From contig OZ316899.1 in NCBI GenBank assembly GCA_973895155.1, positions 11,407,675-11,471,674 on the forward strand: 64,000 bases of DNA, in the 5' to 3' direction. Every line of letters begins with the position of its first letter. Position 1 is the stretch's first letter. The notes under the pieces were generated by a model. It did not search any database. It saw nothing but the letters and a program-made list of their open reading frames with translations, and had not been told where the DNA came from. This document shows positions 1 to 64,000 of the stretch, piece by piece. Position numbers and translations under genes: made by a program. The stretch is from Marsupella aquatica. Lineage: Eukaryota; Plantae; Marchantiophyta.

Positions 1-225
1 TAGGTTAACACGGCTGGAAGTCGGATGTTTCTGTCTGGATGTATCAGACTTCCTAAGACTAGAGAGATCGCTAGCCATAAAAAACAAACTCAAACACCAT
101 AAACGTTACCATTATGAACCTCGCTAACATTATGATTCACTCGGTGAAAACATATTGATATTTGTGAAACCACAAACTCGAGTAATCCATCCCACCACCC
201 TATAATTAGCATCACCAATAAACGA

Positions 226-3200
226 CTAGTCCCCTATCTGTAACGGAATTAAACTCCTCACTTCCCCAACAGTCAGAATTGGCTGTTTTCCAAGGTCGTC
301 CTTCTCCAGGATGAGTGAAAACTTGTTTAAATACACCCACAGAAGATGTTTACAAGACATGTATGGTTTCCCTCGTGTATGCCTCTTATGAAAGTCTTCA
401 CAAGAACACGAAGGGAAACAACAGATTTGCACCCAATATGTGTGCGGAACTTGTGAATCAGTCTCGTGAGTGGTGATCAAGTATCTCCAACCCCATCCAT
501 TTCCGGTAGTTACCTTCTCATTTCCGACAACTCTCATGTATTCTTGTGTAGCGGAAACGATGCGCTTGAGCAACTCTGGAGTATTGCTGAAACGCTGTCG
601 TGCACCCTTACCATTTCGGGTTTTCAACCGACGGTCCACATTAGTTAGATCGATTCGTTCGGGGAATGAGTTAACATCAATTTGTAGGTTGACCCGATTG
701 GGGGACGGGAACTCTCCAACTTGATTTGCATCCACATAGGAGAGTCCACTGATATGGAATCCTAATCCCAGCAGAAACTCTATCTCGGGATGGGAGAGGC
801 AAGTCCCACGCTGAACCTTGAGCGACTCGGGTGGGGGGGGGTAAGTTGAGCTAGAGTTCTGCGTCCTCGGCTCTTGTGACACTTATTGTTAGGACAGAAG
901 TACAACAACTGGCGATGTGGAGACGATAATCGCAACCCGTGAATGGCGACTCCAACAATTCCCCCTTGCGCAGACTTACATCTAGTCTCCTTGATGAGAT
1001 TTCTACATTCATCTCTTCCAAAAACGCTTCGGTCAACCGACCCGTTGCAAACAGGTCCAACACCTCTACCGCTCCGCCTGAGATGCCAGGTCCCATAAGG
1101 AACATCAACCTCTCGGATGGAAGGGATCCTTTGGGGGGCATCCCGATGGTCATCCCCGACATCACACGAAGGTTAAGTCCCCATCTTCTCGGTATCATTG
1201 ACATTACGACTTGCATCATCACCATCATCATCTGAAATATGGATAACTCCAGCAGAACAACCTCCGACAGGGGTTGCCGAAGTTGTATTATTTGCTATTT
1301 CTGGGTCCACAAAAGTCTCCAAAACATTGACGAAGCGAAATTCAGGATAGAGATTACGCCTTTTTAGTCCTGAAGGAGAAGCTATTGTGCGTGACACCTT
1401 GTCATGTCTGTGGGAGTCATTCTCGTGGATTACAGCTAAAGCTTTCCCTTTCCTCTTCGTGGATGTTGTTCGGAGATCGCCATGTAATGGAATTGTTCTA
1501 TAGAATTCATACTTAGCTGAAGACTCAAGCAAAAGATTTGCTGCCTTTTCGTAAGCATCCATGGATCCCATAGCATCGGCGTTCCTATATGCTAATTCAA
1601 AAATGGTCGGCCCCTGGCCTCTGTGAACACCTTCACTGTAGGCAGTAAAAGCAGCAATTTGCCCCGCAGCACGATTCTGGTCCACCTCACATGCTTCAAT
1701 CAATCCCACTAATTTCTTCATTTGGCAGGATCTCATGGATGCATGGACTGATTTCGCTCCAGTACAATTTGGCATCAAGGCTGACTCCATTGCGGTTTGC
1801 ATCTGCAAAAAAGTAGTCCACAGTCAGACCTCATATGCTAGCAAGGTCGCTAGCAAAAACAATGACGTCAAATAGAAATGAAATTGGACACTTACAACGC
1901 GGATGAAGTTCCCCCACTGCCTCCACCTCATGACCCACCAAGATAACCATCCTTGGAGAGATTTCAATTTCCTAGCATAGCAGTTTCCTTCCTTCCACCA
2001 ACGATGGATTTCGCCAGCAACACGGTAGGCCTGAACATATGTTGGTGCTGTTCTCAGCCTTTCCCACAGTTTATAGTGCTCTCGATGGCGATCTTCCCGA
2101 ATACCCTCCAATGTGTGACGACAAAGAGATTGAGCAAAGTGAAAGGCGTCACTGTGCTCCTTCTGTGGGTGACGGACACCTCCAAAAAAAACATTCCGAA
2201 TGGCGATCCATCCAGCCTCGGCATTATCGGCAATAAATCCTCCAATGAGTGGGTCATGCACGTCATGATCAGAGGCAACTTCAATCATATATCTCCATGC
2301 GGTTTCAAGAGATAAGGAGTCCTCCGCACGGAGCTCACAAGTGAAGATGGTACAAAGGGACCTGTAATTATGGTCGTACACATGGGCGTTGAAAGTCAGC
2401 CACCCAGTGCTTATTCTCCGCATTACATCAGAACTGACCCATGCTCCTTCCAGCTCACCTCCACTCTTCATCTGCTTGAGAATATCGACACCAGAACCTG
2501 GGCCATTTGTACTCATTTTGAAGACATGAGCCCTATCGGTCTTGCTCCCCTGGCCAGGGAAAAGGTACCTCTGAACGTAAGGAAAATTATTCCGTGCTTG
2601 CATCTCACAAAGAGAATCCAACTCACCTTTTTTTGGGTTATCCATTTTCATGCTCCGGAATATGGCCTGGAATTTCTCAACAGTGGACACAACCTTCATC
2701 GATTCCCATATCTCTCTCTCTTCTTCTTTTGATAGTTCTGAAGAAGACTCTGGATGCAAAAGAGAAACCAGGTTTCCTATAGACTTGTTAAGAACACGCC
2801 CTGGCGTACACATGGGATTCGCTTTATGAACACCAGAAACTATCACCTCCTCCTGCTTTTTTGCCAATCGAGATTTCCCTTTCCAAACAACGTGGTCATG
2901 GAAACCCATGTGAATAGCCAATCGAGACAAATGTTTCGCAACATTTGACTCAAGAGACGGCTTAGGATAGACGTACAAAAGTTTAGCCGGACATTCACGG
3001 ATGCAGAGAGGCCTCTCCTCATAGAATCCGCACACCAACCCTCCTTCCTCCACAAGCTCACCAAGATGAAACGGCTCAGTAAATTGTCCCTTTCCTCGGA
3101 AGGAAGAGTCATTTTTTGAACCGGTGTGCTTCAACTTTCTACAGACCAGATTTTGACATTCAAGTACACCAGCACATCTGACTTTTGACACAGACCAGTG

Positions 3201-3941
3201 ATTGTGAGGTTTGAGATTAGCTGAAGTTGTGAGAAGTCTTGTCCATGGGTAGCTGTCATTATCCCTATCCATGTCTTGAAGACCATATCCTCGACGAAAT
3301 TGACCTTCGACCGGAGGAAGCTCAAAAACGCAGTTTCCATTGTATGAAGTGGGCAAAGTCTGCACTTGAATCTCCTTCCAATCGTTTCCCCTGCGAAAAT
3401 TTGCCAACTCGCTTGACCCAGTAATATTGAGGAAGGCATCATATGCACTAACTCAATAAAGAACTGGTTGAGATTGAAACTTGTATTGACTCACTGCTTC
3501 AAAAACGGCTTTCTCAGAAGACTTTGTCGACATAGAAGAGAGATCCTGACCCACACTCTCAGGGGAGATGTCGATAATATCTGGTACTGTCGGTGACGGG
3601 CGAGTCGGGGATTCTGGATCGGAAACATTGATATGTGCAATGTCATCCTTACATGAGACTAGCTCCACAGCTGAACCACACTTCAGGTCCCAAGCTCTCT
3701 CTGGCAATATTTCTGAACCATTATCCGACACCTCGTGACTTTTGGATCCATTCCGAGAGTAAAGGACGAACAACTTCCAGATGAAATCATCTTTCAAAAG
3801 CCCAAACCTTGACGAGAGAAAAGACTCCTTGACAGAGATAATAGTATTCTCCGGAACATCCAGAACAACAACATCACCCGTAGTCTTTCTCTCGATCACA
3901 ACCTTCGATCCCAATGAAGACATGCTGACAGTTTTGGACAT
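226..3941 (-). pseudogene. MULE-type DDE transposase with N-terminal GCM/WRKY-like Zn finger and C-terminal SWIM finger; multi-exon, disrupted
   Basis: Zn finger: LECQNLVC...CPAK...HMGFHDH. DDE core: SSDVMRR, GFIADNAEAGW, DAFHF. SWIM: CSCEDF-x10-SCKH. Intron 1895-1803 (GTAAGT..GCAG) is in frame. There is an in-frame TAA at 1173-1175 and a frameshift in the poly-G near 835. The expected third acidic residue reads K (NCTGAKSVH). Confidence 0.8.
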
Positions 3942-4118
3942 TACAGTCTACAACAATCCTCAAATGTGAGATACTTCGCTCTCTTCTTTCTCCAAATACA
4001 TATGAGGAAACGTGCTTGTGTAGGTGTTGGACTCAACATATTTATTTAATAAATGCCTCTTATTCCCGTTATCTGACCGTTATTTTGTCTTATATGACAC
4101 TATTTACGGAATGATAAA

Positions 4119-4231
4119 GCTAGCGAGATCGCTAGCTCAATGATCTAAGTAAAATGGTTCAAAACCTTACAAAACACCCTTCACTAGTTCATAGATTTAG
4201 TGATCAATTTTTGGCTAGCGATGTCGCTAGC
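4119..4231. promoter_or_regulatory. Two 18-bp palindromes in the divergent intergenic region; putative protein-binding sites
   Basis: GCTAGCGAGATCGCTAGC at 4119-4136 and GCTAGCGATGTCGCTAGC at 4214-4231. Further copies at 58, 1837, 5379 and 7576. Confidence 0.6.
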
Positions 4232-4617
4232 AAAAGTAGTTTCTCATAAGAGACCATTATGACCGTTTATATTCGTTGGAATTTGTCAACGGGTACCTAT
4301 ATGTCAACGGTACGGTACATTACCGGACACCTGTCTCTTTGTCATTAGATACTTTTCTTTCAGTCGTGAGTTTGGTGGTTCGTATTTCCGGAAGTACATG
4401 TATACCTGACGGTGTCTGAAAAATGATTGCGAGGAGAGTCGTACAGAATATCTGTATCTCTTTTCACGACCGGGCGCTGCATTCAGGTGAAAGCAACAGA
4501 CGAGGGTACGATTATGTCTTTGACTGGAAGATCGATTCTCGGGTTTCTTTATGTTCGCAAAGCGTGTCGCCCTCCACCTTGACCTGTTCATACCCTTATC
4601 ACTTCACGGACCCGTTG

Positions 4618-7600
4618 ATGGAGCCATTGTCTTCACCCGAGAGCTTGTCATCAATAGGATCGTTCAAGTCAGTCGAGTCAAGCCGAAGGGAGACAAGGTC
4701 TACAGTGAACAAGAAGGCGCTCCAGGCGGGATTGAAAACACCGAGGAGGCCCAAGATGGTGAACCAAGTAGATGTTGTGAATCCTACATTTCAACCTGGA
4801 GCTTCAGAACCCTATTTTGTTGTCATCAATCGCCATCTTTTCCCTTTTGGAAATGACGAATTTGGATCCCCCCTCGCTCCTCCGAGGATTCCCCTTTGCA
4901 GAATGCAAAACATGCAAATCGTTCGGTCCTTGCAAACAAACTTGACTGCGATCGAGACACTCAAGAATGAATTCTGGACGCAGGGATACATCGAAGATGC
5001 GCCTCAATTTTACGTCCAAATGACCGGCAAAGATGGCCTTGTCCAGATGTGCGAGGATGTGATTCGGGAGTCGTGGGATGACATGTGGATTCTTCAGAAT
5101 GAAGAATTCGAGAGGGAATGTGATTCTCACAAAGCTTTCAAAATTTTGAAAGACAAAATGTTATGTGTTTTCGATGGAAATCATCGTCTGTACTCATGGA
5201 TGCAGCTTGCAGACGAGAATCCCCATGATGTCAAATATCATCCTCGAGTTGTTTGCCGAATTTTCAAGGGTGACAAGAACTCATTCGTTCAGATTGAGTC
5301 GGCGATGCATGCGCTGAATAGGTTTGTTTCTTTTCCTTCAAGCTCTGAATTGTATATAAAATTCTTTCAGTTCCTCTTGTTAGCGATCTCGCTGACCTGT
5401 TTCTTTTGTTCAGGTTGACTCAATGTCACGTTGAGAATTCTTGGGTCCTTGAAGCAGAGAGAGTCCAGAAGGTGCTTAGTAATGACCTTTCTGTATACAA
5501 AGATATCATCGATGCAGACAACTACAAACTTTTTCAACAGAAGATGGCAAATATCAGGAAACCGGCTTGGTATTTGAAGAACATGACACTCGATGCCTGC
5601 ACGTACATTCTGTCTGCTGCTAATATTGCAGCGCAGACGGAAGATTTGAAGAAGAAGTTCCAGTTGAAAGAAGTGCAAGGAGAACCTCTTTCAAAAGTTG
5701 CGCAAGACATGGCAGTGAAAGACATGATGAAGGAGCAACTAGCAGATTGGAATGTGAAGGTGCCAAAGATTGGACCTCTCCTGAATCCTGAGTTTGGTGA
5801 CTTTTTCCAGAAGTGTGTTGAGATGCACAACTACTGCGAACATGAGAGGAAGGAAGCCCAACGAACAGACGATAAAGGAAGGGGTAATGTGTCATGTGGT
5901 CTCGATCGTGCGAGGCTATTTACGGGTGTCTCGTCGTTGATTCTGCAGCTCAGATGTGTACTCCTCGAGGCATAATGCAGACCTGAGCTTCGCAAGAAGT
6001 ACTTCCACCCTGGTCAATTCTCGGACAGCGAAACAAAACTTTGGCTTCACCGATGGGCTGTCTGGGAGCAGGTTGAGTCAATTTGTTCTTCGCTCATTTC
6101 TGAGATTATTTCAGAGATGATCCCAACTGTCCCAGATGCAAGGATCCTTACTTCCTCTGAGAAGACAAAGCCATCGCTGATCCTTGACATAGAGGAGGAC
6201 TTTGAAGATTTCCAAACTAGAGTGAAATCTCGTTTTTTCAGACAGATTTGGCCACCAAAGTCGGGTGAGAAGATTGACATCTCACTTTTTTGGAGGAGGG
6301 CGAAGAGATATACGTATCGTTTTTTTGTGGATAGAGAAGTTGCTGACAAAACATATTGGTGGTCCTATCCTGCTTGCTTCTCGCCTTGGATAGCAGGAGT
6401 GAAAGAGGATCCAACCTCCATTAAATATGGAGAGTACTCGATGTACCCATGTGAGGGAGTGGAGGCTCCAAGGAAGATGAGTGAGTGGGAAGTCCTTCAC
6501 TGTCCATGGTATTTAGAATCAGACAAATGGGCAGTGACATTTGACACAGCAGAGAAGGCAGCATTTCATATGATAAATCGAGGCTTGATATCAGAGTCGT
6601 ACATTACAGAGTCCAAATTAGCTCCTGCAAAAGCCGAGGCTGGCGGATGTGAGGCAATGGAGAAAGCTGTTCTTGGTGTAGCTGCCATTGTCGACCGGAG
6701 TAGATCGAGGAGACCTCGCAAGGTGCCGGTGAAGGACACGTCCAAAGATGGATCAATCTTGTCTGGGAAGCAAAGTAAATATTTTTCTCCTCTTTTTTTC
6801 ATACCTCATTCGGAGTAATTTTGTCTCAGTCACCTGTCTGACATTAACATGTTTTTCAGAGAAGAGAAAGGCTGCAGCCTCTGGGAGTTTGAAGAGTGGG
6901 GCGGATGATGGAGAAGAACCCAAGTCTCTTGATGTTGAGGTCACAACAAAATCTGTTGTGGACCTGGGTTCAATCAAGCGTTTAAAGAGGAAGCGCAATG
7001 TCCAAATTCTCTCCGACTCGGATGAGGAGGAAGCATGCGTCGCGCAAGGAGTAGCACGAATGTGTGGTCTTAAGAAGGACGGTGAGAGGCATTTCTTGGC
7101 AAAGAGCAATCTCACGGAAACTGCAAACTCAATTAGCCAGAGGAAAGTAAGACCTCCCTGGATGGGCGATGCGGATCAGTGGTTGTCTGGAGTGAGAAAA
7201 TCGAGCGAACACCCAAACACCGTGATGATCAACGGAAAACATTACGCTGGAATTGGTGCTCACTTGGGTTTCATATTCCTTCCCACGGGCCATCGAACAA
7301 GCGTCACAGATTGGGAGGTCCCGAAGTGGAATGTTTGGAGTGAGAAATTACCATATTATTTCTTTGGAGTCATGCGTCCGATGCTTGCCGACGATGGTTA
7401 TGTCGCAGTTCTTCACAGCTCTAACTATAACCATATGAGACAAATGTTTTCTGCCGTTGAGCAAAAGAACAAATTTAAACATGTCCGACAGTATTTGGTT
7501 TTGCTTTCATCTCCTTTGTATCAGGCAGATATGGACATCGAGGTAAGATATACTCAATATTTTTGTGCAATTTTTGCTAGCGAGCTCGCTAACCAAAAGT

Positions 7601-8141
7601 GCCCATTTCTGACATATTCTTGTTTTCAATTCAGGTGGTTACTCTCATTATGGATATCTTTTGCAAGGTGGAATTCTTGGCAAAAGTCCCGAAACATACA
7701 GGATATGTTCCAATGACTTCCTCTGAGGATGCCCGCCATAAATCGATGTTGAGTGTTTGCTACCTAAAAACTGATCCCAGTCCCAAGGCGGCTTTTGCAG
7801 GTTCCAATAGATTGTCAGTTGGGTTCATGCAAGCCGTAATGGAGATCCTTACTTTGCCAAAGGACATTGTCATTGACTGGATTGTTGGAGATGGAAGTGC
7901 TTTTTCCGCTGGGGAATATGCTGGGAGATTTGTTGTGGGTGTTGAAGATCGAGACATTCTTCATCTGTGTGCGCAAAAAACTTTGGCAAATGTGGTGCAT
8001 AGACATGCCCAGAAGTTGAAAGGGGCCGCAGACCCGAAAGATGATGATCCCAATGATGAAGGGTCGGATGATGAGTTCACCATCCCAGGAGATGATCAGG
8101 GAGGACCTTCAGACAAGAAGGATGAATTTGACTTGGAGTAA
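4618..8141 (+). CDS. Multi-exon protein: ParB/Srx-like (DGNHR) domain plus degenerate beta-class N4C/N6A DNA methyltransferase fold
   Basis: VFDGNHRLYSW at 5167-5199. HLGFIFLPTG sits at the DPPY position (~7261-7290), followed by RPMLADDGYVAVLHS and TLPKDIVIDWIVGDGSAFSAGEYAGRFVVGVED (~7851-7950). Predicted GT-AG introns are 5322-5413 (frame checked), ~6774-6859 and 7543-7634. The TAA at 5973 is either intronic or a lesion. A further exon may run to 8618. Confidence 0.7.
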
Positions 8142-9341
8142 AGCACTTGGCCTTTGATGTAGAACTCCCTATTTGGTGTTTTTCTTTTGTTTGTAGAATT
8201 TTTGGATGTGTAGTATTGATCCGATTCTGGTGATTTCTTCAGTGATAGGCGTTCGGATTGGTTTTCGGAGGAGAGATTCCGCCTTTGGAAAGAAATCAAG
8301 GATCATTTTCTTGTGACCCCTGAGAAGGGATTTGCGCTTCCATGCTATGCTGAAAAGACTGCAAAGGAGGTTGATGAAGCGCCCATCGTTTTGACTTGGG
8401 AGGGGAAAGGTCTGCGGTCAGTGAGGGGTGTTCGGAAAGCCCTTTACTGCCCTCAGTTCATAGATGATGAGGCTGGGACTGTAGCACAGTATGTTGACGA
8501 TTCGGCTGAGGAGATTGATAGGGAGCCGAGTAGCGATCCTAGTAATTCCTCACATGATTTGGAATCAGAGGATTCTCAAGGACTCATGGTCAATTTCAGA
8601 TGCAATCTCATTCCATAAGATATTTGTCATACCAAAGTTTTATTAAAGATTTATTGTGAAAGGTTTTTTGACCTGGTTTTGTTCATTGTGATGATGCCTT
8701 TTCATTCAGTTCAGTGTAGTGAAGATCTCAATTTTTGCACTTGTGAATATTTAAGTTTTTGCATTTTCGTTTTCCGTAACTGTTTCACAATATATATCGA
8801 CAATCTTACTTGGGAATCCGCCTGAACTACCTTGAAGTTACGCACAAACTTGCCTCGCTAGCCTGCTGTCCTCGCTAGCAAAACTCCTATTTTCTCGCAC
8901 AATAGAATACTGTTCCCCTGGTCTTGCTGTGAACACGGCATCATAGCTCACGGGTCTTGGTTCCTCCTCCGGCTTCCAGGCTGTCTTCTCCCTCTGTTTA
9001 CCGCAAACAAGAGCTTTAGGCTGCTCTCCCTCGGATTTGGGGCTTGAGGCTCCCACATACATTCAAACCCCTGACTTGTGTTCCGGCCTCCTTCTCTGCT
9101 TGGCTCCGGTAAAGGGGTTTTCCCTTGTAAGTCGGCTTAGGCCGACTCCTGGAGCAATGTTCTGTACCGGTGCTGTTGCCGTTCTCTTTTCCTTCTTCAA
9201 CAATTTCAGCAGATTCTGCATGCCTAGTTGCTGCATCGGGAAGTCTTTCATCTTTGGCCTAAACACCTGCTCAATTGTAGGACGGTCGGGCTGATTGGGT
9301 TTCTCTACTTCCAGCCTCTCACTAGTATATTTTAGGGCCAT

Positions 9342-9880
9342 TATCCGATAGCTATTCCTTCGGATCCCTTCGGAAACTTTATTTTGGAAAAATCAACTAT
9401 CCGATGTAACCCGCTTTGCAATATCCCATCCAATCCTCATCGGAAATCAACCATCGGACTTACTTCGGACTTTCCGTTGATGATGCCGACGGACTTTCCG
9501 ATTCCAACCCATTCGCAAACCTGCACATCCGATCCAATACGTATCGGACACCAACAAACAGACCTTCTCTCAAAACAACCATTGTCCGATAGTAATGGTA
9601 TGGGATAGTTTCATAGTTTTTGCTACGTACATTGCGATGCGTGTAGTATCGGAGTTTACGATACGTTTAGTATCGGAGTTTGCCTTTGGAGAATTATCGG
9701 ATGTTGCGTTAGATTTGGTATCGGATAGTGCGATGTAATGAGGTTTGGAAAATACAATGACGTTGCCATCGGACACATTGTTTTGATGTTTTGGTTTTGT
9801 TGGAGGGGTCCGATGCAAAAAGGATCGGATGCTGCGAAGGGGATTGAAACGGAAGGACCGATGAAGGTGCAAACGGACAT
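9342..9880. repeat. CACTA left subterminal repeats (TCCGAT/ATCGGA, both orientations)
   Basis: Dense copies of tccgat, atcgga and tcggat. Confidence 0.8.
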
Positions 9881-10289
9881 CATAACAGATGGCTTAATTT
9901 GTTACAATAGCTAGGGTTTCATGGGTGGTTATTTTGGGTTTGAGAACATCAACCAATATATTAGGGTCCAAAGGAGGCTCAAAACATGTGGTCAAAATCT
10001 CATATTAAAAAAGGGGATGACCCCGATATGTACAAAATGGAATGGGCCTACCTAGTAGACCCATCTCGGCGACTGTTTGCTCCATGGGAACACCTAAATG
10101 GAGCACTGAGTAGAGACTACACTCCATGGCACATGCTAAGATCTAATCAAAGCTACCAAACCTACCTACATGGCACTAACCTCTAAAAAGGTGTGTTCCG
10201 TCCCTTCTTCTTCTTGTGGCGAGAGCGAAGCTGGGGAACAGGTGCGGGATCCACAACCGGTGGAGCCACCTGTTGACCAGATGGTGGGT

Positions 10290-12824
10290 CTAATCCTGTC
10301 CTACCCCCTGACCCACTAGATGCACCGCTAGGCACGGTAGAAGTCCCACCAATCCCTGACAAAGCTGAGTGAAAGGAGGCCTCGCCCCCCCGGCAGACCT
10401 ACTAGAGTGATGAGAGGCTGCGGCTGCGGATGATGCATGTGGCCCATGCCGTGCTGTACTGCCACCTGACTCACAAGATGGCGCTAGACCCCTAGAGCCA
10501 CCATCGTCCAAGTCACCACTGCCTCGACAAGGGGGGCTAGGTGCAGCAGATACTCCTCGACGAGGGGGGCTAGGTGCACCAAATACTCCTCGACGAGGGG
10601 GGTTAGGTGCAAAGCATACTCCTGAGCGATGGTGTGGGCTTGCACCACCTCTACTACCCCCTGAAGGCCCCGGTCTTGCAGCCCGCAATGCTCCCCGTGA
10701 CTGATGAGAGCTCACACCATCAACAGCATGTGACCCACCTCCCCTCCCTCCCAATGTGAGGGTAACATGAGGTATCTGGGCAGTAGGGGCAACTCTAGGA
10801 ACAGTCTGGGCAACTATAGGAACAGCCCAGGAAACTCTAGGAATAGTCGCGGTAGCTCTAGGCTCCCTCTGCAACCCTGCCTCAAATGCTGAGTCCTCAT
10901 CATCTGACTCCCCAGACCCCTCCTCCTCCTCCTGCACATTACAATTAATTCTATAAAGTAAGGAACTTGGTCAAAACTCTACAAATGTAGCAGTGCTCTA
11001 GCTAAGCAAAACATTGTCCCAACTTAGGTAGGGGGAGGGAACAATTACCTCTCCCAGCTCATCCTCAATCTGTCGCTTTAGAGCACGGGGTCCATCCCTT
11101 GCTGCTAGTTCCCTCTCTTTTGGATCAATGGGACGACCATACTCCCTCTCTTGACATTTCAAAATTAAAAGACCACTTCAGCACAATAAATTTAGTTTCA
11201 ACCATAAAATCCACTCCCTCTACCAAACTTCTCCCTCTCAAAACTCTATGCCTTCTATAACTTCTATAACTTACTTAACCCCTAGCAAATACTCTAAACC
11301 CTAAAAAAATCACCAGTGAACTCAAGAAGGGGTCCATTCCAGAATTTCATGCAAGTCAAGCATCCCTATCCTATGCAATCAAAAAAACCCTAAACCCTAC
11401 CCGTTTTAAACAAAATAAACCCAAATTCACTCGAAATATACTCGTTCCGATGCAGCATCCAATATGGATTCTATCGGACTGCTATTGGACCCCTCATCCA
11501 CTAAATTTGAATGTTACTATGTCCGATGCGGGTTCCGATGCGGGTTACAACGAACAAACATCGGACTTAACAGTCCCGAGAGCAAAACAAGGGGGATCGG
11601 AACGTGATAAAGCAAAACGGGACAACCAAAATGTTCACTCTTCGCAAGAGAAGTCAGGTGGTCAAGGAGAGGAGCAAGGGAGGAGGGAGCTAGGAGGGAG
11701 GAGCCACTTACAAACTCGGCCTTCAATTGATTGGAGCCGCCTTGCCCCATCCGGTGAGTCACAATGGGCCTCTCTTCTACTCGCTTCAATGCTGCTATGA
11801 TGTTTGCAGGAGGTTTTTGAAGTCTTGCTGCTTGAGCTGCCCACTGTCGAAGGTTCAGTTGGAGGGGGGCCATGTCAATATCCTCCCCGGCAGCTCGCTT
11901 TTCTTTTGCAATCCTGATTTTGTTGTCCCAATGTCATCTCTTTAGCCAGGCTCGAACAGAGAGCTCCTCCTCAAGCCAAGCTGTCCATGCATCCTGGGGA
12001 ATCACATTTGGACACTGGTGCTCCCTGACCACCTCTGCATCTATTGGCAAATCAGTAAGGTAATCCCTCATCTTCTCCCGCACATGATTCCTTGCATCTG
12101 AAATAGAGGCTGAAATTCAACTGTTTAGAAATCTGTCTTCAAGGTGGGCTCCGTTCTTGAATCTTTCTTTGATCTGCTCCCGAACCCTGGTCCTCTCCTC
12201 TGTTTTCTTACCCCAGTAGTCTAGTGGCCCAAAATTTGCCCTCACAACCTGCAAGAATTGGCTGCGGAACAAATTGTAGCTCCTAGGCATTGGAGCCCCA
12301 CCTGAATTGATAGCCAGCTCAGGTTGCAGAGCCCTCTCAGCCTCCCTTCGCCTTTGCTCCTCAACTCGCAGCCTCTCTGCCTCCCTAGCTTCTCTTTGAA
12401 GCTTTTTCTCCCTTTTCTGAGGAGAGAGAGCCTCCTCACCATTTGCCCTAGCCCTCTCCGCCTCCTTTCTCTTCTTCCTTGCCTCTTTCTCTGCTGCGAG
12501 GCCTGCTGCAGCAGCCTTCTCTGCCTCACCTTTTGAGGCATCAAGCAAAACCTGAAGCACCGGGACTACTCTTGCTGCATCCTCCACTGAAAGCCCTGCC
12601 TTGGCCACAAACAACTCCCTCATTATCTCCTCATATGGCCGGGATGGCCCAGCCCCGTCTCCCCCATCACCCGATCCTCCTTCCCCCACCATCTCTCCTC
12701 CTTCCCGAGCTCCTCCCCTCTCGGCCTTAGAAAATTTTCTGAAATGACTGATGTGCGAAGGAAGCCCCGTAGTGTGCGCCTTCGCAAGCGCATCGGGATT
12801 TATGGATTTCAAATTTTGAATCAA
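10290..12824 (-). pseudogene. CACTA second gene (TnpA/ORF2-like), fragmented
   Basis: ORF pieces at 12117-12824, 11517-11873 (THRMGQGG, resembling the HRxGxGG motif of CACTA ORF2 proteins) and 10290-10937. Stops and frameshifts present. Confidence 0.5.
10522..10620. repeat. 33-bp tandem repeat x3
   Basis: Unit CCTCGACGAGGGGGGCTAGGTGCACCAAATACT; encodes APSPPRRGV-type repeats on the minus strand. Confidence 0.85.
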
Positions 12825-13697
12825 GTCCGATTGTTTCTGCTTCGGAACGTCCGTAGCGTATAGTATTGAATGTCAAATCAGACCTTCCGATGCGTGTTGC
12901 ATCGGACCCCTCCTCCGGCTTGTTATTCCTTGCTTTTATGAAGTGTGATACGTTGGAAACGGTATCGGACCCCTCGTGTAATGTTATCGGATAGGGGGTT
13001 AAGTAGGGCTTATGTAGGGGTCATGTAGGTGTATGTGGGAAGGACCGGTTGTATTAACATTTAATCGTCATGTATGTTTGAATCAGGTTTTATAGGGCCA
13101 TACATGTAGACACATACCGCAGGGGGTTGGCAACGGTGTCATGGATGTGATATATCGACCTTCTTGCAATTTTGGGGTTTGTACCTGAATCCATATTTTT
13201 TTGTGATATACTTTGGTTATCCATGTTCAATTTGCTAATATTTGTCTTTGGGTTTGATGTGCAGTACCTTGGTTTTGAAGGGGTGGTTAGGTTTTTGTAG
13301 GGTGTTAGCTAGGTAGGTTATTTTGCAATGCACTATGCATAGTGTGAGACCGCGCATCCAAAAGGTATGATGCCCCATCCATTTATTCCTTGATCCTTTA
13401 GGCTATTTCAGGTTTGGCATGCAAGTTTTTATCATATGTGCTTGAGCTTGTTTTCGGCAATTGTAGATCATGCATGCTCATTATGAAAATGTCCACCTTG
13501 CAGAGATTTTGGATATCCCCACACTTTGTGTGTAGAGAATACGGCCTAGTAGGCACGGCAGAGCGCGGGTATCATTGAGGTATAACAAGTGTTGTATATA
13601 TGTCTCTCATTCAATTGTTTTTCTAGACATAAATATTTGTCTTGCTGGTTTTTTTCTTCATCCAACATATTGTCATGGTTGTATGATATATATGCAG

Positions 13698-15001
13698 ATG
13701 TCTGCTTCCGATAGTTCCACATCGGATTCAGACTCAGACACGAGCTTGTCTGAGGAGGAGGTTCCTCCACCCCCTCCTCCAGACCAACCTCGTGCTCAGC
13801 CACTAGGGTCCATACCTTGTTGGTGTGTGAGATGTAAGGGACTTGTGGTTCGACATGCCTGGGAGACTTGTGAGCACATCAAAAACTATGGTCGCCACGA
13901 GGGTGATACACCAGGGTATTTGCCTAGCCAGGTAATAAATACGTCCCTCCTTCATTCCATGAAATTCCAATAATTAGTCCACAAATGCTAAATTACTTTA
14001 CATCTAAACAACAATTCATGTATTGATTTGTGTCAAATCATTGTTTGTTGAAATAGGTGCCTCGTAGACCCCCACCTCCTCTGGTTGATAATGCTATGTG
14101 GTTGGAAGGGTTTCTAGCAAGGGCTAGTGAGTTGCTTGCATCTACCCTTGCCCATCCACCTCTTAGTCCCCCTGCTCCTATCCCCACACATGCGCATGTA
14201 GACGAGGATGCACCGGTCTCTCGACCCAAGGAAATGGATACTAGGGTCCTACGTACACGTTCACGGTCTCGCAGACGTAGACGACAATATGAACCGGTGG
14301 AGCAGGTAGAGAATCGGGAGGAGGCGTTACGTAGTGATCGACTAGCCGGAAATGGAGATTATATTTGTGTTGAGGGCCGGTTTGGACTATCTTATCTCAC
14401 TGGTAGGGCTGCTGATGTTTGGAAGGACTTTTCTCCTAGTCTCTTCAAATTTCCAGATTTCATTCATACTGATGAACCAGTTGACATATGGGGTCGGCCT
14501 TGGATAGTGAAGGCATCCTCTATTGGTGCTGATATAGGATATGGTCTATATGCTTTGGAGGACATTGTGGTCCCTCCAAAGCCATGGAGACGTGGATATG
14601 ACGGAGAGCACCTTTTCCCTTACATTGGGGCTGTATATAATGCAAAGAGTTGGAAGACTTTGTTGCGTCAACACCCAAGCTGGGGGGTGTACGCCTTGAG
14701 GATGGACTCAGACCCAGATGAGGTTTTGACTAGGCCGTGGCATTGTAGGATGATTGATGGTGACCCTATTCGGAATGGTAATTTAGCAGGGTACATCAAT
14801 AGTACAACGGGTAGAGGTAGAGATTTTGAGGCTAATGTAGAGTGGATCCAAATTTTTGGCCCTCCTAGAGATCCGTATTTTGTGAAACATATGGATGACC
14901 ATATCATGACAGTAGCCATTAGGACTATTAGAGCCGGTGAGGAGATATTGTGTGAGTATGAGTGGGACGCCCCAAAATTGTCCCTACGTTGCCGTCCATG
15001 A
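13698..15001 (+). CDS. SET-domain protein (two exons: 13698-13931 and 14057-15001) carried by the CACTA element
   Basis: SET motifs IGYGLYALEDI, PYIGAV, IDG...GNLAGYINS and AIRTIRAGEEILCEY. Exon 1 has CWCVRC...HIKNYG, resembling the transposase-associated domain. The phase-0 intron runs GTAATA..AATAG. Confidence 0.8.
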
Positions 15002-16145
15002 TAGTATGTTGAACTTACATGCATGTAAATCTTACATTGAATTAATGAGATTCATGATGATTTATATATATATATATATTGATGATTGTAATGAGATTAA
15101 TGTTAATGAGATTGCATTGATGTTGTATGATAGAATCAATATGTACAATCTGATATTGGGGTCATATTACGAGCTATGCGACAACACATTGTTGAGGCCA
15201 TGGTGGCCAACCATGGGCATGATGGAGGGATGCAGGAGGATGATGTACAACATGAGGGTGATAATCCTACTCAAGCACATCTGGATGAGGAGAGGGCCAT
15301 GGATGAGCTCATGGACAAATTTTATGATGATGATGTTGATATTGGTATGGAGGATATGGGTACAACTAATGACAACACCACTCATCCAGGACCTTCTAGG
15401 GGGGGACAGAACAAGGATTGGGAGGAGGCTCAACGTCATGCTTGTACTCGCATATTTGAGGGTAGCACCTTATCTCGGCTCTCCGCAATAATGTTGTTGC
15501 TGAATGTGCAGCAAAGACATGGGGCCAGCAACCTACTTTTGGATGATGTTTTTCGTACCTTGCATGATCATATTTTGCCACCAGGCAATACCATGCCAAC
15601 CTCTTGGAAGGAGGCAAAACAAGTGTTGAAGTCCATTGGTCTCAAGTATGTAGTGATACATGCATGTGTGAATGATTGCATTCTTTTTAGGGGGGAGCAT
15701 GAGAATGCAACTGCATGTCCTAAGTGTGAGAAGCCACGCTACCGTGATGACATGTTGATAGGGAAGGTGCCTCCAAAGGTTATGCGATACTTTCCTCTCA
15801 TCCCCCGATTGCGACATCAGTACCGTTGTGCAGAGTTAGCTGAGTACATGGTATGGCACTCAAAGAATCATTCTGATATGGCTACGAACTCTAGTGCCAT
15901 GCGGATGATGGTTGACTCTCCTGCCAATCGATTTGTTGAGGGCAGATGGGGGGAGTTCACCACTGAACCACGACATGTTCGACTTGGCTTGGCAGCTGAT
16001 GGTATCAGCCCTTTTGCATTGGTGGGTAAAGCAAAACCATATTCAGTATGGCCAGTAGTTTTGACTAACTACAATATCCCTCCATGGATGGCCATGAAGA
16101 AAGGTCATTTACTGCTCTCCATGATCATCCCAGGTCCTAAGCAAG

Positions 16146-19100
16146 TGTGGCACGGTTCCCAAGTCCTCTAACACCGAGAACTACCCTCAACCGATCATAA
16201 ACCACTTGGTTATGTCGGTCCTCTTTCCTTACGGCAGCTATTTAGCTTGGAAACGCGATACTCTCCTTGGGTCCACACTTACCGGACCGATTCTTTCACT
16301 GGGCTTGTGAATTGTGCACAACTGAGACACCTAATTCCTCTTTAACTTCTTCAGGTATATTTGTATTCTGCCCCCGGAATGTACCTCTACGGCTTAATTT
16401 CTTAAGCCGGCTGAAGGTCTTTTTCAGACTGACTCAACCCACACTTCACCGACTAACACTCTCAATCCTCACTGTTCTCTCAGAGTTTGATTTGGGCAGT
16501 CTCCAATCAAGGCAATGCGATTGTATTTTGCTCAACAGTTCACCCTATCTGACTTTAATCGATCAAGCAACAGATATCATAACACTCAACTTCTTGGATG
16601 GCAAGAATCTGCGAACTATGCAACGAAGCCAACTCAATTCAAACAATTGCTCAGAAATCCAAGGGAACTGGTGGTTTACTGATACCCTGCGGTCTAGATT
16701 TAGCCGAGAGCTTCCTGTGTTTACAACAATACAGATTAACACTAAAGCCTTGACTAAGAAAAAGCCCCTGAAACCATGCTGCCCAGGTTTTTATCCTTGC
16801 AGCGATTTCAAAAACAACAACAGAGATCCTAACCACCACACATGGCCTTCCACCGCGATAATCCAAAAAAAAACTATCACCTAAAAACTTGAATAGCCCG
16901 GAACCCTGTGTGAACCGAGCATCTACTACTATCTAAGCCGACAAGGCGCTACTTGCCCTATCCCATCCTACAACGGCCGCGCCCTTCTGGCCCAAGCCCT
17001 TCTCCTTCCGCCACGTCCTCCTTCCAACCGATGACTGGCCCTCCTTAATTGTCAGATGACCGGGGGTAAGTCTGAATCTTCCGACTCTGCACCTTCTCCT
17101 GCCATCGGCCCCGGCCCGACCCCTTCGGCTTCTGTTTTGCCGGCCCCGGCATCGGTCTCGGCATCGGCATCTGCATCTGCATCCGCATCCTCCTGGGAAA
17201 CGGCTTGGAGAGCCTTTGCCTTAACTTCCTCAATCCAAGCCTTTTCCCTGATGCGCTCGGTCTCGATAACCCACGGTTTCATGTTCTGTGTGTCCATAGA
17301 AGCAGTACCATCGTCTAAACCTGTTACCACAGCTCCAAGTTGATCCGCAGTACTTACCTCTACCACCGCTGCCTTCAGGGCCACAGTACCACAAATGTGA
17401 GCAGCCATGCTCTCGACTTCCTCTGGAGTGGCTTTAAGGGTTTTAACTTTATTATCGCCTGGCCCCATGAACGTCTTTGCTAAGTCTGCCACCAACTGCA
17501 TGGCTTTGCCCCCAGTCACACTTGACAACAGAGAGCTTGGCTTCGGCTTCGGCTTCACTATATTTCCGCCTACCATACTACTGTCGGGAAGCCTTTCAGT
17601 TGGTGACCCATATCCCGCTTCGGCATACTTCTTCAATTTCTGCGTTTGATTGTCGGCACGCCTCTGCAGCCCGATCATCTTATCCTTGGCATCCTCCAAT
17701 TCTTGAGATACGTCTTCAACTTCATCGTTAAACCGTAGTATCTCGGCCTTGGCCGTCTTCAACTCCTCATTTAAGATCTGCACGATCTCCAACTCTTGCT
17801 TAGCTACGGTTGCTTTCAAGGAGTCGTTGATACCTTCCAGTTTTGTGACCTCGTTCGTCCATGCCTGCTTTGTCCTGGTTAGCTCCTCCTGAAGCTCCTT
17901 GCGTATCTGTTGAACCCGGTTTAGGTGATCATTGGCCGCCGTGCACATGGCGTCATCATGCTTTTCACGCATGGTCTCCAACCGGTCGAGTAACTTATCA
18001 TACTTCCTTTGGGCTTCTACCAAGGCCTTTTCGCTCTGGGTGGCCTGCTCCTTAGCCGTCTTTCTGAGCCTCTCAACTTGGCGATTTAAACCCTGTACCT
18101 CTACTTTTGAATCGGCTAACTCCAGCTCTATCTTTGTCAACTTTTCCTTGATCTGCTGGTTATCCAATTGGTAGTTTTCAATTGGTTGTTTGCCACATCC
18201 AATTCCTGCTGCCTAGCCAAGAGATCCTACTGAGTTGGTTGAGAAGACTTCATCTTAGCAACTTTGGCCTCCATGGAGCAAAGCCGAGCAATTACTTCCT
18301 CCTTCAATCGCTCCAATGTCATTGCCTCCTCCAGTCTCGTCTGATCAGCCATTTCTTTTCTAAGAAATGGCCCGGATTCCAACTCGTTGCCGAAGATTTC
18401 TAAGGCTAAGAGTCCACACATGTCTCCATACTCCTTAGCCTGATTTCTTGCATAGTTTGACCTCCCAGGTGATACTGGCATCTGCCATCGAGGTCGTCTC
18501 TCCCAAGCTTCAGCCCGTAATTGGTCAAAGTTAGTGAGAGGTTCGGCTTGCCTCTCACTAAGCCGTCTTATTCCTTCTGGCCACTCACCTCCTGGTAGCT
18601 GGCATCCGTGTTCTGCATTCCGGGCCCCCCACTCCTTAATCTTCTCATGTAGCCCGGCTTCAGCTTCCTTCATCTTGTCGAATTCCAATGGCGTCACATC
18701 TGGTGGAGGAGATTCTGGCATTTTCTGGTCCTCCGGTTTGCCATAGAAGACCGCGGGAAGTCTTCTACAAAACCTTCCCATCGTTCTAACTCCTGGGACC
18801 GGCCTCTCCCCATGATTGACATAGTCGTCGTCATAATCATCCACATTGACCTGACTACCTAACATGCCGGCCTCTCCTCCAAAGCCCCCAATCTCCTCTT
18901 CTGAAAATTGTTGGGCTGCAACTGGTTGACCTTCCACCACAGATTCGTTCACTTGGGCTCTGTTAGAAGCTTTTACAACCGGCCTCTCCTAGCCTTGGCT
19001 TACCTCCTCGTCTATCTTCGAATCCATTCGCTCGTCATATTTCTTTCTCTCTTCGGCAGTCATCTTCCTCTCGACCAACTGGATGCCTGCATATGGATTA

Positions 19101-20760
19101 TTGCGAGTAGGCCGGCGTAACGGATTTCTCACTACATCATATGTTACTACCTCTGGCTCCTTGATAGGGGAATGCTCCCGTTCTCGTGTTGCCTGTGTTG
19201 CCGACCTCCTCCCGTGGCGTCGTATGTTTAGAGGCTCCTCGTCCTCCTCCACTTCCTCAAGTGGTGCAATGATCTGCATCCGCTCCTATATAGGCAACAC
19301 TGGTGCAAAAGACTGGCTTCTTGCATAACGGCAAAGCAATTGCAGATGGTACCCTAGTCTGGATACCGCTCCCTCCCCAATGCTCTGCTTCTCTTCGTTT
19401 AATGCCTTCTTTAACTACATTAAGAGATAGCCGTTGTAGTCTCGGCTTGCATCGATATTCTCTACCAAAAATACCTGGGCTTTGCCGATTTCTGCTCTCA
19501 ACAAGGTACAATGCAATGTGACTCTCAAGAAATCAATCAGCTGCCCTATATGTGGGTTGGTACATTGATTCCTAAAAAACCCATTCTTAGTGGAAGGCCC
19601 TGGAAATGACCTGAACTGGTCGTCCGGCAACGTCTTCCTCTGCTCCACCTTTGTTTTCCTTCCTGTTGGTAAAGCGAACACGGCTTCGATAAGCGCAGGA
19701 GTTAATTCGAACACCTTTCCATACAGCAGCGTTGTGTTGGAAGAAGCCTCCCAGCATCCCACAAAGTCCAACAGATCCTCATCCGGTATGTCTACCATTC
19801 TCCAGGGCAACCTGATAAAGCCCTCCAACCCAGTGTCATTCATATATCCTGCATATTTGTTATCCTGAATGGCACTGAAGACCTCATCCTCATCTCTTGC
19901 GAACTGTAATTGTAAATCGGCAGGTAACCTGTTCGCCCACCCTGTCATGTTTTTATCTTCTATAGCCCGATCTCTAATTGGCCTGGATTCCATCTTGATT
20001 GGTCTCTCTGACCTAGTTCGCTTTGCTGGAGTTGTAGATGCCGAACCTCCCTTGCGCTTCATCTCTTCAGTGCTTGAATACTCCCCAAGAATAGCTGCCT
20101 TCGTCCACTTTGCAGTGTGACCCTTCAATTCCCAAAGTGGTTGCCCGGCGTTCTTGATTGCCTCCTTGATCCCCACGACCTTATTCTCCCAAATTAGCAA
20201 TTTGTCAAGCTTCGCACTGGTGGGTGTCTAGGAGAACTTTTCCAATACCTCCTCCGTATCTACGAATGCCAATTTGTGAATTCCCCACAATCGCGCAAGC
20301 TCTGCTCGTTCTCTGGCTGCGCGCTCTGGCTCAACGTCTTCATACGTAGGTATCAGCTGCCTTGCTTCTTCAAGCAAACAACCCCAAAACTTCCCTGCCT
20401 GATTCACCGTGTTCATTCCACCGAATGCCAAGAACCTGCGCAATTTCTCAAACCACCTCCCCCGTTCGATCGGCAGCTGATTCGCTAGGTTGATCGAACA
20501 AGCAATTGCACTAGTGTACAAAGTGTCGGTCCCCTCCTTACGAAGCCGCCTCCTGATGGCTTGCGTGATCAAGCCCTGATTAGGTCATAACCCTAATCCC
20601 ACTTAATCGCGACCGTTGGATCAGATCCCATCACAATTTCCCCCGAACATATTGAAATCGACTTTGATCTTTATAACTCCCTAATTACATCAACCTAATC
20701 TTTATTTAGCCATTATTTTAGGCTTAACTAAGTACTTCGTGATCCTGGCACGGCATCACA
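16146..20760 (-). mobile_element. Solo LTR (4615 bp), diverged member of family B
   Basis: TG..CA ends; perfect 5-bp TSD GCAAG at 16141-16145 and 20761-20765; minus-strand start TGTGATGCCGTGCCAGGATCAC. Confidence 0.9.
17052..20572 (-). pseudogene. LTR-encoded PMD-like plus coiled-coil protein, stop-interrupted
   Basis: Collinear ORF pieces homologous to 41366-45010; motif LLDFVGCWEASSNTTLLYGKVFELTPALIEAVFALPTG. Confidence 0.75.
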
Positions 20761-23207
20761 GCAAGTAAAAAAGATTGACATCTACTTGCAACCATTGATT
20801 GATGAGCTTTTGCAACTGTGGAGAGGAGTGGATTGTTATGATGGACGTCGCAATACAAGAGGTGTACCTCGCGCATTTACCCTCAAGGCCATCCTTATGT
20901 GGACCATGCATGACCTACCAGGTATGACCTGATAAACCTTAGCTTATTTCCTTGATGCACTACCTTAAACTTAGTGTGCATTAACCTTATTTCATAATTG
21001 GCTGGTTGTATATGGGCTTGGTACAGGGTTTGGCTATATCTCTGGATTGCAAACATCAGGCTATCAAGCTTGCCCTTCATGCGGACCGGATTTGGAGGGA
21101 GTGGCAAGACGCAAGTCAAGTACTTTGCGTAAGATAGTTTACATTGGTCATACCAAATATCTTCCAGCAGACCATCCTTGGAGGAGTGATCATTTCTTGT
21201 ATGACACTGATGAGGGCCAACCTGATACTCGTCCTCAACCTCAGCGAAAGGATCCAACATATTGGAGAGAGGTATGGGAGAGAGTTCAAGACCCTGATGA
21301 TCCATTACAGTTTCTCCGATGTGGCATGACCCGTTTATCTACATTGTCACAGTTGCCATATTGGTCAAAGATGCCCATTAATCACTTGTTGGATGCGATG
21401 CACATTGAGGGAAATGTGGGGAGATCATTGATCCGTCATCTATATGTGGAGAAGAACCACAACTGGAGAGAAAGTTCTGAGGAGATGGGGATGCATGGTC
21501 TTTTGGGTTTTTGGCCATCTTTGGACCCCCCTGGTGATCCCCCTAGCATCCATCCTCCTTGGGTTTTGACCAGGGCAGAGCGCATAGAGTTTCGCAGATG
21601 GATTGGGTCAATGAGGTTTCCCACAGGTTATGGTGCCAATCTTCGTAAGGCATTTTGGGGGGATGATTCTCCAAAATGGCCATCGTACTTGAAAACACAT
21701 GATTATCATTGGTTACCAGAACATGTCATTCCAGTTGCGATTATTGGATTGGGTAGTGAGGAACTTCGTGATGCTCTTTGGTCATTGGGCAAGTTTTTGA
21801 GATGGGTATGTCAGAAGGAGGTACCAGAGGATGACATTGCTGCGATGGAGATATTTGGAGTAGAGGTTGTTTGCAAGTTGGAGAAGGCACTTCCACCCTC
21901 ATTCTTTGATGGTCAGGTTCATTTCCTCATACATTTAGTGCGTGAGGTAGCAATTGCAGGCCCGGTACATTGTCGATGGATGTATTGGGTAGAGCGTTAC
22001 ATGGGGGTGATGAAGTCATATGTCTCTAATCAGGCTAGGGTGGAAGGTAGCATTGCAGAGCGTCATCTTGGAGCAGAGAGTATGTTTTATTGTACAAACA
22101 TAGTTGCCACACTAGATCCAAGGGCACCTAGGGGATGGATAGATGAGGCAGCACGAGAGGCAGACTATGAGGATGATAGACTCACTGGGGCATCAGGAGA
22201 GCGTGGCTTAGGCTCAGCAGAGCGTTTGCAACTTACAACATTTATGTTGTATAACTCACCAGAGGTTTAGGGGAGTGGACAACATTTTATGAGGAGGAGA
22301 AGCAAAATAGTCGACGGCCACGGTTGTTTCCCAAGTTTCACCCATACATGAAATCAAAGTTGTTAGAAGTGGATGCCTTGGTGGGTACCGGAGACAGTAT
22401 ATTACATTACCCACAAGTGACTGATAAGCTTTGTACCTTGGTTCATGGTCCACTGCTTAAAGTCACGACTCGGACGGCAATGTGGTCAAAGGGGAGACAT
22501 TTCCGTGTGGAACGACTTGATGAGAAGAGAGCAGCTACACAAGATTGTGGGGTGATGGGTTGGTTCACCCAGGATTCCCAGAGTAGCACGTCGGACATGA
22601 ACCCCATTCGCTCCACCGTGGCCCATTATGGGAAGATTGATGAGATCCTGACAGTGAAGTACCATGCACATACTACTTTGGAGGAGGTGGTATTTAAGTG
22701 CAAATGGTTCAAGATGAATCTTGTAGGCAACAATTGAACATGTGAAGATGATGCGTGCGGATTTACCCGTTTGAAGACATCTGCAAATAGTGTCATTAGT
22801 TCCAATTGGAGGTCCTCAGATCCCTTTGCCTTCCCACATCACCTTGAGCAGTGCTTTTACCTACCCTATCCAGATGACCCACATTGGTCCATTGTCATGC
22901 CTTATATCCCTAGATCACGGTCTATAGTCCAAGAGAGACCCAATGTCGTTGTAGTGGAAGACAACGACATCCCCGACCCTCCACAAGCTAGTTAGTATAT
23001 TTTGTATGTAGCTAGGCCCCCCCCAACCACACCACCTTCATGTTTTTTTTAATCGGCAATATAAAAGTTGGCATCATTACTTCTTTAATTGTCATGGTAT
23101 GCACATGCCCAAAATCTCTTGGTTATATATAGAAGTGTCCTTACCTTATATACCCTTCCTAAGAATCCCCCCGCCTTATGTCCCATTGACTGTCCCATGA
23201 AAAAGCC

Positions 23208-23720
23208 ATCGGATTTCCATCGCACCTTCTAAAAACAGAAACCAGACCGATACTCCCAACTACGGACTATTCCATATAAAACTCATCGAACACACATTTC
23301 CGATCCTCTCCACAACGAACACCTTCTCCTCCTTTGTTGACGAGATATCCGATCCAACATCCGACGGACAATATCCGACATCATTTTTTATGCACAAATT
23401 ATCCGACCCTAAACCCAACGGACACAAATATCCGATGCATTCCGTGACGGTCCTAGTCCGATACAACTACCAACGCAAACATCTTGCGATGCATTAAGGT
23501 TCGGACCAATTATGCGGTCATGGCGACATAGTTTCCGATATGTTTAGTGTCGGCTATTGTCTGATAGTAGTACGATGGGACAGTGTATGCGATGGGTTTT
23601 ACATCAGAATATGTAGGTCCGATGGTATCAGGATCAGAAAATACGTTGCAGGGCATATCGGATATTGTCCAAAGTGTTTGGCATGGGATGAGTGACGTTT
23701 GGCTCAAAAGGAGTATCGGA
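23208..23720. repeat. CACTA right subterminal repeats (TCCGAT/ATCGGA)
   Basis: Dense atccga, tccgat and atcgga copies ahead of the right TIR. Confidence 0.8.
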
Positions 23721-26700
23721 AAACCGCCAAAAATGTACTAGTGTCTATTCCTGAACCTCCTCTAGTGCCCTTGCCTACAGGGGAAGTACCGGGGCAAACA
23801 TCTAACTTTGGGCATACCGGCACAACAGCGGCATGTGATAGCCAAGCCAGGACACGCTTCCCATGCCGATCACCTGTTGTTCCTCCTTCAAGATCTTGTT
23901 AAGTTGGGTGAGGAGGTACCCGTTGTAGTCCCGGCTTGGGTCTGGCCTCTCTGCCAGGTAGACCTGTGCCTTGCCAATCTTTGGCCTTGGCAAGTTGCAA
24001 TGCATGGTTACCCGCAAAAAATTGATCACCTCTCCGATGTGCGGGTTGGTGCAGGTGTTCGAAAGAAGCCATTCTTTGTTGATGACCCTGGGAACGACCG
24101 AAACTCCTTGTCTAGCAAGGTCTTCCTGGTATCTACTTTGGTCTTATTGCCCATTGGCAAGCCAAACGCTTTGGCAATCACCCGGGGAGTGAGATAGAAT
24201 CCTTCCCATACACCCTTGTGGAATTGGTCTCGGGCTCCCATGATCCCACAAATTCTAATAAGTCTGAATCTGGCACCTCCGGCTTCAGCCATGGTAATTT
24301 CACGAAGCCTTCCAAGCCAGATCCGACCATGAAGCCCTAGTACTTCCAAGTCTGCATAGCCGTAAAGCATGCATCCTCTTCACGTGCAAAGTGTAATTGC
24401 ACTTCCTCGGGGAGGGTTGCCGCCCAGCCTTTCTAGGTGTCATCCCTTGTTGGAACGACATTGATGGGGTCAACCTCCTCTTCTTTGGCTTCTTCCTGCC
24501 TCCTGCTCCCTTGCTGGGCTGGCTTCCTTGGTGCCGCTGACCTCGTTCTCTTTGCAGGGGTGGTCTCTTCATGTTGTTCGCTTTCCTCTTCATAGCTGCT
24601 GCCGTGGATGTTTTTTTGAGGACGGTTGCCTTTGTCCACCCCTCCGTGCTACCCTTCAACTCCCAGTGTATGTTGTTGCAGTTGTTGATGGCTTCCTGGA
24701 TGCCGACTATTCTGTTCTCGCAAAGCTAAAGGTCGTCTAGCTCGTCGCCAGTAGGTGTCCATAGGAATTCAGCCGTGATGAGTTCTCCTCCTAAGAAGGC
24801 AGACTTCTGCAGCTCCCATAGTCGAGCGAGCTCCTGCCGTTCTTGAGCTGCTCTTTCTGATTCTTTGTCCTCGTAGGTCCCAATGTACTTACTTGCCCGT
24901 TCTAACAGGCATCCCCAAAAATGAGCAGCTTGATTGACGTTGCTCATACCCTTCTTGAGTTGATAGTCGGTATCTGCTCCCACCCCAAGTGCTTGCCTAA
25001 GTAGCTGATAGTAGTTGGCCTCCCGTAGTTGTCTACTTAGTTTGTGCTTGCAAATGAGCCATCATTCTTTGCGACCGGTCCTTACCCCCCCCCTTGCCCG
25101 GTCCTCCTTCCCGTTGGTTACCCATAGCCGCCAACACTTAGCGCACCCTAACCCTAATTGTGTTCCCTCCCCCGACGTCCTTACTTCGGCCTCGGCTCAG
25201 GTTCCATAGTCACCCTCAATTGTTTATATTTTCCATGTTTTTGTTACTATACTAATGTGTTTCTAGGGTACACTCCTGATTTTACCATTTAAACTAGCCT
25301 AGTGATTCCTGGCTAGGCATCACAACCGGCGACGGCTAGTGACCGGTGTAAACGGCCCAATGTAATCAATGCCCCATTTTTCAAATGGTGCAAGCGGAAG
25401 TACGGAGGTGAGAGGGTGGTTGTGTGACTTCCTTGGTGCGCCGGCCCTTTGGCACAAATCACACCCCTTAATAAAGCGTTGTACATCCCGGTGTAACGTG
25501 GGCCACCAATATCCCAAATCCAGGATCTTTTGGGCAGTGGTGATGGCCGCAAAATGGGCCCCCGTGTCCTCTTTGTGTAAGACCCGCATCACGATGAGTG
25601 TTTCCTTGTATTTGAGGCAGCGCCGTAGCTTCCCGTTAACTCCTTCCTTATGCAAGTGGCCTTGTATCATCATGTACGGCCCGGCCTTGCGTAAAAACAC
25701 TGTTGCAGCCTCCTGATTAATCCCATTGGGTATCCTCCTTGTCAAGAGAAGTGTAATGAGTGGTCCGTACGAGGTGGGCGTGCCCTGTACTACATGGAAC
25801 AACTCCTCATCCAGGAAGGCATCGTTGATAGGCTGATCGACGGGTATTCCATCCAATCATGAAAAGAAATTTGCGTTGAGGTGTGCCTTTCCTGGCCAAA
25901 CCCAAACTTTGTAATTAAACTCTTGCAAGAGCAAAACCCATCTGGCTACCCGTCTTGTGACATTTGCTTTGTTTACCATGTACTTCAGGCTATCATGATC
26001 CGTATGGAAAATAACTTTGTATCCAAGCAGATAGTGTCGGAATTTGTTACACGAATAGATAATTCCGAGAGCCTCTCGATCCGTAGGTGTGACGCCAATG
26101 ACATGGTCCTTATTCTATAATCTGATTAACTAGGCTGTTGTATGCAAGGAGTAGCTATTGATATTGCATAACAATTAGCAAGTTGGCAAGAATAAGGGCA
26201 ATCATGGTGTTAAGAGTAGGGATAAAGGTATTTCAGCTTGAAGACTGCACAACCAAGGCAGACACAGTTGAGGTAGTCACTGTCAAGGCCACAAAGGAGA
26301 AACCGGGGAAGAGAGGATTCAGGTCTTCAGGCATACCATCTTCTTGACAAGCAAGATGGAGCATGGAGGCTCTTCAAGATGCCGGTACGGAGGTAGGCGT
26401 GGTAATTCAAGGAAGCGAGTCTCCATAGCTGAATATGAAGTTGTGGGGTATGGTGATTGTTCTCAGGATGAAATCTAAATGTCTTGGGTGTGTAGCTTCA
26501 TTTTGTTAGTTAGGTTAGTGGTTCATAGTCTAGTCTTAGAATGTTAGGGAAATAAAAGGCTATATCGCAGGTGGTCGGTGACCATATCTCATTCAATACG
26601 TCACCAAATCCGGATCTGTAAAGAGCATTGGAAAGATCTGGTCAAGACGAGTAAAATCTATATAAAACACTTGGAAAATAGAAGTGTATTAAGAAAGATA

Positions 26701-26754
26701 CGGCCTGATTAGTGTGACAGGTTAACTTGTGGTCGGAATTAGCGGACTCGACTT

Positions 26755-27095
26755 CGGTTTCGGGTTAACCTAAGCTCAGCCACGGCTTAGCTTATGTGAG
26801 CACGGCTTCAACTTAGCTCAGGTCAGCACGGCTTTAGCTTAGCTCAGGTCAGCACAGCTTCAGCTTAGGCTTAACCCAGGTTTGGATTAGATTGATCCCG
26901 GGTTAGACTGAACTTGGGTTAGCCTAAACTCGGGCTCGGGTTAGCATAGGTAAGCTCGGGTTCGGGCTCAACTTAGCTTAGGTTAGCGGATAGCGGGTAG
27001 TGGCCTAACCCGAGATGACGGGTTAGCTCTACTCAGGTTAGATAGGATAGCTAGGTTAGCCAAACTTGGGTTAGCTATGTAACTCGGGTTAGCGC
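26755..27095. repeat. Degenerate minisatellite inside LTR-C
   Basis: ~26-bp unit GCACGGCTTCAACTTAGCTCAGGTCA about three times, plus many CGGGTTAG words. Confidence 0.7.
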
Positions 27096-27988
27096 AGTAG
27101 TGAGTACCCTCTCTCAGTTGCGAGGGCATAACTCTCTGTGTATTTGACCAAATTGGCTATAATTGACCTCTTTGGAAAGAGGAGCTCAAGCCGCTTCCAA
27201 CGCTGCTATCTACACAGCAGATGGTTGAATAGAGAAATCGTGAGAGGAGGCGCAAGCTCGCAAAAACTATGGAGGAGGGCCAAATCCGAAGTACATACTA
27301 GCCAATTCGAGATAGAATAAAGCTGCAAGTTAGGGTTTGGTAGTTAGAATAGTGGTGGCTTTGTTAGAGCTGGGATGGGACTCCAGCAGCGTAGCATCCA
27401 CCCATTTGGGCTCAATGTGAGAGTATATAGAGCAGCCCCCCGGTAGAGGCAAGACCGGGAGGGGGACTTCAGTTGTGTGATCTCACGTAGACTGAGCAGC
27501 AGGGAGGAGCTCTGTGCAAGGAAGGCTAGGCTTGGAAGCTGTGTGTTGGGGTGAGCTTGGTTGTGCTATACTCAGGGAGTGATCAACCACGCTTCACAAC
27601 AACAGTTGGCCAGGTTTGCAAGTTGGATTGTGGCTCTTTCTAGTAGGCAACACAACTGGGTTCTTTTCCCCCGATACAAAGCCTTGGTGATAGGTGATGT
27701 GTTGGTGATTGTAAAATGTGGGGAGGATTTCAATGTGATTTGCGGTGAGCACATTAGGGAGGTTGAGATACTGATTGAGGGGCAGCAGGAGAAGCATTTC
27801 TAGTTTAGTCTGGCAAGGCTACGTGATCCATGGGGAGTCTTGGCCTTTGTCTGGTAGAGAGCACTAAGGGATTTATGGCCAGAGCTGAGCTGGCAGGGCA
27901 AGTGTGAGGCTGGGCCTCATTGTAGTCTCGCCGTTAGGCCTGGTACTAGCTTTTAAGTCGAGTCAACTATGCATGCGTAACTTACCAT

Positions 27989-28339
27989 TGTCATGCCGAG
28001 GGACAATGCCTCTTGTGCACATCGGCATGTCCCTCGCATGCCTGCTAGGTATGTAGTTAGGGCTAGTGTACTACTTGAGTTAGTGTCATGTTCTTGTAGC
28101 GAGTCTGGGCCGTTCTTGAAGCAAAGGTGTTTGTTAGTGTGATGCCTGGACCCGGTCCTACTTAGGGCATGTTTTTCTTTGCCGTTTTTCTTGAATTGCT
28201 GTTGACAGAGCTCAAATAGTGCTCGTCGGTTCCGTTCACGGGATTCACACAGTGATTCATTAGATGCTCCCGGCCGATCTTGGCATCCCGCCGGTTTTCG
28301 ATTCAATTTCAGTACGATTGTTTCTCTTACGCCTTTTAT
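27989..28339 (+). repeat. Terminal repeat A1
   Basis: Direct repeat of 37392-37748. Confidence 0.92.
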
Positions 28340-28351
28340 TCAAGAAGAACT
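28340..28351 (+). other. Putative self-priming primer-binding site
   Basis: ATTCAAGAAGAACT (28338-28351) is the exact reverse complement of AGTTCTTCTTGAAT in repeat A2 (37593-37606). No TGG-type tRNA PBS is present here. Confidence 0.6.
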
Positions 28352-31300
28352 CGTCGAGATAGTGGTGAGGGGAAGAGGATTGCTTGTGACGATTTTGACA
28401 ATTTTTGGTGAAGCCATTGCAATTTCTTTGACGAACATCGGAGTGACGAGTTAAAAGTTATGGGTTTATTGTGGTGTTATGTGTATACTTAAGTGTATAC
28501 ACATAACAAGGGGCCCCAATTTTTTTCCCAGCCGCAACCTTCTTTGTGACCTACATCGGCGACTTGCTGCCGACTGCACAGGCCGTTGCGCCCTCACTCG
28601 CGTTTTTAAGACCCTTTGGGAGTTTGGGGCCCCTTTTTCGTTAGTTTTTATGGCCATTTCCCGGCCATGGCTGTCGCGCGACCACCACCGGACTGCCTCG
28701 GCCATTGCGCGCGACTACTTCCCAACTGCATAGGGCCGCACGCCCCTTTTCTTTATGCCTTTCTTACTCTTTTGCCTCGTTGCCTCACTATTCCTTCTTT
28801 TTGCTTCCTGTCGTGGCCAAGCATAAGCGAGAGAGGATGGAGGACACGAGGCCCTATGGCAAATTAAGAGGAGGGGAGGGGAGTACACATTAAAGTAGGG
28901 GGAGTCTCCTACAGGGCACAAAGCAGCATTAAAGCAGGGGGAGACGGAACCAAGGCAGGAGCGCAAGGAGAGGGCACGAGGCCCTATGAAGATTTAAAGA
29001 GGGAGGGGGAGTTAACATCGACCCCCTTCAGGAGTCCTTCTGTAGGGCACGGAGCCCACTGTCAACATTGAAGAGGGGGGGAGTACACTTGACTCCTCTC
29101 ACGAGAGTCTTTTGCCAGGGCACGAGGCCCAAATTGCATTGAAGGAGAGGAGGGGGGGAGTTTGTAGCCCCTTTTTGGGAGCACATAAGGTGGGGCACGA
29201 AGCCCTATGGAGGGCTCATGCCATTAAGAGGGCCCGGTTTCTTTTGCCCCACCTCGCGATGGCTTTTCTCCTCTTTCCGGCCACCTGCGAGCCTGCCTCG
29301 GCTAATTTCCCCTTTTTTGGCCTTTCTCGCTTTTTTGCCGCGCGACGATCGACCTGCTGCCAGTTCCTGGGTCCACATCGGGCCGATGTGTATACACTTA
29401 AGGGGGGCCCTTTCACGTGTTGTAGGGCCCATTTCTTTCCGTTTGCTCCTACCTTGTTCTCGATTATGTGCATAGGGCACCATGCCGGCCGGTCCTTCCG
29501 TGTTTGGGTCCACATAGGGGCCCGAGGTATACATTTTAGGGCCCTCTTTCACATTTTAGGGGCCCGTTTTCCTCGGATTCTTTTGCGGCCGCTGACATCA
29601 GGTCATCTGCATACGGCTGCAGGTCCGGTGTATACACATCTGACGGTCAATTTGGCATATACATCAACAAACGCACAGGGGGCTAAATTTGCATTTTTAA
29701 GGGTACTTTTTCTCCGACGGTTTTTCAACGGTGATAGTTTTTCTGTGTGTTTACACATTTGCACCTTGTTGGTACATTTGGGATTGCAACACAGTATCTC
29801 AGCAGACGAGCCGGGAGGTAGCAGCACATCGTCACCAACACCCAAGTACCATTTACGGAGTGATCCACGACCATTGGTGCCAATTTCATTGGAGTCTCGG
29901 CAATTTTGACAACGTCCACAGATACCAGCGGCACCCACACCACGCAATCCTTCTGCTCAATTTGGCGGTCACTTCACCACTACTCCAAAGCCTGCTATCA
30001 CTTCATTGCCATTTACCCCTTCTGCATCCATGGTTGTTCCTGCTTCACCGACATACAACATGGACGCCAGCCACTCATCTGGCCGCATTGAACGCTTCAG
30101 CGGGCGGCCAGGCACTGTTTCTTTGCGTGAGTTCAAATCCACTTTCTACACTGTCATTTACGAATTGGAGTTGAAGTATGGCAGCAATTTCACAAATGCT
30201 TTTGCATTTAAACAGCTAGCCAGGTATGTGCACCACGAGGCTTTGGATGTGTATGAGCAGCACTCTCAACGGCTGCTTGTGTCACACAATTGCCTAACCC
30301 TGTCTATGCCACTGCAATTGCGGTTGCCTCACAACTGGCATTACAGAATGCCATTGTAGCCCATGCTGCTGCTCCTGCCACTTCCCCTCCTACTCCAGTT
30401 CCCACCACTGCACCAGTTACTTCCACTGTCTTGGCACAGGCTACATCAGGTATTTCTCCCACCATTGATTCCCCTGCCTTTGCTGATCCAGTGGCTGAGT
30501 TTTCCCAGGTTCTTGAATTGGAATTCCCAATCAAGAGTGCTGACAAAATCATGCAGTTGGCCACCTTTGTGAGGCAGCGTGATGAAACATTGAAGATGAT
30601 GTATTGCCAGCTTCTCAAGCGGAAGGAGGACACCCAGAGCATCACTGACCTGGAGGCTGCTCATCACTATCTTCATGCATTGGAGGGCACACCAGCTCTC
30701 CATTTGCAAGTGTTGCAGCAAGTATTCTTAGAGTTTGGATACAGCTACACACTGCTCAATGTCTATGACACTACTGAGAAACTTGAGTTGGCCCATGCAC
30801 ATTATGAGGCCAGTATTGCGCGTCCATCGCGATCCAGGTACCAGGCTGCTGCCCCTACACTGGCCACTCCTTCCCATGTGCCACAATATGGTTCCAAGAC
30901 CAAGCCAGCACATGCTGCTTTCATGCTGCCATTTTGCAACTATTGTGGTAACCCTAATCACAAGGCTAATGAATGTGATATTGTTGCTGAGGACCTGTCT
31001 TGTGATTTTTGCGGGAAAGTGGGCCACTTGGAGGCAGTTTGTTTTGCCAAATTCCCAGAGAGGAAGCAACTACGTTAGCAGGCCACTCATCCTGCTCTTG
31101 TTTCCACTCCCCCACCAGCTAGGAGGGCTCCTACTGCATCAGTTGCTCCTCCTTCTAGTGGCAAAGCACCCGACGCTAACAAATTGCCCAAGCAGCAACA
31201 GAAGCAACTAGCTCAGAAGGAGGCTCACAACGCACAAGCAACTCAACTCCAGTCTCTGACTCATGAGGTTGAGTCCCTACGTGCCCAACTTGCCAACATC

Positions 31301-32911
31301 AAAGGCAAGTCAACTGCCTCTGTTGGTCCTTCTCAACCGGCTGGTCACGTGCAACCCATCCCTGGCCCAGGCACCACTGATAGTTCAGCACCTCTACCCC
31401 GCTCTTTTTATGGCTTGCCATTTGATGCTCATATGGGTGAGTGTGTGCTATCCTCTGCTACACAGCCTGGCCTTACCGCAGAATTTTCAGATTCATTATG
31501 CCCTTCCTATTTTGCTTACCATCAGGCCAGTGTTGCCTCCCGTACTGCTCCCACATGCCGCATTGTACAGGCTGATGGTCTTGCTGCCGGTCCTATAACT
31601 AGAGCCAGGGGAGCTCGGGCTGTCATGCCCCAATCGTTTCAATCGCTCACACTTGCTGAAGAGCACACCTTGTTGGCGAGGGGGGAGGGAGCTGCAGCTA
31701 CATCCATTCCACCACCAGGTGCTGCTGACATTTCACAGGGAGTTGTTTCTCCTGAGCTGCTTGAGCATTTCACCTCCGGTATGGCACAAAGGATTCTTAC
31801 AACTCCACTTTTCAGTTGCCATGATTTACAACTGGATGCTAGAGCTGTCATGAGAGCGCTAGAGGGCTCACTGCATTCTTCATCAGCCCTTGTGCCACCG
31901 GTTTTGGAGGTCCAATCTCATGTACATGCTGGATCTTCTTCTTCTCCATTACATGCTTCCACTGGTTTGGCTATCCCAGTACCAATTTCTTGTGGTAGAG
32001 ATGACAGTATTGCTGCAGATTGTGTGACCAGAGCTACACTTGATTCTGGTCATGCTGCTCCATCTTTCCTGGCTATGCTGTTGAGTGAGAAGACCGTGGA
32101 CACTAACTCCCTTCACAAGGTACCTCATCATTTGCCAAAAGTGGTGCCTAGTGACAGGACTTTAGTTTCCACCACCATTGCCATTGTTGACAACAGGAAT
32201 TAAGTGGTCAAGTTGGAGGGTCACACTCCTCAGGTGGTCATGCTAGACACAGGCGCTCAACCAGAGATATTGGGCATTCAGTTTGCCAAGAAGATGAGAC
32301 TGCTGATTGATCATTTACAACAATCCAGGTGGCACATTCGGACTGCTAGTGGCACTGTGGAGGATGTGCTGGGTGAGAGTTCTACTTTACTCACTCTCAC
32401 TTTTAATGGAGGTACAGATCAGGAATTGCATTTCCCAGTCAGATATTTGGTTACCAATGCCACTACGTATGATGTGCTCATTGGCCAGGAGGCTTTGTTC
32501 CCACCAGGTTTTACCATTGACAACTGGCATGAGCATGCGTACTACAGAGTTGATTGGCATACGGATGGCTCACACTTGGGCTACATTCCACTTGATTTGC
32601 ATGGTGCCCATACACCTATGGCTCACCACTGTGTGTTGAAAGCAGTGCACACAGCTACCTATGTCAACCACCCATTGCAGGATTGGATTGAGGAGGATGA
32701 TGATGAGGTGGCTACTGCACATGCTGCTGCACGTATAGCAACACTTTCCAGCAACGTGGATCATCAACCAGAGGTGGTACAACGGCTCCAAGCAGCCCAT
32801 GGACCTTTGGTGGCTGCATTGCGCAAATTTGAGGACCTTGGGCAGCACAATGGCCAACCAATAGCCCCAATCTTGAGCGCACCAGTTACATGGACTCCTC
32901 CTTCAAATGGC

Positions 32912-33850
32912 CTTACATTGCTTGAGATTTTTGGTGGCATTTCTATAGGCCTAGAAGCTCTCCTACAGTCTGGCATGGTGGTGAAGCAGTACATCTATGT
33001 GGATATTGATCCAGGTGCAAGGCAAGTGGTTGAATCTCGTCTGCTGGAATTTTCAAAGTGATTTCCCCAGCAGTTTCCACACAGTGCATGGAAGTCTGCA
33101 TTTTCTTTCTTCCCTCCAGATATCCAGCTTGTCTAGCACCGGCACTTAACCCTTCTTGGCTCCCTTGATTTGATCATAGCTGGTTGGGAATGCCAAGGGT
33201 TTTTAGCTGCTGGTCACGGTGCTGGACTGCATGATTCTCGTTATGGCCTTTTCACAACATTGGTTCAGGTTTTCACCTGGGCTCAATCTCTTTAATTACC
33301 CTGCTATTGGTTATATCATTGAGAATACTCCATCTCAATTTGACCAGCGTCCACAGGTCAAAGAGGATTCAGTGTGGTCCAGCACTACTTGGGACCACCC
33401 CTTCTCATTGATGCAGTGCACTGTGGTTCTTATGCACATCGTCTTCGTAAGTTTTGGACTAACCTTGCACCACCTTCCTTGCTGGAGTTAGCTCTTCACC
33501 ACACATCCAGGGACACTAACCTCACAGTGGACCAGATTTTGGATCCTGAAAATTCTTGCCAACCAGTTACACGGCAAGAGCCAGCACCTTGGTATCCAGC
33601 CAATACCATTGGACAGCCCCGTGCTGCTTGGCCTACATTTGTATCATTTCCAGGTGCACATGCCTTTCAGGGTGATGGTCTTGGCCTGGTTTATCAACAT
33701 TCTATCGGTACTTGGGATGAACCTAGTCCTGAGGAGAGAGAACGGGCTATGGGCTTCCAATTTGGTACTACAGGCCACACCCAAATCACCAGGCTGGTCA
33801 GGAATGCTTTACTTGGCAGGGTAATGGATCTTAATGCTCTCACTTGGCTT
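32912..33850 (+). other. C5 cytosine methyltransferase domain, DNMT3-like, within pol
   Basis: Motifs in canonical order: I LLEIFGGISIG; IV DLIIAGWECQGF (33164-33200); VI YIIENT; VIII SYAHRLRKFWTNL; IX EERERAMGF; X RNALLGRVM. Confidence 0.9.
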
Positions 33851-36800
33851 CTGGTCACTTGCATCCTTTTTCAGATGTACATTCATCCAGCATCTGGAGT
33901 TCCAGCTCTACCACTCCATGGTGCTGCTACATGGCATCCAGACCAGGTGCACTTACCTCTATTCAACACTCACCGCTGTAGTCCAAGTGTTGGGGGGGAG
34001 GAGGTCCCTTGTAACGTGGCTGACAATATTTCTGAGTTTCATGGTGTGGACCAACTCAGATCAGCAGGTACAACAGGCCTTGGAGAGGCCTCATCACCTT
34101 ATCAACAACATGCTAGCAGCTTGGACAGTGGAGAGGCTAGCACTTCTGGCTCTTCAAGCACGAGTACATCAGGTCCTATTCCTAGTGTTGCCAACTACAC
34201 ATTCATCATGGGCAACCACCTGAGTAAAAGACAGAAGGACCAGCTGCTGAATTTGCTCCTCAAGCATGAGAACGTGTTTGCTTTCTCTATGAAGGACTTG
34301 GGTAAGTGCAAGACTATGCAGTTCTCCATTGAGTTGGCTAATGAAACACCTATCTTCAGGCGGAGACACCGTTTGAGTAAGCATGAGTGGCAGCTGGTGG
34401 ATGAGAGGTGCCAAGAGCTCTATGAAGCTGCTCTTATTCAGCCATCTACATCAGATTTTGCAGCAGCTACAGTGATGCCAGCAAAGAAGGATTCCAGTGG
34501 ATTATGGACAGAGAAGCGCATGTGTGGGGACTACAGGCCACTGAACCTGGTCACACCCCAGGATAGGTACCCCATGCCACGGCCAGAGGAGCTATTTGAC
34601 AGCATTGGAGACTCAGACATCTTCACTCTTGTGGATCTAAGGCAAGGCTTTAACCAGATTTTGCTGCTTGCAAAGGACCGCAAGAAAACAGCTTTCCATG
34701 GTAGTAACCAACTATGGGAGTGGTTAGTGATGCCATTTGGCTTGAAGAATGCGCCCATATTCTTTCAAAGAGTCATGGACCAGGTTCTTCAAGGTGCTGA
34801 GTTTCTAAAATGCTACATTGATGATGTGTTGGTCCACAACAAAGGATTTGACCAGCATCTACTTGACCTTGAGGAGCTATTCATGAGGCTTAAGAAGGTG
34901 AACCTAAAGATACACCCCAAGAAGTGTGAATATGCTGTCAAATTAGTAGTATACCTTGGGCACCGCATTCTTCCAAATGGAACCATGGCTCACTAGGCCA
35001 AGGTGGTATCCATCTTGGAAATGCCCACTCCTACCGATGTTCACACTTTGAGGAGTTTTATTGGGTTGTGCAATTACTACCGGATCTACATCAAAGATTT
35101 CAGCACCATTGCACACCCATTGTATGCTTTGTTGAAAAAGAATGTGACTTGGACATTGAGTACAGATGCTGAGGCAGCATTTGCCACTTTGAAGGAGAAG
35201 CTCTTAGAATACCCGGTGCTGAGAAGACCTGATTTCAGCAAGGTCTTTGTGCTACACACAGATTAGAGTGCCCTTGGGATTGGTGCCATTTTTGGCCAGC
35301 ATGATGAGGAAGGTAAAGAGTACGTCATTGCCTATGCATCCAGGAGCAACAATCAGGCAGAGAGTCATTATTCTTTGTATGAGGGTGAATGCCTTGCTGT
35401 TGTGTGGGCTATCATACATTACAGGCCTACCTCTATGGGACCAGGTTTGTCCTCTACACCGACCACCAGCCCTTGAAGTGGTTGATGACCAACGACAAAC
35501 TTACTGGCAAGCTTGCTCGTTGGGCGCTCATACTCCAGGAGTATGATTTTGAGGTAATTCATAGGCCTGGTGTGACACATCAAAATGCTGACACTATGTC
35601 CCGCAGCCCTTTGATTGCCTTTGATGATTCCTTAGATGCACGGCAGGATTTTGACCAGGTTTCTATCCTGTCTACATTTCATGCATCTACCTATCTTGCT
35701 TTGCTGCCATGCTACGTTGTTGACCAACCTGTGGTGGACATATGGGAGGACAGCGACACTCTGAGATTTTTGCAGCATGGGGAGTACCCCATACATGTTA
35801 CTGCAACCCAGAGAGACCAAATTCAGCAAAGGTCCAAGCATTACTTGTGGAAGGGAGATCACCTCGTGCGTTGCTTGCCAGACAGGGAAGTGGTGGTTCC
35901 ACCCATTCATGAGAGGGTTGGCCTTATTCGTAAGGTACATTCTGAGCTTGGTCATTTTGGCGTTAAGAGGACTTACAGCCTCTTGGTCCCTCATTATCAT
36001 TGGAGAGGCATGCATGGCCAGGTTTGAGATGTTATTGCCCGGTGTGAACAGTGTGATAGGGTGAGGACTTCTTTCACATCTCGGCAACCCACACTTCATC
36101 CTATTTAGGGCATGTTTTATTGTTGGTCATGTGATTTGGCTGGAGAATTACCCCTCACGTCTTGGGGTAATCTCTACATTTATATCATGATAGAGCATTT
36201 CTCCAAGTGGATAGAACTTGTGGCATTGCCAGATAAGACCTCCCGTAGCACCAGCCAGGCATTCTTGCAACAAGTTCTCAGCCACTTTGGAGCTTGTGCA
36301 GAATGTCTTGCTGACCAGGGCTCAGAGTTTAGAGGAGAGTTCCAGGAGCTGCTTGATCAGGCCCTCATTGATCATCGCCGGACATCACGAGATCACCCAC
36401 AGGCAGATGGCTTGGCAGAGCGCATGGTTCAGACATGCAAGAAGGGCCTCCGAAAGATCTGCCTCACCAAAAACAAGGAGGATTGGGACCTGGCCTTACC
36501 CTACATTGCCATGGATGTCTAGACATGCATCATTGTCTAACTTTTCTCCCTACTTCTTGTTGTTTGGTCATCACCCAGTTCCACCTTTTGCTATTGCTGC
36601 TCACATGCTTCAGGTGGTGGACTTGGATTCAGCTGTGACTTGGTCTGCTGTGATCTCTAAGAGGGCTGCCCTATTCAGGAGGGTTATGCCCATGGCCATG
36701 GAGAATTTGGCCATTGCACAACACAAGGACACATTGCGTTATGCACACACACGAGGGAGCACTTTTCAGTCCAAGGTCAAGAAGTTTGATGTGGAAGATT

Positions 36801-37018
36801 TTGTGTACTTGCAGCGGCAAGCTAACGACACCCTGGACACCTCTACCACTCGTACTATTCTTAGGGTTAAAGCTATTTGACCGTCTGGAGTGCTAGAGTT
36901 ACAAGGGGCAGATGGGCGCACAATTGCTGACAATGCCAAGAATTGCGCCCCTTGTCATCTGCCTAACCTGGATCCCACCATTGTGACTTCTACCTGGATT
37001 CTACCTGTGGACTACCCT

Positions 37019-37153
37019 TGCAAAGTGTGTTTGCAAATTGATGATGCTGACCAGATGCTGCTGTGTGATAATTGCAATGGAGGATACCATCGTTTTTGCC
37101 TTCGGCCTGAACTTACCCAGGTGCCAGAAGGGTTATGGTTTTGCCCTTCCTGT
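37019..37153 (+). other. PHD finger (C4HC3) at the integrase C-terminus
   Basis: CKVC-x9-LLCDNCNGGYHRFCLRPELTQVPEGLWFCPSC. Confidence 0.93.
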
Positions 37154-37203
37154 GCTCCACATGCTACCTGACTTTTCTTCAGCCCTCCTTTTGGCTGTGG
37201 TCT

Positions 37204-37924
37204 GGGGGGGGGGGTACAAAGGTTTACACCTCCACTACGTACATACCACCTCAGTTGCTTTTTCTTGGCACTTGTGAATGTGATTGGACTTTTTCTAAGG
37301 ATGTTGGTTGCTAGCAGCTTGCACATATGCATTGCCGATGACTTGTATGTTTTCGATACACCATGGCTACGATACTATATGTCACGACAGTTTTCATGCT
37401 GAGGGACAGTGCCTCTTGTGCACATCGGCATGTCCCTCGCATGCCCGCTAGGTATGTAGTTAGGGCTAGTGTACTACTTGAGTTAGTGTCATGTTCTTGT
37501 AGCGAGTCTGGGCCATTCTTGAAGCAAAGGTGTTTGTTAGTGTGATGCCTGGACATGGTCCTACTTAGGGCATGTTTTTCTTTGCCATTTTTAGTTCTTC
37601 TTGAATCGCTATTGACAAAGCTCAGACAGTGCTCGTCGGTTCCTACACGGGATTCACACAGTGATTCGTTAGATGCTCCCGGCCGATCTTGGCATCCCGC
37701 TAGTTTTCAATTTGATTTCAGTACGATTGTTTCTCTTACGCCTTTTATATACAGAGGTTTACACCTCCACTACGTACATACCACCTCAGTTGCTTTTTCT
37801 TGACACTTGTGAATGTGATTGGACTTTTTCTAAGGATGTTGGTTGCTAGCAGCTTGCACATATGCATTGCCAATGACTTGTATGTTTTTGATACACTATG
37901 GCTACGATACTATATGTCACGACA
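37204..37924 (+). repeat. Polypurine tract (G11, 37204-37214) followed by repeats B1 (37215-37389), A2 (37392-37748) and B2 (37750-37924)
   Basis: B1 and B2 are near-identical 175-bp copies; A2 matches A1. Confidence 0.92.
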
Positions 37925-38931
37925 CCATTCTGAAATGGAGGTGTGAGTGTCGCGCCCCTAACCCGGGCCTTAAATCCGGTTTAGTTCCATGCGGCGACTT
38001 TGACCACCAGTAGGGGTGAGGGTTTGGGCAAGGAGGTGTGTAGTGGCCTTGATTGACCCTAAGTTGGGCTAAGGCAATATACTTACTGGTATAACACTCA
38101 CGCAACTCGGACTAGTCATAGGTATGTTTGTTTTCCACCGCTGGAATATCCCCACAGTTAGTGACTCGGACTAACTCCCGGCTTGGGGCTTTCAAGCCAT
38201 CGATGCGACAGAACCTTGTGACATGCAATGGGTGGCAATCCCTACCATTAGTCCGCACCCGGTACGTCCCTTGAAATAGCGCCTTTGCCCATACAAAGCA
38301 TACACACAACACCAGTTACTCGCAAAAACATTAGAGGGAAAAGACTATATTTACTCAATGAAGAATTAGTTTACATAGTTGACTCGACTTCTAAGGGGGT
38401 CAGCAGGCCTAACGGCAGTCAATGCCCAGTCTCTACGAGGCCCCACCCCGCACCTGCCCAACAAGCTTGACTCTGGCTCTCACTCCTTGGTGCGCTCTGA
38501 CCCTGCTTAGGCCGGGACTCCCCGTGCCTCGCCTTTCCTTACGCTGAGATAACTAAGCCTTCTCCCCCTTCCCACAGCGAAAGGGGAAGCCTAAATACTA
38601 CATTCGCGGAAAGGAACCGGGGGATACTACCTTCCGGGGTAATGCCTACTGACTAACTACCCTCTGACTAGCCGGCCGCACTCCTCTGACCGGTTGACCG
38701 TTGACGACAAGGGCGCTGACCGGAATGGCATTAGCTAAGTCTACTGACCAAAATCTAGTTGATGGTCTCTATCCTACGTTGGCTGATCCTAACTGATCTG
38801 CTCCTAATTCTTCCTATTGTGCCACTAATTGGCGCCTAGTGACAGCTATTCTGTCGTTACGCCTAACCAGAAGATGCCGCTGACTCAACCACCTTGCACG
38901 GCGCCTGCTTCCTCACTTTGCTAACCACCCC

Positions 38932-41230
38932 TTACGTGCGAGCCGTGGTCGGACCAGGGTTTGTCCCCCTGTCAGGGCAAGACCTCGAGCCACCTTGATC
39001 AGAGGTGGGCCCAGGTCTTCCCCGCTGGAGGACGAGTAGGGTAATGCGGTCCTGCAAGGCCTTGTTGTCCTGCACCGCCTCCTCCGCCTCATTTGCAGCT
39101 TCGTCGACCTCTGTTTGGAGCCGTGCTACCTCCAGGTTGAGCTGGTCGATGGAGTCACGATGGGTCTGGTCCTGCGCCAACAATTTATCCCGTTCGGCGG
39201 AGAGACTAGCTACCTGCTGAGCTGTTTGTAGGAATTGGTTGTTGAGGTCGGTCAGGTTGGTAACCCGGGCTGAGGATTCCGATCGCAACTAAAGCACGGT
39301 ATCGTCCATCTTCTTGAGATCCGCTCGCGCCTTGCTTAACTCCTAGGTTAGTCCGTCCTGCTGTTCAACGGTGCGGACTAACTCCTCACGGCGGGTAGTG
39401 GCCTCCTCCTCGAGGTGTTCTACTAGCATTTGGAGGCACCCGATCTCATTCCCCTTTGCCATGAGTTCTTCTTCCAAGCAGCTTACGATCTGTGGTTGGT
39501 GCTCTAACATGAAGAAGGCTGGTTGAAAGTACGCTGAGACTTGTTGTTCGATGTACGTTGCCAGCTCCGTTGATAGAGTCTGACTAATCTTCTGGACCAG
39601 GTCGTAGGCCATGGTCCCTGGGGCTACTTGGTAGTCCTCCATCCTCTCGGGTACCGGTGGTTCCTCGGGCGGGGCAACGAGCTCCTCCGTAGTCTGCGCT
39701 GGGGAGGGGAAGGTTTCTTCAGGTGGTGGAGGGATTGGAGGTGGTTGTATTGGGGGTAGCGGAGGCTCGAGAGAAGGGGGCGGCGGAATTTCAACCCAGG
39801 GAGGTGACGGAGTATTAGTCGGGGCTTCCGGCTCGGGGTTTGCCCGAGGCGAGGTAGTCTGCTCGTTCAGGGTAGCCTCCTCCATAGCGGGGTGACATTA
39901 GTCGGGGCTGAGGTGGCCATATTCTTTCCCCTGGCCTCCCGCCGTGCCTTGTACCAGGCGAGGATGATGGCGATATGACTTCCCAGGTAAGTCTTCCCCC
40001 TATAGCCATACCTCCCTGAGCCCGCTTAAGCTCTCCCGAGAACCTTCGATAAAAGAATTGGGCCCAGTTTCGCCGTTTGTACTGTTCCACCTGCACGATC
40101 GTGCAGAGGGAGATCCCGGATCGTGGCTCAATCATGTGTAGGGTAGTCCGTATGAAGTTAAGCCGCTCCATGCAGATTAAGTTGGTGCACGACCCCTGCT
40201 TGTATCCGTTGTCCACCTTACCTTTGGGTTTGAAGTGCCGAGGTGTATACTCCTTATCCCGAATTTGGAGTTCAACCGGCATTGGCCCGATTGGCAGGCA
40301 GAAGATCTGTGCTAACCGATGTTCCGTGAGTGATAAGGTCTGCCCTAAAACCTTAGTGGTCGATGCGTCGGTGTTGAAATTGGAGATGAACTCACAAATC
40401 TCCTTTGGCCCGGCCGCGCACGGTCTCCATAGCAAGTGAGCGAACTGATCCAACTGATGCTCCTTGAGATAGTCCGCGTGGTCGAGTTTCTTGATCGCAA
40501 TCCAGACTACCTCGGGAACACGGATTACCTGTAATAAGTTAGACTTGGGATTATCCGGGGGCCGTCGGGTCTGGTTGGCCGGGGGGTTTGTCGGGGCAGG
40601 TGCAGGAGCGGCTTTGGTTCGCATTGTCGATTCGAGGGCCGGCGTCGTTCTTACCCGCTTACAAGAACGCTGCTCGAGATGCGGACTAACTCGCTCAAAA
40701 CCCAAAGAATACTCGGTGTTGTTCACGGGACAGACTTGGGACCGGTTTGGAGGTACGCCGATGGTCATCGGCTGAGGCGCTGGTGGTGTCGGTGTAGCCA
40801 TATCCCAGTTAAAGGCGTTGGAGCTTTCCCCGGGGAACATAAGATTACACACCGCTTCCTGTTGTCTGCTGATGTCTTCTTGGCGCTTTTCGGCTGCGAT
40901 CTGCTGGTCTAGGTACCCCGGGATCTTGTCAAACTTTGCTTTTTGCCTGTGCTACCTTGGCCACCAACTTTGCGTATCTTCTTTCGTAAGCGGCTTTCTC
41001 GGGACAAGAGTACCAGTAAGTCTCGGTGAACTTAGCACCTACCTCGCCAAACAAGGTCCAGAATCCCAAGGCTGTAAGGGTCATACTAACCTTTGTAGTC
41101 TGGTTCGTCGAGTCCGCGTTCCCGCTGTTCGGTGCGCTTACTGGTGGAGGCCTTCCTCACCCCGACTAAATCTTGCCACAACCCGCTCTTATCCCTCAAT
41201 GATCTCCTCGTAAAGGTTAGCTTGATTCGA
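38932..41230 (-). pseudogene. Disrupted copy of the LTR-A ORF
   Basis: ORF pieces 39815-40852, 39343-39885 and 38932-39288 match the protein at 54635-57082. Confidence 0.88.
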
Positions 41231-41250
41231 GCAAGAAGGCGAGAGAATGG

Positions 41251-44200
41251 TGTGATGCCTAGCCAGGAATCACTCGGCCAGTTAAGTGGGTAAAGCAGGA
41301 GTGCACCCTAGAAACACCTTAGTATAGGGACAAAACAAGGAAAATATAAACAATTAGGGGCGACTATGGAACCCGGGCCGAGGCCGGAGGTAAGGACGCT
41401 GGGGGTGAAAACAAGATTAGGGTTAGGGCGCGCTAAGCGTCGGCGGCTAGGAAGGATCAACGGGAGGAAGGACCGGAAGAGGAGAGGGGTAAGGAGCGCT
41501 TGCAGGGAATGGTGGCTCATTTGCGAGCACGAACTAGGCAGACGACTACGGGAGGCCAACTACTGTCAGCTGCTTAGGCAAGCACTCGGGGAGAGAGTAG
41601 ATACCGACGATCGACCTAAGGAGGGTATGAGCAACGTCAATCAAGCGGTACATTTCTGGGGATGCCTGTTCGAACGGGCAACTGAGTACATCAAGACTTA
41701 CGAGGACGAAGAATCAGAAAGGGCAGCTCGAGAACGGCAGGAGCTCGCTCGATTCTGGGAGCTATAGAAGACGGCTTTCTTAGGAGGCAAACTCATCAAG
41801 GCCGAGTTCTTGTGGACTCCTACTTCCAATCAGCTCGACAATCTTTTGTTTTGCGAAGACAGAGTCGTTGGCATCCGAGAAGCCATCAAACGCTGCAACA
41901 ACATACACTGGGAGTTGAAGGGTAGCACGGAGGGGTGGACAAAGGCAACCGTGCTAGGAGAGACATCCACAGGAGCCAAAATGAAGAGGAAGGGAGCCGT
42001 CAACAATGAAGCCACCCCGGCAAAAAGAACGAGGTCGGCGGCACCAAAGAAGCCAGCCGAGCAGCAGAGCAGGAGGCAAGGAGAAGCCAAAGAGGAGGAC
42101 GATCCCATCAATGCCATTCCAACCAGGGATGACACCTGGAAAGGCTGGGCGGCAACCCTACCAGAGGAGGTGCAACTACATTTTGCACGGGAGGAGGATG
42201 CATGCTTTACGGCCATGCAGACCAAGAAGTACCAAGGCTTCATGGCCGGATCCGGCTTAGAGGCCTTTGTAAGATTACCATGGCTGAAGCCGGAGGTGCC
42301 GGATTCAGACCTATTAGAATTCGTGGGGTCATGGGAACCCGAGACCAATTCCACGAGGATATATGGGAAGGATTTCTATCTTACTCCCAAGGTGATTGCC
42401 GAAGTGTTTGGCTTGCCGATAGGCAATAAGACCAAAGTTGATACCAGGAAGACCTTGCCTGACAAGGAGTTCCAGTCGTTCCCCGGGCCATCAACGAAGA
42501 ATGGCTTCTTCCGGAACACCTGCACCAACCCGCACATAGGAGAGATGATCGACTTCTTGCGGGTGACCATGCATTGTAACTTGCCGAGGGCAGAGATCGG
42601 CAAGGCACAGGTCTATCTGGCAGAGAGGCTAGACCCAAGCCGGGACTACAATGGGTACCTCCTCAACCAATTGAAGAAGATCTTAAAGGAGGAGCAGCAG
42701 GTAATCGGCCTGGGGAGCGTGTCGCGGCTTGGCTATCACATGCCGCTGTTGTGCCGGTATGCCAGAGGTCAGACCTTTGCCCCAGTACTTCCCCTGTAGG
42801 TAAGGGCACCCGAGGAAGCTCCAGCACCGAGGCCGGTAGCAGAGAAGCCTCAACCACCTATTAGCCCTACGATTGAGCAGGTGTTTAGGCCAAGGAAGGA
42901 AGACTTGCCGATGCAGCAACCAAGCATGCAGAATCTGCTGAAAATGCTGGAGAAGGAAAAGACGGCACTGGCACCAGCTTCGGCACCAGCACCAATACAG
43001 GACACTGCCCCAGAGGTCAACCTAAGCAGACTTAGAAGGGAAAACCCCTTTACCGGAAATAAGGAGAGAATCAGGCCAGAATCCAAGTCGGGTGTTCGAA
43101 TGTACGTGGGAGTCTCAAGCTCTGAATCTGAGGCAGAATTGCCTGAAGCTCCTACCGGCGAAGAGGAGAGGGAGAAGCCGGAAGTCCAAGAGGTGGAGGA
43201 GGCAATGGAGGACTGCAGCCATGATAACTCCGGCTATGGGTCGGACCATCACGTTCCAGGAGTAAGGACCTGTGGCCGGTTTATCCCCACACTTCCAAGG
43301 GTAGTTCGAGGGGACCCCAACCAGTAGAGTAGCCCCGAGTCTCCCCCACCAGATGTTGCTCCCCCGAGCTTTGACGACATAAAGCAGACGGCACAGGAAT
43401 TCCAGGAGCGACTTAGGGAAGCAGAAAAGGCAGCCCTGGCTAGGGAAAAGGATTTGCCAGGAGGAGATTGGCCGGAGGACATCAGGCGGCTAGCCGAAAA
43501 AGGAAGCAAACCTCTAGCCACGATTGAAGAGATCCGCAAGACGGCTTGGGAGCAGAGGCCGCGATGGGCGATGCCGATCACTTCTACTTACTCCACCTAC
43601 GCTAAAAATAGAGCCATGGAGTATGGTGAGATATGTGGGGAACTTGCGCTTGGCATCTTTGGGGAGGAGTTGGAGGTAGGACCCTTTTTCCATAGGGAGC
43701 AGTTGGAGAAGCACCAATTAGAAGAAGCGGTGGCTTTAGAGAGAAGCAAGAAGGACGAGGTCATCCGACGGCTTAGGAGGATGGAAGCCGAGATTGAAGA
43801 TCTAAGGGCGGCCAAGAAAGCCCAAGATGAACTGCGGATTAAGCGGCATGAGCTGAACATCATGCAGGGGCAGTTGGACACCGCGCAGGCTGATAATCAG
43901 ATTATCAAGGATAAACTGACTCAGACCCAGGGAGAATTGGCCGACGCAATCAAGGACAGGGAGAAATGGAAGAAGGAGCTGAGAGACGTAGAGGAGGCCC
44001 ATATAGCAGTCAACAACCGGGTCACGGCGGAGACTCAGAGAAGGGAGAGGGCGCTGAAGGAAGAGCTCGAGGTCATCCGTAGAGCCCTTGAGCAGAAGGA
44101 GGCCGAGTTAGGGAAATCCTATCAAGGGATTATTGCGCTACAGCAGGAGCTTGCGTCCCTGACGGCCAGCTTCAAGGCCGACCTGCGGGAGAAGGACGCC

Positions 44201-45916
44201 CAGCTCGACCAGACCTATGCCAAGATGAATAACATGGAGTCTAAGGTCGTAGCGGAGCTCGACAAGGAGCTAAGAGCAACCCAGGAGGAGAGGGCTACCA
44301 CCAAGAAGGAATTGGAGGAAGCCCACAGGGAATTGGAGGAAGCCAAAAACGAGCTGGAGGAGGCACGTAAGGACCTGGATGAGACCCAGGAGGAGTTGGA
44401 GGAAATCACGAGGAAGATGGAGAACCTACAGCGGCGGGCCGACAACCAAACAGAGCGGCTGAAGAAACAAGCCGCAGTATTTAAATGCTTAGCTGCATCA
44501 GGTCCATCTCCCGTTGGGGCAAACCAGTTACCCGGGGTGGTAATTGCCGAAGGACCAGCCGTGACACACGGCCCGGTGCCGGATGTTGGCGGCAAGGGGA
44601 AGGAACCGGCTATGTAGATAGTGAAGAAGAAGAAGCGGAAACCTTCGGGGTCCGAAGGTTATTCGACCCCTCAAGCCGTACTCAAACCGGTACCAACCTC
44701 CGGCATGAACACGGCAATAGATCCCGCTATCACCAAAGGTGGGGATGGCGCGGCCCAAGCCGAACTACTCAGTAATGAGGCCGGTATCCCAGATCCACCT
44801 CTTGAGCAGGCCGGGGAGGCCGTGGCCGAAGCTGAGGCCGTAGCCGAGGCTGATGTTGAAGCCAATGCTGTTGCCGGGGGTGGACCCAATCAGGCCGATG
44901 GAGAGTTGACTCAGTCAAGCGCAGGTAATCTGTCAGAGAACGAACCTACGGCAGTGGCTGAGGTGGAAGCGTTGGGGGCGTCCACTGAGGAACAGCCACC
45001 GCTGCCATGATGGTGGTGGAGGGCCGCTCCTTTCAAGGAGGGCGGACGTGGAGGGAGGAGGCGTGAGTGGGCAGGGCGGGCTCAGATCTCTAAGTTTAGG
45101 ATTAGGATCAGGACCAGGAGGCGGCCCTGACACTTAGCTTAGTGGGATTGCGGTTCCACTGGTAAGAGCAACACTTGTACTCCTGCCTCGCTGTACATAG
45201 GTAGATCCAGTTAGGTAGATTAGGCTTATGCTGCAAAGAATTAGGCGGATCCACTACCAGGATAAGTACCTGGGCAGCGGGGAGCTCAGGGCCTCTTCTT
45301 TAGCAAGTTTTTAGTTTGCACCAGCCGGGCTGGGATCAAGTAGTAAGAGAAGCTCTCGGTTAGTCATACAGTGACCCTTGTGTATATTCATGTTTCCTCA
45401 TGCCTAAGAGCTGAATAGAGTTGGCCTCACGGCTTAGTTTGCAGACCTTGTGTATGAGATGTACTGTTTGTATGGCAAGTGCATGGTATGACTCAGTCAG
45501 AAGGAGTCATTTTGCTATTTGTGTGTCGCATTAACTTGTGTGAAGAGTGCCCACATCAACTAATAGAGGAAGGAAAGTAAGTAGGGGAGTGAGAGTTGGA
45601 TGTGTCGAGCTGAGAGAGGTCTTAGCGGCTTAACCAAGCCTATTGGGGATCATTCCGGCGGCGGAATCCAAACATACCTAACAAGACGGAGGGGAAGACA
45701 AGGAAAGGCCTAGATTAGGCCGGCTACGTATCTCATGACCCGATGAAGGATCTGTCCAGTATATGTGTGTAAAATTTTAATAGTAGTAGTAGAAGGAGGT
45801 TAGCAGCGTCCCATGCCGCTAAGCCACAGAAACGGCCTCGCCAAGCGCGAAACCTGCGGGAATCGGCTTGCGCTGGGGGGGTTTCTTGGGTTTAGGGAGC
45901 CATGGGACGCACCACA
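41251..45916 (+). mobile_element. Solo LTR of family B (4666 bp)
   Basis: Ends TGTGATGC...GCACCACA; perfect TSD AATGG at 41246-41250 and 45917-45921; same start as the 3' LTR at 53302. Confidence 0.92.
41366..45010 (+). pseudogene. LTR-encoded PMD-like plus long coiled-coil protein (~1200 codons, in-frame stops)
   Basis: Six ORF pieces, all in the same frame and separated by single stops; motif LLEFVGSWEPETNSTRIYGKDFYLTPKVIAEVFGLPIG; E/K-rich heptads at 43700-44470. Confidence 0.8.
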
Positions 45917-47727
45917 AATGGCAGCGTTCGCGAATTTTGAAAGGTAGAAATGAGCAAATGGCCCGCAACGCCATCGACTCCGCTCTTATGGAGGTGCCAG
46001 GGTGAGCTTCAAGCGTGAGTGGGCAAGGTCATTCCGGTCGTTGATGATGAGCTAAAGTCGGCGTCTCGGTCCAAGCGTGATTCTTCTAACGGATTCTACT
46101 CCGCCGCCGCCACCGTACTGCGGTCGAGCGTAATAACCCTCTGCCTTAATTCGTAATCATCCGATCCACTAACCTACTCCTAATCTATTCATAATGGCAA
46201 AGATGGCTATTCGTGCTATTCTACGCTACGGCTACGGTCCTAATGACCGTATAAGACCTAATCTACGACCTGCGTTCGGTTAAGTGACACGTTACCCTGT
46301 CACAATGAGATCTGTATGTGCCCCCAAGAACAAAGTGCAGTGAAGGAGGTTGAGTTTGCAAGGCAAGTACGCGATTGGTTTGAGTCCAATCTACCGTCAC
46401 AATCTGGAGTGAGTCGGGCTTAGGTTCAGGATTGAGCTTCCAGGGCAAGCACGGGGCTTGCAGGGCAAGCATGTTGCAATCTGGAGTAGATAGCCTTTGG
46501 GCCTATTGTTTGGATCAAGTGTTCTCAGTGAATTATTGTGCACATCTTTGAATCTAATTGAGTTCTCCTCTCAGGCCTCATTTCTCTCATGGATGTGTGT
46601 GTGTGTGAGGCAATCTGAGTGTATGATGGGACTAGAAGCGCCACTGATAGGTGTATCGGGTGCATTGAAGTGGGTTGGGTGAGGGTTGTCACAACTCTGA
46701 TTGCTGAGAGTGGAATGGCAGAGTGGTGGGGTAATGGCTTAGAAGTCCCTAAGCCGGGAATCAATAAGGAGTCACTAGTTTATGGGTACATTCCGGCGGC
46801 GGAATAGAAATATACCTATGACAGTAAGCATACATATAGACATATGCAAACCATAGCGCTAGGCCCTGTGTGTACGGGCCCGATATGAAGACCCCTTCTC
46901 ACCAGAACTATCATGAGCACAGGATTTGATTCCCAACCTTGATTCCTAAGGATTGAGCTTGGGTGATGTGTGACAAAGTCTTGCTATGATAGTCTGGTTA
47001 AGGGCATAAGCGGGTGTTTACCGGCCTTCACAACATCCCTTCGTGATCCTCAGGTACAAGGAGATGGTTTTGGCACCCAATAGTGATGTTTTCGATGTTA
47101 AGACCCATGTCATCGTGTGACAATAGGAGAGTAGTTTTTCTCAGTTGCAAATAGCTGACGGCTAGCAAAATAGATGGGGTGATCACAATCGTCATCGTCC
47201 AGCTGGCTCAGGACGGACCCGATGCAAAACCCTGAGACATCAACATACACATGGAATTCTTTATTCCAATCCTGGGTTACCATGATGGGTTTTGTGGTGA
47301 GTCGATGCCTGAGCTCCTCGAAGGCTATGCGCCTTCGGGGTGTTTCTTCAATTATTGCGTCCTTCTTCATCATCTCCGTTAGTGGTAGCGCGACTTTTGC
47401 AAAGTCTTTGATAAAGCGGCGACAGTAGCCTACACAGCCAAGGAACGATCGTACGGCTTTTTGATTGATGGGGAACACCACCGTCATCCTGTCAGATGCC
47501 TAACAAACATAATTACATGGGAATTATGTAAATATGGGTAAAAGTTTTGTTTTGTGTACAATTTGTATCAATTAGTTATTTAGTGTACAAAACTAATATC
47601 AATAAATGTATTGATTCTAGAAAAATATTGACTAGGGAAGATAAGTTATAGTTGAAGGTCAATAGAAAAAATAAGTATCATCTAAGTAGTGGTGGTAGGT
47701 GTCAACTAATGAGTGATCAAATAAATC

Positions 47728-47947
47728 AATAGAGAATGCCCAAAATTGTTACATAGTCACAACTAGAAAATATCTTTGAGAAACAAATCTCAAAATAAGT
47801 CCAAAAAAAGTTTGAAAATGGAAGAGTCTACAACTTGCAAGAAAAGTTATAAAAAAACAATAGGGAATGCCCAAAATTGCTACATGGTCACAACGAAAAA
47901 TATATCTTTGAGAAAAAATCTCAATATAAGTCCAAAAAAATGAAAAT
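47728..47947. repeat. ~90-bp direct duplication in AT-rich DNA
   Basis: AATAGRGAATGCCCAAAATTG...AAGTCCAAAAAAA at 47728 and 47859. Confidence 0.75.
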
Positions 47948-50100
47948 TGTTATAACACTTAGATTACACTCTAAGTGACCATTACATTACACCCCAAATA
48001 ACCCTTAGAGGTTAGGACAGTTACCCAACTGACCCTCAATGTAACCCATATATATTTACACTCCTAATAGAAGAAGGATGAATGTTGATGAACACATTGT
48101 GTGAAACACGTTATCAGCACGAGCTGATGGATGGGACAAAAAACATTTAGGCAGAGGATGATGGCGCAAAGTTGAATTTCAGAAGAACAATTCATAATTT
48201 TTAAAAAAAAATCCTCTCCCTCGATTAGAGCTGATTTCCAAATTTGAACTCAATGAGCTTATCTCCAGACCGGAACGATCCATAGCCACACAACGATTGT
48301 ATTATCAAAGAACCTGATTACAAGCCAGCATCGAAGCATCCAGTCGCAACGACCAATCATGGAAAAATTACAGTTTAAGGCTCTAGCGATCGATGGCGCA
48401 AATTACTTGTCTTGGTCTTTAGATGTGGAGGCACATCTAGCATCTAAAAACCTACAGGACACAATCTTAACTGATGTAGGTACTACACTGCAACAGAAGG
48501 CTCAGGTCTTGATCCTTATCAGACACCATCTTGCTGAGTTGCTTAAGACTCAATATCTAATCATTACAACCCAAGGGTCCTATGGGACGAACTACAATTA
48601 CAATTCAATCACATGCGGATGATATCACTTTTGACTGCCCACCACAATTGGATAAATCTGCGAGTACAAGATTACAGCAGAATTGCGAGTTACAACAATG
48701 AACTGTTCCGTATTACCTCCCAATTAGCAGTTTGCGGAAATCCAATCAACGATGCGGAGCAAATAAAAAAGACTCTTTCCACTTTTCATGTAACTAACAT
48801 AGTACTTGCCTCTCAATATCAAAACATGAATTTCATGAGATATTCTCAATTGATATCTCATATGCTCCTTGCTGAGAAGCATCAAATCCTAATTCTCCAT
48901 AATGCAAAGACCAGACCACCAGGGAGTGCCGCACCTCCACCCAGATCGGAAAATCACCTTATCGAATCCTCCTCAAGATTCAGGGGATGAGGATGTGGAG
49001 GTTTTAGGGGGAGCAGAGGACGTTGTCGTGCCAAAAGATTTTGGCTCAAGAATGGCTTTTATAGGGGATGATGGGCGAGGCCTCCCGGTTGGGTTGCGTG
49101 CATGCTGACTCGGAGGGGCTGCTTGGTTGGATGGATTGAGGTTTGGCGATTGGGTGACTCGTCGTCACCAGGTTTGGTGTTTGGGTGAGTCACCAGGCTT
49201 GGAGTTTGGATGAGCCTCGCTGCTGGCAGCTGGCTCAGACTGGATGGTTGGGTTTCCGATGCTACTTAAGACTTGAGCCTCGGCTCATTGAGGTTGGCGG
49301 TTGTCTATTGAGATCTGTTGAGTTGCGTTCTATGAGTTTCGCTCCGTTCTGCGGAACTCGACTGTTGTGCGACGGTTTTGGAGTTCCGAGTGAGTTTTCG
49401 ATCCAGGTGGGGAGTTTTCGATCCAGGCGGGGAATTTCTCGAGTCTGGAGTCTCGTTGATCCAGGCCGGGATTTCTCAAGTTTTGAGTCTTGTCGATCCA
49501 GGCGAGGGTTTCTCAAGTTTGGAGCCTCGTTGGTCCAGGCCCGAGTTCCATGCGAGTTGTTTTAGACTAGTGGAGTAGCTAGTCAAGTTTTTGGTTTTGT
49601 GAGCTAAGGAGGATAGTTTTTTTGTCAGATTTTGAGTAGTTAGTCACTCGAGGAGTTCTACCCGACAAGTTAGAGGTAGCGGCCCGCCGTAGGGCCAGCT
49701 ACCAGACTCTTGTGAGCAAGCTTACTCGAGGGCACCTATTGTAACCTTTGTGAGAAAAGTAAAAAATATAAAAGAGTGAGAGTTTGCTCCGAAAAGTGCT
49801 TGTCACCTGTCCCAATCGCAGCCAGAAACGTGTAGTTTGCCCGAGGAGCCCCTAACTTTGAGTCCTCGCGACAACGCCCATATGGAAGAGGATGTTACCA
49901 AGGATACAAAGGCAGAGGAGGAGGCTGGCCAGAATTCCAAGAACCCCCCGGGTGGAATCAAGGTAGAAGCTACACAACACAACCAGGAGATAAGTCCACT
50001 ACACCTTCTTGTTTCCAATGTGGTATGACAAGACATCTACAAAAAGAATGTAGAGCTCCTGCACACTTAGTTAAGCTCTATAAAGAAAGTATTAACAGGC
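47948..50100 (+). mobile_element. Truncated Ty1/Copia element, Bianca-like (short 5' LTR 47948-48108, PBS, broken gag)
   Basis: TGTTATAA...AACA followed by CGTTATCAGCACGA. Gag reads KLQFKALAIDGANYLSWSLDVEAHL and ILIRHHL, with knuckle CFQCGMTRHLQKECRAPAHLVKLY at ~50010-50090. Confidence 0.8.
49024..49873. mobile_element. 850-bp solo-LTR-like insertion in the Copia gag, with an internal tandem repeat of roughly 40 bp
   Basis: Ends TGTCGTG...CGCGACA; flanks ACGT/ACGC; the G/R-rich gag sequence resumes after it; GATCCAGG units at 49400-49540. Confidence 0.65.
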
Positions 50101-50111
50101 AACCAGCTTAG

Positions 50112-53100
50112 TTGTGTATGGGATGCTGTCAAGAGGGCCACATGCTGGGACAGTGTCCTACTTGGTTGGTAGGATTGGCCGCTAATCAAAAACTCTTGCC
50201 GATGAAGGTCCTGCCACTGGGCACAACACCAGGTGGAGTTCATATCAATTACATTGAGTTGGGATGGCAGACAGATGCCAAGGCTGAGTTTGGACCATCT
50301 GATGACAAGGCTGAGGCCTTATCAATATTCTCAGAAGAGGAACTAGACCACAACTGCTACCGGGTTTCTACTCGTTCAACAAGGAAGGAAAGGTGGGATG
50401 GTTTGGCCAAGAACAAGGGGAAGACCAAGGAGGAAGGGGTCGACTCTCCATCTTCATCACCAAGGAGAAGGAAAGGTTCCGGCAACTTAGGTAAGCCCTG
50501 AGCCCAACCCTTCACAAGATAGTGATTTCAACCGAGATCACCCCAAGCTATTGTACCCGTCCATTACGGCTAGTGTTAAGGAACAACTTTGGGAATTGGA
50601 GACACTAGAGAATACTGAAGCTATAGCCAAGGATGTCAAGAGGGCCAAAGCGTTGTTTGCTTCAGAAAAACCAACGTCCGTGGAACCTAGTGTTCAACAA
50701 CAAGCAAAAGAGTGGTGGATCTTGCCACCCAGCACCGTCACCAATCCCAACACTCACGCCTAAGTGCCCCTGGTGCCCGAACGCCTCCACAAAATTCCTC
50801 GAGCAAGCAACCTAGTGCCCCTTGCACCACCAGCGGCCCCTCCCATACAAAGCTGCACTTGCTCTCCAACACAACGCTACTCAATGGTCCTCATTGTCTG
50901 CACAAGCAACCAAGCCCCTCGGTAAGTAACCCTTCAAGATCTAGAACTCGCCAAGTCTAGCATCCTAACTCAAGCTCAACAGACATTGGTAAATAGGTCA
51001 GCGATAAGTCCTCCCGATGCCATAAGCCGGAACCAGAACCCACGCCCACTATTTGTCCATAACAGCTCCTTCCTTGGGCGTGGCCCGGGTTCCCCCTTGT
51101 ACCTATCCATCACCAACTGACCGCCCTGACCCCATGACATGCTCATGGCCCAAATAGCGTAGCTTGTCCTAAAGCTTGTCCCAACACGTCGGGACCAGAA
51201 TGGCCCCGACTCTAGCAACCAACTCCAGGTTTGCCCCATTGATGGTCTAATGGCCGAGCACCCTTGGAACTCAACCTCCATGCTTACTGGCCTTGCCTCC
51301 CAACTCAAGCTCCCTTGGGAGACTGAACGCGGCTTGACTGCTGTTTGACAGGATTTGGCAAGCGGGCGAGCTAACACCCCCAAACCTCAAGGACCCATGG
51401 CTCCCAAGACCCAGTTGAGCTCAGGAGGATGTAGCCCTTCTAAAGATCTTTCCAACGCACCCAAGAAGTCCTCCAATGGACTTCCCACTGGGAAGATATC
51501 GCCATTTTTGTTTGGTGCTTTCCCTTAGTGTCGCGACCATCACGGCTCACAACTTTGGCTCACCCTTGGCTCCCAGGGAGACACCCCTCCCCTCATATAT
51601 GCTTCTGGAGACCTGCCACCCCCAGACCAAATTTGGTCCCTAAACATTTGGCCCCCAACCCGGATGCTATCACGCATAGTGGGCGCGCCACCTACTGGCA
51701 ACGCCCATAACTTTCTTGTTAGGCGTCCGCAAGTGGAGTACCTTAGCCCGTTATGATTGGGCCAACACAGTGCTCATGCCTAGGCCCTCAGGTCTCATTG
51801 CCGCTTGGGGTCTTCGATCGGCCAAACCCAAATCGGGCCATAACTCATCTTACGGGCAGAGTAGCAAGATGGATACTGGTATTACAGGAATTTGACTACA
51901 AGTTAAAATTCAAGCCGAGAAAACTGTGCATGCCAATGCCGACTTCTTTTCAAGAATTTCAGGTGAACCAGCTACGGACTGCATCGACGATCGATTTCCA
52001 AACGAATAGCTATTCATAGTGGAAGTAACGGATACCTGGTACCCTGACATATTATGATTTCTCAGCACATCAAGGTTAGAAGCAAGGGTAAGTAGGGAAC
52101 AAGCCGCAGTTTTTTTATGAAAGGTCAGGCAGTATCAGTGCATTAAAGGCATCTTACACAGGCATGGAGTCAATGGGAAAATTCAAAGGTGTTTGGAATA
52201 GGGCGAAGTGAAGCGGGTCTTAGAAGCTATGCATGGAGACAAAGCCAAGGGATTTTGCACCAGTAACCATGTCTAAAAAGATTTTAGATGCCAACTATTG
52301 GTGGCCAACCTTACACAAGGATGTACACTAGTTCATCAAGCAATGTGATCCTTGCCAGAGAGCAGGAGGGCCAAGGGCGGCCACTAGACATCCACTACAC
52401 CCCATTCTACCTCTTGCACCATTCAAGAAGTGGGGTATTGATTACATTGGGCCCTTGAAACCCTTAACTCATCCTTGAAGAAACAAATACATCATCTTGG
52501 CTACAGATTATGCGACTAAGTGGGTGGAAGCCAGGCCAACGATGAAGGACGACGCGGTCACCACGGCTTGGTTTATGTATGAGCAAATCTTTACAAGGTA
52601 TGGAGCACCCCTAGAATTAGTAAGTGATAGGGGAACTCATTTCTTGAATGATATAGTCAGCCGTTTAAATGAGCAATACCTAGTACGTCATCGGCCTACC
52701 ACCCCTTATCACCCAAAGGCAAATGGGCTAACCGAACAAGCGTATGGCATCATTGGTAAGATCTTAAACAAAATAGTGGCCCAAAACAAAATTGATTGTT
52801 GTCTTTGCTTACTACAAGTCCACCACCGGCCATACACCCTTCTTTTTAACTTTTGGACAAGAAGCTTTAGTACCCATACAACTTGAGATTCCTACATTTC
52901 AGGTTTCAATTAAGGGGAGAGGTCGTTAGAGGAAGAAAGCTTAATAGAGCGAGAATATAAATTAGAGGCCTTAGAAGAGGAAAGAATGATTTCAGCAGAA
53001 AGAGTAGAACATAGACAAAATTCCATGAAGCAACAATATGACAAAAGGTTGAAACCAATTAGTATTCAGACCGGAGACCTAGTATTACTCTATGACAGTA

Positions 53101-53255
53101 GGTATAGTAAGTTTCCAGGTAAACTTTACACTCAATGGCTAGGACCCTTTAAGGTAAACATGAAGTTCTCCAATGGGTCTGTCCATCTGGCTAACATCAC
53201 AGGGGAAGTATACCCAGTTTGCATACAACCGCCTAAAGAGATACTACATGGATGA
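50112..53255 (+). pseudogene. Degenerate Gypsy gag-pol remnant (gag end, RNase H end, integrase); protease and RT missing
   Basis: CYRVSTRS, LTGRVARWILVLQEFDY, ATDYATKWVEA, VSDRGTHF, YHPKANG, WLGPF. Confidence 0.82.
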
Positions 53256-53301
53256 AGATGAGGTTGTTTGCGAGGACGCTTCACAATTAAGTGGGGAGCT
53301 A

Positions 53302-54228
53302 TGTGATGCCTAGCCAGGAATCACTGGGTTGTGTAAAAGGTAAAACTGGGTGGTATACAATAAATCCACTAGTATAAGGAGGAAAAGATGAGAAAACCAT
53401 AAACAAGTAAGGGAGAAACATATACATGGAACCCGAGCCGAGGCCGGGAGAAAGAGGCGTAACAACCACTAAGGGTTGTGATTAGGTTTAGGACACATTA
53501 ATGCTGGAGGCTACCCGTAATCAGTAAACGAGACAAGCAGCATAGGCCGGAGGGGGGTAAGGGAGGTTCACCCAAGAGTGGCGGCTCACATTTTACCTCA
53601 ATCAAGCAGAGTGCAAGCAAAAGCCAATGATTGTCAACTGCAAAGGAGAACATGGGGGCATAAACAGCTACCGAGCAACAACAGAGGAGGGAATGAGCAA
53701 CATCAATCAAGCGGCACATTTCTAGGGTTGCTTGTTCGAACGGGCAAGTGAGTACATTGGGACCTACAAAGAGGAAGAGTCAGAAAGAGCAGCCCGCAAA
53801 TGACAGGAGCTTGCTAGGCTATGGGAATTGCATAGGTAGGCCTTCTTAGGAGGAGAGTTCATCAAGGCTGAATTCCTGTGGACGCCTACTACGGATGAGC
53901 TCGACGATCTTCTGATTCAAGACAACAGAATTGTCGGCATCCGGCAAGCCATCAACAACTGCAATGACAAACATTGGGACCTACAGGGTTGCACGGAGGC
54001 GCGGACAAAAGCAACAGTGTTGGAAGAATTGTCAAGAGCAGCCAAAATGAAGAGAAAGATGGCCAACAACGAAGAAAACACACCGGCCAAGAGGACAAGG
54101 TTGGCAGTATCAAGAAGCGCGGCCGAACAAGGGAGCTAGAGAGAGGAGGGAGCCAAGGAACCAGAAGTTGACCCGATCAATGTTGTCCCTACCAGAGATG
54201 ACACATGGAAGGGTTGGGCGATGATAAT
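53302..54228 (+). mobile_element. Start of a family-B 3' LTR, interrupted by the family-A element
   Basis: Follows integrase and the purine tract AAGTGGGGAG; begins TGTGATGCCTAGCCAGGAATCAC; homologous to 41251-42150. Confidence 0.88.
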
Positions 54229-54634
54229 TGTGACACGGGTAACGTGTCACTTGATCGAACCCAGGTCGTAGATTAGGACTTATACGGTCATTAGGACCGT
54301 AGCCATAGCGTAGAATAGCACGTATAGCCGTCAAGTTGCCATTATGATTAGATAGGAGTAGGTTAAGATAACCGAATAATTACGAGTTCAGGAAAGGGAT
54401 TATTACGCGCGACCGAGGTACGGTGGCGGCAGCGGAGTAAAAATCAGTTAGAAGAATCACGCTTGGACCGAGACGCCGACTTCAGCTCGTTATCAATGAC
54501 CAAACGGCCTGACCTTCTCACGCTCGGGCTCGTCCGGGCACCCCCATAAGAGAGGAGCCGATGGCACTGCGGGCCATTCGCTCACGTTTACCTTTTTGGA
54601 ATTCACGGACGCTGCCATCCGCTCCCCTTTTTGA

Positions 54635-57082
54635 TTGAATCCAGTCGACCTTTACGAGGAAATTATCAAGGGAGAAGAGCGGAATGTGGCGAGATTTAGT
54701 CAGGACGAGCGAGGCCTCCGCGAGAAAGGACCAGCCAGGTGGGAACGTGGACGCAACGAACCGGACTACGAGGTTAGTATGACCCTCACAGTCTTGGGAT
54801 TTTGGACCTTGTTTGGCGAGGTAGGTGCTAAGTTCTCCGAGACTTACTGGTACTCTTGCCCCGAGAAAGCTGCTTACGAACGAAGGTACGCGAAGCTGGT
54901 AACCAAGGTAGCACTGGTTAATTGCGAAAGGACAGCCATCACCAAGGATTCTAGCTATAACGAGCTGCGAGACTACATCACCGAACTATATCTCAGCGAG
55001 GAAGGGCTTAGATCGGTAGCAGAGGCGATTCTTGAGGTTCCAGCTAAGTTCTTTAAGCTGAAGGGCAACCAGCGGCTTACTCAAGCGGAGTTTGACAAGA
55101 TTCCGGGGTACCTAGACCGGCAGATCGCAGCCAAAAAGCGCAAAGAAGACATCAGCAGACAACGGGAAGCGGCGCGTAATCTCACGTTCCTCGGGGAAAG
55201 CTCCAACACCTTCAACTGGGATAGGGCTACCCCAGCGCCTCAACCGATGACCACCGGAGTACCGCCGAACCAGTCCCAAGTCCGTCCAGTAATCAACGCG
55301 GAGTGTTCTTCGGGTTCCGAGCGAGCTAGTCCGCAACTCGAACAGCGTCCTCGTAAGCGGTCAAGGACTACGACGGCCCCCGAATCAACACGGACCGACG
55401 CCGCGCCTGCACCTGCCCCGGCAAACCCCCCGACCAACCAGACCCGACGGCCCCCGGATAACCCGAAGTCCAACTTATTACAGGTAATCCGCATCCCCGA
55501 GGTAGTCTGGATCGCGATCAAGAAACTCGAACATGCGGACTATCTCAAGGAGCATCAGTTGGAGCGGTTCGCCCACTTACTATGGAGGCCGTGCGCCGCC
55601 GGGCCGAAGGAGATTTGTGAGTTCATCTCCAATTTCGACACTGATGCGTCAACCACCAAGGTTTCGGGGCAGACCTTATCACTCACGGAGCATCGGTTAA
55701 CGCAAATTTTCGGCCTACCAACCGGGCCGGTGCCGGTGGAAATCCGAATTCGGGATAAGGAGTATACGCCGCGGCACTTTAAACCCGAGGGTAAGACGGA
55801 CAACGGATACAAGCAGGGGGCGTGCACCAACTTAACCTGTATGGAGCGGCTTAACTTCATACGGACTACCCTACACATGATTGAGCCACGATCCGAGATT
55901 TCCCTCTGCACGATAGTGCAGGTGGAACAGTACAAACGACGAAACTGGGCCCAATTCTTCTACCGAAGATTCTCGGGGGAGCTGAAGCGGGCTCAGGGTG
56001 GTATGGCTATTGGAGGGAAGACTTACTTGGGGAGTCATATCGCCATTATCCTCGCCTGGTACAAGGCACGGCGGGAGGCCAGAGGAAAGAATACGGCCAC
56101 CTCAGCCCCGGGTAATGTCACCCCCGCCCCAGAGGAGGCAACCCCGACTACGCGGACTACTGTCCCTCGGACAAACCCCGAGCCGGAAGCCCCGACTAAT
56201 ACTCCGCAACCGCCCCCTGTGGAAATTCCACCGCCTCCTTCCGTTGAGCCTCCGCTACCTGCAGTACAACCACCCCCAATCCCTCCACCACCTGAAGAAA
56301 CCTTCCCCTCCCCAGCGCTGACTACGGAGGAGCTCGTTGCCCCTGCCGAGGAACCACCGGTACCCGAGAGGATGGAGGACTACCAAGTAGCCCCGGGGAC
56401 CATGGCCTACGACCTGGTCCAGAAGTTTAGCCAGACTATGTCTGGGGAGTTGGCGACATACATCGGACAACAAGTCTCGGCGTACTTTCAGCCAGCCTTC
56501 TTCATGTTAGAGCACCAACCATGGATCGTCAGCCGCTTGGAAGAAGAACTCATGGCGAAGGGGAATGAGATCGGGCGTCTCCAGATGCTGGTAGAGCACC
56601 TCGAGGAGGAGGCAACGACCCGCCGTGAGGATTTAGTCCACACTGTCGAACAGAGGGACGAACTAACCCAGGAGTTAAGCGGAGCGCAGGCCGAACTCAA
56701 GAAGCTGGACGACACCGTGCTTCAATTACGCTCAGAATCTTCGGCTCGGGTTACCAGCCTGACCGACCTCAACAAACAATTCTTGCAGGCAGCACAGCAG
56801 GTGGCTAGTCTCTCCGCCGAACGAGATAAATTGCTAGCGCAGGACCAGGTCCATCGCGACGCCATCGACCAGCTCAACTTGGAGGTGGCGCGGCTCCAGA
56901 CTGAAGCCGACGAAGCTGCAAACGAGGCGGAGGAAGCATTACGGGACAACAAGGCTTTGCAGGACCGCGTCACCCTGCTCGTCCTCCAGCGGGGAAAACC
57001 TGGGCCCACCTCTGATCAAGGCGGCTCGAGGTCTCACCCCGAAAAGGGGACCAGCCCTGGTCCAACCACTGCACACACGTAA
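54635..57082 (+). CDS. LTR-encoded 815-aa protein: PMD-like domain, Pro-rich linker, coiled coil
   Basis: Open frame lying wholly inside the 5' LTR; motif EICEFISNFDTDASTTKVSGQTLSLTEHRLTQIFGLPTG. The true start codon is uncertain. Confidence 0.8.
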   Translation: MNPVDLYEEIIKGEERNVARFSQDERGLREKGPARWERGRNEPDYEVSMTLTVLGFWTLFGEVGAKFSETYWYSCPEKAAYERRYAKLVTKVALVNCERTAITKDSSYNELRDYITELYLSEEGLRSVAEAILEVPAKFFKLKGNQRLTQAEFDKIPGYLDRQIAAKKRKEDISRQREAARNLTFLGESSNTFNWDRATPAPQPMTTGVPPNQSQVRPVINAECSSGSERASPQLEQRPRKRSRTTTAPESTRTDAAPAPAPANPPTNQTRRPPDNPKSNLLQVIRIPEVVWIAIKKLEHADYLKEHQLERFAHLLWRPCAAGPKEICEFISNFDTDASTTKVSGQTLSLTEHRLTQIFGLPTGPVPVEIRIRDKEYTPRHFKPEGKTDNGYKQGACTNLTCMERLNFIRTTLHMIEPRSEISLCTIVQVEQYKRRNWAQFFYRRFSGELKRAQGGMAIGGKTYLGSHIAIILAWYKARREARGKNTATSAPGNVTPAPEEATPTTRTTVPRTNPEPEAPTNTPQPPPVEIPPPPSVEPPLPAVQPPPIPPPPEETFPSPALTTEELVAPAEEPPVPERMEDYQVAPGTMAYDLVQKFSQTMSGELATYIGQQVSAYFQPAFFMLEHQPWIVSRLEEELMAKGNEIGRLQMLVEHLEEEATTRREDLVHTVEQRDELTQELSGAQAELKKLDDTVLQLRSESSARVTSLTDLNKQFLQAAQQVASLSAERDKLLAQDQVHRDAIDQLNLEVARLQTEADEAANEAEEALRDNKALQDRVTLLVLQRGKPGPTSDQGGSRSHPEKGTSPGPTTAHT

Positions 57083-58179
57083 GGGGTAGTTAGCGAAGGG
57101 TAGAAGCAGGCGCCGCGCGAAGCGGTTAAGTCAGCGGCATCTTTTAGTTAGGCGTAACGACAAAATGACTGTCATTAGGCGCCGATTAGCGGCAGTAGGA
57201 AGAATTAGGGCCGGTCAGTTAGGATCAGCCAACGTAGGATTGAGTCCATCAACGGACTAGAGTTTGTCAGTAGGCTTGGCCGTTGCCATTCCGGTTGGCA
57301 CACTCGTAGTCGACGGTCAACCGGTCAGTGCAGCGCGACCGGTAGTCAGCAGTTAGTTAGTCAGTAGGTAGTACCCCGGAAGGTAGTATCCTCCGGTTCT
57401 CTTCCGCTATGGTAGTATTTAGGCTTCCCCTTCCGCGATGGGAAGCGGGAGAAGGCTTAGTTATCTCAGCAGAAGAAAGGCGAGGCACGGGGAGTCCCGG
57501 CCTGAGTAGGGTCAGAGCGTACCAAGGAGTGAGAACCAGAGTCGAGCTTGCTGGGCAAGTGCGAGGCAGGGCCTCGTAGAGACTGGGCATCGACTGCCGT
57601 TGGGCCTGCTGACCCCCTTTGAAGTCGAGTCAACCATGTAAACTGATGCTTCGCTGAGTAAATGTAGTCTTTTCCCCTTAATGTTTCTGAGAGTAACTGG
57701 TGTTGTGTGTATGCTTTGTCCGGGCAAAGGCGCCATTTTAAGGGACGTACCGGGTGCGGACTAATGGTAGGGATTGCCGCTCATTGCATGTCACAAGGTC
57801 CTGTCACGTCGATGGCTTGAAAAGCCCCAAGTTGGGAGTTAGTCCGCGTCACTAACTGAGGGAAAATTCCAGCGGTGGAAAATAAATATACCTATGACAA
57901 GTACGAATTATGCGAGTGTTATACCAGTAAGTATAGCGGCTTAGCCCGACTTAGGGCTATTGAAGGTCACTACACACCTCCTTGCCCGAACCCTCACCCC
58001 TACTGGTGGTCGAGGTCGCACCACGACACTAACCCGGATTTAAGGCCCAGGGTAGGGGTGCGACATACGGCGACCGGTTTTTTGGCGCTAGATGGAGGGG
58101 GCACTCATTTTGCCTTACGAGTGGAGACGTGTAGTGAGCTAGTAACTTTTGATTTTGTACTCGACGTGAAGGAAGGGGC

Positions 58180-61100
58180 ATGCCCCTTACCCGGTCACGT
58201 TCTGCGTATTTACAACAACCGGACGGAGCATCAAGGTTGGAAGAGAATACCGCGACCGGCGAAGCGGGGAGCTCGGCTTCCCAAGCAGGATCGCGGGAGG
58301 AACTCCACCGGTTCCACCAGCCCCGCAGGTACCAGGTGCGTTGCGGCCCCCTGCGGCTCAGAACGTGTCGCAGCGATCCCGGTTTCACTATCGACCCTTT
58401 AAGGGACGACCCACAGACGACCCTGATGAATGGATAGCTGAGTTCGAGGCCACGGCCAAGGCGAATGGTGAGGAAGCCATTAAGCTAACCATTCTTCCAG
58501 GCGTACTACGAGGAGAAGCGCGCCCGTGGTATAACTTACAACCCCCGGGTTGTACATGGGGCCAGTTCCAAACGGCGTTCTTGCAAGAATTTCGGCCCGT
58601 CGGGATCGAATCTCGGGCCCTGTCAAAAATCGGGTGAATGCAAATGGGTAAGCATGACTCACTTCACAAATTTCTTCAGCGGTTCCAGAAGGTTGCCGCC
58701 AAGATTCGGCCTAAGCCAGATGACTCTCTGCTGAGGAAATGGTTCGTCAACGCGCTACCCCAGAGGATGGCGTTCTCGGTGCTAGAAAAGAAGACCACCA
58801 CTCTACAACAAGCAATTGATAGTGCCGAATCCTTTAGGGAATTGCACTACGCCTCTCAGCTTAATAGGAGGACCAAACATAAGAAGAGCAGGAGGTATCA
58901 TACCTTCAGCGACTCCGACTCTGAGTACGACGAGAAGAAGAGGAAGAAGAAATGACGATACAAGAAGAAGGGCCGGACCAGCTCTTCGTCAGACTCTGAT
59001 TCTGAGTCTAGTAATTCCCTGTCCAGTAGCCCGACGTCAACTGGCTCATCCTCCAGCGAGACCGAGTCAGAGTCTCGAGACCACAGAAGAAAGAAGGGAT
59101 CACGGTCAGATACGGGTAAACATAAACCGCGAGCCAAAGTCGTCACCACGGACCCAAAGGCTGCGGAGGTAGAAAAGCTGAACGAAATCACAGACCGGCT
59201 GAAGGCACTATCGGTGCACTTGGCGGAAAAACCTCCGGACAAGAAGAAACCACCGGAAATCCGAGCGCATGCTTGGTGCTCCAAGTGTTATCAATCGAGA
59301 CATGTGGTGCAAGAATGTCCAAGATGGAACACTCGCGTGCACCAGATGGAGTTGGAGCCCGGACAGTCCGAACCAGAGGGATGCACGATGGAGTACTTCT
59401 TCGAGGATCCAGGTGAGGCGGTGTTCCAGATGAGTATGACGGGACCTCGCACCCTAAGCGGCCACAATCCAGGGTTCCATACCCCTTATCCGTATCCGGT
59501 AAATGGGCGTGGCCCCCAGATGGTCAGCAATCCAAGTATCCCACCTAAACCCGGAGTTTGGCGGACCCCGGTTTGCTATAATTGCGAGAAACCTGGTCAC
59601 TTTGCCCGAGAGTGCATGGAGCAAAGGAAGCAAGGGGATGGGAGAGCGCTTCCATTGTGCCAGGTCTGTCGAACCGAAGCACATTCCACGTCAAACTGCC
59701 CCTTGGTGCTAGCCGCGAAGGCCGGCGCCGTCAGAGCTGCTCAACCTGCGGCCCCACCAATTACGGATGCAGTAGTACAAATGGTAACAATGGAATGGCA
59801 GGACGACTCCACCAAATGGATCGATCTCATAGAGGCAGTCAAGCAAACGGGAACGCACGCGGACGACGAGTGCTATCGCGTTTCTACCCGATCATCCCGC
59901 AAGAAGGATAAGTACAAAGAACGAGATCGGAAGGATGCCCAGCAGAAAGAGGCGGTCGCAGACAAGAATAGTCCAATGGAACCAGACGAGCTGGAAGACT
60001 ACCAGCGGGATAACCCGAAGTTATTCTACCCACGAGTAGAGGAACTGGTCAAAAAGCAATTGGAAGCCTATGAAGCCCAAGAGCACGAGAAAGCCATTAA
60101 GAAGGATATTGCCAATGCTAAGGCGGCCGAAGAAGCCGAGGAAGCTGAGACTGCCTTGCAAACTGAAGTCAAGGGAGCAGAAGCAGTAAAATCTGCGACC
60201 CCACCGTCTAACCAATACGACATCAAAAAGGATGTTCAGAACTGTGCAGCCACAGCCACTGTCGGACAACTATTGCAGGATAACCCGAAGTATAGGCAAC
60301 AACTCAAGGAGATGCTGATAGGAAAGAGGAGGCGATGGCTACCTCGGGTAAGCACCTTAGCCGACTGTATGATGATTTACCAGGACTTAGGAGCGCTGGA
60401 AGTCTCTATCGAGATAGCGGGCTGTACTGTTCGGTTTGTACCGATAGACGGCGGGTCCGGTGTAAACATCATGACAGAGGACACTTCCGTAAGGTTGGGA
60501 TATACATCTTATCAACCCACGGCGCGCGCCATTCGGTTAGCAAACGGCGCCAGGATCATGCCACTGGGGACGTTAACCAAGATATCCACGTGGATTGGAG
60601 GCCTCGAGTTCTTTCTAAATTACCTGGTGATGCGACCCGTCCGACCCTCTTCTTATCCAGTACTGCTGGGCAGACCCTGGTTATACGGTGCCCGAGTCGT
60701 TACCGACTGGGGAAGGAAGGAATTACGATTCGGTAACCCAACTACGACGGTGTCCTGGAAGGAAGAAGACTACCAGGGCGAGACGCCCCAGGGACCCGAA
60801 GAATGTGACTCGGAGGAGGACATCTCAGAAGAAGAGGTGAATATGGTGGAGTTAATCTCTCGCCTGGATGAAGAGGAAGTCTTCGGGGTAAATGCCGTCC
60901 GAGAAGCCCATATTCTGAACCAGCCCAGACCAGCGGCCCAAATCGAAGCACCCGGGAAACCAGAAGGAGATGATGCGGCAATGGGCGGAGCATTCCCCGG
61001 CAGGGTGAGCCCTACGAAGGCAGTTGGCCGGCTGGCCTTACCCGGTATACCCGAGGAAAATGCTACTCAAACCGTCACTCCTCCCGCAAAGAAAAAGGTT

Positions 61101-64000
61101 ACCTGGAGCCCCGAGATTCCGTCCGTAATAAAGGAACCCAAGGAACTCCCAAAGGACCAGCCGACAGTCTGGGAACCTGTGGCCTACGATGGCACCAGAC
61201 TAGAGGAATTGGAAGCTCACCTTGACCGGGCCACCAGAGACCATGTGGAGGTAATCCGCAAGGAATCCTATGGCAGGTACACCACCAAGAGGGAGAGAAC
61301 ATTCAACGTCGGTTATGGCCTACGAGCGCCAGAGGAAAAGGCCATCCAAGAACTCCTATCGGAATATGAGGACGTCTTCGCATGGAGTCACCGAGACTTA
61401 ACCGGGATTTCACCAGCCTATGGCGAACACGTCATCGATCTAAACTTGGGTGCTCATGCCGTCCGAGAAAGGCAACGAAGACTAAACCCAAGACATTCCG
61501 TCTTGGTAAAGGAGGAGTTGGATCAACTGATCGTGGCGGACATCATCTACCCCGTCTTATCTAGCGAATGGGTGTCCCCCATTGTGGTGGTTCCTAAGAA
61601 GGTAGGGCCTGATGGTAAACCTAAAATTCGAATATGCCAAGACTATCGGAAGCTCAACGACGCTACTCGGAAAGACCATTACCCGCTACCTTACACGGAT
61701 ATGGTCCTTGACATGGTAGCCCGAAATGAGGTGTACACGTTCCTAGATGGATATTTGGGTTATAACCAGATTTGGATCAGACTATCGGACCAGCTCAAAA
61801 CCACGTTCATAACCGAGTGGGGAACCTACGCGTTCAGGCGGATGCCCTTTGGCTTATGCAATGCCCCGGCTATGTTCCAGCGAATCATTATGAATATTTT
61901 TCATGACTTCTTACGAGAATTTTTGGAGGTGTTCATAGACGATTTTGCCATCTTCGGAACAATCGCCCAGCACCCAGAACATCTGAGGCGGACTTTGGAG
62001 CGGTGTCGGGAAGTAGGGTTGAAATTACACCCGGGCAAATGCTTCTTCGGGGTAACGGAAGGAGTGCTACTTGGACACCGAGTGTCCAAACGGGGGATCG
62101 AGGTGGACCAGGAGAAGGTGGCCGCATGGATGAACGTCCCTTACCCAGCGGACCAGAAGGCGGTGCGATCCTTCTTAGGGTGCGTAGGATACTACCGACG
62201 ATTCATTCAGGATTTTGCTAAGATAGCCCTACCCCTTACGGAAATGATGAAGCAAGACGCGGTCATAGAAATGACTCCCCGTCGAAAATCAGCCTTTGAC
62301 GAACTAAAAAACCAGCTCACGATGGCTCCGATTCTGACTACCCCCGATTGGAACAAGGAGTTCCATGTGTATGTCGACGTGTCTGGGTTCTGCATCGGCT
62401 CAGTCCTAAGCCAACTGGATGACGAAAAACGTGACCACCCCATTTACTTCGCGAGTCGACAACTGTTTGCTGTAGAGAAAAACTATTCGCCCACCGATCG
62501 GGAGGCCTTGGGAATCATCTACTCGTGTAAAAAGTTTCGCCATTATCTATTGGGGTATAAGGTAGTATTCCATACTGACCATGACAGCCTGAAGTACATG
62601 GTAAACAAAGCAGACTTAACAGGGAGAATAGCCCGTTGGGTCCTGCTGCTCCAAGAATTTAACTACGAAGTCAGGGTGCGACCAAGGAAAGCTCACGTAA
62701 ATGTGGACTTCTTCTCAAGGATCGAAGGGGAGTCGGACGACGCACCTGTCGATGATGCATTCCCGGATGAGGAGTTATTCCGCGTAGAAACGGACCAACC
62801 AACATGGTATGGGGACCTAATCACCTTCCTCTTAACGGCCCGCATTCCAAGTAACATAAACCAAGAGGCCGCGTCGGTCTTTCTCCGCAAGGCCGCACCA
62901 TACATGATGATCCGCGGACATCTGCATAAGGAAGGCGTCGATGGGAAAATCCACAAATGCCTAGACTATAACGAGACGATCATTGTCATGCGAGCTATGC
63001 ACAAGGAAGAGGCAGGAGGACACTTCGCCCCGGTCACCACGGCTCACAAAATCTTGGACGCAGGTTATTGGTGGCCCACGCTTCATCACGACGTAGCCCA
63101 TTTTATCCGAGGGTGTGACTTATGTCAGCGCGCAGGCAAACCTCGCAGATCGGGTAATCATCCTCTAACTCCAATCTTTCCCCTTGCCCCGTTTGAGAAA
63201 TGGGGCATCGATTATATCGGACCATTCACTCCGGTAACCCGAGGTCGACGTTGCCGGTACATCCTTCTGGCTATCGACTACTCGACTAAATGGGGAGGCC
63301 CGGGCAACGGTCAAGGATGACGCGGCCACCACTGCCAGGTTCCTGTACGAACAGATCTTCACCCGCTTTGGACCTCCCTTGGAATTAGTCAGCAACCGTG
63401 GGACTCATTTTTTGAACGAAACGGTGGAAAACTGACTGACCGTTACCTCGTCAAGCACAGGAAGACTACTCCTTATCATCCCAAATGTAACGGACTAGCA
63501 GAGCGGGCTAATGGCATTGTAGGGAAAATCCTCAACAAAACCGTGGCAGCCCACAAAACAGACTGGACGACAAGCTTTTCGCGGCGGTCTATTCGTACAA
63601 CTTGGCGTTCAAGACCACTACAAACCATAGTCCGTATTTCTTGGTATTCGGACAACATGCGCTAGTACCCGTCGAGTTCGAGGTCGAGACCCCCCGGGTG
63701 CGCATCCGCCACAGACTATCGGAGGCCGCTAGTTCATCCGATCGAGCATATAAGATCGACAGTCTAGAAGAACACAGATTGTGGGCATCGCAACGCGTGG
63801 CAGCTAAGCAAGAAGCAACGAAGAAACAGCATGACAAGGGACTGCGCCAGGTGGACATCACTGCGGGAGATCTTGTCCTTCTGTACGACAGTAGGTACAT
63901 GTACTTTCCAGGAAAGTTACACACACGCTGGCTAGGACCTTTCGTTGTCCAGCAGATGTACCTGAACGGATCCCTACAACTATCGACGTACGCCGGCGAC
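58180..64000 (+). pseudogene. Gypsy Gag-Pol (gag, three CCHC knuckles, protease, RT, RNase H, integrase); lightly disrupted
   Basis: FKGRPTDDPDEWI, CYNCEKPGHFAREC, IDGGSGVN, QDYRKLN, FIDD, HTDHDSL, WGIDYIGPF. Stops at 58635 and 58953; frameshift near 63293. Confidence 0.93.

Follow-up and report, generated by a model that had tools for sequence, protein, structure and literature searches.

Split direct repeats in the order A1-genes-B1-A2-B2 are found in PAT and Ngaro elements, which encode a tyrosine recombinase and no DDE integrase; some members of the DIRS group carry a methyltransferase as well. PAT and Ngaro elements are not known to possess TG..CA ends or target duplications. DIRS-type repeats together with Gypsy-type domains have been described for KnitGypsy-Dnmt3 of Klebsormidium nitens (de Mendoza et al. 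2018, PMC5890265, legend to Fig. 4c), in a report that assigns the element to the K. nitens lineage and is silent on target duplication, termini, primer sites and mechanism. In Tf1/sushi and Tcn1 elements, the transcript's 5' end pairs beside U5 and primes reverse transcription (PMC6317226). The integrases of HIV-1 and foamy virus, finally, cut the palindrome at the 2-LTR junction, and integration can draw on such circles (PMC1905944, PMC1180852, PMC4372172). The retroviral palindrome arises where U5 and U3 meet end to end, the route there is a secondary one, and no permuted provirus results. How, then, does an element with a retroviral-type integrase come to carry split direct repeats?

Layout and genes of the element

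The window analysed here is a stretch of 64,000 nucleotides of Marsupella aquatica DNA, in which the element occupies positions 27989-37924. Repeat scan and self-BLAST resolve it into A1, genes, G run, B1, GT, A2 and B2, and together with direct reading they reproduce the order A1-ORF-PPT-B1-A2-B2 proposed in the initial annotation; order and split direct repeats are those of PAT and Ngaro. The left end consists of A only; a complete B-NN-A unit is present a single time, with another B behind it, and neither the repeat scan nor self-BLAST found further A or B copies within the window. The features are as follows.

27985-27988, + strand: left copy of the target-site duplication, CCAT, same as 37925-37928 (direct reading)
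27989-28339, + strand: A1, left terminal repeat, first bases TGTCATG (repeat scan, self-BLAST)
28183-28196, + strand: decayed self-primer copy in A1, predicted transcript start (equivalent of A2 37593-37606)
28340-28351, + strand: putative primer-binding site for self-priming (complementarity; the duplex adds the last two A1 bases, 28338-28351)
30257-31075, + strand: gag piece with CCHC zinc knuckle, frame closing at a stop (Pfam zf-CCHC, below curated cut-off)
32204-32497, + strand: aspartic protease (Pfam gag-asp_proteas, below curated cut-off)
32975-34507, + strand: region of homology to Dnmt3-like C5 cytosine methyltransferase, broken by stops (tblastn with P0001)
34508-34969, + strand: reverse transcriptase (Pfam RVT_1, E=2e-26)
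35162-35544, + strand: RNase H in three pieces, with two stops and one frameshift (Pfam RT_RNaseH, RT_RNaseH_2)
35902-36399, + strand: integrase, H2C2 zinc-binding domain and DDE catalytic core (Pfam Integrase_H2C2, rve)
37019-37153, + strand: PHD finger at the integrase C-terminus (Pfam PHD, E=1e-12)
37204-37214, + strand: polypurine tract, a run of 11 G adjoining B1, putative plus-strand primer (direct reading)
37215-37389, + strand: B1, last bases CACGACA (repeat scan, self-BLAST)
37383-37398, + strand: internal att-like palindrome CACGACA-GT-TTTCATG (direct reading)
37390-37391, + strand: GT spacer between B1 and A2 (direct reading)
37392-37748, + strand: A2, with the intact self-primer sequence at 37593-37606 (repeat scan, self-BLAST)
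37749/50-37924, + strand: B2, right terminal repeat (repeat scan, self-BLAST)
37925-37928, + strand: right copy of the target-site duplication, CCAT (direct reading)

A1 and A2 align with gaps over 356 positions at 92% identity (5.5% substitutions), and B1 and B2 are 97% identical by self-BLAST.

The gene set, gag-protease-DNMT-RT-RNaseH-DDE integrase-PHD, is broken, and the broken ORFs were searched piece by piece, without read-through, consensus or mending. Pfam matches of the ORF pieces on the + strand comprise CCHC, aspartic protease, RVT_1, RNase H, Integrase_H2C2, rve and PHD domains; a tyrosine recombinase (Phage_integrase) was matched neither in the window pieces of either strand nor in the relative L001. 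The catalytic D, D and E of the window integrase align within CDLAG, ADQGSEF and LAER, and the integrase core of L001 matches those of Ty3 and PFV. Only a DDE integrase, and no tyrosine recombinase, is in view, as had been claimed from the sequence at the outset. The gag piece is homologous to gag ORFs of L001. The Pol order protease-RT-RNase H-integrase with gag upstream, shared by L001 and L083, is that of Ty3/Gypsy elements, as are the retroviral-type DDE integrase, the short target duplication and the TG..CA ends. The window element is a dead, non-functional copy of an old Ty3/Gypsy family of the plant lineage (streptophytes). Its closest named reverse transcriptase is from Calypogeia (84% identity). 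The window also holds a CACTA transposase, and its content is plant-like.

In intact relatives, a Dnmt3-like methyltransferase block sits between protease and reverse transcriptase. Residues 1-811 of P0001 match window positions 32975-35440 at 70% identity (tblastn); PF00145 lies at P0001 residues 39-125 and occurs in many relatives, and the methyltransferase region of the window copy itself gave no Pfam match. Compared by its published description, KnitGypsy-Dnmt3 likewise combines a Gypsy-order Pol containing an inner Dnmt3-like methyltransferase with the arrangement A-coding-B-A-B; in the window the C5 methyltransferase region within Pol is homologous and broken. KnitGypsy-Dnmt3 was assigned to a single lineage; here the family has members in Closterium, in a liverwort and in contigs derived from moss. 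None of the relatives retrieved was a protein or locus of K. nitens. The initial annotation knew of no route for Gypsy elements in which cDNA circularises and integrase cuts at an att site inside the LTR. Since the layout was noted for KnitGypsy-Dnmt3 in 2018, the structure is already published, whereas a mechanism behind the permuted layout was not found described in the literature searched.

Related copies, termini and target duplications

Is the arrangement peculiar to this locus? The full A-genes-B-A-B form occurs in the window, in 12 independent insertions from moss metagenomes and in L083 of Calypogeia fissa, and the B-A-B right end in 9 further loci as well as in L084 and L086 of Closterium. 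The same A..BAB layout, ends and duplications are present in more than 20 copies from several genomes, among them one chromosome-scale liverwort assembly. The comparison of copies on which the annotation had staked its claim found A..BAB ends and independent duplications to be common, and the conventional paired full LTRs of Ty3/Gypsy elements to be absent from all copies examined. A single copy, such as the one in the window, might be a one-off rearrangement, a nested insertion or an assembly artefact of a conventional LTR element; the copies in several genomes, alike in layout, ends and duplications, refute this, and we accord it next to no probability. The family is old and streptophyte, with members in Closterium, a liverwort and moss-derived contigs. 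At the margins of the collection, L085 (Sphagnum) had no usable repeats, L002 and L086 had no detectable A1, L087 (Marchantia) carries a 1012-bp unit exactly twice after pol, and L037, considered as a separate A..BAB family, more plausibly reflects two neighbouring copies with homologous gag regions.

The window termini TGTCATG and CACGACA match in inverted orientation at 6 of 7 positions, and such termini are found throughout the copies. Perfect 4-bp target duplications of unrelated sequence flank 15 of the 23 sites that could be judged, with three of four bases agreeing at 5 others. Chance is excluded, because the layout coincides with a perfect 4-bp duplication at 14 further independent sites, each with an expectation of 1 in 256. 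A T after the right-hand copy, seen at 8 of 13 sites, suggested a 5-bp duplication with the element starting at G; however, A2 likewise begins with T at the internal junction, and a T agrees with the inverted end, so 4 bp and TG..CA were retained. DDE integrase, TG..CA ends and 4-bp duplication thus set this family apart from PAT and Ngaro.

The integrated ends recur inside the element, at the B/A junction (GACA-GT-TTTCATG, 37386-37398), as the annotation had pointed out. This junction is a palindrome conserved across copies, with the form GACA-GC-TGTC in young ones; the window sequence, with its GT spacer and TTTCATG, is a decayed form of it. Young copies from Calypogeia and Closterium, and several from moss, have GC as spacer. 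We considered whether the variants AC, GT and AT record earlier target sites and rejected this, young copies having GC and most others C>T or G>A changes of CAGCTG.

Could the element first have been inserted as A-genes-B, with integrase cutting the palindrome in both LTRs of a linear cDNA, and A2-B2 have been added later by recombination or a second event? Two-site cutting is mechanistically simple, and A-genes-B is represented by no fewer than 8 independent copies, of which five have perfect duplications. At one orthologous site, however, L062 carries B-A-B and L011 a single B between identical flanks, so the short form there arose from the long form or by assembly collapse. Furthermore, the duplication encloses the entire A..BAB unit, the B1/A2 spacer is a constant family dinucleotide rather than target DNA, and A-genes-B would be without the 3' R required for the next cycle. 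We regard this order of events as quite improbable.

Homologous recombination of cDNA, or of a 1-LTR circle, into a pre-existing solo A|B unit would, by a crossover within A, yield exactly A-genes-B-A-B, and one such unit, L061, has its own duplication. Yet a solo unit would be required at every site and such units are rare here, while crossovers within B would yield A-B-A-genes-B, a form absent from all of the 30 or more loci whose left end is visible. This origin is very improbable.

Self-priming and the reverse-transcription repeat

A tRNA-type primer site was sought beside A1, where no complement starting with TGG is present; self-priming fits instead. Positions 28338-28351 (14 nt) are perfectly complementary to A2 37593-37606. 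The corresponding copy in A1 differs from A2 at bases 1 and 5, its exact match to the primer site being reduced to 9 nt. In the related copies, a 14-16-nt site inside A pairs perfectly with the last bases of A and the 12 nt that follow; the self-primer sequence differs among three families, and the pairing is kept through compensatory changes. The duplex is also the closing helix of both the minimum-energy and the centroid RNA folds (z = -5.6 and -4.6). As judged from this complementarity, priming is by the transcript's own 5' end, in the manner of Tf1/sushi and Tcn1, with a predicted transcript start in A1. Those elements have conventional paired LTRs and a chromodomain, in place of which the present family carries a PHD finger.

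A G run or purine-rich run adjoins B1 in all related copies. Because the self-priming site always adjoins A1 and the polypurine run always adjoins B1, the reverse-transcription repeat is B-NN-A, in agreement with the B+A repeat first proposed for the window. A1 is the 3' part of this repeat (end of U3, R and U5) and B1 its 5' part (start of U3). At the A2|B2 joint, accordingly, U5 ends and U3 begins: the right end of the cDNA is joined to its left end.

The cDNA joint and a putative integration cycle

In the window, the joint reads TTTTAT-A-TACA (37748/37749) and equals the A1 tail plus the B1 head with no indel. B most likely begins with the extra A, since copies of the moss family show ATACA after the G run; B1 of the window has G there. 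Joint indels number 6 in 14 alignments, every one at the A2|B2 joint, and none was seen at the A1|primer-site or G-run|B1 boundaries of the aligned copies. L078 and L033, which are nearest relatives, share a -1 variant, and the joint is AT-rich; some of the variation may therefore be lineage-specific or due to slippage after insertion. In 9 of 13 copies, A1 is most closely related to A2 of the same copy, mutually so in the window, as expected if one template serves both in each cycle.

The arrangement is the very definition of PAT and Ngaro (PMC4157794). In a DIRS/Ngaro-style cycle without recombinase, the RNA would run from A1 to B2, the B1-A2 junction would be a mere splint, the joint would be inherited, and integrase would insert the restored linear or circular DNA. 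This would naturally explain the exclusive A-genes-B-A-B form, and two pairs of nearest relatives do have joint variants of the same size. It leaves as coincidence, however, that the joint falls exactly at the boundaries of plus-strand primer and self-primer; A1 and A2 cluster by copy rather than by position, and two -2 joints differ in sequence. We hold such a cycle to be unlikely.

The best explanation, to which we assign a probability of roughly 0.65 from sequence comparison, is that integrase cuts the palindrome in the LTR on the primer-binding-site side and that the cDNA termini are joined. The transcript would start inside A1 and end in A2; its 5' end would fold back on the site just past A1 to prime the minus strand, as in Tf1, and the plus strand would be primed from the G run ahead of B1. 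The product would be a cDNA with B-GC-A at both ends, whose outer ends are not TG..CA. Ignoring these, integrase would cut ...GACA/GC/TGTC... inside the repeat on the primer-binding-site side, after CA on each strand, and insert both newly cut ends with a 4-bp stagger. The original termini would be joined as A|B, earlier (in a 2-LTR circle) or later by host repair. The outcome would be TSD-A-genes-B-GC-A-B-TSD: with internal cleavage and joined termini, the provirus would be a fixed circular permutation of the cDNA. That integrase makes this cut, that the termini are joined and that one repeat is chosen we infer from integrated copies only, most of them old.

How far does this agree with integration from a 2-LTR circle, as first suggested? 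An integrase cut inside the LTR fits, and A2/B2 does equal one cDNA end joined to the other, but a closed circle is only one possible way to that joint, and the one-sidedness speaks against a symmetric one. If the circle were symmetric and its two cut sites identical, A-B-A-genes-B would be expected in equal number; as there is none, an extra, hypothetical rule is needed, for example that integrase is committed to whichever LTR is completed first, or to the cut site closest to a free end. That a lineage extending from Closterium to liverworts and mosses uses obligatory integrase cleavage of a 2-nt-spaced palindrome in the first-completed LTR, with its termini end-joined, we consider an even chance. 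As in retroviruses, a CA-spacer-TG palindrome would be cut by integrase into integration-ready ends; here it lies inside the LTR, with a 2-nt spacer, and the route is apparently obligatory.

LTR finders that expect paired LTRs, with primer site and polypurine tract just inside, mis-call or miss this family, and dating by LTR divergence errs, since A and B do not decay equally fast. Because split direct repeats, a hallmark of tyrosine-recombinase elements, can arise with a DDE integrase, layout alone is unfit for classifying elements. With its DNA methyltransferase and PHD finger, the family is also of separate interest for its interaction with host silencing. As to mechanism, it provides a natural case of a retroviral-type integrase that apparently acts on an internal palindrome and not on DNA ends, an activity known in retroviruses merely as a side reaction. 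If obligatory cleavage of this kind holds throughout the lineage, it would be a natural counterpart of the retroviral 'circle-junction' route, long abandoned, and the split direct repeats of these elements would be of independent origin.

Repeat layout and coding region

A repeat scan and self-BLAST bore out the arrangement A1-B1-A2-B2 mapped in the initial annotation, in which two repeat parts, A and B, each occur twice in the order A1-genes-B1-spacer-A2-B2.

Repeat parts of the window element (repeat scan and self-BLAST)
27989-28339: A1
37215-37389: B1
37390-37391: two-base spacer GT between B1 and A2
37392-37748: A2
right limit 37924: B2

By self-BLAST, identity is 92% between A1 and A2, which also differ by small indels, and 97% between B1 and B2; neither method detected additional A or B copies in the 64-kb window. 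Read directly from the sequence, CCAT flanks the element at left and right, and the termini are TGTCATG (left) and CACGACA (right). A run of 11 G lies immediately 5' of B1, and A2 is directly continuous with B2. Since ATACA follows the G run in related copies, the single 'extra' A at the A2/B2 joint most plausibly belongs to B as its first base.

The coding part is one frame with several stops and a few frameshifts, and its ORF pieces were searched one by one for domains. They encode a CCHC knuckle, aspartic protease, reverse transcriptase (RT), RNase H, integrase zinc domain, integrase core with D, D and E all retained, and a C-terminal PHD finger; nothing similar to a tyrosine recombinase was found on either strand in this search. 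Window 32975-35440 aligns at 70% identity with P0001, an intact relative protein with a methyltransferase domain (PF00145), so a broken form of the homologous methyltransferase region is present here. This Dnmt3-like region lies at 32975-34507, between protease and RT, and the PHD finger (37019-37153) takes the position of the chromodomain in chromoviruses. A C5 cytosine methyltransferase domain lies immediately 5' of RT in relatives of the window RT piece, which come from Calypogeia fissa, Closterium, Sphagnum and many JGI contigs.

An imperfect inverted repeat of ~42 nt encloses the element (27930-27971 and 38374-38418), its arms 17 nt upstream and ~450 nt downstream of the insertion; its insertion target may have been a MITE-like unit. 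The window also holds a SET-domain ORF (14057-15001), CACTA-type (tnp2, DUF4218) transposase pieces (15176-16171, 21047-22270), other RT/integrase fragments (47128-47472, minus strand; 52422-52850, plus strand) and a second, unrelated Ty3/Gypsy element (59214-63320), whose gag-RT-RNase H-integrase ORF of 1368 aa is unbroken.

Recurrence of the layout among related copies

Is this layout a one-off rearrangement? Conventional paired LTRs in other copies would, according to the initial annotation, have pointed that way; A..BAB and the flanking duplications recur, which makes the layout a family trait. Metagenome contigs scanned with P0001 returned 80 loci from moss-type samples, one of them adjoined by a PPR-DYW gene, and layouts were scored by self-BLAST and by mapping the A and B parts. 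Among these loci, 12 more independent copies show the complete A-genes-B-A-B, 9 additional loci the B-A-B right end, and at least 8 independent copies A-genes-B. By the same scoring, no copy has B-A at both ends or A-B-A on the left. One solo A|B unit was found (L061:14043-14500, minus strand); it has its own 4-bp duplication, ACCA, and is inserted just 5' of another copy's B1. The full layout also occurs in a young Calypogeia fissa copy, L083 (B1/B2 100%, A1/A2 97% identical), and the B-A-B end in two Closterium copies.

A perfect 4-bp duplication of unrelated sequence flanks 15 of the 23 sites judged; three of four bases match at 5/23, and no duplication is seen at 3/23. The imperfect or missing duplications fit the 5-20% divergence between the repeats of these copies. 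L062 and L011 occupy one orthologous site, the former with B-A-B and the latter with a single B, so that the short form is there either secondary or an assembly collapse. These two loci, from different samples, have flanks 97% identical but interiors only 92% identical.

Priming, junction palindrome and joint

No tRNA-type primer site lies beside A1. A stretch inside A pairs perfectly with a site made up of the final 2-3 bases of A and the 12 that follow; in the window, the pairing spans 14 nt (28338-28351 with 37593-37606), and two positions of the primer stretch have decayed in its A1 copy. Between the window family, the moss family (related copies from moss-metagenome contigs) and Calypogeia the paired sequences vary, with pairing preserved, and one change in the related locus L024 is matched on the opposite side of the duplex. 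In RNA folds of the predicted leader, the same helix closes the minimum-energy and centroid structures. This is the known self-priming arrangement of Tf1/sushi and Tcn1 (PMC6317226). Together, the pairing and the purine run 5' of B1 define B-spacer-A as the reverse-transcription repeat, whose outer ends do not read TG..CA. In 9 of 13 copies, A1 and A2 are each other's closest relatives, as expected if one template per cycle yields both.

The leader between primer site and gag is long and contains repeats 130-146 nt apart (28841-29541; starts at 28841, 28971 and 29117, and a second set at 29368 and 29505). Comparison of A1 (L083:2600-3275) with A2 (L083:13146-13821) gives T/A in A1 and C/G in A2 at 15 of 21 differences, in contrast to B1 and B2 of this copy, which have none; C>T changes seem to erode the 5' repeat faster in L083.

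The B1/A2 junction reads ...CACGACA, two bases, TGTCATG.... Several moss copies and the young copies from Calypogeia and Closterium have GC as spacer, and the palindrome is therefore centred on CAGCTG; across 16 bp it is perfect in Closterium L084. Older copies have mostly AC, GT or AT, and TA in one, frequently next to GATA or TATC. Except for TA, these variants are C>T or G>A at the palindrome's CHG sites and probably represent post-insertion decay.

The A2|B2 joint consists of the A1 tail and the B1 head. In 14 alignments all six indels (6/6) fall at this joint; where A1 meets the primer site and where the G run meets B1, there are none. The joint thus represents the two cDNA termini joined end to end. 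BAB-only copies add further joint variants. Fresh imprecise joining may be the source of this variation; post-insertion slippage is also possible, since the joint is AT-rich, and one pair of nearest relatives has the same variant.

Proposed integration route and relation to known elements

In the simplest account, cDNA made by reverse transcription would carry B-GC-A at each end. The DDE integrase would nick both strands of the palindrome after CA, leaving recessed CA ends that have a two-base overhang, and would insert these with a 4-bp stagger; A|B would arise when the original cDNA termini join. This joining may precede integration (closed circle) or follow it (host repair of two free termini). 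The nicking step has precedents: HIV-1 and foamy-virus integrases cleave the palindromic 2-LTR-circle joint, and such circles can supply integration (PMC1905944, PMC1180852, PMC4372172).

Only the palindrome of the PBS-side repeat, the left LTR of the cDNA, is ever used: a symmetric circle predicts A-B-A-genes-B in half of the copies, and none was seen. Possibly the plus-strand jump is quickly followed by completion of the left repeat, and the right is finished much later; or the left cut site may lie nearer the free end, B (85-250 bp) being always shorter than A (290-680 bp).

The window element shares enzymes and target duplication with Gypsy and priming with Tf1, and its repeat layout resembles that of PAT/Ngaro. 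Unlike textbook LTR elements, it has no paired full LTRs, and unlike DIRS-type elements, it lacks their defining recombinase. In Marchantia polymorpha (L087:15481-17493), two exact head-to-tail copies of a 1012-bp unit lie 3' of a distant Gypsy Pol (32% identity, no methyltransferase match); no upstream copy of the unit was found.

KnitGypsy-Dnmt3 of Klebsormidium nitens has the same domain set as the family, and its figure legend describes DIRS-type repeats with Gypsy-type domains (PMC5890265). Beyond that one legend sentence, our literature search found no account of the layout, nor a description of the family's wide distribution, target duplications, self-priming, internal palindrome or the proposed route. 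The window element is a new, dead member of this family, the odd layout of which has already been published.

Follow-up and report, generated by a model that had tools for sequence, protein, structure and literature searches.

A Gypsy retrotransposon with a DNMT3-like methyltransferase in Pol and split terminal repeats: a candidate route of self-priming and end-joined integration

What would a DNMT3-like cytosine methyltransferase do inside the polyprotein of a Gypsy retrotransposon, and how would an element whose terminal repeats are split be copied and inserted by a DDE integrase? Both questions are raised by a decayed 9.9-kb Gypsy copy in the window, which here means the whole stretch of 64,000 nucleotides that was analysed. 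The element has the order gag-PR-MTase-RT-RH-INT-PHD, with a long 5' region ahead of gag, and is of the KnitGypsy-Dnmt3 kind (Table 1). An earlier note, made from the letters alone, had placed C5-methyltransferase (MTase) motifs I, IV, VI, VIII, IX and X between protease and RT, where they are indeed found. Its domain order is right, but it overlooked that the terminal repeats are split, and it did not see the signals for replication. The reading favoured here, held as a whole with middling confidence, is that an element of the KnitGypsy-Dnmt3 kind, likely from a bryophyte, carries an MTase in Pol that likely methylates CG sites of its own cDNA, and that its reverse transcription is likely self-primed and its integration likely proceeds from end-joined cDNA cut open at a palindrome inside it.

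Table 1. Parts of the element, with positions counted from the first letter of the window
Feature	Position	Strand	Remarks
Whole element	27989..37924		decayed Gypsy copy
Target-site duplication, left	27985..27988	+	4 bp (CCAT)
Repeat A1	27989..28339	+	starts TGTCATG (left integrase end); putative promoter and transcription start inside
Self-primer segment in A1	28184..28196	+	13-nt pairing with the PBS including G-U; 7-nt deletion just upstream in the window copy
Putative primer-binding site (PBS)	28340..28351	+	directly 3' of A1; complements a segment inside A
gag, CCHC knuckle and spacer	30030..32200	+	broken: frameshift near 30279, stops
Aspartic protease (LDTGA)	32204..32600	+	Pfam E 2.8e-5, under the curated cut-off
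DNMT3-like C5 cytosine methyltransferase domain	32903..33850	+	two stops and a frameshift pair in the window copy
Motif I, LLEIFGGISIGLEAL	32918-32962		window MTase
Motif IV, GWECQ	33182-33196		window MTase
Motif VI, YIIENT	33312-33329		window MTase, in the shifted frame
Motif VIII, AHRLR	33434-33448		window MTase
Motif IX, ERERAMGF	33734-33757		window MTase
Motif X, LLGRVMD	33809-33829		window MTase
Reverse transcriptase and RNase H	34280..35600	+	RT E 2e-26; stops, one frameshift
Integrase, H2C2 zinc finger and DDE core (CDLAG, ADQG, GLAE)	35900..36520	+
PHD finger, Pol C-terminus	37019..37171	+	Pfam E 1.4e-12
G-run (polypurine tract)	37204..37214	+	abuts B1
Repeat B1	37215..37389	+	CACGACA at end
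2-nt spacer, internal CA-NN-TG junction of abutted ends	37390..37391	.
Repeat A2	37392..37748	+	92% to A1; intact 14-nt self-primer segment at 37593-37606
Repeat B2	37749..37924	+	97% to B1; joined directly to A2; CACGACA end (right integrase end)
Target-site duplication, right	37925..37928	+	4 bp (CCAT)

The domain in Pol was confirmed to be a DNMT3-like C5 methyltransferase. Its motifs run in the canonical, unrearranged order. The Pfam match PF00145 to its N-terminal half is weak (E 0.004), and the ESM Atlas gave generic DNA_methylase clusters only. Among solved structures, DNMT3A is the best match for the MTase domain of a relative, and a profile of ten relatives matches DNMT3A at E 6e-18, DRM2-type enzymes at 6e-10 to 3e-8 and HhaI at 1e-6. 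For an intact relative, the structure predicted by AlphaFold (pLDDT 70) was compared by Foldseek, and all listed rows are DNMT3A, DNMT3B or DNMT3C (best E 1e-12, TM about 0.55). By these sequence and fold scores, which are not a tree, DNMT3 is nearer than DRM or bacterial MTases, and the DNMT3-type resemblance first seen in the motifs is upheld.

The catalytic Cys, the Glu of motif VI and the Arg of motif VIII, as expected of a DNMT3-type C5 MTase, are all present. In motif IV, WE stands in for SP ahead of the catalytic Cys. The form GWECQ had been called unusual, which is true only against canonical Pro-Cys, a dipeptide that the window copy lacks. Within the family it is the commonest form, found in 107 of 202 aligned stretches (chosen by profile, near-copies included); GWPCQ accounts for 43, PC is a minority form, and the Cys is kept in all 202. 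All 15 listed forms have the EN motif and most rows have the R-x-R motif, at identities of 35-45%. The stops and frameshifts already reported for this copy can be located in the MTase as in-frame stops at 33059 and 33134 and a compensating frameshift pair between about 33290 and about 33370. Sister contigs from three public runs (33134 is uncovered in one) differ from the window copy at these places, and the lesions are therefore private to it.

The window element is one of many copies. Short contigs on it number 10,215 and 5,893 in two public runs, as a high-copy family would give. Of 332 metagenome loci related to it, the best 80 were analysed, genome contigs contributed 2 loci, and a protein search matched 484 clusters at 50% identity with E<=1e-30, of which the best 150 were examined. 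Viral contigs held no relative of the element. Locus L082 was discarded as a weak match of 47 aa.

The position of the MTase is constant in all 64 of the 80 loci that reach the protease and in all 66 that reach RT. Protease and MTase share a frame in 52 of the 64 loci with both, and MTase and RT in 49 of 66, decayed copies included. Intact frames also exist: P0210 carries gag-PR-MT-RT in a single ORF (65-84% identity per domain), P0022 is a complete polyprotein of 2358 aa with the order gag-PR-MT-RT-RH-INT-PHD, and P0001, P0008 and P0056 are further single-ORF relatives. L004 has a naturally undamaged MTase domain at 9548-10492. Thus the claim that a DNMT domain is embedded in the polyprotein, and not missing from sister copies or out of frame with pol, is borne out by relatives that keep MTase and Pol together.

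The dN/dS check proposed at the outset points the same way. For the MTase, dN/dS between lineages is 0.06-0.10 in the four window-versus-locus pairs, of five, that allowed dS to be computed (near saturation there, and saturated in most such pairs), and 0.085-0.087 in the pairs L004/L001 and L004/L003. Between close decayed copies it is 0.33-0.45, against 0.28-0.32 for RT. The dN of the MTase is about twofold that of RT (0.22 vs 0.09). Judged from these substitution rates, the domain is under strong purifying selection in the relatives.

Named relatives come from Calypogeia fissa, three Sphagnum species, Closterium, Haematococcus, Scenedesmus and Cymbomonas, those of Calypogeia and Sphagnum being the closest to the window element. 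Because its RT is 85% identical to that of the moss-type P0001 and its decay is CHG-biased (of 19 such changes in the MTase, 11 are at CHG), a bryophyte host is likely. The suggestion that the lineage reaches a plant genome thus agrees with the data, a land-plant host being likely, but it was too narrow: the lineage extends beyond one plant to liverwort, Sphagnum, Closterium and chlorophytes.

Quick trees of RT and MTase both part nine rows with the MTase before RT from 78 rows with the MTase after RNase H (SH-aLRT 99); they carry SH-aLRT support only, the outgroup RT falls inside one group on a long branch, and they are not reliably rooted. Few rows are named, and of these the streptophytes fall on the first side and the chlorophytes on the second. 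Domain position is imperfectly tied to clade, because P0013, P0062 (Haematococcus) and P0180 (Cymbomonas), which have the protease followed by the MTase with no RT detected between, are placed on the second side of the MTase tree. These groupings support a long association of MTase and RT. The window element groups with Closterium and unnamed rows, and no named K. nitens protein is among the matches.

The commonest complete architecture in the distant relatives P0018-P0207 is RT-RH-MT-INT-PHD, seen in 57 of 207 proteins, with Scenedesmus as its one named member. An open frame of this order (2152 aa) also lies on L081, a contig filed in a bacterial MAG, and its eukaryotic Gypsy architecture makes misbinned algal DNA the likely explanation. 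The end of this contig falls exactly at the junction palindrome described below (L081:10352-10362).

Elements of this kind are already known. KnitGypsy-Dnmt3 of Klebsormidium nitens (de Mendoza et al. 2018, PMC5890265), of the charophyte-alga kind to which the earlier note had rightly pointed, is alike in its Gypsy domain set, its Dnmt3-type domain in Pol, its DIRS-like A-coding-B-A-B repeats and purifying selection on the DNMT, as compared by stated features and not by sequence. Its host is an alga, whereas that of the window element is likely a land plant. The available text of that paper treats the capture as confined to the lineage of K. nitens, leaves the split repeats unexplained, and does not give the domain order, PHD finger, target-site duplication (TSD), priming or junction palindrome of the element. 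Later papers, in their available parts, still cite the Gypsy-DNMT3 kind for streptophytes only. No report of such elements in land plants or chlorophytes was found in the openly accessible text of the literature, nor in the accessible portions of 10.1101/2021.11.30.470311, 10.1101/2022.06.16.496473, PMC12344493 and PMC8616336; as far as the accessible portion of 10.1101/2022.06.16.496473 goes, it describes a Chlamydomonas Gypsy with a PHD finger and does not mention an MTase. The range over liverwort, Sphagnum, Closterium and chlorophytes was likewise not found in that accessible text.

Several other systems share single features with the window element, as far as the available text of each source describes them. 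SymbioDIRS-Dnmt3 likewise has Dnmt3 in Pol and A-coding-B-A-B repeats, and exists in two domain orders, but has a DIRS-type RT and a tyrosine recombinase where the window element has a Gypsy RT and a DDE integrase with TSDs (PMC5890265). In Tf1/Sushi and the plant Tcn1, which is present in mosses, the 5' end of the RNA complements the PBS, over 11 nt in Tf1 and over a predicted 12 or so in the window element; those elements have ordinary LTRs and mostly chromodomains, in contrast to split LTRs, a PHD finger and an MTase here (PMC7175516, PMC6317226). By Pfam, the window Pol has the PHD finger in place of a chromodomain. EpiLTRs are also LTR elements with a DNMT and a chromatin reader, but their DNMT is sister to DNMT4, they carry DAM and a chromodomain, and they are stated to be distinct from streptophyte Gypsy-DNMT3 (bioRxiv 10.64898/2026.05.21.726589).

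The element has the Ty3/Gypsy order PR-RT-RH-INT with a DDE integrase, and TG..CA termini within a 4-bp TSD, as in Ty3/Gypsy elements with their 4-5 bp. In place of two complete terminal LTRs, the repeats are split as A ... B-A-B, a layout shared by the window copy and the loci L004, L007, L022, L047, L052 and L059. An origin of B-A-B from tandem copies or nested insertion is rejected, since six other loci have the same layout and the unit lies in its entirety between the TSDs. With both ends readable in 11 independent insertions (window included), the 4-bp TSD is exact in seven, has one mismatch in one and does not match in three.

The two inner joints behave differently. The B1|A2 joint is CA-NN-TG, and its spacer measures exactly 2 nt in the window and in every one of 16 loci (13 of them independent). 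The A2|B2 joint consists of the end of A and the start of B, and 5 of 12 independent cases show deletions or one additional base. Irregular joints thus number 0 of 14 for B1|A2 and 5 of 12 for A2|B2 (independent joints, Fisher p 0.012), though part of the A2|B2 deletions may date from after the insertion, through microhomology or AT slippage. The same CACGACA-GC-TG end is found in L081, which is distant (MTase 37% identical, placed after RNase H).

Within the junction CACGACA-NN-TGTCATG (37383-37398), the spacers GC, AC, GT and AT are all transition variants of GC, and a GC spacer completes the perfect palindrome GACAGCTGTC. The CpG in the end sequence at the junction is retained despite CpG loss elsewhere; as a speculation, it might be a target of the MTase.

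The replication signals lie at the repeat borders. A G-run stands immediately 5' of B1 in 29 of 30 loci. No tRNA-type PBS was seen, there being no TGG after A1 as judged by eye. Instead, the stretch that follows A1 complements a segment inside A, over 14 nt against the A2 of the window and over as much as 15 nt in 9 of 29 loci. The longest such duplex averages 10.5 nt in 29 loci, against 6.0 (maximum 8) in 145 control windows. Between the window and moss-type copies, two compensatory pairs are found in the duplex, and its RNA fold has a z of about -4 in L004 and L022. The primer segment lies 29-32 nt downstream of a TATA box in 22 copies (31 in 18 of them); the window copy itself gave no TATA match. 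Transcription is expected to start at about that distance from a TATA box. None of the 21 independent loci with a 5' A has the mirror form A-B-NN-A-internal-B.

One and the same insertion is present as A-int-B-A-B and as A-int-B in L007 and L049, a pair that suggests recombination between B1 and B2. The short form, A-int-B, occurs in 13 of 30 loci with B1; a 1-LTR circle would yield it too on integration.

A replication route that fits this anatomy can be proposed. Intact relatives encode a single polyprotein, gag-PR-MTase-RT-RH-INT-PHD. Transcription would start inside A, about 31 nt past the TATA box, so that the first 12 nt or so of the RNA could anneal to the site that follows A1 and act as primer of the minus strand, as in Tf1. 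The plus strand would start at the G-run before B1. If the two strands are primed at these places, LTR reverse transcription of the ordinary kind would give a linear cDNA with B-NN-A at both ends, the TG/CA ends for integrase being abutted inside each LTR. Joining of the cDNA ends would then create the A2|B2 joint. The DDE integrase would cut after CA, on both strands, at the palindrome next to the PBS, leaving recessed CA ends with 2-nt overhangs, the normal substrate of integrase. The end product, A-internal-B-NN-A-B with a 4-bp duplication, is the one observed. In the particle, the MTase would be freed by the protease and then methylate the new DNA, and the PHD finger would likely steer insertion.

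There is precedent for the cutting step in foamy virus, whose DDE integrase is reported to open a palindrome of abutted ends; according to the available text of PMC1180852, that palindrome forms at the circle junction, whereas the window element inherits its palindrome as a part of the LTR, and the cut is a proposed one. In the openly accessible text of the literature, the priming and junction anatomy of Gypsy-Dnmt3 elements was not found. A wider claim is that this Gypsy lineage goes back to the divergence of streptophytes from chlorophytes, is still abundant in bryophytes and retains DNMT3 in order to methylate its own cDNA, and that tRNA-free self-priming, cDNA end-joining and an obligatory DDE-integrase cut at a built-in CA-NN-TG palindrome make up an undescribed route. 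This is plausible but somewhat more doubtful than the reading of the element itself.

CpG depletion bears on the role of the MTase. The observed/expected (o/e) CpG ratio is 0.25 in the coding region and 0.54-1.0 in neighbouring blocks. At codon position 3-1 it is 0.16 (21/128.5) against 0.69 (108/157.6) in six other TE ORFs, a comparison of one element with six ORFs of unknown age, one of which is likewise low (0.38, 3 of 7.9 expected). A and the UTR keep their CpG (0.70-0.89 in the window, 0.56-1.10 in four loci). The moss-type loci offer no contrast, as their flanks are poorer still in CpG (0.10-0.29), and locus flanks held no RT of a non-DNMT retroelement that could serve as control. Within the window, a second Gypsy at 58956-63320 (+), with an open gag-pol frame of 1454 aa, no MTase and a CpG o/e of about 1.0, serves as a CpG control. 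Of the 19 C/T-type differences that set the MTase of the window copy apart from its sisters, CG sites account for just 3, so the depletion predates the window copy and is ancestral to the family.

Coding CpG loss fits repeated CG self-methylation, and methylation of the element's own cDNA is the best guess from these base counts. Repeated CG methylation has likewise been argued for SymbioLINE-Dnmt, as the available text of PMC5890265 has it. Host targeting or CpG avoidance could produce the same pattern. Uniform methylation of the cDNA would not predict CpG-rich repeats and 5' UTR, unless selection keeps those CpGs.

How probable are other accounts of the same locus? The symmetric 2-LTR circle predicts the mirror product about half the time, and since that product was never seen, some asymmetry must be added to a circle model. 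It could instead be that the self-priming element forms no free circle, RT jumping from end to end or leaving a nicked, branched intermediate in which only the palindrome on the PBS side is cut. This would account for the absent mirror product and retain the PBS, the G-run, the variable A2|B2 joint and the 2-nt spacer; such an intermediate, however, has left no direct sign, and the deletions and extra G at A2|B2 resemble end joining, so this variant is rather unlikely. Ngaro/PAT elements have the same A1 ... B1 A2 B2 layout but integrate by tyrosine recombinase, according to the available text of PMC9210276 (see also PMC5890265). By analogy with them, the RNA could span the element and the ends be rebuilt from the B1-A2 junction, with the PBS-like site and the G-run idle. 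The asymmetry would then come naturally. Against this, Pfam finds no tyrosine recombinase in the plus-strand ORFs (the longest minus-strand ORF, 164 aa, lay outside the scan), the DDE integrase, TG..CA ends and 4-bp TSD are present, the primer/PBS pair is conserved and, with the G-run, sits exactly at the repeat borders, and A2|B2 is variable; the analogy is very improbable.

The MTase may also not act mainly on cDNA. It could be a DNA-binding or weakly active module, or could act jointly with the PHD finger on the host chromatin where the element inserts; the loss of CpG would then be due to host methylation of the coding region or to avoidance. The WE of motif IV, the undepleted repeats and UTR and the doubled dN are in keeping with this, as is the Klebsormidium Dnmt3 domain, which in the available text of PMC5890265 gave no methylation in yeast, a result that its authors call inconclusive. 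The invariant Cys, the EN and R-x-R motifs and the strong purifying selection count against it, as do the far less CpG-poor neighbouring TEs of the window and, from the same portion of that paper, the de novo CG activity of the related SymbioDIRS-Dnmt3 in yeast. Such a role is unlikely, and methylation of the cDNA is preferred. That a fragment of a host DNMT3 was captured by chance in the window copy alone would suit a copy so broken, but its probability is negligible, and the idea is refuted by the conserved in-frame position of the domain in the loci that reach PR or RT, by a family of at least 484 clusters and by the selection on it.

Other repeats surround the element. At 14057-16171 (+), an ORF with a SET domain (Pfam E 9e-6) lies directly 5' of a CACTA Transposase_21 ORF; the two may belong to a DNA transposon that has a histone methyltransferase on board. 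Inverted and direct copies of another repeat family, 77-94% alike, occur at 37948-41250, 54615-58065, 41282-43177, 23753-25324 and 8985-9318; they have long ORFs without a convincing Pfam match.

For genome annotation, a DNMT3-like gene model from a bryophyte or an alga can be a piece of a transposon, and LTR finders that require two equal terminal repeats would likely miss such elements. With Gypsy-Dnmt3 in liverwort, peat moss, Closterium and chlorophytes, and with intact natural ORFs, bryophytes and green algae become suitable for tests of self-methylation. The question at stake in the end anatomy is whether a retroviral-type integrase uses end-joined or circular DNA as a normal precursor, and a near-palindrome of 16 bp provides a short, defined substrate for this long-argued matter. 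If the proposed route is true, circular or end-joined DNA would be the true precursor of integration in these elements.
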